In this document: positions 1 through 48,345 of the stretch, one piece after another
How positions within the stretch are numbered: position 1 is the first letter of the stretch
How the letters are laid out: each line of letters begins with the position of its first letter
Source: a virus
Lineage: Duplodnaviria; Caudoviricetes
Reading direction: 5' to 3' (one strand)
Virus record (IMG/VR): IMGVR_UViG_3300012953_000049
Coordinates: 1-48,345 of that record
DNA: 48,345 nucleotides
Notes under the pieces: generated by a model
What the model was told of the DNA's origin: nothing
Databases searched by the model: none
What the model saw: the letters and a program-made list of their open reading frames with translations, nothing else
Program-made: the position numbers and the translations under genes

Positions 1-1469
1 ACGTCTTCTAATGCCGTCATAGCCCTGACCGCAGCCGTCTTTGGAATCGACTGCAATCCTAGCTGAGACGCAAGCACCAGAGAAGCGAGCTTTGTGGATG
101 CGTCTTCCAGCTGCGGAAGATTCTCTACAAATGTTTCTATGTTTTCTGGGTTAAGAAAATTCAAGGACAGTACTGCGTCTACTGCAGCAATATCTACTAA
201 CGCCGCCGCCTCTTTATTGAATGTAATAGCTGATATCTCTTTTAGCAGGTTAACTCTTTTGGGTATTTCCTGAGATCCAACTTCTATTAAAGCATCCATC
301 TGCGCTTCTTTGAGGTATTCAGTTCGACTACTTAGAGGATTAAGGCCGAAGATTCTAACAACTTCTCCTGTGCTAGCAGCCTTACTTAGTAATCCAGTGG
401 CTACGTTTTGGGGAACTCCTGCCATGGCTAAATTGAACACGCCGTCTGCCAATGTCTGCTGCCCACTACCTACTTTTTCAAATACTGGACCACTCAAAGT
501 GCATCCAGTGTCCCAAGCTCTTATCTCCGCCATAGTGTCGTATGCGTTAGCCTGTGCCACCTTCATAGCTTCTTGAGCGCTGGCGAGCTGTACTGGGTTC
601 TCCAACGGCAGGAATCTAAAATCTATGGGTATGACAATCTCTTGCGGGGATGTCGCTACTGGCGTGGCGATTCCCTCCGACGGAATAATTCTAACATCAT
701 TCCCCATCATGTCTTGTGCTGCGAAGTAAGCATTGCCCTCTACAGCAACCTTAGTAACTATATTGTAGGGAACCGTGGCAAAAACTGCCTTATCCGTGGT
801 TTTAGCAAAAATGCCCAGTCCCCTTACGTGAGGGCTTTCGGGAATCGGCAAATTCGTGTTGACTCCGACCAAAGACCCCATAATAGGCTGAGGAGAAAGG
901 CTATGCTCAGACCCATTGGTAAAAAGAGACATAGAGGACATCTGCCCACTTACAGGATCAAACAGTTGCGGTATGACATATCCGACTAATGTATTGCCGT
1001 CTAACTTCGTAACTTTGTAAAGCCCAAATCCCGTAGCAGGTTCTACCTTCTCGCTTAATGGGTCCGGCGCTGCAGGAACGTTAGTAACTGTTGCTGCGCC
1101 TTGCTGGTCCGCTGCTTGAAGCATTTCAGGCGGTAGGGCTTGCTGCGCTTGCTGCGCGTTTACCTTCACTTCCTTCGGGGCTACTCCTTCTGGAGCTGCG
1201 GATACTTTGATTATATACCCATAGTCAACAGGACGAACCTGAACTACATCTACCCCAGCAGTAAAAGATGATATAGCAGAAGAGGCTAGTTTTTCCGTGG
1301 AGACAATAGGCTCTTCGGTCAAGCCTTCAAGACACTTCATAACCATTGCGTTCTTCTCGATCATTCGCCTTACGTCTGTTTCCGCAAAAGTATCATTAAA
1401 TCTAGCAAAATCAGACTCATTTAATGTCCCAGAAATTTGCTGGCAAAGAGATGCATTTTTATTAATCAT
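1..1469 (-). CDS. Putative virion/head-associated protein, at least 489 aa, running off the window edge (not in the supplied ORF track)
   Basis: Manual translation: ATG at 1469-1467 lies in the last codons of the upstream ORF (ATGATTAA). The frame stays open to position 1: MINKNASLCQQ...DAVLSLNFLNPENIETFVENLPQLEDASTKLASLVLASQLGLQSIPKTAAVRAMTALED. Many K-x-A motifs. Confidence 0.85.
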   Translation of the reverse strand, partial: MINKNASLCQQISGTLNESDFARFNDTFAETDVRRMIEKNAMVMKCLEGLTEEPIVSTEKLASSAISSFTAGVDVVQVRPVDYGYIIKVSAAPEGVAPKEVKVNAQQAQQALPPEMLQAADQQGAATVTNVPAAPDPLSEKVEPATGFGLYKVTKLDGNTLVGYVIPQLFDPVSGQMSSMSLFTNGSEHSLSPQPIMGSLVGVNTNLPIPESPHVRGLGIFAKTTDKAVFATVPYNIVTKVAVEGNAYFAAQDMMGNDVRIIPSEGIATPVATSPQEIVIPIDFRFLPLENPVQLASAQEAMKVAQANAYDTMAEIRAWDTGCTLSGPVFEKVGSGQQTLADGVFNLAMAGVPQNVATGLLSKAASTGEVVRIFGLNPLSSRTEYLKEAQMDALIEVGSQEIPKRVNLLKEISAITFNKEAAALVDIAAVDAVLSLNFLNPENIETFVENLPQLEDASTKLASLVLASQLGLQSIPKTAAVRAMTALED

Positions 1470-2046
1470 TGGGGTTTTCTCCAAAGAGGTGTTTCATAAA
1501 CTGTGCAGAGGCCTCTTTTAGAGAAGCAAGGTTTCTGCCGGTATTGTATTGATTCTTTGAGGTAACTGAGCCTAAGTATCCGCCTGCAATGGCAGAGGGT
1601 AGGGCGGCTCTAGACCCTAAATCCCTAATAGAACTCACGGCACCGGAACCTGCGCCTATAAGTCTATTCTTAACTCCGCCTTGAGATGTAAACGCTCCTT
1701 GAAGCGCTCCGATACCTCCTGCAGTAACTCCCGGAACTAATACCGCACCTCCGAGCGTGCCTCCCAAGCGTGCCAGCAACCTTTTTCTCTTGTGCTCTTT
1801 TTCGGATATCCCTGCTTTTTGAGCGCGTATCCCTGCTATGGCAGGATCGATTCCTCTAGGATCAATCGCTCCCACAAAATCAGAAAGTCCTGCAGAAAGG
1901 TCTTCGGCATTCTTATTCATTAGCCTTGAATAAAGATCCTTCGCCTTTTCATACGAAATCTTATACCTCTTTGGGGTGGTAGTTCCTATAGGATCTTTCG
2001 TCAAAGATTTTCGAAGTTTTTTGATCTCTGCTTCGGGACTAAGCAT
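1462..2046 (-). CDS. Basic glycine-zipper protein, putative internal virion/membrane-interacting protein
   Basis: 194 aa with LGGTLGGAVLVPGVTAGGIGALQG and AIAGGYLG hydrophobic Gly-rich segments and a C-terminal LKEAS. Tightly packed with both neighbours. Confidence 0.7.
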   Translation of the reverse strand: MLSPEAEIKKLRKSLTKDPIGTTTPKRYKISYEKAKDLYSRLMNKNAEDLSAGLSDFVGAIDPRGIDPAIAGIRAQKAGISEKEHKRKRLLARLGGTLGGAVLVPGVTAGGIGALQGAFTSQGGVKNRLIGAGSGAVSSIRDLGSRAALPSAIAGGYLGSVTSKNQYNTGRNLASLKEASAQFMKHLFGENPND

Positions 2047-2048
2047 TT

Positions 2049-3488
2049 TTACATCATTCCTCGTAAGCTCGGCTTATGATATTTATAGCCCTGCTTAGTC
2101 TTAGACAGCAAAATAAACATTCCTGGAGAAGGTCGATTCCCTCTAGCGGCTTCGACTTCTTTCTTCATTTTGGGGGCTATGATCTGACGAATCTTTTGCT
2201 GATCCTTCTCTTTAGCTAATTGCTTCGCACACTCTTTACTTACGCCCACGATAAACTTTGTTCCCGGCACAGGAAAGAATTGAAGACTAGTTGGAATAAC
2301 TCCGGGAGCTAGAGGTATCTTTGTAGAGCGGACTATCATATTTGCAGGTATTCGACGTCCCGGATCGAAGCTCAGGGTAACTGAGGCCTTCTTGCCTATT
2401 TCGCTCTCTAGCTTTTCTATGCGCTTTGACTGCGCTTTGGCGTGATTTCTAGCCCTCTCTGAACGAATCCCAGAAAGATAGCCTCTTCTTCCTCCAACTA
2501 CATATCCGGTGCGAAGGCCTTCCCGTCGTCCTTCTTTCTTGCCCTTAGACTTGCCCATAGCGTGGGTAGCCCCCATTCCCACTACGCTAAGTGCCCCGCC
2601 CGCTAGTAGCTTTCCAGAAGCGTTTTTGTAAACTCCAGAAGATCTTTTCTTTTCCCGGGTTTTTCTAGCCATAGCAAGAGCGCCCTGATTAACAGCGGAA
2701 ATTCCTGCACCCATCGTTCCGCCTGCAATGGCACCGCCTTGGGCAGCCAAAATACGTGCTCCAATTGATCCCGGAGTCTTTATCGCGGCTTTTGCTGCTC
2801 CTAACGCTGCTCCAGCAGCGGTAGGCACTACGGTTTGACGAAGGCCTTCTCGTAGCTTCTCTGGCGACGTGAGGCTGCGCTGATAGGCGTCACTTTTTTC
2901 GTTCCTCTTTAGGTCTGCTAGTGTTTCTAATTCATTGGGAGTCAAGTCTTTTACAGAACTCAGCTTGCTCATTCCTTGTCCTGCGGCACCTCCTACTACT
3001 CGACCAAATCCTTGTCTCTGTTCGTACGGAGGATAAAGCTGGTCTACTAGGGACTTGGTCTTCTTTGGAGGACTAACTGGGCCATCAAACATTGCAGGGT
3101 TTAAAAGAGCGGAGGCTACTCTAGAAGGACTAAGAGGATAAATCTCTCCAGCTAACTCAAAGGTATGAAAAGGCTGGAGCTGCCTGTCTGCCACTATCAG
3201 AGGAATTCTTATATGATTTGAAGGATTTATAGTTGGTACGGCAGCTGACGGATCGTTCTTATTAGTAATTTGGGCGTGACCAAACGCAAACCCTGCTTCT
3301 GGCTCCACTCTCTGAAGGGTGACATCTACGTCATAGTCACTTAAAAAAGAAAGATTTTTATACAGCTCGGATAAAATGTGAGCTGCCCACTTTCTCTCAT
3401 CGTCGGGGACCTTAGATACGGCCGCTTCTTTCTCGAAAAACGAGTGAGGATCTACCTCTGCTAAAAATAACTCAGTGTTGGGGTTCAT
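2049..3488 (-). CDS. Putative virion protein: globular N-terminal domain followed by glycine-zipper/basic segments
   Basis: 479 aa with upstream AGGA RBS. The first ~175 aa look globular. Later segments (AAGAALGAA, GGAIAGGTMGAG, LLAGGALSVVGMG) are delimited by KLSS, KNAS and KKAS. Confidence 0.75.
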   Translation of the reverse strand: MNPNTELFLAEVDPHSFFEKEAAVSKVPDDERKWAAHILSELYKNLSFLSDYDVDVTLQRVEPEAGFAFGHAQITNKNDPSAAVPTINPSNHIRIPLIVADRQLQPFHTFELAGEIYPLSPSRVASALLNPAMFDGPVSPPKKTKSLVDQLYPPYEQRQGFGRVVGGAAGQGMSKLSSVKDLTPNELETLADLKRNEKSDAYQRSLTSPEKLREGLRQTVVPTAAGAALGAAKAAIKTPGSIGARILAAQGGAIAGGTMGAGISAVNQGALAMARKTREKKRSSGVYKNASGKLLAGGALSVVGMGATHAMGKSKGKKEGRREGLRTGYVVGGRRGYLSGIRSERARNHAKAQSKRIEKLESEIGKKASVTLSFDPGRRIPANMIVRSTKIPLAPGVIPTSLQFFPVPGTKFIVGVSKECAKQLAKEKDQQKIRQIIAPKMKKEVEAARGNRPSPGMFILLSKTKQGYKYHKPSLRGMM

Positions 3489-3498
3489 AGTAGTTCCT

Positions 3499-3828
3499 CT
3501 ACTTTACTTCGAAAGTGTCGCCGTCACCTAGCTTTAGGCTTTCTTTGACCAGTCCATTCTCAAGCTGAGCCGGTACTAAAGAATTTGGGATAACAATTGT
3601 ATTTATAACATTATCTGTACTGGTATTAACATTCGTTTTTACAACTAAGTTTGCCTGTAGATGTTCTATTACAGCCTCAGCTATGCCTTCAAATAACCAG
3701 TCCATTTGACTATCAGTAGCCACTATATTATTTTTTTGATTAACTTTCTTCTTAATTTCTTTAGCTAAATTTGGGCCTTCTTCATCAGAACTGGCCTGTC
3801 CAGTCAGCATGCCTAGTCTATCCGACAT
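3499..3828 (-). CDS. Hypothetical protein downstream of the spike gene
   Basis: 109 aa, TAATG-coupled to the spike gene. Amphipathic helix LFEGIAEAVIEHLQAN. Confidence 0.7.
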   Translation of the reverse strand: MSDRLGMLTGQASSDEEGPNLAKEIKKKVNQKNNIVATDSQMDWLFEGIAEAVIEHLQANLVVKTNVNTSTDNVINTIVIPNSLVPAQLENGLVKESLKLGDGDTFEVK

Positions 3829-5054
3829 TACTCGCTCTCCAAAGTATTAGATAGGTATGGCGACCCACTAGCCAAAGATGTAGTAATATTTCCTAGAAGG
3901 GCGGTTAACTTAGGAGTTGCAACACCGAATACACTAAGAATGGTCTGGACTTCTGTTAGGGCCTCTCCTAAGTCCGTCATAAATGTTTCTCCCTTTACCA
4001 CGGCTTCTGTATTGCCTAGCGCATCTCCTTTGGTAACTACTAGCTTCTTAAGAGTCTGGACCGTTTTATTAGCCGGAACATCTCCTGGTACAGAAATCTG
4101 TCCCCATTTACTAATTTTTGCTTTTACTGCTCCGGCGGTTTCCAGAGAGATGTCTCCTTCTTTATCCATTCCAATATTTATGGATGTACTAGGAGACTTC
4201 TCACTTTCGTCACCAAAAACAGTAAAGTCGACAACCCTAGAACTGCTTTTTGATTTCGCCGTTTTTGTGGTTACTACTATCTGTTTCCCTGGCAGCGGAT
4301 TTACTATCTTTTGTCCGGAAACCATTTTCGCAGTTGAAGATAACTGATATGTCGATGTCTCTTCTACGATAGTTTCCTGTTCTTGGTCGTCGTTGAATTG
4401 AAGATTTATTGGAGACTTCCCTGTCTTACCCAGATTAATCTCTACAGAATTACTCGGATGATCCGCATACTCTTTGGCCTTAAGAGTAAACTTTGTGCCG
4501 AGTAGTCCGTCTTCACTTTCTTCTCTTCTAAGAGATTTCCACTCTGACGATCCCCCGAACGTCTGTAGCTTACTACTTTCGGCTATCTGTATTACTTTAT
4601 TTCTAACGGGGTCCATCACAACTTTAGCGAGAGGCGTACTCCGAAGCTCAACTATGCCGCCCCTTCGAATAGCCAGTCCGTTTCCGTCTCGAGTAACCAG
4701 TGCTAAATCTCCCGGATTCAGGACAGGGCGGTTCATGTCCATAGATCCGGGAGAGCCCGTAGAAGATCTCTCTTTCACCACTGCTGAGCCGCTTAATAAG
4801 AATGCAGACTCCTCAGAATCAGAGGGCACACAAACCCAACACCAAGCGCCCGGTTCGGGCATAAAGTGTATACCCTCCCCTCCTTCGTGATGCATGTAGA
4901 CAGAGGGTATCCGAACTGTCTTAAACATCTTTCCGCCCTGCCTTGCCCGCACTTTACAGATCCATCTAGAGGGATCAACTTCAAGTATCTCCCCATGATA
5001 GATAAACGCAGGTAAGGGGGCGGCAGGTGCGCCTGGCATATTGGGTTGAGTCAT
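3828..5054 (-). CDS. Baseplate central spike-like protein (gpV/gp5-type N-terminal OB fold)
   Basis: The N-terminal GEILEVDP..WICKVR...VRIPS...GIHFMPEPGAWCWV pattern matches the gpV/gp5 OB fold. It is followed by a beta-rich region and a C-terminal AVVKGETFMTDL helix. Confidence 0.6.
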   Translation of the reverse strand: MTQPNMPGAPAAPLPAFIYHGEILEVDPSRWICKVRARQGGKMFKTVRIPSVYMHHEGGEGIHFMPEPGAWCWVCVPSDSEESAFLLSGSAVVKERSSTGSPGSMDMNRPVLNPGDLALVTRDGNGLAIRRGGIVELRSTPLAKVVMDPVRNKVIQIAESSKLQTFGGSSEWKSLRREESEDGLLGTKFTLKAKEYADHPSNSVEINLGKTGKSPINLQFNDDQEQETIVEETSTYQLSSTAKMVSGQKIVNPLPGKQIVVTTKTAKSKSSSRVVDFTVFGDESEKSPSTSINIGMDKEGDISLETAGAVKAKISKWGQISVPGDVPANKTVQTLKKLVVTKGDALGNTEAVVKGETFMTDLGEALTEVQTILSVFGVATPKLTALLGNITTSLASGSPYLSNTLESE

Positions 5055-5060
5055 TTGTGA

Positions 5061-6161
5061 TTAGCCTGCCATGTAAGCTACAGCTGGCGTTGCCAGCGCT
5101 GCCCCACCGAGAGCCTTCTGTGCTCCTGCAGAGTCTCTTAGAGTTCTAGAAAGATTTACAACTTTATCTCCAAGAGAAGTTCGCATAGTTCCGCCAGTAC
5201 CTTCGGCCGTAGCTTTAGTTCCTGACGCCTTCAGGGCGTTGCCGGCTCTTCTCACGCCTCCTGCAATAGTCTGCCCTAATGCCTGCAATCCCGCTTCCTT
5301 TTTAGTACCTCTGATGCGGTTGACGTACTCGACATGATCTCCGTAAGTCATAGAATTGCGGCCTTTTCCTGTTTTCTTTTCGTACAGCTTGTGGGCCTTC
5401 TCTAACTCATCACTACGGGGGTTCGCCTTTAGGAGGGCCCCAAAGTCCCTAATTCCTTGAAAAGCTCCTGCTTTCTTTTCAAGCTTACGCTCAATACGAC
5501 CTAGACGAGATTGTGTCTGTGAGTGGCGTTCTTTTTTCTTATACTCATTAAGGGCGTCCTTGGCTCTCTGGGTACGGTATATAAAGTCCGCCAAAGAAGG
5601 GTCGATGTTCCCTCGTTTAAGTATTCTTTTAGCGGTCTCGATTTCGCCCTTGTCTAATGCCCGCACCAGAAGCCCGAACAAACCACCACCCAAAGCCCCA
5701 AACAGTAGGCCTACTAGTGGCTTAATTCGTGAACCCATTACCGAAGCCGCTCCAGTTATTCCACCTAAGAGAGCCCCCGCTCCTCCCGCAGTTAGAAGAT
5801 CCGTAGGACGCTCTTTTGCTTTGGCATTGAGATACGCTACGTACTCTCCCCTTCTAATATCGTAGGGAATTGCAGACATTATAGATGTTGACGACGGAGG
5901 CTTCGCTCCAAATATTTTTGCTTCCTTTTCTAAGTCATCGAACGCGACAGCATACGAAGGCGGCAAAGCCCCTTGCATAGTTCCGTATGTATTGACTAAA
6001 TACTCGGCTCTTTTTTCGTGTTCCCAGTTGTCGAAAGCAAGAATGTATGCTTCCGGCATGAATCCCTCAGAAGTACCATAATCATCAACGATTCTTTGTG
6101 CCGTCTTCTCGATTTCGACTTCCTCTAAGGCAGCAGCGTACGCATTCAAACTAATTGTCAT
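5061..6161 (-). CDS. K-x-A-punctuated glycine-zipper virion protein
   Basis: Preferred start is ATG at 6161, immediately after the RNAP stop, with an AAGGA RBS. Contains EKTA, EKRA, EKEA, EKKA and KKEA motifs, two GxxxG hydrophobic helices and an N-terminal tandem repeat. Confidence 0.75.
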   Translation of the reverse strand: MTISLNAYAAALEEVEIEKTAQRIVDDYGTSEGFMPEAYILAFDNWEHEKRAEYLVNTYGTMQGALPPSYAVAFDDLEKEAKIFGAKPPSSTSIMSAIPYDIRRGEYVAYLNAKAKERPTDLLTAGGAGALLGGITGAASVMGSRIKPLVGLLFGALGGGLFGLLVRALDKGEIETAKRILKRGNIDPSLADFIYRTQRAKDALNEYKKKERHSQTQSRLGRIERKLEKKAGAFQGIRDFGALLKANPRSDELEKAHKLYEKKTGKGRNSMTYGDHVEYVNRIRGTKKEAGLQALGQTIAGGVRRAGNALKASGTKATAEGTGGTMRTSLGDKVVNLSRTLRDSAGAQKALGGAALATPAVAYMAG

Positions 6162-6162
6162 T

Positions 6163-9100
6163 TTATTGTCCTTTCCCAAAGAAACTAAAAGAAGGATTTT
6201 TCTTTATTTCAGGTAGATTTACTTTAAGAGCGCTAGTTGTAAGTGTAGGAGTCTTTTCTACTCCAAATTCCGCACCGTGCGCCAGTCCAGGTATCGGATG
6301 TCCATTAATATCTGATTTCCAATTTTGAGCAGTGCCTTCCACGAAAGTATCCTTAAGACGCTGAAAATTAAGTCTAGCCATCCAGTCTTCCTGTCCCGAT
6401 AAAGGTACTTTATCGAGTGATTTTAGCACGGGTGTATGCCTGACCTCTGGTAACCCTAACATTTTTAACTCTTTATTCCTATTCTCAAGAGCCGACAGCG
6501 AAGTTAATTGTCCTCTTAGCAACCCCTCGTCTTCAGAATTATTTCCAACGGACGTGACATCCGTCATCGCCCTGACCACTACTTCTACGTTCCTTCTTCT
6601 CCCGATCCCCGTGCTATCCATGTAAAGTTTGCCCAGCTCAGAAGTAATATGATTCCTAACTGCAGATATACTGTTAGTTATTTTTAGGATTTCATGAGGG
6701 TTCTTTCTCCCCGTGGATAATGCCTCTGCTTTTCTAACCTGAGTTCCAACTCTCACAGAAGGCAAAAGCTCATTGGTGTGCGGAACTATGTGATCTTTAT
6801 TATCAATACGCACAACTTTTCCGCCCAATGCATCTGAAGTAATCTTTTGCACAGTTCCGCTAACAGTAGATAGGGTGGCCTGCCCTCTTAGCTTTTTAGG
6901 CACCTTGAATAGGTCTTTGGCTCTTGCGTAGTAGTCATCGACTGCGCTAGTTCCTGCTCCGCCTGTGTGAAATGTTCGCATCTGCATCTGAGTTACTGGC
7001 TCTCCTAATGCATGTCCTGCGATTATTCCTATGTTAGTGCCTACTTCATAAGGCTTGCCGCGCTCACTCAAACCGTAACAGGTAGCACAAATACCATTGG
7101 ATACCTGACAATGCAGAGGAGACCTAACAAGAACTTTTTGCGGGCCGGAGTTCTTGAGCCTGGTGTGAAGGTTAGTAGTGATAAGGGTCCCTCTGGGTAT
7201 CTTATCTCCTCCCTTTAACTCTACATCTTTAGCTAAATACCTGCCCTCTATGTCGCTAACATTCGTATTTAGTAAAGATCCTCTAGTAGTGCCGCAGTCT
7301 TTTTTATCAATAGCTTGTCCTATTACGGTATTTATCAGCTCTTTAGTTAGCGCTCCCGGATCTTTGGTCCCTGCTGCACGATCTAAGGTACCTTTTCTGG
7401 CTCCGTGCAAAGAAGCCCAATATTGGGATACGGGAAGACCTTCTCCAAAAGACTTGGTCAACGGTACCGGTACCGTTCTCTTTTTAGGGTCTTGGACTAA
7501 AATAGGTCCCATTACTAATTGGCTAAATTGATTCCAGTCGGACTTTGCCCCGCTCTGTGCCCATTCCCACATTTTGTTATTGCCTAGACGGTTGTATCTC
7601 GCCTCTCCTACCGACTTTAGCTCTTCTCGGGCTTTCTGGTATAGCGTTACTATTTCCTTGTCTTTGGCTGCGCGGTTTCTCTTAGACCTCCTAATTTCTG
7701 CCTCTTTTTTCTTATACGGTTTAAGGATTTGATCTCTAATTTCTTTTCCGTCATGGAAGTCCTTTAAAGAAAAAGAACTTCCATTTGAATACGCCTGATA
7801 AAACCCTAGCTCTTTCCATTTATCGATCATTCGAGAAAATGCTTCCGGGTTACTTCTGGCTATATCGGTCGCTAATGCCTTCATGGGCTTCTTGGACATT
7901 CTATAAGAAGAGTCATGTAGGATCTTTGCATCTCCTTTAAACTCGGAGGGCAAAGAATCATTCAAGGCCAGCCTACCCGGAGTTGTCAGTTTATCCATTC
8001 CCTTTATCTTTACGACTGATGAGGATTTTAGCTTGCCTGACTTCATCTGCGCCAGGGCCTGTTCTTTAGTAAATACTCCAGACGCTCTCTTTCCCCATTT
8101 CGTGGCGTGATATAGTCCTAGTATCCCGTCTTGGCTCGGAGTCACCATGATTCCACCGTGGGTGGGAGAAAATAAGCTCTTAGAAGGCAGCATCTTGTGA
8201 AGTGCTTCGTCTTTAGCCTTTTCTGAAATTGGGACAAACAGCCCCATAGCATCGCCGTCAAAGTCCGCGTTGAATCCCCCTACGACAAGAGGGTGTACTT
8301 TTATCGATTTTCCGGTCACTAACTTAGGCTTAAACGCCATTATCCCAAACTTATGTAATGTCGGATCTCTTTTTAGCAGCACAGGCCTATCTTTTATTAC
8401 TCTCTCTAGTGCTTCCGTTGCGGATGGGTGATTCTGCTTTATCATCTTACGGGCCTGTCCTGCGCTACTTGCCCTTCCCATTCTTCTCCATAACTCTCTA
8501 ATGACGAAAGGCTTATACACCTCCATAGCTATGGGGGTAGGAACTCCTACTTCATCCATACTTAATTTAGGTTCTGGAGTGATTACGGACCGCCCCGACA
8601 AGTCTTGTCGCTTTCCCAAAACCCCTTCTTGAAAGAAAGAGTTTTTAGGCTTGGTGCCGGTTAACTTATCCATAAGGCTGGGGTACTGCTTGCCCTCTAT
8701 CTGGGCACCAGTCATTCGCAAAGCCCGAACTGCGTCATAGAGCTTTGCTTCTACATTTGCTAAGTCTTTTCCGCCTCTTCCCACCTTTTTAGCTGCCGCT
8801 AGTTCAGTGGTCATCTGCCCTACCGCTGCATACAACTGATTTAATGGGTCTATGATTTGAGTTCCATCATACCCTATACTAATTTTTCGGAGCTTAGGTG
8901 GTAGAACAGGAAGCATCTTATTAGTGTAGGCGTCTACTGGACTAATATTTAGATCTTTTAGGGCTTTAAGATATCTAACCCGTTTGTACAGCTTGTTAAG
9001 TTCGTTTTTCTTTGCGGTCTTTAACTTACTGGTTGCCTCTTTTAGCTCTTTATTGACATTAATAGAAGACAACTTCTCTTCTATCTTTTGAAAGCCTTTG

Positions 9101-12100
9101 GGGTCGTCCCCGCTAACCAATTTTTCATACTCTTTCTTGGTTACTCCAATTAAACTTTGGATAGGTCCCTCAAAAACAGGATTAGGCAAACGAGTTCCTA
9201 GATCTACATGGGTCCAGTATTGCCCGTCTATACCTCCAGTCTTTTTAAAATCAAAAAGACCGCCTTTCTCTTCCTTAGTCAAAGCGCCCTTAGCCAGAAG
9301 TGTTTTTTCTGGCATAGATAGCTTTCCATTACTTTGGGAGACTATCTGTTTGTCGGTCATCGGACTTAGTCCGTATACTCCAGCCTTTTCCTCAGTATAG
9401 ACTCCTAGCCCGCGCAGATAACGCTTGAAGTGATCCATAGATCTAGGAACTTTAGGAGTGGGAGGACGTCCGCCCTCCATAATCCTAAGCCAAACAGTTT
9501 CGGCCTGATCTTGGTCCGACTTGTATGTCTGCATCTCTCTGAGGTTATGCGACGCTCCGTGAGCCAGCAAAGCATAAGAATCCAAAGATCCAATTTTTTG
9601 CCCGCCCTTGCCTATACCAGATCCTGATATAGCTTCTCCAGAAGGCTTATAGGCATAACCAAACCCACCCGATCTTGCGGAAACTTTTTTCTCCGCCTGA
9701 TGATCGAGCTTTAGCATGTACTGAGGGCCGACCAATATTTGTCCCAGACTCTTGCCTGTCTCAGCATCGAACAGCTCTTCGGTATCACTAATCCCGTGCT
9801 TCTTTAGGTCGTCTTGGACTTTCTTTGTATAGTCTACTGTAGAGTCAAAATTCTCTACTACATATGGCTTCCCAGTTTTCTTGGCTATCTTAGCTGCAGT
9901 GGTCTCTAGCAGCTGTCCTACGTTCATTCTGGAGGGAACTCCCGCTGGGCTTAACAATACTTGGACAGCGTTTCCGCTTTTGTCTTTAGGCATTTCATCA
10001 TCAGGAAGAATCTTAGTTATAATCCCCTTGTTTCCGTGCCTTCCCGAAAGCTTGTCTCCTACTTCCATAGTCTGGTTGGTTTTTATGTAAATAGATATCT
10101 TACGTCTATTCTTTACAATCCGTACAACTTCTCCACCGTACTCATGGTTCCAGATAAGCGATTTATCCGTGTAATCTCGTATCGCTTTTTTTAGTGATTT
10201 TTGTATGTTTCTAGATTCTCTAGAAGGATCCGACTTCTGCAGTAAGGCTAGCAGCACATCTCCAGGCTGAACCTTTGTGCCTTTTTTGATAATTCCGTCT
10301 TCATCTAATGAGTTTAGCGTCTCTGCAGTTGCCTTATTTAGCCCCGCGTAAGCCCGCCACAACTTCTTGTTAACTACCACATTTGGGGTCATTAGTGCAG
10401 ACTCGACATGTAAATGCGAAGACACTAATTTTTCAGAAGCAGACTGAGATATTACAATACCGTCCTCAAAGTTGTATCCCTTATAAGGAACATAAGCCAC
10501 TCTAAGGTTAGTTCCCAGGGCCAGAGACCCCTTATTAGTAAAGTTAGAGTCCGCTAAAAGCTGACCTTTCTTTACCTGATCTCCTACTTTAACTTTTGGA
10601 GTAGAATGCATCATATGTTTCGATCCATTTAATGGATGATAATTATAGATGCTGTGTTTTATTGTCTTGCCTTGCTTAGGCTTTACCCATATTCCCTCTT
10701 CAGTAACTTTGCTAACCTTCCCCTCTATATCACTGATGGTGCTCGAAAATGTGCCCATCATCTTTTCAAAAGAGGTAGACCCCGAAGCCAAAGACTGCAC
10801 CAAAGGCTCTTCTCGATTAGTAAGTCCTACCGCTTGCTCTTGATGTTTTGCCGCCATCATAGCTCGGTTCCCGTTGTTATTCTGGACAAACGGAATCATA
10901 TTCGCACTGACGGAGAATAGGTGTTTAGCTGATGGCAGCACGTACTGAACTTCATTCCAAGAGCGCTTAGCAGTGCTTCGATCCGAATCGTAAACAACTA
11001 CCTCTTTTGCAAGAGGAGTTACCTTAAAGGTACCGTTGGAGGTTTTAGTTAGCTTAACCTGATCTGGGTAAGCCACTACCGCTCTTTCAAGCTCTGCGGA
11101 AGATTTATATACAGTCTTTCCTGTCTTTATATCAATGACTCTGGCTTTAAGAGAATGTCCCATTTTCTTACTTCCCAGAGGGACGTGAAGAGCGACACCG
11201 GTAGCTTGATTTTCAGGGGTTTGTAGAGGATCTAACAGCCCCAAATGACTGGGGTTTATAAGCTTATCCCTATCCAGGTTTATGTTGTCTCCTTTAATTC
11301 CTCCAAATGCCTGCCCTAATATGGTGGTCCTGGTGTGATTCGATATAAATTGCAGGGGGTTGGTCTGAGTAGGCAACTGAGCCTGCTTAAATACGGAAGA
11401 TATGGCCTTTCCATACCCGCTACCCGGCGCGGGTATGATGTCATCAATTCTATCTTTTCTATCTAAGTTGTTTCTGATCTTTCTTTGGAGTTCGTAAACT
11501 TTGTTTCTCTTGGTAAGAGATTCGTGAACAAAATCTTCTATTCCAAATAGTCTTTTGTTAGAGAGGGACTGCCTATCGTCTTCCTCTGCCTCGCCCTTAG
11601 AGATCCTAACTAATTTACGTGCAGAAAGAGTAAGGGCTTCACCATTTATACTTGAGAATTTCTTCCCCACGGAGGATAGCATAGTCTCGGGGTTAACTTC
11701 TGCATTGGAAAATATATCCCGTACGTACTGCCGAGCCTCTTGCAGGGACGGGGCTCGGTAGTTCTTCTTGTCTCTTCTGCCTGCTACCGCTTGGTGAAAA
11801 TCTAAAAGATCCTTGGGCTTGTATGCTGCTCTATTTATTTCAAATACTTTCTCGCCCAGCGAAGACCTAATGGTGGATTCCGAGACATTGAGGGCCAAGA
11901 GTATGCCGTAAATAGGTATTAGCCGAGTAGAGCTATCACCACTCTTGACCTTCATTCGTATAAGTCCGAGTCGTTTACCATCTCTTCGCTCGATAGCTAA
12001 ATCAAACGCACCAATCTTACTGCCGGCAGCCACATTCCACTTGGCTAACAAATCTCCATTATCCGCCTCTGCGTGATACGCTCCTGGATTGAGGCGGAAT

Positions 12101-12459
12101 ACGCCGTCTACTTGTCGCTCATTTCCGTCAACAATGTAGCTGTATCTTCTGGTTATTTTCGGCAACTGGGCCAGTGTCTTGACTTTAGTGTCGATAACCT
12201 TCCCCGAAGATACCTCTATTAGCTTGAAGTCTCCTCGTATAAGAGGGCCCCAAGTCCTGTCTTGCAACTTAGCTTCTCGCTGCTGAGTAAGATTATCAAT
12301 GTGGTGCCTGCCTTCTCGGCTCGAATCGTCCGATTCTGTCCAAAGTCTTACTAGCTCAAGCCTGTGAACTTTTCCTTTAACCGGAAAATGACTCTGGATG
12401 GCTTCTTTGGTTCGATTTTCAAGGGAGCGAAATGCGCCCTCTGGATCCAGATTAGCCAT
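6163..12459 (-). CDS. rpoBC: Single-chain DNA-directed RNA polymerase, fused beta and beta' subunits
   Basis: Beta motifs: QTNPL, HLGLLDPLQTPE, NRAMMAAKHQEQAV, GYNFEDGI, GDKLSGRHGNKG, GVPSRMNVGQ, YMLKLDH, GGQKIG. Beta' motifs: LPVLPPKLR, LGKRQDLSGRSVI, KRDPTLHK, catalytic NADFDGD (8251-8271), PSQD, bridge helix HGARKG, RSPLHC..GICATCYG, trigger loop GEPVTQMQMRTFHTGG. AGGAG RBS. Confidence 0.97.
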   Translation of the reverse strand: MANLDPEGAFRSLENRTKEAIQSHFPVKGKVHRLELVRLWTESDDSSREGRHHIDNLTQQREAKLQDRTWGPLIRGDFKLIEVSSGKVIDTKVKTLAQLPKITRRYSYIVDGNERQVDGVFRLNPGAYHAEADNGDLLAKWNVAAGSKIGAFDLAIERRDGKRLGLIRMKVKSGDSSTRLIPIYGILLALNVSESTIRSSLGEKVFEINRAAYKPKDLLDFHQAVAGRRDKKNYRAPSLQEARQYVRDIFSNAEVNPETMLSSVGKKFSSINGEALTLSARKLVRISKGEAEEDDRQSLSNKRLFGIEDFVHESLTKRNKVYELQRKIRNNLDRKDRIDDIIPAPGSGYGKAISSVFKQAQLPTQTNPLQFISNHTRTTILGQAFGGIKGDNINLDRDKLINPSHLGLLDPLQTPENQATGVALHVPLGSKKMGHSLKARVIDIKTGKTVYKSSAELERAVVAYPDQVKLTKTSNGTFKVTPLAKEVVVYDSDRSTAKRSWNEVQYVLPSAKHLFSVSANMIPFVQNNNGNRAMMAAKHQEQAVGLTNREEPLVQSLASGSTSFEKMMGTFSSTISDIEGKVSKVTEEGIWVKPKQGKTIKHSIYNYHPLNGSKHMMHSTPKVKVGDQVKKGQLLADSNFTNKGSLALGTNLRVAYVPYKGYNFEDGIVISQSASEKLVSSHLHVESALMTPNVVVNKKLWRAYAGLNKATAETLNSLDEDGIIKKGTKVQPGDVLLALLQKSDPSRESRNIQKSLKKAIRDYTDKSLIWNHEYGGEVVRIVKNRRKISIYIKTNQTMEVGDKLSGRHGNKGIITKILPDDEMPKDKSGNAVQVLLSPAGVPSRMNVGQLLETTAAKIAKKTGKPYVVENFDSTVDYTKKVQDDLKKHGISDTEELFDAETGKSLGQILVGPQYMLKLDHQAEKKVSARSGGFGYAYKPSGEAISGSGIGKGGQKIGSLDSYALLAHGASHNLREMQTYKSDQDQAETVWLRIMEGGRPPTPKVPRSMDHFKRYLRGLGVYTEEKAGVYGLSPMTDKQIVSQSNGKLSMPEKTLLAKGALTKEEKGGLFDFKKTGGIDGQYWTHVDLGTRLPNPVFEGPIQSLIGVTKKEYEKLVSGDDPKGFQKIEEKLSSINVNKELKEATSKLKTAKKNELNKLYKRVRYLKALKDLNISPVDAYTNKMLPVLPPKLRKISIGYDGTQIIDPLNQLYAAVGQMTTELAAAKKVGRGGKDLANVEAKLYDAVRALRMTGAQIEGKQYPSLMDKLTGTKPKNSFFQEGVLGKRQDLSGRSVITPEPKLSMDEVGVPTPIAMEVYKPFVIRELWRRMGRASSAGQARKMIKQNHPSATEALERVIKDRPVLLKRDPTLHKFGIMAFKPKLVTGKSIKVHPLVVGGFNADFDGDAMGLFVPISEKAKDEALHKMLPSKSLFSPTHGGIMVTPSQDGILGLYHATKWGKRASGVFTKEQALAQMKSGKLKSSSVVKIKGMDKLTTPGRLALNDSLPSEFKGDAKILHDSSYRMSKKPMKALATDIARSNPEAFSRMIDKWKELGFYQAYSNGSSFSLKDFHDGKEIRDQILKPYKKKEAEIRRSKRNRAAKDKEIVTLYQKAREELKSVGEARYNRLGNNKMWEWAQSGAKSDWNQFSQLVMGPILVQDPKKRTVPVPLTKSFGEGLPVSQYWASLHGARKGTLDRAAGTKDPGALTKELINTVIGQAIDKKDCGTTRGSLLNTNVSDIEGRYLAKDVELKGGDKIPRGTLITTNLHTRLKNSGPQKVLVRSPLHCQVSNGICATCYGLSERGKPYEVGTNIGIIAGHALGEPVTQMQMRTFHTGGAGTSAVDDYYARAKDLFKVPKKLRGQATLSTVSGTVQKITSDALGGKVVRIDNKDHIVPHTNELLPSVRVGTQVRKAEALSTGRKNPHEILKITNSISAVRNHITSELGKLYMDSTGIGRRRNVEVVVRAMTDVTSVGNNSEDEGLLRGQLTSLSALENRNKELKMLGLPEVRHTPVLKSLDKVPLSGQEDWMARLNFQRLKDTFVEGTAQNWKSDINGHPIPGLAHGAEFGVEKTPTLTTSALKVNLPEIKKNPSFSFFGKGQ

Positions 12460-12480
12460 TACAATAAACTCCTAATTTAC

Positions 12481-12487
12481 GTCATAA
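12481..12487 (+). promoter_or_regulatory. GTCATAA motif, candidate promoter element (copy 1)
   Basis: The same 7-mer occurs in all three intergenic gaps preceding plus-strand gene runs (12481, 17827, 24984). Confidence 0.4.
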
Positions 12488-12538
12488 TATTAATAGCAGA
12501 GTATATCCCGTACTTTGTGAAAAAATAAGGAGATAAAA

Positions 12539-12691
12539 ATGGAAAGCGAAAAAAACAAAGAACTCGAATTCCAAGATGAAGAAGACATCTTAGAAGAAAC
12601 CGCGATGGACGCTGACGAGGATGAAGCCGAGGGTGAAGGTGCCCTGCCCTCATCGATCTCTGCATTTGCAGCGCAGATGGAGGAGCTATAA
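12539..12691 (+). CDS. 50-aa highly acidic protein (not in the ORF track)
   Basis: Strong TAAGGAG RBS. Sequence MESEKNKELEFQDEEDILEETAMDADEDEAEGEGALPSSISAFAAQMEEL has 19 of 50 residues D/E. Confidence 0.75.
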   Translation: MESEKNKELEFQDEEDILEETAMDADEDEAEGEGALPSSISAFAAQMEEL

Positions 12692-12693
12692 TA

Positions 12694-12789
12694 GTGCTTC
12701 AGATAATTTTTGGGGTAGGATTCCTGATCGGGTTTCTCACGGAATTCGAGGAATATACTGATGATGTGATATACTACCTCGATGAATAA
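12694..12789 (+). CDS. 31-aa membrane-anchored acidic peptide (not in the ORF track)
   Basis: GGAGGAG RBS at 12679-12685 and GTG start. Sequence MLQIIFGVGFLIGFLTEFEEYTDDVIYYLDE. Its end overlaps the next ATG (ATGAATAA). Confidence 0.6.
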   Translation: MLQIIFGVGFLIGFLTEFEEYTDDVIYYLDE

Positions 12790-13126
12790 GAAGAAGAAGA
12801 ACGCTTTTCGAGATCGGATAATTTCCGGTCTCGAAGGGCTTTCCCCAAATACATTAGTACCCGAAACTCCGGAAACTTTTGACGAGCCGGTAAACATTGC
12901 GTACTGCCCGCTGTTGAAGGGCAAGTGTAGTAATGTCAACTGCGGAGACTGCTCCCTCATTGAGTCTTCTTTCTCGGACTATATTTGGGTGTGCAGTAAC
13001 TGCGTTCACCCAGATCTTGTTCCTTATCCTTTTTGGTCCGACGGCTGCTGCGAAGTATGCGGCTTCCGAAGTCCCGTATTAATTTTATTATCTAAACCTG
13101 CCTTGATGCATCTGCCTGAGGATTAG
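12782..13126 (+). CDS. Cys-rich putative zinc-binding protein
   Basis: 114 aa with CPLLKGKC..NCGDC, CSNC and CCEVC. Coupled to the upstream peptide and overlaps the portal gene end convergently. Confidence 0.65.
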   Translation: MNKKKKNAFRDRIISGLEGLSPNTLVPETPETFDEPVNIAYCPLLKGKCSNVNCGDCSLIESSFSDYIWVCSNCVHPDLVPYPFWSDGCCEVCGFRSPVLILLSKPALMHLPED

Positions 13127-15095
13127 GGTTTGGATTTTGTGCGGCATCCATAGGATTTTCTTTGGATCCCGTATTATCAATCAGCTGAACTACTAGTTGG
13201 TAAAGTGTGGGGTTATTTACCTGTAGCGTCTGGAGTTCTGAGTACATCGCCTCTGCTCCAGACTCTTTTTTAACTGTTCTTAAGTAGGCAGCAGCTCTCT
13301 GTGCTATGTATCTCAGATCTACGCCCCCAGATCCGGCTTGAAGCTGAGATTCCATTCCACTCATTGCAACTGGCATATTCTGTTCATTAGGGGAGCCTGC
13401 ATTTTCTGAATATGCAGTTGCGCCCTCTGGCATGCCTGGAACTTCTTGTGGCTGCTGTGCGGGTGCCTGTTCCGGTCCAGGCTGAGGCAGCGCTTGCTGC
13501 TGCTGCTGCTGCATCGCCTGTTGCTGCTCCATTTGAGCATCCATTTGAGCCTTCATAGCTATGGCTTGTGCCTTAGCCTGATACCTAGACGTTTTTAGCT
13601 GAGCTTCTCCTTGAATATCAGCACCTGCAACCTGCATCTTTCTCTGGACTTGAAGAGTTTTCTTCATCTCTTCCGACATCCTAGTGTTCTCGAGATCAAA
13701 GTCTTCCCCTATCTCTTCAATAAGTCTTCTGTCACTGATCTTCTGTGCTTGATTTAGCTGCAAGTAGAACATACTTCTCTGAAGGTCATCAGCCATCTTA
13801 AACTTATCGAAACGAGAACTTACTTCAGGCCACTGCATGAACGCCGAAATCTTTTTTAGTATAAAACCATTAACTAGCTCATGCCGCTGCTTATTGTAGC
13901 CAAGAAACATGTTTTCTAGTGCTCGAAGGGACGTACTGGATCCGCTCCACTGTAACCCACCAAATATAAACTCAACAGGTATGCCCGCACCTGCTAACAT
14001 TTGCTCGGCCACTAACCGCATTTCCTGATACATCAAAAGCGCGCGCGCATTGCCTCCTAGCTGCTGGTACCCAATGTTCACGGGCAAAACCGGAATATAG
14101 TTGTGGTCACGACGCCACATATTTATCTCGGAATCAACTTTGTTCTTCCAGTTAGTAAGGTTATACGCTCCATACGGACCCTCATTACCTCCAGTACTCT
14201 GTCCAGGAAATATTACCCGAAGAGGAACTATGTGCTCCATGAGTATGGATTCTTGTGCTTTCTTCATAACCTGAAGGTAAAAAGCGTCCTTTAACAAGGG
14301 CATTATAAGGGGAGTGCCCCACCCTTGATCTTTCTGAGCTATGGTAGGCCTTTTTAAGTGATATATATTGTCGTCACTAAACAGCAAGGACTTATTCTTT
14401 TGAGCTGCTTCGATAAACTCTAGCGGGAGAGTTTCAATAGTATCCCGGTCCCCCATTTTTATGTCGTTAACTATCGCTCGAGGCAATTTAAAGTAGTACT
14501 TAGTCTTGCCAGTTACTTCGTTGTGCTTTAGCTCTATGTTCTCGGGGTTCCACCTAACAATTCTAACGTCCCGAACACTCCGAACATAGACATCTCTTTG
14601 ATCCGCGTATCCTTCATGACCACAACTACACTTTAAGAAGAACTTGTTGTTTTTCCATTTGTATTTGCTTCTGTTTTTATCTGCGCGGTACCGAGTCTTG
14701 CACTTCGTACATACTAAAAACTTCTTTAAGGGGAAAAATACGGATACGAACGCGTTTCCATAAACGAAATAATCTAGTCCAACTTCGACCTGAAATGCTC
14801 GTAACTTAAGATGCTCCTCCAGCCCCTTATAAAGGGAGTGCAGTTGCTTGTCCTCTGTCTCAAATATCAGCGGAGTTACGGGATACTCTGCCATCTTTGA
14901 ACAGGCTACGTTTATTACTGGGTTGGTGAGGAAATAGTAGCGACACCACTTGTGAAGCTGATGAACATTCGATGGCAAAAACTGCTGAGATACATCAAAA
15001 AATGGGGAAGGATACCTAAGCCCATATCCTTTAGCCCCTTCGTAAGAATGGGGACGAGGATTGAATCGATTAACTTCGCTACTTATTACATTCAT
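13092..15095 (-). CDS. Portal protein (putative) with Zn-ribbon insertion and Q/P-rich tail
   Basis: 667 aa with a portal-like pattern: RYYFLTNPVINVACSKMAEYP, DYFVYGNAFV, WNPENI, IYHLKRP...WGTPLIMPLLK, AGAGIPVEFIFG. Lies in the virion gene block. Confidence 0.7.
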   Translation of the reverse strand: MNVISSEVNRFNPRPHSYEGAKGYGLRYPSPFFDVSQQFLPSNVHQLHKWCRYYFLTNPVINVACSKMAEYPVTPLIFETEDKQLHSLYKGLEEHLKLRAFQVEVGLDYFVYGNAFVSVFFPLKKFLVCTKCKTRYRADKNRSKYKWKNNKFFLKCSCGHEGYADQRDVYVRSVRDVRIVRWNPENIELKHNEVTGKTKYYFKLPRAIVNDIKMGDRDTIETLPLEFIEAAQKNKSLLFSDDNIYHLKRPTIAQKDQGWGTPLIMPLLKDAFYLQVMKKAQESILMEHIVPLRVIFPGQSTGGNEGPYGAYNLTNWKNKVDSEINMWRRDHNYIPVLPVNIGYQQLGGNARALLMYQEMRLVAEQMLAGAGIPVEFIFGGLQWSGSSTSLRALENMFLGYNKQRHELVNGFILKKISAFMQWPEVSSRFDKFKMADDLQRSMFYLQLNQAQKISDRRLIEEIGEDFDLENTRMSEEMKKTLQVQRKMQVAGADIQGEAQLKTSRYQAKAQAIAMKAQMDAQMEQQQAMQQQQQQALPQPGPEQAPAQQPQEVPGMPEGATAYSENAGSPNEQNMPVAMSGMESQLQAGSGGVDLRYIAQRAAAYLRTVKKESGAEAMYSELQTLQVNNPTLYQLVVQLIDNTGSKENPMDAAQNPNPNPQADASRQV
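13494..13528 (-). repeat. Imperfect CAG/CAA (poly-Gln) tract in the portal C-terminus
   Basis: tgctgctgc run encoding QQQAMQQQQQQ. Confidence 0.8.
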
Positions 15096-15983
15096 CTATT
15101 TGAACGCCTTATCTATTCCTTTTTGTGCGAGTCCCTCGCCCTCCATCAGAAGGGTGCCTCCTGCTATAGGAACTGCTCCCGCTTGAAAACCTTTTTGCAG
15201 TCCCATACCTCTTGAATACCACAAAGGAGCCGTGGCTGCACCAAGATAGGCTCCAGCAGCTCCTCTAACAAGCCGTTCTCCTACGCTTCTCTTTCTTCCA
15301 TCGGCATCTTCGCTAGGAAGAGCGCCAGCAGCGCCGCCAGCAACACCAAGTCCTGGAAATAGGGCTCGCTCTCCGGGAAGGTAATAGGCCAACCCTTTCC
15401 TGGTTTTTAATCCTTGTCCTGCCGCTTGGATATCATCATATAATTTAGAGAGAGAAGACATGTCAACGTCATCTCCGTCTTTAATTCTCTTTAGAGCACT
15501 ATCGACTCTGCCTTGCAGTTTATCGTTTAATTTTAAAGAATCCTTTGCCGAACGAGAAGTTCCTACACTTCCCCATCCGGAGGCTCTAAGCCCTTGCGGA
15601 TTATCTAGAGCTTTAATAGATACCTTTCTGCCTTGCGATGCTCCCTCTAAGACTTCTTTAAAAAGTTCCTGTTTCTTGGCTGCCGATGCAGACGCTCCAG
15701 GTCCTTGCTTTATGTTGCTGGCCCCTGTTCGCATCCCTCGAACGAACGAATCTTTGGGGGAAGTTACCAATCCCTTAAGCCTGCCCAAGTACTTTTGTGC
15801 GGTTGCTGGATTCTTCAAGACAGCGCCCAACCCCACTACGCCCGCGCCAACTGTTAAAGGCGAAATGCCCATTCCCTTTTTCTTTTCGGGAGAACCGGCC
15901 TGCTGCGGCGCAGGCGCAGGTATTGCTGCAACTTTTTCCGCAAGCTCTTCTGAGAAATAAGAAAATATGGCTTCAGATATCAC
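15096..15983 (-). CDS. Basic glycine-zipper virion protein with N-terminal acidic leader ending EKVA
   Basis: MISEAIFSYFSEELAEKVA-A leader, followed by hydrophobic Gly-rich segments VGAGVVGLGAVL, GLGVAGGAAGAL and GAAGAYLGAA. Confidence 0.7.
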   Translation of the reverse strand: MISEAIFSYFSEELAEKVAAIPAPAPQQAGSPEKKKGMGISPLTVGAGVVGLGAVLKNPATAQKYLGRLKGLVTSPKDSFVRGMRTGASNIKQGPGASASAAKKQELFKEVLEGASQGRKVSIKALDNPQGLRASGWGSVGTSRSAKDSLKLNDKLQGRVDSALKRIKDGDDVDMSSLSKLYDDIQAAGQGLKTRKGLAYYLPGERALFPGLGVAGGAAGALPSEDADGRKRSVGERLVRGAAGAYLGAATAPLWYSRGMGLQKGFQAGAVPIAGGTLLMEGEGLAQKGIDKAFK

Positions 15984-15984
15984 T

Positions 15985-16755
15985 TTATAAAGTCTTTCGT
16001 TTGTCCCTCAAGTATTCAATTCCGACCATCAACTTAGCCACACATATATCTACTTGAGTCTCTTTTAAGGTAATGTCTTTGGTAAGCGCCTCAGATAGTC
16101 GCTTCTCCACCTTTGCAGTTGGGTGCTTTTTGAAGGAAACTACATTAGTTCCCTGCCCCTTACTTACTCTGTCAGGGTCTGGAGAAAAAGACAGTAAAGA
16201 CGAAGTATCGTACCTATCTACACAGTAACTACAGAGTCCGTCTACCTGCAATTCCTCTATATTACCGCAGTCTCTGCATTCTTGGCTATCGCCACAAGCG
16301 TACTTATTTGCGAAATCTAGCGGAGGAGGCAAAAACCAAATTCCAGACTCTAATGCCTGGGCGGCTACGTATCTAGCTACTTCTTCTGAAAAAGAAGGAG
16401 TCTCAGTCAACGTCTGTAAATCTTCTCTAATTGAGTTAGCAATATCTACCGCTACCATCAGTTGTCCGATGGTTTGGTTCTGTACTTGCCCTAAAGAAGG
16501 CAAATTATTGTTCAAACACTGAGAAAGAAAATGAAAGGATTCCCAATCTCTCCAGAACGAATCTCTATTGGCTACGGATATGGCGGCGAACAGTTTATTA
16601 AGATTTATCTTAGCTACTGATGTTCCAGTAGAATCTTCTATTGCCTTTCTTATTACCGTAGGCTCCCACTCCAAAGCCTCTACACCAAAAAGCTCAAGAT
16701 ACTTTCTTAGTAAGGACAGTGGATGGGTATCTTCGTTCTTGAAGATGGACATCAA
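15985..16755 (-). CDS. Hypothetical protein with CxxC...CxxC motif (head module)
   Basis: 256 aa with CRDC...CSYC. ATGA overlap with the upstream gene. Confidence 0.75.
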   Translation of the reverse strand: MMSIFKNEDTHPLSLLRKYLELFGVEALEWEPTVIRKAIEDSTGTSVAKINLNKLFAAISVANRDSFWRDWESFHFLSQCLNNNLPSLGQVQNQTIGQLMVAVDIANSIREDLQTLTETPSFSEEVARYVAAQALESGIWFLPPPLDFANKYACGDSQECRDCGNIEELQVDGLCSYCVDRYDTSSLLSFSPDPDRVSKGQGTNVVSFKKHPTAKVEKRLSEALTKDITLKETQVDICVAKLMVGIEYLRDKRKTL

Positions 16756-17786
16756 TATCCTCCGTCGTTAGTTTCTCTACTTTGGGAAGCCAATCGTGAC
16801 AGCAAAATTTGTTGCTCGAGGGGGAGGGACTTAAATAGTCCTACTGGATCTTTTCTAAACTTATTTTTAACATCGTCTGTAAATATATTGTCGGCGGCAT
16901 TAACTGCAGAGGTGCTGCCCGAGTATCTCTTCAGCATCTTCTCTGTGACATAATCTCCTCCGTGGATCCATGAATACTCGGCTTCCTTAGTTGTGCCGAA
17001 TACGGACAACACTGGATTTGGGAGATTTTCGCCATATCTATTAGTTAATCCTGCTTGCTCGTCTAGTAAATACAGGGCCTCTACTACTTCATACTCTGGC
17101 ATAGAGTCCGCCATCTTACTCAGTCGGTCATAGCCTTCTTGCAGCTTAGTATCCGCAGTATAGTTTTTTCTATAGCTGGCTACCTTCTTGAAATTCGTAC
17201 TGAGTCCTTCTCCACTGTACTCGTATATATGATCGGGAATATCCATCCCGGCCACTTTAGACAGCCCCACTAAATCCACTGAAATGTCTCTCTTATCGTA
17301 AGGATCTAACTCGTCCCAATTACGGATAGCTAACGCTAAGGCGTCATATGCTGAGGCTGTTTTTACTGAATCTGGAGTATTTCTGGAAAAATTTCGCCCG
17401 CCAGCAGCTACTCTTCTTTCGTCTATAGTTTCCTTTGGATCTTCCGGAAGCCTAGATAGATAAGAGGTGGCTGGGTTTAGGGATATTCCAAATTCATCGG
17501 CGGCATCAACTAGATTAGTAGCGGCTGTCTTGATGGCAGAACTGCTCAATGAATGATTAGCATTAAGGAGATACCACTCAGACATTAGAATGTTGCCCTC
17601 GTCGTAACAAGCAAACTTTCTATGCTCCGCTCCATTTTCTTCCACTAAAATTAAAGCTACATCCCTGTCTAACAGCTCTGCCTTTTCTCTCCACTCTGCC
17701 TTTTTAAATATTTCGCTAGAGGCGGCAGAGGCATTCTTTACTAAAAAGGCCTCACATAGGTCATCGTGGTGATCAATTACTTTCAT
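16752..17786 (-). CDS. Helical putative head/scaffold-associated protein rich in K-x-A motifs
   Basis: 344 aa with GGAG RBS. Motifs VKNAS, FKKAE, IKTAA, VKTAS, SKVAG, KKVAS, SKMAD, TKEAE. Confidence 0.75.
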   Translation of the reverse strand: MKVIDHHDDLCEAFLVKNASAASSEIFKKAEWREKAELLDRDVALILVEENGAEHRKFACYDEGNILMSEWYLLNANHSLSSSAIKTAATNLVDAADEFGISLNPATSYLSRLPEDPKETIDERRVAAGGRNFSRNTPDSVKTASAYDALALAIRNWDELDPYDKRDISVDLVGLSKVAGMDIPDHIYEYSGEGLSTNFKKVASYRKNYTADTKLQEGYDRLSKMADSMPEYEVVEALYLLDEQAGLTNRYGENLPNPVLSVFGTTKEAEYSWIHGGDYVTEKMLKRYSGSTSAVNAADNIFTDDVKNKFRKDPVGLFKSLPLEQQILLSRLASQSRETNDGGY

Positions 17787-17907
17787 ATTTTACTCCGGAG
17801 CGATTATGCAGAATCTATCATAGTCTGTCATAAGGATACAGGACCGTATAGCTAATATTACACTACACTAAAAACATAATAAAATGTAAAAAAGGAGATT
17901 ATAATAA
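17787..17907. promoter_or_regulatory. Divergent AT-rich control region between virion and replication blocks; GTCATAA at 17827-17833
   Basis: Non-coding gap between divergently oriented operons, with an RBS on each side. Confidence 0.65.
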
Positions 17908-18324
17908 TTGTCAAATTCTTTTAGTCAACGATTCGGGGGACACTCCCGAAGGGAATCTAGTAAGCCTGAATGTTACGGGGATCCGGACTACTACGAAGGG
18001 GACGACCCTCAATGCAGGGCATGTCCGGTCCAAAGCACTTGCCGAGTAGTATCGGAAAAACGAGCCAGATCCCACAACGAAAGGCACAATAGTCCGGTGA
18101 CCATACGAGAGCCCAGAGCAATCCAAAGAAAATCAAGAGCAGAGGCGAGCAGAGGTATAGAAGACTACGAAGAAGGAGATACGTGGTTTTCTGCGTTGGT
18201 ACACAACGCCTGTATTGAGGGAATCACGGCAGGGGCCAAAACAGCTGTGGATGCGCTAGAGTCTATACCAAAGAAAAGGTATCCTAATCCCTTTGCCCCG
18301 AGAAAAAAGAGAGATAAAATTTGA
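17908..18324 (+). CDS. Cys-cluster hypothetical protein
   Basis: AAGGAG RBS and TTG start. CYG...CRACPVQSTC metal-binding pattern. Confidence 0.75.
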   Translation: MSNSFSQRFGGHSRRESSKPECYGDPDYYEGDDPQCRACPVQSTCRVVSEKRARSHNERHNSPVTIREPRAIQRKSRAEASRGIEDYEEGDTWFSALVHNACIEGITAGAKTAVDALESIPKKRYPNPFAPRKKRDKI

Positions 18325-19697
18325 TAGGAAACATCAATAGCTTAATGGAAGGGACCGTTTATAAAGAGCGGTCCCTTTTCCTACCTAGAGACTTAGTGCC
18401 AGAATCTTTGCTGAAAGGCTCTCTTCGTTTTGGAGAGTTTCCTGACGGCACTCCTAGAGTTTTGGTAAAAGAACATAAGAATCATTTTGAAGTGCCTCTT
18501 GAATCTTTTACTGATGAACAACTAAAGGGCTTTGGAAGTTCCACTATAATAGATCTACGCCCCAAAGAGTTCCGCCAAATAAATCTAAAAGCTAAAGATT
18601 GTTTCGAGCTACGAGAAAACCAACGAGAAGCTTGGGGAGCTTTTGCAGCAACAAAAAAAGGAATTTTAAACTTGGCGTGTGGAAAAGGGAAAACTATTTT
18701 AGGGTGGCTAAAAGCTGCCCACGAAAAAGTTCCTACACTAATTGTATCCCCACAAAAAGCGCACCTTGAGAACTGGCTATCAGAACTCGAAGCATTCTTT
18801 GATTTTGAAGGCGAAACCGGTTGGATACAGGGTAAACGATTCGATGTAGAATCTGATATTTGTTTTGCAACTATACAGACCCTGGCTCGTAGATCAGAAG
18901 AAGGAAAGCTACCCAAAGAGTTTTTCGAAAACTTCGGATTAATCATATATGACGAATGTCACTGTATGGCTGCTGACATGTTTTCTAAAGCAGCAGATAT
19001 TGGTCTTGGTATACGGATTGGACTATCGGCTACCCCCAACAGAACCGACAGGAATGAGGGGATATTCTTGTCTCATTTAGGTCCTATATTCTACACCGAC
19101 CTAAGCCAAGACCTAAGCCCAACTGTTAATGTAGTGGAGACGGGGCTGTTTTTTAGGGATAAGCAGCTGAGATCTATGCACGATCGATCAGGGCAACTTA
19201 ATGTGGGCTTAATGAGGCAAGAATTAGCTAGACACTCTGCTAGGAACGACGTCATCCATTCGGTAATACGCTGGGGCTTAGCGCAAGGCAGAACACTATA
19301 CGTCCTCTCTCACTCCGTAGAGCACGTCGAGTATCTGCACGAAGTGTACCCAGACAGTACGATGATTCACGGAAAGGTTAAATCTTCTGAAAGGCTGGAG
19401 CGCTTACATGGCTCTAAATTGGTATTCGCCACTGTAGGGGTAGGCAAAGAAGCGTATAATCGTAAAGATTTAGATACCCTTCTTTTGGTAACGCCATTCG
19501 CGGCAAAAAGCCACTCCGCCATAACCTTTCAGCAAAGTGTTGGCAGAATACAGAGAAAGCATCCCGGTAAGAAGCACCCAATGGTGTTTCTGTTTCTAGA
19601 CTCCAACTTGGAGATGTGCAGGGGCATGATTTACTCGCTAATACGGGAATCAAAGAAACAGGGATTTGAGGTCAAAAAGAACTGGAGACCTAATTAA
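18321..19697 (+). CDS. Superfamily 2 DNA helicase (UvsW/XPB-like)
   Basis: Q motif LRENQ, Walker A ACGKGKT, DECH, motif III SAT, motif VI QSVGRIQR. Confidence 0.9.
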   Translation: MIGNINSLMEGTVYKERSLFLPRDLVPESLLKGSLRFGEFPDGTPRVLVKEHKNHFEVPLESFTDEQLKGFGSSTIIDLRPKEFRQINLKAKDCFELRENQREAWGAFAATKKGILNLACGKGKTILGWLKAAHEKVPTLIVSPQKAHLENWLSELEAFFDFEGETGWIQGKRFDVESDICFATIQTLARRSEEGKLPKEFFENFGLIIYDECHCMAADMFSKAADIGLGIRIGLSATPNRTDRNEGIFLSHLGPIFYTDLSQDLSPTVNVVETGLFFRDKQLRSMHDRSGQLNVGLMRQELARHSARNDVIHSVIRWGLAQGRTLYVLSHSVEHVEYLHEVYPDSTMIHGKVKSSERLERLHGSKLVFATVGVGKEAYNRKDLDTLLLVTPFAAKSHSAITFQQSVGRIQRKHPGKKHPMVFLFLDSNLEMCRGMIYSLIRESKKQGFEVKKNWRPN

Positions 19698-19711
19698 ATT
19701 GGAGGAACTAC

Positions 19712-20434
19712 ATGGTAGGCAAAGAAGCCCTGCGGCTTCTGTATGAAGAACACCGTAACTGCGACAAATGTACTCTGTTATGCGAAAGTCGGCTTCAGCC
19801 CGTTTTTGGGTCTGGAAGCGCATCGGCAGATATTGTCTTTGTAGGTGAAAGCCCTGGAGAACAGGAAGACGAAGAAAACGAAACGCTGATGGGGAAATCC
19901 GGAAGACTACTCCTGCAGCTATTCGATATGTCCTGGCCGAATCTAGAAAGATTGTCGGAACTCAGAGAAATACAAGACAATGAAAGATACTTTGCCTCCC
20001 TAAAAGACTTTCTAGAGGAATACGTATTTTTTACTAATACAATCTTGTGTCGTTCCGCTGAGAATAGAACTCCCTCAAAGGAAGAAATAAAAAACTGCCG
20101 AACTCGCCTCGAGAATACGATATACGCAATAGATCCTCTATTAGTAATAGCAGCGGGCAAAACTGCTGCGACTACCTTACTAGGAAAAAATGTATCGATT
20201 CTAGACAAGAGGGGCACGATTTTCGATATATCCGTGACATCTCCATCGACAGGTAAAAAAGTTAGGTACCCGATGTTGGCAATTCTTTCTCCGTCTTATT
20301 TGTTAAGAAAGGGGGACAAGTCTCTGGTACGTCAGGGGCAGGGAGACACATACTCTACAATTCAAGATCTAAAATACGGTCTTGACTTAATCACGAAACA
20401 CTACGAACTTACACGGCCTAACTTTGGGCTGTAG
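19712..20434 (+). CDS. Uracil-DNA glycosylase, family 4 (Fe-S type)
   Basis: CDKCTL..SR.QPVFGSG, VFVGESPGEQED, FTNTILCR..NRTP..EEI..C. Confidence 0.9.
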   Translation: MVGKEALRLLYEEHRNCDKCTLLCESRLQPVFGSGSASADIVFVGESPGEQEDEENETLMGKSGRLLLQLFDMSWPNLERLSELREIQDNERYFASLKDFLEEYVFFTNTILCRSAENRTPSKEEIKNCRTRLENTIYAIDPLLVIAAGKTAATTLLGKNVSILDKRGTIFDISVTSPSTGKKVRYPMLAILSPSYLLRKGDKSLVRQGQGDTYSTIQDLKYGLDLITKHYELTRPNFGL

Positions 20435-20443
20435 GGGGATTTC

Positions 20444-20863
20444 ATGAGTGCAGAAAAATTAGTTGGAATAAATCGACAAATTAGCCTTTTATGGGAAGAC
20501 CTAGAGTCCACCATGCCTGCGGAAGTTTCTAGGCTTAGAGAGTTAATGGTGGAGAAGAAGTCTATTATAAATGAGGCTAAGTCAGAGCTTAGAGGTCTCG
20601 GGGTGGGGTCTCATCAAATTTCGGGGTATAGATTTGAAGTTCAGGGAGGAAAACCAAAGAAGACTTTTGACGTGGCAGACGTAATCGAAACTGCAGAAGA
20701 GCTAGGTCAGACAGAAAAACTAATCAAATATGGCTTTCTGGATTACTCAGTTAACGTAAATCAGCTCGACCGCCTCCCGACAGAACTCAAAGTTGTTTAC
20801 GAGGAACTAGCTACAGAAAAAGCGTCAACTACTAGGGTAATAATACCCAAGGACTTACAGTGA
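20444..20863 (+). CDS. Hypothetical protein
   Basis: 139-aa ORF in operon with a GGGGG RBS. Confidence 0.7.
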   Translation: MSAEKLVGINRQISLLWEDLESTMPAEVSRLRELMVEKKSIINEAKSELRGLGVGSHQISGYRFEVQGGKPKKTFDVADVIETAEELGQTEKLIKYGFLDYSVNVNQLDRLPTELKVVYEELATEKASTTRVIIPKDLQ

Positions 20864-21189
20864 TAGTCGGTACTGTAAAGGGGTCGGCGCGCAATGGGAC
20901 CGAAAGTTTTTCTCTTGATGATATAGTTTTAGCGGAGGATTTACACTTGGCTTCTAATGAAATACAAGATCTTGTAGGTGATGGAAATGCAAAGGTTTCT
21001 GTTGGATTGGGGATGTCTAACAAGGACTATGGAAACGGTTATGATGTCCATGTGACTGTAACATTGTCTTGCTCTCAGGACAGAGAGATTGTAGGCTATG
21101 CCTATGATGCCGCAAGCGACCTAGCGTCATCTATCTGCAGAGATGCCTATAACAAAATGACAGCTCTATATGGAGAGGCCTCGTCGTAA
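20860..21189 (+). CDS. Hypothetical protein
   Basis: 109 aa, GTGA overlap with the upstream gene. Confidence 0.7.
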   Translation: MIVGTVKGSARNGTESFSLDDIVLAEDLHLASNEIQDLVGDGNAKVSVGLGMSNKDYGNGYDVHVTVTLSCSQDREIVGYAYDAASDLASSICRDAYNKMTALYGEASS

Positions 21190-21461
21190 TGAAGACAGAG
21201 GTTGATGTACAGGTGCGCCAAATATCATGGACGCCAGCGTCCGGCGCTTTAGAGGTTTACTATGAAATAGTTATAGAAAACACAACGTTTTCTGGCAGCA
21301 TAGCTGCCGGCAAAACAAGCGTTAGCGCGGAAAGCACAGTTCTTTTAGCCGAAGAGCTGACCACCTCCGTATTAGCTGCCATAAAAGCAGACTTAGGCTT
21401 AGAAAATAACGAAGACCTTGGGTCTTCCCTTTTAGATGACGATACGGAGGATCCCCTTTAA
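21189..21461 (+). CDS. Hypothetical acidic protein
   Basis: 90 aa, TAATG coupling, acidic C-terminus DDDTEDPL. Confidence 0.7.
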   Translation: MKTEVDVQVRQISWTPASGALEVYYEIVIENTTFSGSIAAGKTSVSAESTVLLAEELTTSVLAAIKADLGLENNEDLGSSLLDDDTEDPL

Positions 21462-22865
21462 ATGGCGCACCCAGAAATAGAACTTATCAGTAATATCGTA
21501 GAATCTGGGGACTTTACCTCAATTAAAAGAAAAGGTGTTACGCCAGACTTCTTTAGGATGACAGATACTAAAGAAATATTTAGATGGCTCTGGGATCAAT
21601 TCCATGATCCGCAACATCGAGGCGAGGTACCTACTGTTGATAGGCTCCAAAGAAAGTTCCCTGACTTTGACTTCTCTCCGTCTAGAAATTCTATTTACGC
21701 CTTAATTTCCGAGATCAAAAAGGAATCTATACAAATAGAATTAAACGATATAGTGGGTGGAATCGCGGAGGCCCTTCACGAAGATGAGGATCCGTCCTGC
21801 ATTCTTGATTCTTTTCTACCTAAATTTCGTCGCCTAAATCTAGAAAGCCACTCAGATGAGGGGGTACTGATTAGCAACGCCGCTGAAATTATTCGGCAAG
21901 AATATGAGACGCAAAAAACTCATGGCGGTGTGGTGGGAATTCCGTATCCATGGGATGTTCTTAATCGACAAACTGGGGGCATGAGGGATGAGGAATTTAT
22001 CGTAATTTACGGTAGGCCGGGAAATATGAAGACATGGCTTTTGTGCGCTATGGCGGCCCACGCCTACGAATGCAATAAAAGAGTCATGGTGTTTAGCAAA
22101 GAGATTAACACGCAGGCGATTCTTACCCGAATTGCTTCAGTCCTAACGGGTGTGGATTACGGGGATCTAAAACGAGGAACTCTAAGTCCAGAAGACGAGC
22201 AATATGTAAACGACTACTTAGAGTCTATGGAAAAGGCGGAAGAACTAGATTCTAAGAGCGGACACAGAAGAGCCTTACTAAGTGTCTCGGATAAAGGTAA
22301 ACGACGAGCGTCTAGCGTCGAAGACTTAATCGCCGTTGCAGAACGGTTTGAACCAGACGTTATTTTCGTAGATGGCCTATACCTTATGAGAGATAGTCGA
22401 TCCGGGTCAAAGACTGTGGACTGGAAACAAATATCTCACATCTCTCAGGATTTGAAGGGCATGGCACAATATCTTCAGTGTCCCGTTGTTGGTACGACCC
22501 AAGCTAATAGGCAAAATGCCAAAAACCCTACGGGAGATCTTGACGATCTATCCTACTCAGACGGACTGGGGCAAGATGCAGACGTTGCTTTTCGGGCGTT
22601 TAGAGGTCCTCATCCTTCAGGTTCCGGCGCAACGCTCATGCTAGTGTTCTCCAAAGTCCGTGAGGCGATCGTACGCCCGTTTGTTATTAATGCAAATCCT
22701 GGAGGAGACTTTTCCGTGTTACACCGGAGCGTTAATATAAAAAGCTTCTTAGAAGAAAAATCCAGAATGGAAACTTCAGAAGGACAGCAAATGGTAGCAG
22801 GAGGAGATAATTCTGTTGGAGTCCAAAAACGTCCAAAGAAAAGGGCGAACCCTTTTAGGGACTAG
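21462..22865 (+). CDS. dnaB: Replicative DnaB-like helicase
   Basis: GIPYPWDVLNRQTGG, Walker A GRPGNMKT, FSKE, VIFVDGLYLM, QANR, YSDGLGQDADV, KVRE. Confidence 0.9.
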   Translation: MAHPEIELISNIVESGDFTSIKRKGVTPDFFRMTDTKEIFRWLWDQFHDPQHRGEVPTVDRLQRKFPDFDFSPSRNSIYALISEIKKESIQIELNDIVGGIAEALHEDEDPSCILDSFLPKFRRLNLESHSDEGVLISNAAEIIRQEYETQKTHGGVVGIPYPWDVLNRQTGGMRDEEFIVIYGRPGNMKTWLLCAMAAHAYECNKRVMVFSKEINTQAILTRIASVLTGVDYGDLKRGTLSPEDEQYVNDYLESMEKAEELDSKSGHRRALLSVSDKGKRRASSVEDLIAVAERFEPDVIFVDGLYLMRDSRSGSKTVDWKQISHISQDLKGMAQYLQCPVVGTTQANRQNAKNPTGDLDDLSYSDGLGQDADVAFRAFRGPHPSGSGATLMLVFSKVREAIVRPFVINANPGGDFSVLHRSVNIKSFLEEKSRMETSEGQQMVAGGDNSVGVQKRPKKRANPFRD

Positions 22866-23817
22866 CATATTAGAGGTATATCAGAAATACATATCGGGGC
22901 TTAGGGCAGGGAGTGGAAACAACTACACAGGGTACTGCCCTATACACGGAGAAACTCCAGGAAAAAGTTCTCCAAGCATATCTATAAATGCGGAAACAGG
23001 TCAGTGGTATTGCTTTGCGGGTTGTGGGGGAGGCTCTCTTAAATCCTTTCTTCGGGAGGTAGAAAGCCCTACAAAAAGCGAGCAAATACTGTCTAGCGTG
23101 CACATGCCGAAAAAGAGGAGAGTTGCTGACCTAGACGAGGAGGCTTATCGGGAGGTGGTTCTTCCTGAAAAAATCTTAGGGGTATTCGACTCCTGCCCAA
23201 CCTCATTAGTAGACTCAGGGTTTAGTTGGAGAACTCTACAGCAAAATGATGTAGGGTTCGACGCAGATCTGTCTAGAATAACTTTTCCGGTTCGAAACAG
23301 AAACGGGGAGTTAGTAGGAATTGTCGGCCGGACACTACACGTAAAGTTCGGAGGAAAGTATAAAGTTTATACTCGGGAGTTTCTAAAGTTTGGGTATAAC
23401 GTAAAGTCGTTTAGAAAAGGTAATTACTTATGGAGGGAGGATAAGGTACACAGTATAGCTTCGCATAGCGAGGCCAGGCCTACTATATATGTGGTGGAGG
23501 GATTTAAAGCAGCTCTCTGGCTGGTTCAAGCCGGTCTAGAGACTACTGTTGCCCTTATGGGCAGTAGCATGTCCCTTGAACAAAAAAAGAAACTAGAAAG
23601 GTTCGGCGGTCGAATTGTTCTCTGCCTAGATAATGATGCGGCGGGAAGAAAGGCCACAATAAAGATTGCCGGACAGTTGAAGTCCTCAAGAGTTTCCGTG
23701 GCAGTATTGCCTGATGAAGCTCAACAACCGGACTATTTATCAGAAGGAGAAATACTAGATGTGTGTTTCTCCCCAATATCAGTGACGCAAGCGTCAATAA
23801 AATGGAGAAAAGCGTGA
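22816..23817 (+). CDS. dnaG: DNA primase (CHC2 zinc finger plus TOPRIM); start uncertain
   Basis: CPIH...WYCFAGC, RITFPVRN..G..VG..GR, VVEGF, DNDAAGRKA. Confidence 0.9.
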   Translation: MESKNVQRKGRTLLGTSILEVYQKYISGLRAGSGNNYTGYCPIHGETPGKSSPSISINAETGQWYCFAGCGGGSLKSFLREVESPTKSEQILSSVHMPKKRRVADLDEEAYREVVLPEKILGVFDSCPTSLVDSGFSWRTLQQNDVGFDADLSRITFPVRNRNGELVGIVGRTLHVKFGGKYKVYTREFLKFGYNVKSFRKGNYLWREDKVHSIASHSEARPTIYVVEGFKAALWLVQAGLETTVALMGSSMSLEQKKKLERFGGRIVLCLDNDAAGRKATIKIAGQLKSSRVSVAVLPDEAQQPDYLSEGEILDVCFSPISVTQASIKWRKA

Positions 23818-24968
23818 AGAAAGCATCATTTACGGCACAAAGATCCTCTCGAGCAAAGAAGCCTAGAAGAAAAAGTAACGGCTGGTCCGCAAAATGGTCC
23901 GACAGAGTCGGAGTCAAAGAAGGACAGTCCGCATGGGTTTTGCTGACCCCCGGTAATTACCTTACAGCAGAGCAACAGCCAGCAGATTGGTATGAATGTA
24001 CTCGGTTTAATGTAAAGTACATGAAGACCATGAAAGACGGGTCTAAGAGGCAAGTGTTCGAGTCATGCACACCCAACGAGGGTGAGTGTACTTTGACTAC
24101 TCAGGCTATGGCAGGACATTCTGCCATATCGGGCATACCTAGAAACGATGAGCCTAATCGGTTTTTCATGAACTGCATAGAGTTCGGAGTAAACCAGAAA
24201 GAGGTTGTTACAGATAGAGACGGAAACCCTCTTCGATACCAACACGGGAAGATGAAGGGAGAGGAAATCTTTAGATGGAACAAAATAACTAGCATCAGGG
24301 AGCGCAAAGCAGCTATCCAAAACGAAGACCCAGAAAACGTTTCATTCTGGAGAAAGAAGTTCTTCGACCTCCCTCCTACACATTTTAATGTACTTCGTGA
24401 GATTGCTAGAAAGGCCAAAAAGATGTGCCTTTGCGGCGGTACGCTCCAGCCAGTGCACTATGTGTGTAGTCATTGCGGAGAAACTCTTCTTGATATAGAC
24501 CACACAGATCTAAGTGAGTCTGAGGTCAGCCGATTTGGTGATCAGGAAATTAGATGTGATGGATGCGGTGCGTATGATTTGCCGCTGGCGGAAACTGAAT
24601 GCGATTCTTGTGACACTCCACGGCCCCATAAGTTCCACGAAGTCGTGGCAGAGATTCAGAAAACTATAGGCGATAAGGGGTTTCCTCAACTAGTCCTATC
24701 TAGGGTAGAAAGTCTTTCCGATTTCAAGACTGCCGACGGACAGTTTGTGGTTGTGCGGGACGAAAATAATCAACCTTTGATTGACGATGAGGATCCTGAT
24801 TTCAGATTTGTAGTCGATGAGAAGTTGGAAAAGCTAATGAAGTCTCAGTTTGATTTCGAACTTTACACTGAGCCCCAGGCCAACAGCTACTACAGCGAAA
24901 TTTTGGGACTTAGAGAAGGTCAACTAGGCTACGTGAGTGATTCCAAGCCATATACCTCTTTTAGATAA
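23814..24968 (+). CDS. Zn-rich replication protein, candidate ssDNA-binding protein
   Basis: Likely GTG start at 23814 (GTGA overlap, GGAG RBS). Contains CLCG, CSHC, CDGC and CDSC. Lies between primase and polymerase and is followed by a terminator. The SSB call is positional inference only. Confidence 0.5.
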   Translation: MKKASFTAQRSSRAKKPRRKSNGWSAKWSDRVGVKEGQSAWVLLTPGNYLTAEQQPADWYECTRFNVKYMKTMKDGSKRQVFESCTPNEGECTLTTQAMAGHSAISGIPRNDEPNRFFMNCIEFGVNQKEVVTDRDGNPLRYQHGKMKGEEIFRWNKITSIRERKAAIQNEDPENVSFWRKKFFDLPPTHFNVLREIARKAKKMCLCGGTLQPVHYVCSHCGETLLDIDHTDLSESEVSRFGDQEIRCDGCGAYDLPLAETECDSCDTPRPHKFHEVVAEIQKTIGDKGFPQLVLSRVESLSDFKTADGQFVVVRDENNQPLIDDEDPDFRFVVDEKLEKLMKSQFDFELYTEPQANSYYSEILGLREGQLGYVSDSKPYTSFR

Positions 24969-24983
24969 TCGCGTCTGAATTGG

Positions 24984-24990
24984 GTCATAA
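24984..24990 (+). promoter_or_regulatory. GTCATAA motif (copy 3)
   Basis: Intergenic, immediately upstream of the hairpin and polA. Confidence 0.35.
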
Positions 24991-24991
24991 C

Positions 24992-25028
24992 AATGATGGG
25001 CGGAGATTATCTCCGCCCATCATTTTTT
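24992..25028 (+). terminator. Intrinsic terminator-like hairpin
   Basis: AATGATGGGCGGAGA-tta-TCTCCGCCCATCATT perfect 15-bp stem running into a T tract. Confidence 0.85.
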
Positions 25029-25029
25029 A

Positions 25030-27441
25030 GTGTGGAAAAACATGAGATATAAATTTGTAAAGACCCCCGACCCAAAATATGTGGAGACGCTCAAAGAAGC
25101 GGAGTATTGGAGAGATATATATGAATCGGCAGAATGCATAGGATTTGACACAGAGACAACTGGACTATCTAAGACAGGGGCTAGGGTAAAGTTCTTCAGC
25201 TTATCCGATGGTGAATCAAGAATTTGCGCTCCGGTTAGGCTCTTGCCAGTGTTTGCCGGTGTTCTAGAAGATCCCTCCATAACCATGCGGATGACGAATT
25301 CCAAGTTTGACATGCACATGGTAGCAAATCACGGAATCCACATACGTGGAGTTCTACAAGATACTGTAGCTATGGATTGGCTCATCGACGAGAATCGACG
25401 AGGAAGGCACGGACTGAAACAGACCTCAGCAGATTACCTAGGGCTTAGAATGGCATCGTTTAAAGAGGTCTTCGGAAGCGTAGGAGCCGTTACCAAAGAA
25501 ATAGAAGTCATGTGCAGGATGCACGACGCCCTAGAAGAGCAAGATGTGGGGCTTGCCGTTGAGTTGCTCAGCTTGGTAGGGCGTGTCTACGGAGACGAAT
25601 CAGTAGTAGCTGACCTAAAGAAAGTAGGAAAAGCTCGGTCAAGCGAAAAGAAGCTAACCTCTACTCAGCTACTATCCATAGCTAGGCGGCACGAACTGTG
25701 TCCTAAGACATCAACTAGGATGGGCTACGTAAGCGACTTCTCTAGCCTAGTAGGGCTGGGTCCTGTGGATAAGGAAGACCGAGTAAAGGCAAAGTGGTAC
25801 CTTACAAACGATATACTAATATCGGACGCCCATGACATCCTGTTTGACTATTTAGGCACACAAATAGAGGCAGACATAGAGCCGCTTGAAATGATCAAGT
25901 TGATGGTCGCGGACTATGCTTCTCTAGATGCGTGGGGGAGCTACACACTAGTCGATGTTATGAGCGCAGAACTCTGCAAAATGGCTATGCACGACACCTC
26001 GGACGAGACCTTGCTAGATTACTATTACTCTGTTGTAGACCCTTTCCTGCGAACTCTGTGGAATATGGAACGTAGAGGAATAAAGGTAGACATACAAGGC
26101 ACAGAAGATCTAAGAATTCCGATGAAGAAAGATATAGATCAGCTGGAAAGAGAGATAGTCAGAATAGCAGGGTGGGGCGTAAACGCTAATTCGGCAAAAC
26201 AGCTAAGAGAACTGTTTTACCGTAAAGACGGCAGAGGAGACTGGATAGATCCGTTCGGAGAGCGTCCTAAGTTCTGGAGTTCTGGCGGAACCACAGGCAT
26301 AAAGAATCCCAGTACTTCCAAAGCAGCTATTGCGGAGTGGGCCAGCAAAGGCAACGAGCTTGCAATAGCTCTCCAGGAGCATCGAATCCTCTCTAAGCTG
26401 CACAACACGTACTTAACTGGACTGCCTCTGTGTGCAGACTCTAGGGGACGTATCCATACTGACCTAAAGGCAACTGGAACCGTAACCGGTCGGTTATCGA
26501 GCGGAGACCCTAATCTACAAAATATCCCGTCTAGGGGAGATTGGGGAGCAAAAATCAGAAAGTTATTTGTTGCTGGAACGTGGGGAGAGTGCATTGATCA
26601 TTCGCTAGAAGAGCTGAGTCTCGTAGATCCCCCTAAACTAGCTAGAGGCACCTCAATGACGCTAATAGTGGCAGATTATGAGCAGCTAGAAATGCGAATA
26701 ATGGCTCATATGTCGCAAGACCAACAAATGATAGAAACGATACGGTCTGGTAAGGACCTACATTCTATGACCGCATCTCTAGCTGGAGGCTACGATTATG
26801 ATGAGATTATGGAAGCTAAAAAAGCTGACGACCCTACTAAACAGCAAAAAGAGCTAATAGAAGTACGGGCTCAAATGAAAGCGGTGGGCTTCGGCTTATT
26901 GTACGGAATCGGGGCCGCTAAACTCGGGCATCAGCTAGGACTTGATATTACAACTGTCAAAAGAAGAAATGGTAGGACGTATGAAAAATGTCCAGAGGCC
27001 CAAGACTTGATAGAAAAATATTTCTCTATCTATCCTCAAGTGAAGGCATTTATAGATGATACTCATATCCTTTGTGAGGATAGGCTCTTTGTTCAGACCG
27101 TTCGTGGGAGATATCGTAGGCTTCCCGACATACTATCCGACGACAAAGGAGTGGCTTCCATGACCCGAAGGCAATCCGTCAACTCTATCATCCAAGGGTC
27201 CGCGGCAGACATTGCAATACAAGCAATGCTGAACTGCGAAAGTAGTGAGGCTCTTAGACTTATTGGAGTACGTATGCTTCTCCAAATACACGATGAGCTG
27301 GTTTTTGAAGTACCGAACATTCCGGAAACAATAGAGACCGCAAAAGATGTGATTAAAGAGCTTATGGAAGATCCTATTCCTATGAGCGTCCCAATTCCCA
27401 TATCAATGGATTGCGCCAATAGTTGGGGAGAAGCTAAGTAA
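25030..27441 (+). CDS. polA: DNA polymerase family A with 3'-5' exonuclease, no 5' nuclease
   Basis: ExoI FDTETTG, ExoII NSKFD, ExoIII YASLDA, TGRLSSGDPNLQNIP, motif A ADYEQLEMR, motif B RAQMKAVGFGLLYG, motif C QIHDEL. Confidence 0.96.
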   Translation: MWKNMRYKFVKTPDPKYVETLKEAEYWRDIYESAECIGFDTETTGLSKTGARVKFFSLSDGESRICAPVRLLPVFAGVLEDPSITMRMTNSKFDMHMVANHGIHIRGVLQDTVAMDWLIDENRRGRHGLKQTSADYLGLRMASFKEVFGSVGAVTKEIEVMCRMHDALEEQDVGLAVELLSLVGRVYGDESVVADLKKVGKARSSEKKLTSTQLLSIARRHELCPKTSTRMGYVSDFSSLVGLGPVDKEDRVKAKWYLTNDILISDAHDILFDYLGTQIEADIEPLEMIKLMVADYASLDAWGSYTLVDVMSAELCKMAMHDTSDETLLDYYYSVVDPFLRTLWNMERRGIKVDIQGTEDLRIPMKKDIDQLEREIVRIAGWGVNANSAKQLRELFYRKDGRGDWIDPFGERPKFWSSGGTTGIKNPSTSKAAIAEWASKGNELAIALQEHRILSKLHNTYLTGLPLCADSRGRIHTDLKATGTVTGRLSSGDPNLQNIPSRGDWGAKIRKLFVAGTWGECIDHSLEELSLVDPPKLARGTSMTLIVADYEQLEMRIMAHMSQDQQMIETIRSGKDLHSMTASLAGGYDYDEIMEAKKADDPTKQQKELIEVRAQMKAVGFGLLYGIGAAKLGHQLGLDITTVKRRNGRTYEKCPEAQDLIEKYFSIYPQVKAFIDDTHILCEDRLFVQTVRGRYRRLPDILSDDKGVASMTRRQSVNSIIQGSAADIAIQAMLNCESSEALRLIGVRMLLQIHDELVFEVPNIPETIETAKDVIKELMEDPIPMSVPIPISMDCANSWGEAK

Positions 27442-27665
27442 TGTGGCACCAATCAGAAGGACAGGGGGCTAGAAAGAAGTCTAATAGTTTAGTAGGCACA
27501 GTAGTAAACATATTAAGCTTAGACGGCATTACTACTAAGGGATCGATGTCAGGAACTCTGCTAGAGATAAGCGAAAACGGAGTACTTATTAGGACTGACC
27601 GAGGGGAGCTTTTGTTCTCTACCTCATGTGCGGTCAGTCTCCGCGCTGACTCGGGAGAAATATGA
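27441..27665 (+). CDS. Small beta-barrel protein (Sm/SH3-like, tentative)
   Basis: LVGTVVNILSLDG...SGTLLEISENGVLI pattern. TAATG coupling. Confidence 0.5.
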   Translation: MWHQSEGQGARKKSNSLVGTVVNILSLDGITTKGSMSGTLLEISENGVLIRTDRGELLFSTSCAVSLRADSGEI

Positions 27666-27946
27666 CTCACAAAGAGATAGTAAAGGAACTGTCCAAAAGA
27701 ACTGGAGTGCCTTCTTCGACAATTTCCTATATTCTGGACGTGCACGGTCAAATAGTGACAGAATGCTTGGTCCGACAAGAAACGGTGCAAATACGAGATG
27801 TTTGTAAGATAAGTTCTACGATGCGCAAACAAAACGTAATGGTACCTGAAACAAAAGCTAGGGCAGTAGAGAGGTCCATCAGATTAGGCATTCGACCTAC
27901 GAAAGAGTTTAGAAAGGTCCTAAATCGATGGAAAAGTACGCTGTAG
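27662..27946 (+). CDS. HU/IHF-like DNA-binding protein
   Basis: MTHKEIVKELSKRTG...ETVQIRDVCKI...RPTKEFRKVLN matches the HU fold layout. Confidence 0.8.
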   Translation: MTHKEIVKELSKRTGVPSSTISYILDVHGQIVTECLVRQETVQIRDVCKISSTMRKQNVMVPETKARAVERSIRLGIRPTKEFRKVLNRWKSTL

Positions 27947-28104
27947 TTCTAACCGACGAAGTAACCAAGATAGCTGAAAAGGCGGGAAAATGCTGCCCTC
28001 AATGTGGCAGTAACCGAGTAAGCTATAGAACCTTAACTCCGTACTGCGAGGTATGTGGAACGGAACCTTGGGAGAAAAATGAGCAAAAAGACCGAAGAAA
28101 GTAA
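27928..28104 (+). CDS. 58-aa zinc-ribbon protein (not in the ORF track)
   Basis: MEKYAVVLTDEVTKIAEKAGKCCPQCGSNRVSYRTLTPYCEVCGTEPWEKNEQKDRRK with AAGG RBS. Fills the HU-RecA gap. Confidence 0.75.
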   Translation: MEKYAVVLTDEVTKIAEKAGKCCPQCGSNRVSYRTLTPYCEVCGTEPWEKNEQKDRRK

Positions 28105-29218
28105 TCTTCAGGCAACCATAAACCAACTAAAATCCAGGTACCCCGGGAAGATATTTTCTGCCGGAGAGTACACGATGCCCTGGGTTATGAAGAGGCTGCC
28201 CACGGGCATTTTAGACTTAGATATAGCCCTGCAGGGAGGTCTTCCCGCAGGGGGGCTTTCTTTCTTTGTAGGTAAGCAAGGAGTCGGCAAGAATTGGCTT
28301 GCTAATCAAATAATTCGAGAACATCAAATGCGCTACGGCGATGATACGTCAGTAGCAGTTATCTCAACTGAAATGGTATACGACAAAACCCAGGCTAGGG
28401 CGTGTGGAGTTCGGGTAGCCTACAGCGAATCTGAGATCGAGCATTTCTCACGACAGAATGAAGAGATGACCGGTATGCCACTTTCTGAGGAAGATAAAGA
28501 GGACATGCGGGATCAGATAGGCGATTTCGTAACAATACCTCCACAAAAAGCAGAGCTTCTCTTTGACATTGCTCTGGACATCATTGCGTCGGGGCAGTTT
28601 GATATTGTTCTAATTGACTCGTTTGGAAGTCTCTTGACTGAGCACGACGCGGAGCAGAGTCTATCCGAGTCACCTAGAGTGGGAGGCGCAGCGCTGCTTA
28701 ACACTCGATTTGCTAGAGGGCTGAACAACGCCCTGGCTCCTGACAAAAACGGAAAACCCAATTTGACTACGGTCCTCGGCATTAACCAAGTCCGTGATAA
28801 CACGGACAGGGCGAATAAGTACTCCCCCAAGACCATAGAGGCTGGAGGATGGGCGCTAAAACATGCCCGCTGGGTTACCGTTCAACTAAGCCCTATTGCA
28901 AAGGTAAAGGACGGAAAGAAAGTCGTAGGTAAAACGGTGCGGTGGGAGATCACCAAACAAAAAGCCGGGGGCCACGAAGGGGCTCACGGGACGTACGATT
29001 ACCTGTACGCTCATTGTGGAATCAATAGAAGTGTTCACAGCGTTACCATTGCGGGAGATCACGGAGTGGTTAACCGTAGTGGTGCTTGGTATTCTTATGA
29101 GGGGGAGCGCATTGGGCAAGGAGCTAAAAACGCGGCTGCCTATGTTCTCGACAACGGGCTACTAGACGAGATCGAACTCAGAACCCTGCAAAAGGTAGGT
29201 ATTCAGGGCGGAGCGTAA
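28079..29218 (+). CDS. recA: RecA/UvsX-like recombinase
   Basis: PTGILDLDIALQGGLPAG, Walker A GKQGVGKN, IVLIDS, INQVRD, GGWALKH, SGAWYSYEGERIGQG. ATG at 28079 follows GGAG. Confidence 0.93.
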   Translation: MSKKTEESNLQATINQLKSRYPGKIFSAGEYTMPWVMKRLPTGILDLDIALQGGLPAGGLSFFVGKQGVGKNWLANQIIREHQMRYGDDTSVAVISTEMVYDKTQARACGVRVAYSESEIEHFSRQNEEMTGMPLSEEDKEDMRDQIGDFVTIPPQKAELLFDIALDIIASGQFDIVLIDSFGSLLTEHDAEQSLSESPRVGGAALLNTRFARGLNNALAPDKNGKPNLTTVLGINQVRDNTDRANKYSPKTIEAGGWALKHARWVTVQLSPIAKVKDGKKVVGKTVRWEITKQKAGGHEGAHGTYDYLYAHCGINRSVHSVTIAGDHGVVNRSGAWYSYEGERIGQGAKNAAAYVLDNGLLDEIELRTLQKVGIQGGA

Positions 29219-29219
29219 G

Positions 29220-29690
29220 ATGGGGAAACGGAAAGCCTGTCCCTTTTGTGAATCGCTAAATATAAAGCCCTGGGCCGCCGGTAAGATGCGGTGCAGGGCT
29301 TGTAATCGTGCCTTCTCGCCGAGAGAGTCCCTATCTATAGATTATGTGCCAGCCAACCCTAGAGTAAGCACGCGCCGACAAGCAGATAAGCAAGAAAAAG
29401 CTAAAGCAAAACTTCTCGGGGTTCGACAAACAATAGCCTCCGGACAAACTCCCATTGATAAGGCAGATCTTAAAGGGGAGCTATTGAGAGTTGAGTGCAA
29501 GTATACAGATAAAAAATCATTTACTCTGAAGCAAGACGATCTAGTGAAGGTAGGGAATGCTGCATCCGTAGACCAAATGCCTGTCTTCATGGTGGAGTTT
29601 AGGGATAAGGGCAACACGTACTACATCGTTGAAGAGGGTTGGTTCCTTCAGTTATTGGAAGCGTACAGGAATGAAAATAAACACGATTGA
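29220..29690 (+). CDS. Zn ribbon fused to a PD-(D/E)xK Holliday-junction resolvase-like nuclease
   Basis: CPFC...CRAC, then ASG..KAD.....VECKYT. Confidence 0.75.
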   Translation: MGKRKACPFCESLNIKPWAAGKMRCRACNRAFSPRESLSIDYVPANPRVSTRRQADKQEKAKAKLLGVRQTIASGQTPIDKADLKGELLRVECKYTDKKSFTLKQDDLVKVGNAASVDQMPVFMVEFRDKGNTYYIVEEGWFLQLLEAYRNENKHD

Positions 29691-30483
29691 TGATCTTGAT
29701 AATTTTTCCGCCGAAGAGATAGAACAAGTACGGTCTAGTATAGATATTAGATCTTATTACAATTTGGGCGCAAGAAAACTAGGCACTAAAGTAGGACTTA
29801 CGCTACAGGAGTATCGAGAATGGAAGAATAAAGAGCCGGATCAGGTGTGCAGATCGTGCGGAGGTACTGGGCTTTTTAAGCCCTACGAACGGAGTGTGGG
29901 TACTGTACACGCCTCCAGTTCACACATGTGTGTGCGGCGATTATACTATGATGTTGTTGCTGACAAAGCTCCTAAACAGTTTATCCCGCACGCACTGTTA
30001 ATGACATTCGCTATTGGACACGCCATACACGACGTAGTTCAAAAAGCTCTTCATCTTTCGATTCCAGGATTCTTAGATGAGGTCAAGATAGATCTGCCTG
30101 AGTTATTTGTAATGGGATCAAGCACTGACGGGCTGATTCCTTTGAGTAATTGTCGGGTGCTACTTGAGATAAAATCAATGGGCAAGGAGTTTGATAAGCT
30201 TACGCAGCCTAAGCCCGCTCACATAATCCAGGCAATGGGTATTTATGCGAATGCCTTAGATGTTCCATTTATCTCATTTCTATATGTTAGCAAGTCATGG
30301 CCGCATGACATAAAAGAGTTTGTGCTAACTTACGATAAGAAAATCGAAAAAAGATGGTGGAGGGCAACTGGGGTAAAAATTGAGGAAGCCCTTTCAACTG
30401 GACAACCTCCAATAGCCACAGCGGACAGGTACGAATGTAGCAGCTGTCCGTATAACTATTTTTGTGAACAGAGGGCGCGGTGA
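29671..30483 (+). CDS. Cas4/RecB-like PD-(D/E)xK exonuclease
   Basis: C.RRLYY, GHAIH, TDG...LLEIKS, Q...IY, and C-terminal CSSCPYNYFC (Cas4-type Cys arrangement), plus a CRSCGGTG knuckle. Confidence 0.8.
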   Translation: MKINTIDDLDNFSAEEIEQVRSSIDIRSYYNLGARKLGTKVGLTLQEYREWKNKEPDQVCRSCGGTGLFKPYERSVGTVHASSSHMCVRRLYYDVVADKAPKQFIPHALLMTFAIGHAIHDVVQKALHLSIPGFLDEVKIDLPELFVMGSSTDGLIPLSNCRVLLEIKSMGKEFDKLTQPKPAHIIQAMGIYANALDVPFISFLYVSKSWPHDIKEFVLTYDKKIEKRWWRATGVKIEEALSTGQPPIATADRYECSSCPYNYFCEQRAR

Positions 30484-31028
30484 AGAAAAATCATGATTAC
30501 TCGGTTACCCTAGATGAAGGGGATCGAATGTACGAAGATGCAGGACTGAAGGCAGTGGAGAGACTGGAAAACTCAGGGCTCGCACTGCCCAGCCGCCCTC
30601 TAGAAGATAATGGACAGTTTTTTGATGGACGACTTCCTGACAATGTAAATAGCTTTACTAATTCTGAATTGGGAGACATCTTTTCTAAAATGTGCGGACA
30701 CAGCGATTATGTTAACAGCCTGTTAACCGTGGCTAAAGCGGAGACATTAAACTCTTCAGAAAAGCTAAAGCTGGTCAAGAGCCTAGTTAGAAAATCTAAG
30801 ACAGGAACAGTTCAAGAAAAAGAAGACCTGACTACCGCAGATATCCGTTATGTAGAGGCAAATACTTGTTGGATAGAGGCGAAAACTTTTTGCGAGCTTT
30901 TGGGAGGAATAGCGGAAGCAGCTAACCGAGATTTAAGAGTTCTCTCACGCCTCATAGAGAATAAGAAGGTTTCAATTGAGATGAATAGGAGGGACTCTAA
31001 TCTTGGAAGTTCTAGACGAAGATTCTAA
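30480..31028 (+). CDS. Helical protein, possible UvsY-like recombination mediator
   Basis: Long coiled-coil helices (TVQEKEDLTTADIRYVEAN) close to RecA. The function is inference. Confidence 0.4.
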   Translation: MKKNHDYSVTLDEGDRMYEDAGLKAVERLENSGLALPSRPLEDNGQFFDGRLPDNVNSFTNSELGDIFSKMCGHSDYVNSLLTVAKAETLNSSEKLKLVKSLVRKSKTGTVQEKEDLTTADIRYVEANTCWIEAKTFCELLGGIAEAANRDLRVLSRLIENKKVSIEMNRRDSNLGSSRRRF

Positions 31029-31476
31029 GGGTTGCTTAGATGTATTTTTCCCTGATTTGCCTCCCAGTGAGAATAAGATTAGAGTTCACAGATGGCAAGG
31101 CGGGGCTACTTACTCCGCAGAAGCAAAGCTGTATCGTCGTAAATTCATCGAATATATGCGTAATAACCATATGGTAGACCTAGTAAGGTTTACCAAGTCC
31201 CACACCGAGACCAGTGCGTACGTCTTGGAAATGGATTTTTACTTCCCCACTCTTGTGAATAAAGGATGGCCCAAGAAAGCCAAGACTTTTTTCAAAAAGT
31301 TTGATGTGGGGAATAGACGAAAACTCTTAGAGGATTGCCTATCGGAATTAATTGGAATAGATGACAGCCTGTTTTTGAGGCTAATACTCTCAAAGAATAT
31401 GGGAAAAGATACTGGGGTATACTTACGGCTAACCCCAGCCAACATAAAAGAGTATGGAGTGAGGCATGAAAAATGA
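31003..31476 (+). CDS. rusA: RusA-like Holliday junction resolvase
   Basis: LPPSEN, DVGNRRKLLEDCL...GIDDS matching the DxDNxxKxxxD...DD pattern. Confidence 0.75.
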   Translation: MEVLDEDSKGCLDVFFPDLPPSENKIRVHRWQGGATYSAEAKLYRRKFIEYMRNNHMVDLVRFTKSHTETSAYVLEMDFYFPTLVNKGWPKKAKTFFKKFDVGNRRKLLEDCLSELIGIDDSLFLRLILSKNMGKDTGVYLRLTPANIKEYGVRHEK

Positions 31477-31756
31477 CGTCAATAGGACAGAAATTGCCTC
31501 CATATGTAGGGAAGAGGGGTTGGGAAACGTAGAGAGAATGTCTGACCGTATCTATGATGTAGTCATGGGTATGGATGACGAAGACATACCTTGTCCTCTC
31601 GAAGAACACAGAAGTACTATGGAGAGACACATTCAGCGAAATTTCAGACGTCTAAGGACGCAATTGCCTGGGTGTAACGGCAGGTGTACAACATATGGAT
31701 GTCCAGAACTAATCGTCATCCGATGTTGGCAGGCCATGAAGTCAGACATAATATGA
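31466..31756 (+). CDS. Cys-rich hypothetical protein
   Basis: 96 aa with CNGRCTTYGCP..VIRCW and GGAG/GAGG RBS. Confidence 0.7.
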   Translation: MKNDVNRTEIASICREEGLGNVERMSDRIYDVVMGMDDEDIPCPLEEHRSTMERHIQRNFRRLRTQLPGCNGRCTTYGCPELIVIRCWQAMKSDII

Positions 31757-32607
31757 CCAAGTCTTGTTTAGACTGCGTATTCCTAGATAAGTGCAAAAAA
31801 GTCACCGGACACATGCTAGCTAATGGATTGGGCTGCAACCTGCATGAGAAAGTAAGTGATGGAGTGACTGCCGCTAGATTCAGGGTCTTACAGGAATTTG
31901 GACCATATCCAATGATTAAAAATAAAAAAGGAAGTAATGAAATGAGAGGAAAACAAAGGCTTTTACGAACCATCGCTGTTCGTACGGGGGCTCTAAAAAT
32001 GGGGCCAGATACTCTTACAATGACGGAGGATAATCTTATATCCGCCATATTGGGAGTTACAAACGATGCAGGAGAGGCTCTGTACCCATCCATAGCAGAT
32101 ATGGAGGAAGAGGCCCTAAGTGAGATTTTAAACGATCTCAAAACGGGGAACAATAAAGTACATACTTCCCCCGCAAAGGAAGAAACAGTAGAAACAGTAG
32201 AAACAGTAGAAACAACTGAAAACTCGACGCCTCCTCCAAAGAAAAGGAGGAAGCGGCGGACCACGACTACCAAAACAACGGAAAACGTGGAAACCACGAC
32301 TACTACTGCAGCTACTACTAAGAAGAAGCCTAAGCCCAAACTTACTAGTAAGCGTACAAAGCCTACTGCCACTACTTCAACCGATGTCCCTCCTTGGACT
32401 ACGGGAGTGGCGGAAGACATCAAAGCCATCGGCGCTCAAATGGTGGTAACTCAAGAAAAGACTGAAGACTTCCAGAAGGAAGTTAAGCTCGAGATAGCAG
32501 CTATAAGTGAAAGAGTAGATGCAATCATAGGCTACCTAACCTGGGCACATAACGAAAACTATGACGACAACATCAGTTCGTTGCTAGCTTTCGACTGGGA
32601 AGATTAG
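31753..32607 (+). CDS. Hypothetical protein with N-terminal Cys cluster, T/K-rich disordered linker and coiled coil
   Basis: ATGA overlap at 31753. Contains CLDC..LDKC, PPPKKRRKRRTTTT and TTKKKPKPK. Confidence 0.7.
   Translation: MTKSCLDCVFLDKCKKVTGHMLANGLGCNLHEKVSDGVTAARFRVLQEFGPYPMIKNKKGSNEMRGKQRLLRTIAVRTGALKMGPDTLTMTEDNLISAILGVTNDAGEALYPSIADMEEEALSEILNDLKTGNNKVHTSPAKEETVETVETVETTENSTPPPKKRRKRRTTTTKTTENVETTTTTAATTKKKPKPKLTSKRTKPTATTSTDVPPWTTGVAEDIKAIGAQMVVTQEKTEDFQKEVKLEIAAISERVDAIIGYLTWAHNENYDDNISSLLAFDWED
32182..32214 (+). repeat. 9-bp tandem repeat GAAACAGTA x3 plus a partial copy (ETV repeat)
   Basis: Directly visible, in frame. Confidence 0.9.
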
Positions 32608-32622
32608 TAGGTAGTATACACT

Positions 32623-32659
32623 AAATAGGCGGGGAACTTTGTTCCCCGCCTATTTTTAG
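32623..32659. terminator. Terminator hairpin between convergent replication and tail blocks
   Basis: AAATAGGCGGGGAAC-ttt-GTTCCCCGCCTATTT 15-bp stem ending in TTTTTAG. Confidence 0.9.
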
Positions 32660-32660
32660 C

Positions 32661-35600
32661 TTATGGTTTTACGGTCCAGTATGCCGCTCTAGCTCCTCTA
32701 AAAGTTACCTTACCGTTGAAGTGATGGTCGGGCCTTCCCGAGTATCCTTGAAATGCCCTACTGACGCCTTTTGACCTTTCTTCGTCTGCCCAGGCGGGAC
32801 CGTACGGAGGACTGACTGGGTGTCCCACGAAAGAAGGTCCTCTAGTTACCAATCTTTCAAACGGACCACTAGATAAGTTATTATAGACGTGCTCCTCGCC
32901 CGCATATGTCGTACCTCCGCCCATTATTTGGGAAGAGGTTGCTGTCTCCAAATACTCTCTCACTTCCTCTGGAGAACCATAAAATTCTGTGTTCAGTCTT
33001 CTGAATAATGCTGAAGGATTTTCCATAAAATACGGAGCGTGTTGGCAGTTAGAGTATTCCTGAAACCAATACCCGTCTATATTGGGGGGAGCGCCGTCGT
33101 ACCCTGTGGTCTTGGCGATCTGCTGATCGAATCTTGTGTAAACTCGAGGACCAGTTATCCAAAAACGTACGGCTAAGAAGTAATCGAATTGTCCGGCATC
33201 TTGCTTCAGCTTATAGTGTAGGTCTCCATTTTCTTCCGAAGAAAATGAGAACGTTCCCTTTAAGTGTAATTCGGGAGGCTGCTGAAGATGGTCTCTATAT
33301 TGAGCTCCGAATCTAGGTTTCTCTCTAGCGGAAAAGACAACCCCTGTGTATCTACCTTCTCCTAAGAAAGTTGCTTCGCATGAATAAGACTGTTGCTGCA
33401 TTACGGAACTCATGGGATCTATGTCACTGAGTTTGTGAACGTGAGAGGCTACCAACTCGCTTACGCCTCCCTGATCCATTCTCACGGTGTTCCAGTCTGC
33501 CTCATAATTGTCCTTAAAAAGTCGAGTTCTTCTAAGCTCTACTATTATTCCTGTTCTATCTTTCCAGTCCTCTATGTTATGGGAAAGAGTCGTTTGAATG
33601 TCGGTCGGAAACTTAGATATAACGCCCTGTCCTGCTTGATTTACAGTAGTCCCGCCAGATGCCCCCCACTGCTTAAAAGGAAGGTCGTGGTGGCAGGCCC
33701 ACTGAGCCTGCATACCCGTAGTGCCTGCGTTCACATAGCTAGGAACTCCTTGGCCATCTTCACTAAGTTCGTAAAAGGATCGAGGATCATAGGCGTTCCC
33801 CGCCGATGGATGCTTGTAAAACTGCCGCTTCAATCCCGTTGTTGCCTGGTACGTTCTATCAAGTTCCGCCCATGCGCCCACTTTTGCAGGGGACAGCTGT
33901 CGCCAAATATGCGGGACCGTAGACACATGCCAAGAAACCTCTTTAAGAATAGCGTCACTTCTCAAATCTATGGGAACTACAAATCCGGTAGTTCCTGGCA
34001 GCACCAGTCTTGTTGTATCTAAATAATAGGCATGTGAAGGCGTCGGGTAACCGATACCATTGTCTGCAGCGATCAGATCTGGAGTTGTATTCTTTATCTC
34101 TGAAAAGCTGCTTCTTGCCAGCCCAAACGAAGTAGTTATAAGTTGTTTGGGTAAGTGATGCCCATGCCAGGGCATTGCCTCCTCCGAATCCGGATCTACA
34201 TAGGCGTGTCCAACGTTTCGGGCAGGATAGTCTTCTGGAATTAGATCCACTAACATTGACTGCTGGTAGAACAATGGATCTGTTGCTAGGGTTCCAGTAA
34301 CGCTAATCCCGTCCGCACCTCTTTTGAATACTTTACTCTCTTGGACTTCCGGCATAATCCACGGGGACTCTGGATCTATGACGCCCGTCTCAGTGGGTAC
34401 CACGTAGTCTCGGGCCCAAAAATCTCCTATAGAGGATGCGGGAGAGGTTGAAAAAGTTATTTCTAATCCATCTGGAGCGAAAGAGCTGGTATCAGGTAGC
34501 CGAGTCTTTACTACCTTTTTGCCCCATCCTATGTTCCGGGACGCATCATCGCTAAAATTTTCTCCGTTATTGTTTACAAAGCCCCCTTCTCCTCCAGATT
34601 CACTAAACCTAGAAAACCCGTAGACGTCTCTAGATAGAAAAATTTGCTCAAAATTTGGAGAGGTGATGTGCTTATAGCTGCTAGACACTACCTTGAGTGC
34701 GGCTGGAGCGCGCCCCATATATGCCTTCCTGAGGTCCGCAGATCGTAAATAGTACGGCTGCATACAGCCTACAAAGTGACCAGACCAGGTTGACTGAGTG
34801 GTTCCTAGTCTCCAGGTACCACCACCCTGCGATACAGAAAGTACACCTCCCTGGACACTGTCTGTACCGATTGCGTTCCCTTTGGCATAGTCTACCCCAC
34901 TCCACCAGGGGTCTTGGTTAGTATCATTACCGAGTCGAGCGGAGGGCTGTGTATGTCCTGGATACGTCGAGCTACTCCTCATGTATCCGTACTCGTCTCC
35001 GGTAAAAAATTGAGCTTTCGCGGGCCCCAGAGGCACATAAGCAGTTCTATGCTTTCTAAGTTTTATCTCGTGCGCGGTTAGGGTGCCTAAAACCGCAGCT
35101 TCACTAATTACAGTTGGATTGGCTCTTACGTTTACGAGACTAAGCGCGAATATTCGAACGTCCGGCCAAAAAGAGTGTAACGATGAGCCCCATGAGCCAG
35201 TTGTATTGAACCTTCTAAATAATCGGACATGTCGTTTAAGATAGGAAATTGAGTTCCAACTGTTTTTAGTCATCATAGGGAATAGAAGACGTACTCGATA
35301 CTCTATATCGTCCCTATTATTGTCCTTTAGAAACTCTCCCGGCATCTTCGATCTCGGGTCGCTAACTCTAACGTTTCTACCTGCTGAGCATTCTTCATCA
35401 ATCTGAACAAAACCAGTATCTTCGTGTCTACGAGATAATAGTAGCAATCTTTCCTCGATCACTTCTGAGCCGTCTACAGTATCCTTTACAATCTGGTAGG
35501 TAAGTGAGGCCACTCTGCCAGCTACAATGCTGCCGCCGCTGATCCACGGAGGGAGATCTGACGAGTGTATCAGTCCCTGAAGTCTAAAGTCGTATCTTTC

Positions 35601-38600
35601 TGGATCAAAATTTACAGGTAACGAAAGTGAAACACCAACTAAACAAACACCCCGTGGTCCGCCGGTACCGCTTTCTTCGTCGTCCTGATTAATTAGTATT
35701 GCCCCGCCTCTTATCGGCGAATAAACACATTTATGCTCTGAAAAGGATTCATCTTCGTTGGACCACCCGTCCCAGTTGTCATCATCTTCTGTTACAAGGC
35801 TTTGGTGGGTGTAGGTATCTGGGAACCCTTGTATTGGCTCGATGAGAATGTCTTGTCCGGCAAATGTAAACGTTTCTGGTCTTATGTTGACTCTGCTTAG
35901 TAACTTTTTGAAAAGATACCGTGGATAGACTTGGTCAACTATTATGTTATCGTTTTCTCCATTTACGCTTTCTCGATTTCTAGAGTACCAATTATCCGTG
36001 CTTAATACCGGACGCTGTCCTGTAAGAGCGGAAAGCTCGTTTACTATAGGAGGATTTTGGTCTGTAGAGAGAGGGTAATATCCATCACCCTGATTTACCC
36101 ATCTAGACGAAACAAAGGGGTTCGTATCGTCCTCTGTGCGATCCATGAACACAGAGCTGTTTACTGCGGGTTGGACTACGTTTGGATCTGGCCTCCCATC
36201 AGTGCTAAATATTTGAGAATTAGAAGCCTGAACCCAGACGGAAAAATAATTAGACAGCTCAAGGCGCTCTAGGACACTATGTCTGTACTGTGTCACTCCG
36301 CCGAAAGCCGCGCTTTTGGTATCATTTGAGGCAACTTTTATCCCATAAAGGTCTTGCAGCCATATATTCATGTCGTGGAGTCTACGCATAGCCCCATATC
36401 GTATTCGTCCGGACTCTCCCATCGTTATTCTTGGGTAATCGAGATACCCTATATTTTCTTTAAAAGAAAAATATGGATACTTGTAATTCGCCTGATTTAT
36501 CCTGTCTCCGATAGAGTTTTCCGTAGATTGCCACCCACTAAAGTGAGGGACTCCTAGGCTCGCTCCCAACGCATAATAGTAGGCGTCGGCGGTAGAGGAT
36601 CCATCATAGCCCTCTAAACCAAATAGAGGGTAGAGCTTCGAATAACCCATAAATGGTAGCGGGTGACAGTCAAAGCTATCAGTAAAGTAGGTGCCTACTA
36701 TGGAGAATTCCGCCATATCGACCCATCCATAGGCCCATCTAGCTTCTCGTATTCGGATAGAAGTGATCTTTCTATCCCAACTGTCAGTTTCGTCTGCTAG
36801 ATGCGGTACTGCAATCGCTCTAGAAGAGATTTGGGCATTCCCGGCACCTTCGCCGCTGCCTCCCGTACTAATTACTTGTCCGGTGGACGCGTCAAATCTG
36901 GCAGTATGATCGTTTCTAAGGTAGAACTGCCAAAAAAACGCACTCTCCACATAGTCATATTCTAGCTTTACTGACTCTATTCTAAATAGCTTTTTCGTCC
37001 TGGCGTAATCAGGATCAAAAGTATTAAGTACGTCTTGATCACTTCCGTCATACTGAAATTCTAGGACACGTCCTACAAATTTATATATCTCATGTTTAGC
37101 CAGCAGAGGATTTCCTGCGATGCTACTGTCTGCGTTGGCTCTTACAGACATGACTACTTGATGGGGAGAATTTCCCATCCCAGATAGGGTCGGATCTGTA
37201 GGAGAGAACGAATATAAAGGATTCCCGGCTTCGCCATTATTTGCATCAAAAGATAGAAGGTTAATGGAGGCAGATCCAAGCTCTGAATCCGTTCTATCTA
37301 CATTTGCTAAATCGCTAGAAGCGATCTCAACTGCACCATCAAGAGTAAAGTATCTAAGAAGCTTATCGCCGTTTAGAAAGCTTACATCCGCTTCTCCTGA
37401 AAAAACAGGATATACCCCTCTACTCGTCACACTGCTAGTGGAGATAAGAGGAGAAAAGTTTCTCAAGTTAACGGATCCGCTTACCGTAAGTGCTCCCGTA
37501 GTAAACCCTGCCTCTACGGCCAGCGCCTTTTCTTCGTCGGTCCCCTCCATCAAGAGCTTATTTCTATGGTCTTGGATTGCTACTACTGAAGATACGTATT
37601 CATTGGCAACAGAATCGTTTAGAGCGGTATAAAAAGCTCTGGGAAGATCTGCTTGTACGGGTAATTTCTTCTTGGCCCAAAGAGTTAACGAAGCGGGGTT
37701 ACCTATGGACGGCGGATCCAGTACTCCCGCCCTAAATATTGCTGCGGGATCTGAGGAATCTTTTTTATCGTCATATACTTCTATCTGCCCTGCGGCTAAG
37801 ATTTCTCTGAGTCCGGTAAATGTACCGCTAGTGACTCGCATTCCGTAGCCAGAATTTTTTGTGGGCGCTGGTAGCTCAGATGGGTCTGCAAACGAGCGAT
37901 TATCGAATTTATCCTCACTGTTGTATGGAGATACAGAAGCGCTTTCTGCATAGATATCCATACCCGTTGCTGTTTTATCGAGAATATCCTCCGAACGCTT
38001 CTGCGGGGCTCTGGCGATAATTCCGATTCCGCCTGCAGGAGTGTAGACATCAATATCTATTGCCCATCCAATAGCTTGATTGTACGGCCCATTTAAGGCG
38101 TCATCTTGCGCCTTTATTGCATTGGGCTGCTGCCCCGGTACGGGGTTTATTACTTCCTCAGCAGGCCTGGGAGTAGTATATATCGAGGATGAATGGACAT
38201 CATTTGCCTGAATGTAAAAAGCAGAACCATACCCAAGCCAATGTGCCTGTATTGCTCGGGCACGAGGGGAACCTTCTGCAAAAGCAGTTATGCCTACTTC
38301 AGAAGTAGAGTATGAATCGCCATAGATATGTTGCTCGGCTACTGAGCCCGCCGAAAACATTACTTTATACAGACACCCATACTGGGTGGGAAAATCTTCT
38401 ATACTCCCACTTAGTGTGCGCGCAGTTCCTGCATCTAGCGAATCTTGGGCGTAGTAACTATCTTCCAGGGTATTAAAGCGAGCCTGGAACTGCTCGAAGA
38501 CGGTGGATCCTGCGTCAAAATCGCCGTCCTGTGGTCCTCGTGCAGCGAACAGGGGCATGCCCATGACCGGAAGAAAGCCAAAAGGATCTTGGTTAGAGTT

Positions 38601-41222
38601 CCTATCGCTCCTAAGATTTAATGCAGTTACGCTAAATAGGTTATTAATACTATTGAATTTTTTATCTATTAGGTAGAACCCAGCATTAGGTCCATTAAAT
38701 ATTCGAAGAATAGTTTTCCCTATGGTGTTGGGAACGGTCCCCGCGTCTGGATAGTCGGGATCAGCCAAAAAAGTGTCAACATCAGTGGCAAAGATGTTTC
38801 CAGATTTGTAGCTTACTATTTCGTTTTGAAGTGCTGACGATAATATGCACCTAGTGCTTTGCCCACCGGCTCCGGTATCTATCTTTAGAAGAGTAGACTC
38901 TATATAGTTGCCGCTTGTCCCCAACACCCTCTGTATTCTCTCTAGATGTAGATTGCTTGTTCCTACTCCCTTATTTGCAGTAGGAGCATCCAACACCAAG
39001 CCGCCCGCGTTATTGATTTGTCTCTGCTCAAACATGGACTTCAGTGGGTATTTTTGTGCGGAGTGCCCCAAGTATGTATAGCCTATGGCGGCGTTTTCGA
39101 CGTTGCCAGTGACACCAGTTCCCGTCACTACGGAAAGCGCCGCCTTTAGGGGGCTAATGGTTTCTTCTAAAATAAACCCACTACAAGAAAAAGAATACCC
39201 GCCTCCAGGCGCGAAAGAGGCATTATCCGGCACAACTCCGGCGAGATGGGACATTAATGTTAAGTCCGGAGACAGTGATTTTAGGGCTAGTCTATTGGTG
39301 CCGATTACTTCTGTAATTAAGAAAGGCTCGTCCGGACGAATATGTTTAGTATACCCATCGGGACTTCTGTCAACGACCGGTAAACCGGCTCCTTCTGCCG
39401 TAACTCCGGAGACGGTTATCAGTATGACCTTTCCGACATCTAGGTCGCTTACTCGGACGGGAACATCCTGAGGTACCGCTCCGCCCTCTTGAGCTGAGTC
39501 AATTTCTAGGACCGTATAGTATTGTGAGTGGGAAGTTAGCGTTCCTACTACGCTCTTATCTCTCCAAACGCCTGGACGTGTGCCGAATGCGGCCGTATTG
39601 AGAGCGAACTCTAGGGGCCCATTACTTACAGTTAGTTTCGACCCGGATCCAGTCTCAGACCCCACATAATTTAATCGCTGCCCCTGGTACACCCCATCAA
39701 AAGAGGTCTTTCTCCATATTCTCCTTACGGTAAACGCATCTATCTCTTCCGCAGTATTTACGGAAGGAGCGATTAGAAAATTAGCAGGAAGATTTCCCAA
39801 AAGTGTTGAGGTCCCGAATACTAGCCTTATCTTGTTTTCATAAGTCTCGGAAGCTGCGTTCCTTTCTTCGGGCTTTGTAAGGTCTCCAGGAAAACTTCGA
39901 ATAGCAGGATAAAAGCTAAGATGTATTTGATCCTCGGTACTCTCAAACAGTCCGTCTTTACGTACGTCTATTTTTCCTAAATTTGCGGTTCCGTTATTTA
40001 GAAAAGCCACATCAGTATGATGAACGGACTGTATTTCGATTTCAGTCTCAGACAGAACACTTACTACTTTGTAGTCTCCGTTATGATTAATAGGAGAACT
40101 AATAGTAGAGGCGGAGAGAGTCACCAAGTCGTGCGGGCGTACCTTACTAGTAATGAACAGGGCGTCTTCGCATACCAGAACGCACCCGTCCCGTATTTCT
40201 GTTACATTGATGCCATTATAGATCCAACGCTCAACCCCTAGAACCTGTAGTCCGTCTGCTCCGGGATCTGCAGTGTCCGGTACTGGGTTCTGTGGAGCTT
40301 CATTTTCACTGCCCCAGGTCACCCCCCATTGTTCGATTGTCTGAGTAGCTCCTCGGGTCACCAAACCTACTCTTACAGGAAGATGGTCCTCTACTATTGC
40401 TTTCTCTTCTAAATCCATGACCGAAAAGCAATTAGATATTTCAGAAAGAGTAGAGTTTGCCGTCAGGTCTCCAACAAATATATCCGTGCCTAGAAGTAGG
40501 CTATCGTACTCATCTCCAGCTGTTGGACTTAAGTCTACTCCTAAGATGGTCTTTCCATCCTTTATGAGTCTCGGAGAATCAGCATCTAGATCTATTACAA
40601 CCGGAACCGCCACTCTTTTAGTAAGCCTAACTTCCGCAGCATCATCATTTATCCCCAGCTGATGCAGGCTTCTATTGAAGTTAATAGAGGCTCTATCTTC
40701 TCCACGCGCTAAGAAAGTAGCTCCGGCCTTATTCTGTTCGCTGGTAGGGCGCACGGGCGTAGAGGCTAGATCTCCTGACTTTACTGTTGCTCCGGGATGC
40801 GGATGAATATGGAAACCTACTAGAGGCGCTAGATCTATAAAATTAGCAGATCTGCTTTTTAATATTCTTACGAAGGAGGGAGCCCCTGCGACCGGTTCTC
40901 CTGACTGCAGAGTCTGGATACGTAAGCAGCCTTCGTGATCAAACGCAGTGACAAGGGCGGAGACGTCAACATCTTGATTCATAGAATCAACAATGTTGGC
41001 TAATGTAGTTTCTTCGTCAGTACGGATTTGGAAATCTACAACGCCACTTTCAGTTTCTATGGTTATCTCAAAAGTCTCTACTGGGTTCACTAAAGGAGTA
41101 TTCTCAATAGAGTCAAGTTTACCTTCTGAGTTTATGTGTTCGGTTCCCGTGATAAACGGCTGAGAGTGTACGAACACGTCCGTATGGCCGGACATAAATG
41201 CTCTTCTCTTGTATTGACTCAT
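32661..41222 (-). CDS. Giant (~2850 aa) virion structural protein, putative tail fibre/receptor-binding protein
   Basis: Uninterrupted ORF, beta-rich and acidic, with ATG at 41222 in ATGA overlap. It follows a tail-collar-like gene. No enzymatic motif recognised. Confidence 0.6.
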   Translation of the reverse strand: MSQYKRRAFMSGHTDVFVHSQPFITGTEHINSEGKLDSIENTPLVNPVETFEITIETESGVVDFQIRTDEETTLANIVDSMNQDVDVSALVTAFDHEGCLRIQTLQSGEPVAGAPSFVRILKSRSANFIDLAPLVGFHIHPHPGATVKSGDLASTPVRPTSEQNKAGATFLARGEDRASINFNRSLHQLGINDDAAEVRLTKRVAVPVVIDLDADSPRLIKDGKTILGVDLSPTAGDEYDSLLLGTDIFVGDLTANSTLSEISNCFSVMDLEEKAIVEDHLPVRVGLVTRGATQTIEQWGVTWGSENEAPQNPVPDTADPGADGLQVLGVERWIYNGINVTEIRDGCVLVCEDALFITSKVRPHDLVTLSASTISSPINHNGDYKVVSVLSETEIEIQSVHHTDVAFLNNGTANLGKIDVRKDGLFESTEDQIHLSFYPAIRSFPGDLTKPEERNAASETYENKIRLVFGTSTLLGNLPANFLIAPSVNTAEEIDAFTVRRIWRKTSFDGVYQGQRLNYVGSETGSGSKLTVSNGPLEFALNTAAFGTRPGVWRDKSVVGTLTSHSQYYTVLEIDSAQEGGAVPQDVPVRVSDLDVGKVILITVSGVTAEGAGLPVVDRSPDGYTKHIRPDEPFLITEVIGTNRLALKSLSPDLTLMSHLAGVVPDNASFAPGGGYSFSCSGFILEETISPLKAALSVVTGTGVTGNVENAAIGYTYLGHSAQKYPLKSMFEQRQINNAGGLVLDAPTANKGVGTSNLHLERIQRVLGTSGNYIESTLLKIDTGAGGQSTRCILSSALQNEIVSYKSGNIFATDVDTFLADPDYPDAGTVPNTIGKTILRIFNGPNAGFYLIDKKFNSINNLFSVTALNLRSDRNSNQDPFGFLPVMGMPLFAARGPQDGDFDAGSTVFEQFQARFNTLEDSYYAQDSLDAGTARTLSGSIEDFPTQYGCLYKVMFSAGSVAEQHIYGDSYSTSEVGITAFAEGSPRARAIQAHWLGYGSAFYIQANDVHSSSIYTTPRPAEEVINPVPGQQPNAIKAQDDALNGPYNQAIGWAIDIDVYTPAGGIGIIARAPQKRSEDILDKTATGMDIYAESASVSPYNSEDKFDNRSFADPSELPAPTKNSGYGMRVTSGTFTGLREILAAGQIEVYDDKKDSSDPAAIFRAGVLDPPSIGNPASLTLWAKKKLPVQADLPRAFYTALNDSVANEYVSSVVAIQDHRNKLLMEGTDEEKALAVEAGFTTGALTVSGSVNLRNFSPLISTSSVTSRGVYPVFSGEADVSFLNGDKLLRYFTLDGAVEIASSDLANVDRTDSELGSASINLLSFDANNGEAGNPLYSFSPTDPTLSGMGNSPHQVVMSVRANADSSIAGNPLLAKHEIYKFVGRVLEFQYDGSDQDVLNTFDPDYARTKKLFRIESVKLEYDYVESAFFWQFYLRNDHTARFDASTGQVISTGGSGEGAGNAQISSRAIAVPHLADETDSWDRKITSIRIREARWAYGWVDMAEFSIVGTYFTDSFDCHPLPFMGYSKLYPLFGLEGYDGSSTADAYYYALGASLGVPHFSGWQSTENSIGDRINQANYKYPYFSFKENIGYLDYPRITMGESGRIRYGAMRRLHDMNIWLQDLYGIKVASNDTKSAAFGGVTQYRHSVLERLELSNYFSVWVQASNSQIFSTDGRPDPNVVQPAVNSSVFMDRTEDDTNPFVSSRWVNQGDGYYPLSTDQNPPIVNELSALTGQRPVLSTDNWYSRNRESVNGENDNIIVDQVYPRYLFKKLLSRVNIRPETFTFAGQDILIEPIQGFPDTYTHQSLVTEDDDNWDGWSNEDESFSEHKCVYSPIRGGAILINQDDEESGTGGPRGVCLVGVSLSLPVNFDPERYDFRLQGLIHSSDLPPWISGGSIVAGRVASLTYQIVKDTVDGSEVIEERLLLLSRRHEDTGFVQIDEECSAGRNVRVSDPRSKMPGEFLKDNNRDDIEYRVRLLFPMMTKNSWNSISYLKRHVRLFRRFNTTGSWGSSLHSFWPDVRIFALSLVNVRANPTVISEAAVLGTLTAHEIKLRKHRTAYVPLGPAKAQFFTGDEYGYMRSSSTYPGHTQPSARLGNDTNQDPWWSGVDYAKGNAIGTDSVQGGVLSVSQGGGTWRLGTTQSTWSGHFVGCMQPYYLRSADLRKAYMGRAPAALKVVSSSYKHITSPNFEQIFLSRDVYGFSRFSESGGEGGFVNNNGENFSDDASRNIGWGKKVVKTRLPDTSSFAPDGLEITFSTSPASSIGDFWARDYVVPTETGVIDPESPWIMPEVQESKVFKRGADGISVTGTLATDPLFYQQSMLVDLIPEDYPARNVGHAYVDPDSEEAMPWHGHHLPKQLITTSFGLARSSFSEIKNTTPDLIAADNGIGYPTPSHAYYLDTTRLVLPGTTGFVVPIDLRSDAILKEVSWHVSTVPHIWRQLSPAKVGAWAELDRTYQATTGLKRQFYKHPSAGNAYDPRSFYELSEDGQGVPSYVNAGTTGMQAQWACHHDLPFKQWGASGGTTVNQAGQGVISKFPTDIQTTLSHNIEDWKDRTGIIVELRRTRLFKDNYEADWNTVRMDQGGVSELVASHVHKLSDIDPMSSVMQQQSYSCEATFLGEGRYTGVVFSAREKPRFGAQYRDHLQQPPELHLKGTFSFSSEENGDLHYKLKQDAGQFDYFLAVRFWITGPRVYTRFDQQIAKTTGYDGAPPNIDGYWFQEYSNCQHAPYFMENPSALFRRLNTEFYGSPEEVREYLETATSSQIMGGGTTYAGEEHVYNNLSSGPFERLVTRGPSFVGHPVSPPYGPAWADEERSKGVSRAFQGYSGRPDHHFNGKVTFRGARAAYWTVKP

Positions 41223-41836
41223 ATGAAACGTACCTCCCAAACCACCCTAAGCGTGTAATTGCTAGTCTTGGTTATTGGTTCAAACTTTTTGTATGCGACG
41301 GGGGCTCTATCACCCGATGCCTGAAGTCCTGTCAAAGCGGTAAGGTTCCAATCATCGTCGGGGTTTCCGTCTGTGAATAGCCCTGCTTCGGTGATAACTA
41401 CGTCAAACCCCAGGCTAATTTCTCCTAATCCATATTCTCGCCCAAACCTGGCAGACGTTTTGGTTATCGCCGCAGCAGACATTGGAAAAGTAGGAGGAGT
41501 TACAAGGGGAGCTAAAAACTCTCCTGGAGAATAAGGTATTGGGTCTACAAGAGAGCGTATATTAGCTACTTCAGGCTGGGCTCCTGCCCCCAATCCTATG
41601 TATGCCACTCTATCTTGTCTATAGACTTCTCTAGGATTAGCCGCTTTTAGAGCTATTAGCTCTGTTAAGTACTCTCTGCCTGTTAGCGTCCAGATATTGT
41701 TTCCCGACACCGAAGAAACTAATTTTCCTCTCTCTCGAGTCTCTGCACTAAATACCCCTTGTATTGCTGGGGCAGATTTATGCTCTTCAATGACTTCTGG
41801 GCTAAACCAAGAAAATAGCTTACTAAATGGAATCAT
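41219..41836 (-). CDS. Tail-collar/fibre attachment-like protein
   Basis: TLTGREYL...YIGLGAG...ITEAGLF...AYKKFEPITKT...LRVVWEVRF matches the tail-collar fibre N-terminal pattern. Confidence 0.65.
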   Translation of the reverse strand: MIPFSKLFSWFSPEVIEEHKSAPAIQGVFSAETRERGKLVSSVSGNNIWTLTGREYLTELIALKAANPREVYRQDRVAYIGLGAGAQPEVANIRSLVDPIPYSPGEFLAPLVTPPTFPMSAAAITKTSARFGREYGLGEISLGFDVVITEAGLFTDGNPDDDWNLTALTGLQASGDRAPVAYKKFEPITKTSNYTLRVVWEVRFI

Positions 41837-42027
41837 AGAGAAAGTCTCCTTATAATATTCTTAGCATCTTCTAGGCTAACTCCAAAGGCTTTGGCTACCT
41901 TTTTCGGACAGAGCGGAGACCCATCGGAGGACTTAATCCCGCCGGATTTATCGCCCGTTTTTCCACCGACAATTTCGATGCAATCTTTAATTTTTGTAGT
42001 TTCTTTTATAGTTGAATTTTTTTTCAT
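41833..42027 (-). CDS. Small basic hypothetical protein
   Basis: 64 aa with ATGA overlaps on both sides and a C-terminal HTH-like KKVAKAFGVSLEDAKNII. Confidence 0.6.
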   Translation of the reverse strand: MKKNSTIKETTKIKDCIEIVGGKTGDKSGGIKSSDGSPLCPKKVAKAFGVSLEDAKNIIRRLSL

Positions 42028-45000
42028 TTAGGCTCACGCCGAAATATTCTACCAGAAGCCTGGATATTTAGGTCCATAATACTATTAACTGAAAACAATT
42101 TTGGAAAAACATCAACTATTTGTAAAGTATCTTCTTTAAGCTCACCTTCTGGTGTTTTCCACCAAAACTGGAAGAAGTCTCCTGGAAGAACTTCCATATC
42201 TACAAAGTTTGTCTCGGTTACTCCGTCAGAAAGGAGAATATCTCCCTCATAAGAGACCATTACTCCGCCAATCGATCCAACAGGCCTGTCTGCTTCCGGT
42301 AACGGTACCCAATCGCCATTAGCGTCGAAATTATGTCCGAACGCTAAAGTAAAATTAGCTGCCCTAGCATACACATTTATTGAGTAATTTTCTTCTGGAA
42401 TAACTGCCGACGCTTCAGTGGTTGCCTGAACTCCTGGGAATAAGGAAGATACAAAAATTTCATTCTCTTGAGGCACCAAACTATTATCATTAGGGAGGGC
42501 CAAATGTGTTACAGGTGCGTAAACTCCATGGGATACACTTGTAGTACTATCTAGAACTCCATCTCCTGTAGTGTCTTCGGCGATAACTAGCACCTCTATT
42601 AGGAACCCGTTTTTGCGGCTAAGGAACTCAGTGCTTACTAGTCCCTCTGCGTTATCTCCATAAAATACTCCGCTTCGGTGATCTTCAGGCACTGTAAATG
42701 GAGCATCGTTATCTTCTAGTTGAATTAGTCCCGATAACGCTTCTAAATTTTGCGTATCAGATAGCGTTTTATTATTTAGAGAGGACAAAAGAACAAGAGG
42801 GAAAAATATCTCTACTTCTACTTTATCCTCTGCGAAGAGTCTTTCTAGCCGGGTATCGCTGTCAACATCATCTTCGTCTAGGACTGGGCGCACAAGCGAG
42901 AACTCAACTATTCCGTCTGCTTCAAATTCCTGATCAACTACTACGGAATGAAAACCTCCTACAGAGTCATCTCTGATAACTGATGCAATTCTATAAACTT
43001 GTCCATCAATGTGAAGTTCGTCTCCCGACCGCATGTAAACGATGTGATTTTTACTGTCTTCGCGTAGCGTTAGACTAGCCACGCCGGCTAATACGTCGGC
43101 GGTACCAGTAACAATTGGATTACTTAATAGAGACCACCTCTCTATTCTCCAGTTGAGCGCGGCTATTCCCATTCCGCTAAGGTCAATAGGGGTCTTTAGT
43201 GTTAGGTACCTATGTGTGTCTATATAGGTCTGCTGATCAGGACTCCAAATGCCTGGACTATCGATCTCTGCGAACCTGTCGTCAACTATGAGTATATCGT
43301 TTGCCGTCACCCCGCTAGCTATGAACGGCACAGGCTTTTTGGCGTCGGCTGATGCTGCTACGTGCTGTTCCTTAAGGTCAAGTACTTCTATACTAGAAGT
43401 GTCTTCAAGATCAACGAGGGGGATAATCTGCCCCGATGGAGGAACGTAAATTACATGTCCATTTTCTCTCTGAACTATAAATCGTGCTGGATCGTCTTCC
43501 CGCATATCAAGAGGGTCTATGGCTCTGGGAGCGTCTCCTTCGTAAATCTCTAAAGCTAAATCGCCGTTTTCGTAAGTATCGGCAACTCGATATCGTCCTC
43601 TATTTCGGCCGTCTAATATGAATAGAATATCTCCCTGACGAACTAGCCGCCCAAAAGCTCTAATCTTTGTTCCTCCATCAAAATACTTATTTATTGACGA
43701 AAGCTCCCACTCTTCTTCTTCTTGGTACTGAAATTTTTGAACGAATCTAGCACTGTTAACTACCTGCCGCCCGTCCCTAATCTCTCCCAAAATTAGGTCG
43801 CTGCCCGTGAACAATGTTCTACTGCCAAAAGATCCAAGATCAATTGCTCTGTTTCTCAGGTCGTCAAATTTATGAGTAGACTCTCTGCTAAATGCCGGAT
43901 CATCGAAGAACTCAAGTAGGATATCTATAAATAGATCTACTTCTACTATCACTTCGTCTATAAAGGAAATGACGCCTACGATTTTTGGCTTTGTATATAT
44001 GGGACGAATATTCATTAAAAATTCGGCCACCAACGGCATATCTCTAGAGTCCACAGCTCGGAGATCTATTTCTGCCTGCCAAGTGTGAAATTTTTGGAGA
44101 GCCTCCTTACCGTAGTAAGGAGACAGCCCCCTCAAAGACTCTGGATCACTAATTCTGTCAACTATCTTTACTGAGTTTGTGAGGGTAGTAAACTCGGGGA
44201 GCACATCGCCTTCTTGAAACACCTCCGAAGTGCTAGGATTAATAGCGAGTCCTTCAAAGTCTAAATTTGGGTAAGTAGATGCTGTTTTTCTATACCTGTA
44301 CGTCCTAAATATTCCTGTTCCATTGCCTTCCGCAGAAAGGTCTTCTGTGAGGACTCTACCTAAATTATTAGTGTAATCTTCTCGTATTTCTACTATCTGA
44401 CAGGACGTCTCGGTAACCGGAAGATCTAGTAGGGTGTGCGCTCCAATTTTAGCGGACGAGAGCGTAGGACCCATAGTCCAGCAATACATTAGGGCTTCTA
44501 CAGAAGAACGAAAAGATACCTGCGTTGCGCCGTACTCGTCGAGTGCCTCTTTAGTGACTCCTACCAACACCCCAAAATTGTCCTCTATGTACTTAAAGTT
44601 ATCTATCAGGGTTGTTGGGGCCCATAAGTACTCTGGAGCAGGGTTTTTTGGAGAAAACGCGGAAGAAAAATGTAAGAAATTACCAGTAACCTGCCTGTGA
44701 ATTTTATATTGTATATTTGACTCGGTGTACGGAGGCAGAGACCCGTCCAAGGAGTCTCCGCTTATTCGCATAGTAGTTTCATTTTGTATTCTGGATATTA
44801 TGTATGTTCCAATATTAATTCCAGATGTTATTTCTATTCGATCCCCTACTCGGACATTTTGCGCTACTAAATCGACGTCTCCAAAAATGATCTCTTCGCT
44901 ATTAGCTTCCAAACTAGCCTCGAAGCCCTTTAGAGAAGTTTGATTACCTAGTACGTAATTAACATTCTCCACCATCGAAATGGGGGCTCTATTTAAATCT

Positions 45001-47180
45001 TTCCAAGTTCCGTCCGAATAGGCGACCCTGTATATTCCGTCACCTATTTCGCTAACTCTTTCCGGATTAATATATTCGTGAAGGGCCGGTATGGAAACAA
45101 TTGGGTAATCTCCATCTTTCTCTAATTCGGACAGCCCTATCGAAGAGTTTCTAATTATTTTGGACGGGCGAAGGTAGAATGAGAAAAAATTTGGAATGTC
45201 TAATAAAGTATTTCCCGTAGTCTTAATATTGAAGATCTGAGATTTAAATTGCTCGCTTAGTATAAAAGCTCGAACCTGCACAGATAGATCTAAAAACAAA
45301 ACTGTATTCTCGTCTAAAGACGACAGTCTCGCCGTCGGTATTCCTAATGAAGAGCATAAAGATATTACTTCAGAGGGCACCAGCTCCCCAAAGTAGTCGT
45401 CTCCCCATTGCAGGTCTTCTGTACCCATTTCGATGGAGAATAAATTATCCACACAGCCAGTGACTTGGGCCGATACGGTAGCTGTAGCGTCTAGATCCTC
45501 CCGGTACACATCTATTAATAACGTGTCTCCTCTCTGAACTCCTAGCTCCCTAACATCCGAAAATTCGGAAGTCTGAATAGTGGTGCCGATTCTCCAGTTC
45601 AGGCGCTCAAGTCCGCTAGTAGCGGTAGGTTTTTGTAGCGTGACTACCCATAAAGGTCCGCGGCCTCCCTCCGTAACCGGAGCTAAGTCCATCAAGGTAT
45701 CTACTCTAGATATTCTATGGGCCTCATCTTCTAAGACTAAAAGATGATCTTTTGCGCTTATGCTTATCTCTATTTCGTATGAGGCAGTACTTCCGATTAC
45801 GGGAGATCCAAACTCTTTTACAACCAGGTAACCTGTTTTCGCAGGGTTTATTCCAGAGATAACGTATGTTTTCCCCGTGTTAATCCCAGATGTTATCTTT
45901 AGCCTAGATCCAATGGCAGAATCTAACACATGATCTCTGTTGACCAAGATTTCATAGTTTGAAGCTATTTTTCCCGCTGTTCCTAATAAGTTTTCTTTAG
46001 AGAACTCATACAGATCTGCCTCATCCAGTGGTATGTACACCGTATCGGTATTAGAGGACTCTCTTTTTACAAAACTAACTCTAGATGATTGTATTATCTC
46101 GAAAGACATCCCGCCGGATGTAATTGGAAGCGGACGATCTAACAACAAACTAAAGTCATTGGACAGCCCCCCTTCGGTCCCTATGGCGTTTATTTTCCAA
46201 TATCCCGCATTTCTTGTGTCGCGGATTTTAAGGTAATCTCCGTTTTCGATATTTAGAGAAGAAAAATCTATGCTTGGGGAGTACACCTCTTTTGGTTTCC
46301 TAACTAGATACTCTAGATCGGAAGCACTTATTATTCTCTCTAATCGAAAGTTAACGAACGGCGTATTCGCAGAAACGATATATCCGGTTCCGGCACTGTT
46401 AACTCTATTTATTAAAAAGTCTCCGACGTTGCTTCCTGAGTATACAGTTAACGTCGTTCCGATTGCCTTGGGAGTAACCGCAGAGTCCAGAATAATTTCC
46501 GTATCTGAAACAATTATTCCCTTATTTACGAAGGTCACTGTTCCTGTGAAAGCCCCTCTTCCACTCTGGTGTCTCGCCCATACCGAAGTGCATTTGGAGT
46601 GGTCCAAAGAGATCGTTGGGGAGTAGCTAATCCACTTCTTCTGGAATAACGGCTGTATGGTTTGGATAGACTTTGCTCGGTCAATTTGCATAGCTCTGAG
46701 AAGGTCAGAGGCCACTACTTGAGTATAGCCGGACCAAAGAGTTGGGAATACTTCCCTATCATTAACCAATTCCCAGAAAGACCCCAGAACCTTGTACATA
46801 AAGTCGCCAGGAGGGCTAACCCGCTTTACAGAAGGAACTACAATTGGAGAGAAAAATACAGCCGACCTAGTAGGCTCGCTCTGAACGCCGTCTCTAGACA
46901 CTACAAGTTGTACGATATATGTGCCTGTTACGTCTGCCTCTAATCTGATTAGGGATCCGTCTTCTTCCTCGTATTCTATCTCTGCCTTGGATCCCGTAGG
47001 AGATCTGAGTGTCCACTCTCGAGCTATATTCTCTTCGCTTCCGTTTACATTAGACCCTGCCGAACTAAACTGAACAAAAGTGCCTAGTATTGCTGTGGCC
47101 TCTTCTGGAGAGATTATCGCAGACGGCCTAGAGCTTAGAGGTACTAGGGAAAAGCCTGTAGCTTCTGTAGATCTTGTCAT
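42024..47180 (-). CDS. Large baseplate wedge-like structural protein
   Basis: 1718 aa. N-terminal PKD/Ig-like WTL...DVTGTYIVQLVV, repeated GD.L.I.SG.N.G.Y modules, and FLMNIRPIYT resembling the KPAHT motif of baseplate wedge proteins. Confidence 0.55.
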   Translation of the reverse strand: MTRSTEATGFSLVPLSSRPSAIISPEEATAILGTFVQFSSAGSNVNGSEENIAREWTLRSPTGSKAEIEYEEEDGSLIRLEADVTGTYIVQLVVSRDGVQSEPTRSAVFFSPIVVPSVKRVSPPGDFMYKVLGSFWELVNDREVFPTLWSGYTQVVASDLLRAMQIDRAKSIQTIQPLFQKKWISYSPTISLDHSKCTSVWARHQSGRGAFTGTVTFVNKGIIVSDTEIILDSAVTPKAIGTTLTVYSGSNVGDFLINRVNSAGTGYIVSANTPFVNFRLERIISASDLEYLVRKPKEVYSPSIDFSSLNIENGDYLKIRDTRNAGYWKINAIGTEGGLSNDFSLLLDRPLPITSGGMSFEIIQSSRVSFVKRESSNTDTVYIPLDEADLYEFSKENLLGTAGKIASNYEILVNRDHVLDSAIGSRLKITSGINTGKTYVISGINPAKTGYLVVKEFGSPVIGSTASYEIEISISAKDHLLVLEDEAHRISRVDTLMDLAPVTEGGRGPLWVVTLQKPTATSGLERLNWRIGTTIQTSEFSDVRELGVQRGDTLLIDVYREDLDATATVSAQVTGCVDNLFSIEMGTEDLQWGDDYFGELVPSEVISLCSSLGIPTARLSSLDENTVLFLDLSVQVRAFILSEQFKSQIFNIKTTGNTLLDIPNFFSFYLRPSKIIRNSSIGLSELEKDGDYPIVSIPALHEYINPERVSEIGDGIYRVAYSDGTWKDLNRAPISMVENVNYVLGNQTSLKGFEASLEANSEEIIFGDVDLVAQNVRVGDRIEITSGINIGTYIISRIQNETTMRISGDSLDGSLPPYTESNIQYKIHRQVTGNFLHFSSAFSPKNPAPEYLWAPTTLIDNFKYIEDNFGVLVGVTKEALDEYGATQVSFRSSVEALMYCWTMGPTLSSAKIGAHTLLDLPVTETSCQIVEIREDYTNNLGRVLTEDLSAEGNGTGIFRTYRYRKTASTYPNLDFEGLAINPSTSEVFQEGDVLPEFTTLTNSVKIVDRISDPESLRGLSPYYGKEALQKFHTWQAEIDLRAVDSRDMPLVAEFLMNIRPIYTKPKIVGVISFIDEVIVEVDLFIDILLEFFDDPAFSRESTHKFDDLRNRAIDLGSFGSRTLFTGSDLILGEIRDGRQVVNSARFVQKFQYQEEEEWELSSINKYFDGGTKIRAFGRLVRQGDILFILDGRNRGRYRVADTYENGDLALEIYEGDAPRAIDPLDMREDDPARFIVQRENGHVIYVPPSGQIIPLVDLEDTSSIEVLDLKEQHVAASADAKKPVPFIASGVTANDILIVDDRFAEIDSPGIWSPDQQTYIDTHRYLTLKTPIDLSGMGIAALNWRIERWSLLSNPIVTGTADVLAGVASLTLREDSKNHIVYMRSGDELHIDGQVYRIASVIRDDSVGGFHSVVVDQEFEADGIVEFSLVRPVLDEDDVDSDTRLERLFAEDKVEVEIFFPLVLLSSLNNKTLSDTQNLEALSGLIQLEDNDAPFTVPEDHRSGVFYGDNAEGLVSTEFLSRKNGFLIEVLVIAEDTTGDGVLDSTTSVSHGVYAPVTHLALPNDNSLVPQENEIFVSSLFPGVQATTEASAVIPEENYSINVYARAANFTLAFGHNFDANGDWVPLPEADRPVGSIGGVMVSYEGDILLSDGVTETNFVDMEVLPGDFFQFWWKTPEGELKEDTLQIVDVFPKLFSVNSIMDLNIQASGRIFRREPK

Positions 47181-48343
47181 TAGTCCCTGTCCCTCGTATC
47201 TATAAGTAGATTGGCCTTGCTGGAATATACCTTATCTTCCATTGTTTCGGAATCGAGAGACAAATTACTTATATAATTGAAGCCGCTGCCTACTGAGACT
47301 GCTGCCATTGCTAACGTATAGGATATTGGTCCCGATCTACCTTCTTCTGCGTCGGCCAGCGAAATAGACCCAACAGCTACGGTCGCCTTATCCGGAGTGA
47401 GTTCTTCAGGATTACAAGATGATTTAGCGACCACATCCTTGTCTTTCCACGGGATATCGATAGCCGGATTTTTAAAATCATAATCAAAATATACCCTAAC
47501 AAACTTCCCAGGCTGGTACGAGATTATGTAGGTATGTGACGACGTTATAAACGCGTAATGCTTTCCTTCTGGTGTATCGGGCGGGCGTCTCTGGCGCGAA
47601 AAAATAGGAGGTATTTCAAAAGATATTAATTTTCCTAATTCAGTTCTGTTTAATACCTCTATGTAGTCTTGGGGATCTTGTGAAACAAACATAAAGACTC
47701 TGTCCGTACCCGGCTTAGCCACAAATTGGAGCTGTAAGTACAGTCCATTCCCTACATGGATAGCAGCAATGGGTGAGCTTGGCACGAGCAGTCTGGAAGT
47801 ATCACTACCCAGCTGGAATATATCTCGAGTAGTGGACCAGCTCCAATTTATTCTGGCGTCTAATAATAGAGTTACTCCGGTTTCATTCGGAATATACTCC
47901 GGTAGCAGCCGAGAATAGAATCCGTACTCCTCTATATGGAGAGGCGCTTCACCGCCCAGTCCGTCTAACTTTCCGTCAAAATTAAACTTAAAATCCCAAG
48001 CACCTTGAAAACGCAAACGATTAAGCTCTCTATATAGAAAATCGCAGGCGGGCAAGACAAATATCTCAGAGACAGTAAGCTCTCCAGTCAAAGAATCTGA
48101 TAAAGAAATAGAATTGTCCAGATACCCCACACTGATTCCCGGCTCTTCATTTGAGTCAGGTAGATCATCCTCCGACTCTATAATCTTATAATCCGTACTT
48201 GGTATAGGCCAAAACTGCGGATGTAGGTTTGCAGTAAAAAAGCCGGATTTCACGTAGGTTTCCAGGGGCCAAGAGATATCTGAAGTAGTAGTCACAAGTC
48301 TGCAAGAAAAGTCCCCCGCATTTGGCTGGTTTCGCCTAACCAT
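47180..48343 (-). CDS. Putative structural (baseplate/tail) protein; may extend beyond the window
   Basis: At least 387 aa, beta-rich, with its stop overlapping the next ATG. Confidence 0.6.
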   Translation of the reverse strand: MVRRNQPNAGDFSCRLVTTTSDISWPLETYVKSGFFTANLHPQFWPIPSTDYKIIESEDDLPDSNEEPGISVGYLDNSISLSDSLTGELTVSEIFVLPACDFLYRELNRLRFQGAWDFKFNFDGKLDGLGGEAPLHIEEYGFYSRLLPEYIPNETGVTLLLDARINWSWSTTRDIFQLGSDTSRLLVPSSPIAAIHVGNGLYLQLQFVAKPGTDRVFMFVSQDPQDYIEVLNRTELGKLISFEIPPIFSRQRRPPDTPEGKHYAFITSSHTYIISYQPGKFVRVYFDYDFKNPAIDIPWKDKDVVAKSSCNPEELTPDKATVAVGSISLADAEEGRSGPISYTLAMAAVSVGSGFNYISNLSLDSETMEDKVYSSKANLLIDTRDRD

Positions 48344-48345
48344 AA

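Follow-up and report, generated by a model that had tools for sequence, protein, structure and literature searches.

A single-chain, bacterial-type RNA polymerase core encoded among the virion genes of a tailed phage, and a candidate sigma factor and promoter motif in its relatives

A long open reading frame located among virion genes in a tailed-phage genome (IMG/VR record IMGVR_UViG_3300012953_000049) raises the questions of what kind of RNA polymerase it encodes, which partner proteins that enzyme might use and at what stage of infection it might act. The whole stretch of 48,345 nucleotides that was analysed, about 26% of the genome, is referred to here as the window. An initial annotation of the window had read the ORF as a minimised fusion that joins beta to beta', packaged in the virion and injected for the transcription of early genes, possibly without alpha or sigma.

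Composition and ancestry of the polymerase

The ORF is intact, and the opposite strand across it is full of stops. Pfam finds Rpb2 domains followed by Rpb1 domains in its product (P0001; Table 1), which bears out the initial description of ordered RpoB and then RpoC motifs in one ORF of 2098 codons. P0001 is also, as had been stated, readily alignable to cellular enzymes: it aligns over its full length with the E. coli subunits and matches the rpoB and rpoC models at E values of 1e-109 and 1e-159, the top NCBIfam models being beta/beta' fusions that score far under their cut-off. In the profile alignment, E. coli beta 39-1342 corresponds to P0001 residues 2-1027 and beta' to residues about 1029-2095, with a direct junction that has no added linker. 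The features of a two-barrel polymerase of the cellular type are present, namely the NADFDGD triad, the beta lysines, the bridge helix and the trigger loop (Q1824, H1831), and the family alignment also reveals the second zinc site. The equivalents of D460/D462/D464, R425, beta D814, K1065, K1073 and R1106 are invariant in 32/32 family rows. Judged by its sequence, P0001 comprises the complete core of a bacterial-type RNA polymerase in a single chain. Its flanks are as first described, with the portal gene upstream and the spike-like gene downstream, and the location on the virion strand beside the portal gene recurs at all 15 of the close loci that are full-length, as well as in Salmonella phage Arash and Vibrio phage D69.

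Table 1. Features of the window, with positions numbered from its first nucleotide
Feature	Position	Strand	Basis or remark
Single-chain beta-beta' RNA polymerase, 2098 aa (P0001)	6163..12459	-	ORF, Pfam, profile alignment
Beta half, about residues 1-1025	9385..12459	-	Profile alignment
Beta' half, about residues 1029-2098	6166..9375	-	Profile alignment
Catalytic NADFDGD, residues 1397-1403	8251..8271	-	Sequence, family alignment
Baseplate spike-like protein (Phage_base_V / gpV-VgrG type), 408 aa	3828..5054	-	Phage_base_V match
Portal protein, 667 aa	13092..15095	-	31% to Arash gp204; Atlas features nearest portal clusters
First gene of virion-strand operon, 344 aa, likely head-internal protein	16752..17786	-	Four Lys-x-Ala motifs
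Small cysteine-rich ORF	12782..13126	+	Antisense between portal and polymerase, conserved
Replication/recombination operon (SF2 helicase, UDG, DnaB, primase, PolA, HU, RecA, nucleases)	17908..32607	+	Predicted promoter target
GTCATAA element, predicted early promoter	12481..12487	+	21 nt from polymerase ATG, directed away from polymerase gene
GTCATAA element	17827..17833	+	Into replication operon, divergent over virion-operon head; 11/11 aligned sequences
GTCATAA element	24984..24990	+	Gap before DNA polymerase gene; position shared with relative G002

The enzyme had been called minimised and about 650 amino acids shorter than its E. coli counterpart. The shortness is real, but the minimisation was overstated: about 480 of the 650 absent residues belong to lineage-specific E. 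coli inserts that are missing from many bacteria too. Nor is the size exceptional, since the mReC enzymes in the literature, with two chains of about 1000 and 900 aa, are equally small. Relative to E. coli, residues 1-34 and three inserts (228-348, 935-1046, 1125-1178) are missing from the beta half, which keeps the flap-tip region. Missing from the beta' half are the zinc-binding domain at the N terminus (E. coli beta' 65-99), the stretch 143-177 and the insert at 941-1129. The clear losses, as read from the family alignment, are the beta' zinc-binding domain and conserved residues that contact alpha and sigma70. The domain occurs in 0/32 family rows and in 29/29 bacteria; of the sigma70-contact residues, R275 is kept in 0/32 and E295 in 2/32 rows (29/29 bacteria for each); on the alpha side G1215, R1216 and D1084 are kept in 3/32, 1/32 and 1/32 rows, compared with 29/29, 23/29 and 29/29 bacteria, and the position of G1215 is taken by proline in 25/32. 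A search of the literature for D1084A/G1215D found nothing relevant. The cysteine-rich ORF, whose 8 cysteines are invariant in 12/12 aligned sequences and which has no Pfam family, was considered as a replacement for the lost zinc domain and set aside, adjacency being the sole support for that idea.

An assembly artefact is excluded by a contig from another study (X3) that spans the gene and carries 734 substitutions over 9.4 kb; 12 of its 20 indels are listed, and all 12 lie outside the polymerase gene. Two further pieces (X2 and X4) also cross the junction, and contig X1, which may be the source sample, was left out of this check. The fusion is likewise no artefact because 96 of the 120 homologs among the matches listed are 2030-2170 aa long and the clade that they form lies outside the Bacteria. 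An enzyme on a 112-kb contig is 98% identical to P0001. In a phylogenetic analysis, a check proposed at the outset, the enzyme does not nest in the Bacteria, which form a clade of their own (SH-aLRT 99-100). Enzymes of the Arash and D69 type fall in the same clade as the P0001 family (SH-aLRT 99-100), and two-chain phage enzymes of matching size, which served as stand-ins for mReC, join the family in one phage clade in 3/4 trees, with SH-like or SH-aLRT support of 0.98, 0.98 and 99, and lack support in the fourth (22.5). In these trees the P0001 family is a deep-branching phage clade outside all sampled bacteria, and such a placement bears on the early evolution of RNA polymerases. A cellular or prophage origin was also considered; a GTDB scan with six peptide patterns, hence limited to what those patterns can detect, was empty and confirmed no cellular or prophage relatives.

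Relation to described polymerases

The RpoBC proteins of Helicobacter and Wolbachia resemble P0001 in carrying beta and then beta' in one chain, but they differ from it in their length of about 2900 aa and in keeping the zinc-binding domain and the alpha and sigma contacts. The Helicobacter fusion in our trees (L214) nests within the Bacteria, and the fusion in P0001 is, to judge from the alignments and trees, independent of these cellular ones. Single-chain two-barrel enzymes are also found in phages, as for example the crAss-like RNAP, which is packaged in the virion, YonO, and the tail-tape-fused RNAP of P23-45, described as virion-borne. According to the mReC survey, these enzymes, unlike P0001, are too divergent for cellular profiles (PMC7481178). 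The virion enzymes of the jumbo phages phiKZ and AR9 resemble what is proposed below for P0001, in that they are two-barrel polymerases without alpha or omega that are packaged for early transcription; as described in the same accounts, they have about five subunits, are accompanied by a second, non-virion enzyme and come with no recognisable sigma gene (PMC7598289, PMC7824862), whereas P0001 is a single chain and a sigma gene is found in its relatives.

The mReC enzymes (PMC7481178) share with P0001 an alignable, deep-branching phage beta/beta' outside the cellular clades and a similarly small total size, and P0001, like them, comes from a tailed phage, matches cellular profiles in both halves and has the NADxDGD motif. 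They differ from it in that beta and beta' are two proteins in 104/104 phage rows consulted in the survey's table, and the zinc-binding domain is mostly kept (5/7) in the two-chain phage enzymes that we sampled. Neither of the genes that mark the mReC group, for capsid (PF07068/VOG11186) and terminase (VOG01069), was identified within the window, and the main text of the mReC paper mentions neither sigma, alpha nor the virion. The P0001 family was apparently missed by this survey, whose tables list beta and beta' under separate proteins (PMC7481178), and we found no description of the family in the literature.

The clade of the P0001 family includes phage Arash (OQ632216, PMC10585845) and the Vibrio phages D69, D148 and D181. 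Like P0001, the members of this group have a fused beta-beta' junction, a portal gene upstream and no beta' zinc-binding domain; their gp10-type sigma is matched in the relatives of P0001 only, and the Arash motif GGTATAAR is related to the GTCATAA motif described below. Unlike P0001, the Arash and D69 enzymes have beta' split after the catalytic half, the remainder forming its own chain of about 600 aa (in Arash, gp206 of 1525 aa plus gp216), and unlike the 17 IMG/VR records these phages carry a second sigma, of the gp196 type. The Arash paper labels gp206 'beta' and does not mention fusion, a promoter or rifampicin (PMC10585845). The Arash enzyme is only about 31% identical to P0001 and is in two pieces, and both points weigh against the explanation favoured below.

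Partner proteins and a sigma28-like motif

The initial annotation saw no alpha, omega or sigma gene in the window; our searches agree for alpha and sigma, and omega was not named in a Pfam scan of the 34 window proteins. The absence of sigma means little, because the window is such a small part of the genome, and the suggestion that the enzyme is independent of sigma is not supported by the analysis of its relatives. A FliA-like ortholog of Arash gp10 is encoded by 6/6 close relatives with at least 78 kb of sequence and by 0/11 shorter records (6/17 IMG/VR records altogether, these being the window's own and 16 relatives), as well as by both cultured relatives, and a sigma28-like promoter motif is carried by the larger close relatives. 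The sigma of the relatives has a sigma fold and FliA/WhiG as its best family, and it is divergent, scoring below every curated cut-off except that of Pfam region 3; Pfam Sigma70_r2 missed it in all 18 IMG/VR records and Sigma70_r4 gave sub-threshold matches only, whereas the Arash gp10 query recovered it. The RpoS-like sigma of D69 (gp196 type) found 0 matches in the 17 records. Alpha (PF01000) is absent from 20 records, and PF01193 and omega are absent from 5. Alpha independence of P0001 is plausible from these searches and from the replaced alpha-contact residues, although the lost G1215/R1216 contact is weak evidence for it because the contact of alpha R45 is also not made in B. subtilis.

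The motif reads (T/A)AAA-N14/15-GTCATAA (the E. coli sigma28 consensus being TAAAGTTT-n11-GCCGATAA) and is directed into the replication genes and into other genes outside the virion set. In relatives G002 and G010, 33 of 36 GTCATAA sites lie on the non-virion strand, against an expectation of 9.5 for the two strands together; at 21/36 sites a (T/A/G)AAA box lies 13-16 nt upstream (background 1.9%), and a T-purine step 6-8 nt downstream is found at 28/36 (background 26%). By the rule applied here, a start with a ribosome site lies downstream of only 25/40 sites (background 23%) and in the opposite direction at 18/40. Arash has the same polarity, with GGTATAAR on the non-virion strand at 23/24 sites in the 114 kb scanned, before annotated genes; the Arash motif is not evident in the 47 kb scanned of D69 (1 and 1). 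In the window, the count of TTATGAC is not over-represented (4 seen, 5.5 expected), and a sigma70 scan of positions 12400-13150 gave 1 site, the same as in shuffles. The reading of TTATGAC as a virion-strand late promoter was rejected since only the opposite strand accommodates the upstream box and the start step that are conserved, and the Arash polarity also speaks against it. The sigma28-like motif of the family, its strand bias and its divergent placement over the polymerase start are new here.

Packaging, timing and alternative readings

The report of the Arash virion proteome lists gp206 as the most-detected protein, with 3516 spectra and 128 peptides, together with the major capsid protein (1333 spectra), gp216 (1210) and the sigma gp10 (467); the second sigma, gp196, is absent between gp194 and gp197 in its virion table (PMC10585845). 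These data and the conserved order of the portal and RNAP genes lend indirect support to the initial proposal of virion packaging and early transcription. A Lys-x-Ala head-processing tag was considered as a packaging signal on the polymerase and rejected, being present in 2/58 C-terminal tails with 1.2 expected.

We regard the following explanation as the best, and a fairly probable, one. The one-chain core would be packed in the virion, as its Arash ortholog appears to be, and injected together with the phage-encoded FliA-like sigma, and the holoenzyme would transcribe early and replication genes from the sigma28-like motif, which we take to be the promoter of that sigma. The core would probably work without alpha and might be insensitive to rifampicin. 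As the early promoter is divergent over the polymerase start and the virion operon, bound holoenzyme would, speculatively, be likely to keep the late genes silent at first. If the explanation is right, neither alpha nor omega nor the zinc-binding domain is required for a core of readily recognisable bacterial type to assemble and to work with a factor of the sigma70 family, so that the need for those parts becomes directly testable; the predicted promoter offers a specific template for in vitro work, and Arash is available as a relative in culture. It is possible, as a more tentative generalisation, that P0001 represents a widespread undescribed family in which an injected core chain and a FliA-like sigma, lacking alpha, omega and the zinc domain and ignoring rifampicin, form the simplest known bacterial-type holoenzyme, which would read a sigma28-like promoter of its own and set the timing of infection by occupying early promoters that overlap the starts of the polymerase gene and of the virion operon. 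Such a two-protein enzyme, reading an orthogonal promoter, would make a simple model enzyme and might also be useful for expression.

An unlikely alternative is a hybrid enzyme, in which the chain, whether packaged or made, folds or acts only after recruiting an alpha dimer, and perhaps omega, from the host. The alpha-facing beta segments are still alignable (MP..D..G at 823-829, D.TG at 898-902), and the fused cellular RNA polymerases of Helicobacter retain alpha. Host alpha would also be invisible to the Arash proteome, because the database searched, as the report describes it, held phage proteins only (PMC10585845). However, the proline in place of G1215 and the loss of D1084 and R1216 do not favour such a partnership, a packaged enzyme would at entry need to strip alpha off host cores, and the jumbo-phage two-barrel enzymes are described as functioning without alpha and omega (PMC7598289).

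It is quite unlikely that the polymerase is a non-virion enzyme, made after infection to transcribe middle or late genes, with its detection in Arash due to carry-over of an abundant protein. Carry-over is allowed for by the authors of that study, whose low-stringency preparation (a single sucrose gradient) yielded 116/252 proteins, including primase and ligase (PMC10585845), and the polymerase has no head-processing motif; yet the Arash polymerase exceeds the major capsid protein in spectra, its gene keeps its place beside the portal gene, and the phage motif is directed at replication genes and not at virion genes. We give little credence to the idea that the phage sigma and GTCATAA serve the host core while the phage enzyme relies on different promoters or a different factor. 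Many polymerase-less phages are reported to redirect the host core by a sigma of their own (PMC7598289, PMC7824862), and canonical sigma-binding residues are lost from the phage core, but in the profile alignment P0001 retains the clamp helices as well as the flap tip, the phage sigma is itself divergent and accompanies all the large and both cultured relatives, and gp10 is listed with the core in Arash virions. Unaided initiation by the single chain, requiring neither alpha nor sigma, which was the strong form of the initial annotation, is scarcely credible, for although the window has no sigma gene and the sigma70-contact residues are lost, the larger relatives encode a sigma, gp10 is in the Arash virion list and the motif is bipartite and of the sigma type.

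The polymerase gene, its surroundings and its relatives

The initial annotation of this linear virus record (completeness estimate 26%) described one ORF with RpoB followed by RpoC motifs. A Pfam scan found Rpb2 domains first and Rpb1 domains after, and a profile built from 49 family members (out of 97 proteins sized 2030-2170 aa) aligned E. coli beta 39-1342 with residues 2-1027 of the protein, P0001, and beta' with residues ~1029-2095, at probability 100 for both and with a direct junction that has no added linker. The gene lies on the minus strand with the virion genes, the replication operon being on the plus strand, and its described position between portal and spike genes agrees with the products of its neighbors.

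Features of the polymerase region and the virion strand
Feature	Position	Strand	Size	Remarks
P0001, single-chain RNA polymerase	12459 to 6163	-	2098 aa	
Portal		-	667 aa	Upstream of P0001 gene; 31% identity to annotated portal of Salmonella phage Arash; Atlas features nearest portal clusters
Spike-like protein		-	408 aa	Downstream of P0001 gene
Conserved cysteine-rich ORF	12782-13126	+	114 aa	8 cysteines invariant; in antisense orientation, with portal and polymerase on either side
Long virion-strand ORF	32661-41240	-	2859 aa	No family match above cut-off
Long virion-strand ORF	42024-47180	-	1718 aa	No family match above cut-off

A protein search with P0001 gave 2634 scored matches out of 7976 candidates; among the best 120 of these, 96 were sized 2030-2170 aa, and identity ranged from 39 to 98%. 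The full-length gene occurs in 15 of 17 viral loci, with the portal gene upstream at those loci displayed and in a re-run subset. A catalytic-motif scan of viral contigs detected at least 120 loci, 80 of them with flanks (53 with one chain, 15 of the Arash type, in which beta and the first half of beta' are fused and the remainder is separate, 7 with separate subunits, 3 with only a weak beta' match and 2 cut by a contig end), although these shares are biased toward the kin of P0001 because the search pattern was derived from it. The homologs of 2030-2170 aa, the many viral loci and a contig from another study, which crosses the whole gene, differs by 734 substitutions in 9.4 kb and has none of its listed indels inside the gene, rule out an artefactual fusion. 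The best-matching sequencing runs are labeled marine or seawater. Many family members are sized 2350-3600 aa (loci L069, L092, L099 and L119, proteins P0036-P0119), and several of the listed proteins have intein or homing-endonuclease Pfam domains.

Phylogenetic placement and altered parts of the enzyme

Trees were built on 663 columns of beta and 635 of beta' from 73 rows: phage enzymes of the single-chain (25), Arash (7), re-split (1) and two-chain (7) types, 29 bacteria and 4 archaea, several of the rows having unusual composition and long branches. In this check, proposed in the initial annotation, the 33 family rows formed one group outside monophyletic Bacteria in the beta half, the beta' half and the concatenation (SH-aLRT 100 and 100 in one analysis), so that neither half falls within an ordinary bacterial clade. 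In the beta half, the group including its deepest member was supported at only 0.57. Under LG+C20, a subset of 39 rows yielded 99 each for the family, for Bacteria and for all phage enzymes together, the last grouping receiving 22.5 in another tree. Arash-type splits are found at two or more points within the single-chain forms, which makes the full fusion the likely ancestral state of the family. One small clade holds a single-chain locus (L084), an Arash-type split (L071) and a fully re-split form (L072; separate beta pieces plus beta').

The enzyme had been called minimised, at ~650 aa shorter than its E. coli counterpart. Gaps of at least 12 residues against E. coli do total 642, but 480 of these residues belong to six inserts also absent from 11-19 of 29 sampled bacteria, and the compact bacteria among them total ~2400 aa for beta plus beta', which puts the true reduction nearer 300. 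Losses seen in no sampled bacterium (n = 29) are beta 1-34, beta' 65-99 (the zinc-binding domain, whose cysteines are present in 0/32 family rows versus 29/29 bacteria) and beta' 143-177. The catalytic aspartates, R425, beta D814, K1065, K1073 and R1106 are invariant in all 32 rows. The presumed rifampicin-pocket positions are altered (H526 in 0/32; S531 replaced by threonine in 30/32), and D1084, which we take to be an alpha-side residue, is kept in 1/32. Clamp-helix residues described as required for sigma70 binding (PMC8321222, in part) are rare in the family (R275 0/32, E295 2/32, A302 12/32). Likewise, G1215 and R1216, which touch alpha R45 in E. coli and not in B. subtilis (PMC13202282, in part), are kept in 3/32 and 1/32.

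The fusion and the loss of alpha-contact residues suggest that the enzyme might assemble without alpha, in parallel with the jumbo-phage enzymes (PMC7598289, in part). Searches found no alpha in 20 records and neither PF01193 nor omega in 5, with positive controls found in 14/14 genomes; no IMG/VR record was 90% complete, and Arash and Vibrio phage D69 were covered whole. The alpha independence raised in the initial annotation is plausible, and a requirement for host alpha is the best surviving alternative but an unlikely one.

Probable virion packaging, the phage sigma and its putative promoter

The best matches in cultured phages are in Vibrio phages D69, D181 and D148 and in Arash (OQ632216), where the gene order is portal, small gene, a 1525-aa beta plus half beta', and later a ~600-aa chain. 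In PMC10585845 (in part), the larger Arash chain, gp206, is the most-detected virion protein, above the major capsid protein, with gp216, the smaller chain, and the sigma gp10 likewise in the virion list. That preparation used a single sucrose gradient, detected 116 of 252 proteins and was searched for phage proteins only (PMC10585845), so that it supports the proposed packaging, short of proof, and carries no information on host alpha. Against this ranking, a non-virion role for the enzyme appears rather improbable. In close relatives the polymerase C-terminus has a proline-rich tail and a phenylalanine-rich closing motif such as FSFF (window region 6166-6260, minus), possibly a packaging signal or membrane anchor.

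The suggestion of sigma independence found no support. A Pfam sigma region 2 search gave no sigma match in 18/18 IMG/VR records; a gp10 query found orthologs of 269-277 aa in 6 of 17, these being all six of at least 78 kb (E 1e-19 to 1e-24). Their best match is FliA/WhiG (two scanned), and the predicted structure of one (pLDDT 90) has matches among the sigma chains in experimental holoenzyme structures. This is a large family, with 765 clusters at E 1e-10. That no sigma is used at all is, given these genes, very hard to credit.

Alignments show TTATGAC before the polymerase gene in 11 of 12 sequences (TTATGGC in one) and before the virion operon in 11 of 11. Two relatives, G002 and G010, hold 36 copies versus 9.5 expected, 33 of one polarity; in the window all 4 copies share polarity and 3 lie in intergenic gaps, the count itself being at chance level. 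Read on the opposite strand, (T/A)AAA-N14/15-GTCATAA-N6-T-purine, the layout is close to the sigma28 consensus TAAAGTTT-n11-GCCGATAA (PMC2859248, in part), and it stands before the replication operon, the DNA polymerase gene and a dense small-gene cluster. Near the polymerase start of distant family loci, CTTAT occurs on the coding strand in 28/56 and on the other in 0/56 (random windows: mean 3.6, maximum 11). Of the 181 kb of Arash, the 114 kb scanned contain 24 GGTATAAR sites. The non-virion strand carries 23 of them, with divergent sites immediately before the portal and gp216 genes; this motif was not shown in the 47 kb scanned of D69. We infer that the motif is the promoter recognized by the phage sigma. 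The sole virion-strand GGTATAAG site seen in the 114 kb scanned (Arash, L026, 11588, plus) lies upstream of gp9 and then gp10, suggesting that the sigma may drive its own synthesis. At 17810-17850 (minus) of the window, a sigma70-like GTGCTA-N17-TATACT (TATAAT in several relatives) overlaps the motif on the virion strand and is a candidate late or host-read promoter; at 24991-25030, a terminator-like hairpin and T run follow by a few bases the GTCATAA element preceding the DNA polymerase gene.

Most likely, the polymerase chain would be produced late together with virion proteins, packed, and injected along with the phage sigma, whereupon core plus sigma would bind the motif and transcribe the non-virion genes; with predicted early promoters divergently overlapping the heads of late operons, late expression could be delayed. 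That the phage sigma works on the host core instead is quite improbable, both gp10 and gp206 being in the Arash virion list.

Known systems and minor observations

In function the enzyme would be a virion RNA polymerase, and by descent it groups with Arash gp206/gp216. Like the multi-subunit enzymes of the mReC survey, P0001 comes from a tailed phage, matches cellular beta and beta' profiles and has the NADxDGD motif, but it departs from their two-protein layout, which all 104 of the 104 phage rows examined in the survey's table give (PMC7481178, in part). It is not of the phiKZ type as presented in parts of PMC7598289 and PMC7824862, and it is far more cell-like than the crAss enzymes. In literature searches that left out most subscription journals and bioRxiv supplements, neither the fusion nor this family nor the promoter turned up.

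The 2859-aa and 1718-aa ORFs are likely tail or fibre proteins. The cysteine-rich ORF, for which a family match was sought and none found, lies downstream of a predicted early promoter, with an acidic ORF of ~50 aa between them. Lys-x-Ala repeats, candidate prohead-protease sites, occur in several virion-strand proteins (window 1-6179 and 15096-17786, minus; 4 in a 344-aa gene, 3 in a 494-aa fragment) and are nearly missing from replication proteins. In a 98% identical relative (L001), the counterpart of the 372-aa gene after the polymerase is a 163-aa ORF (16281-16772), and a stretch near 20434-20778 (within 20348-22321) matches the middle of the 372-aa product, an arrangement that we read as modular reshuffling of head proteins.
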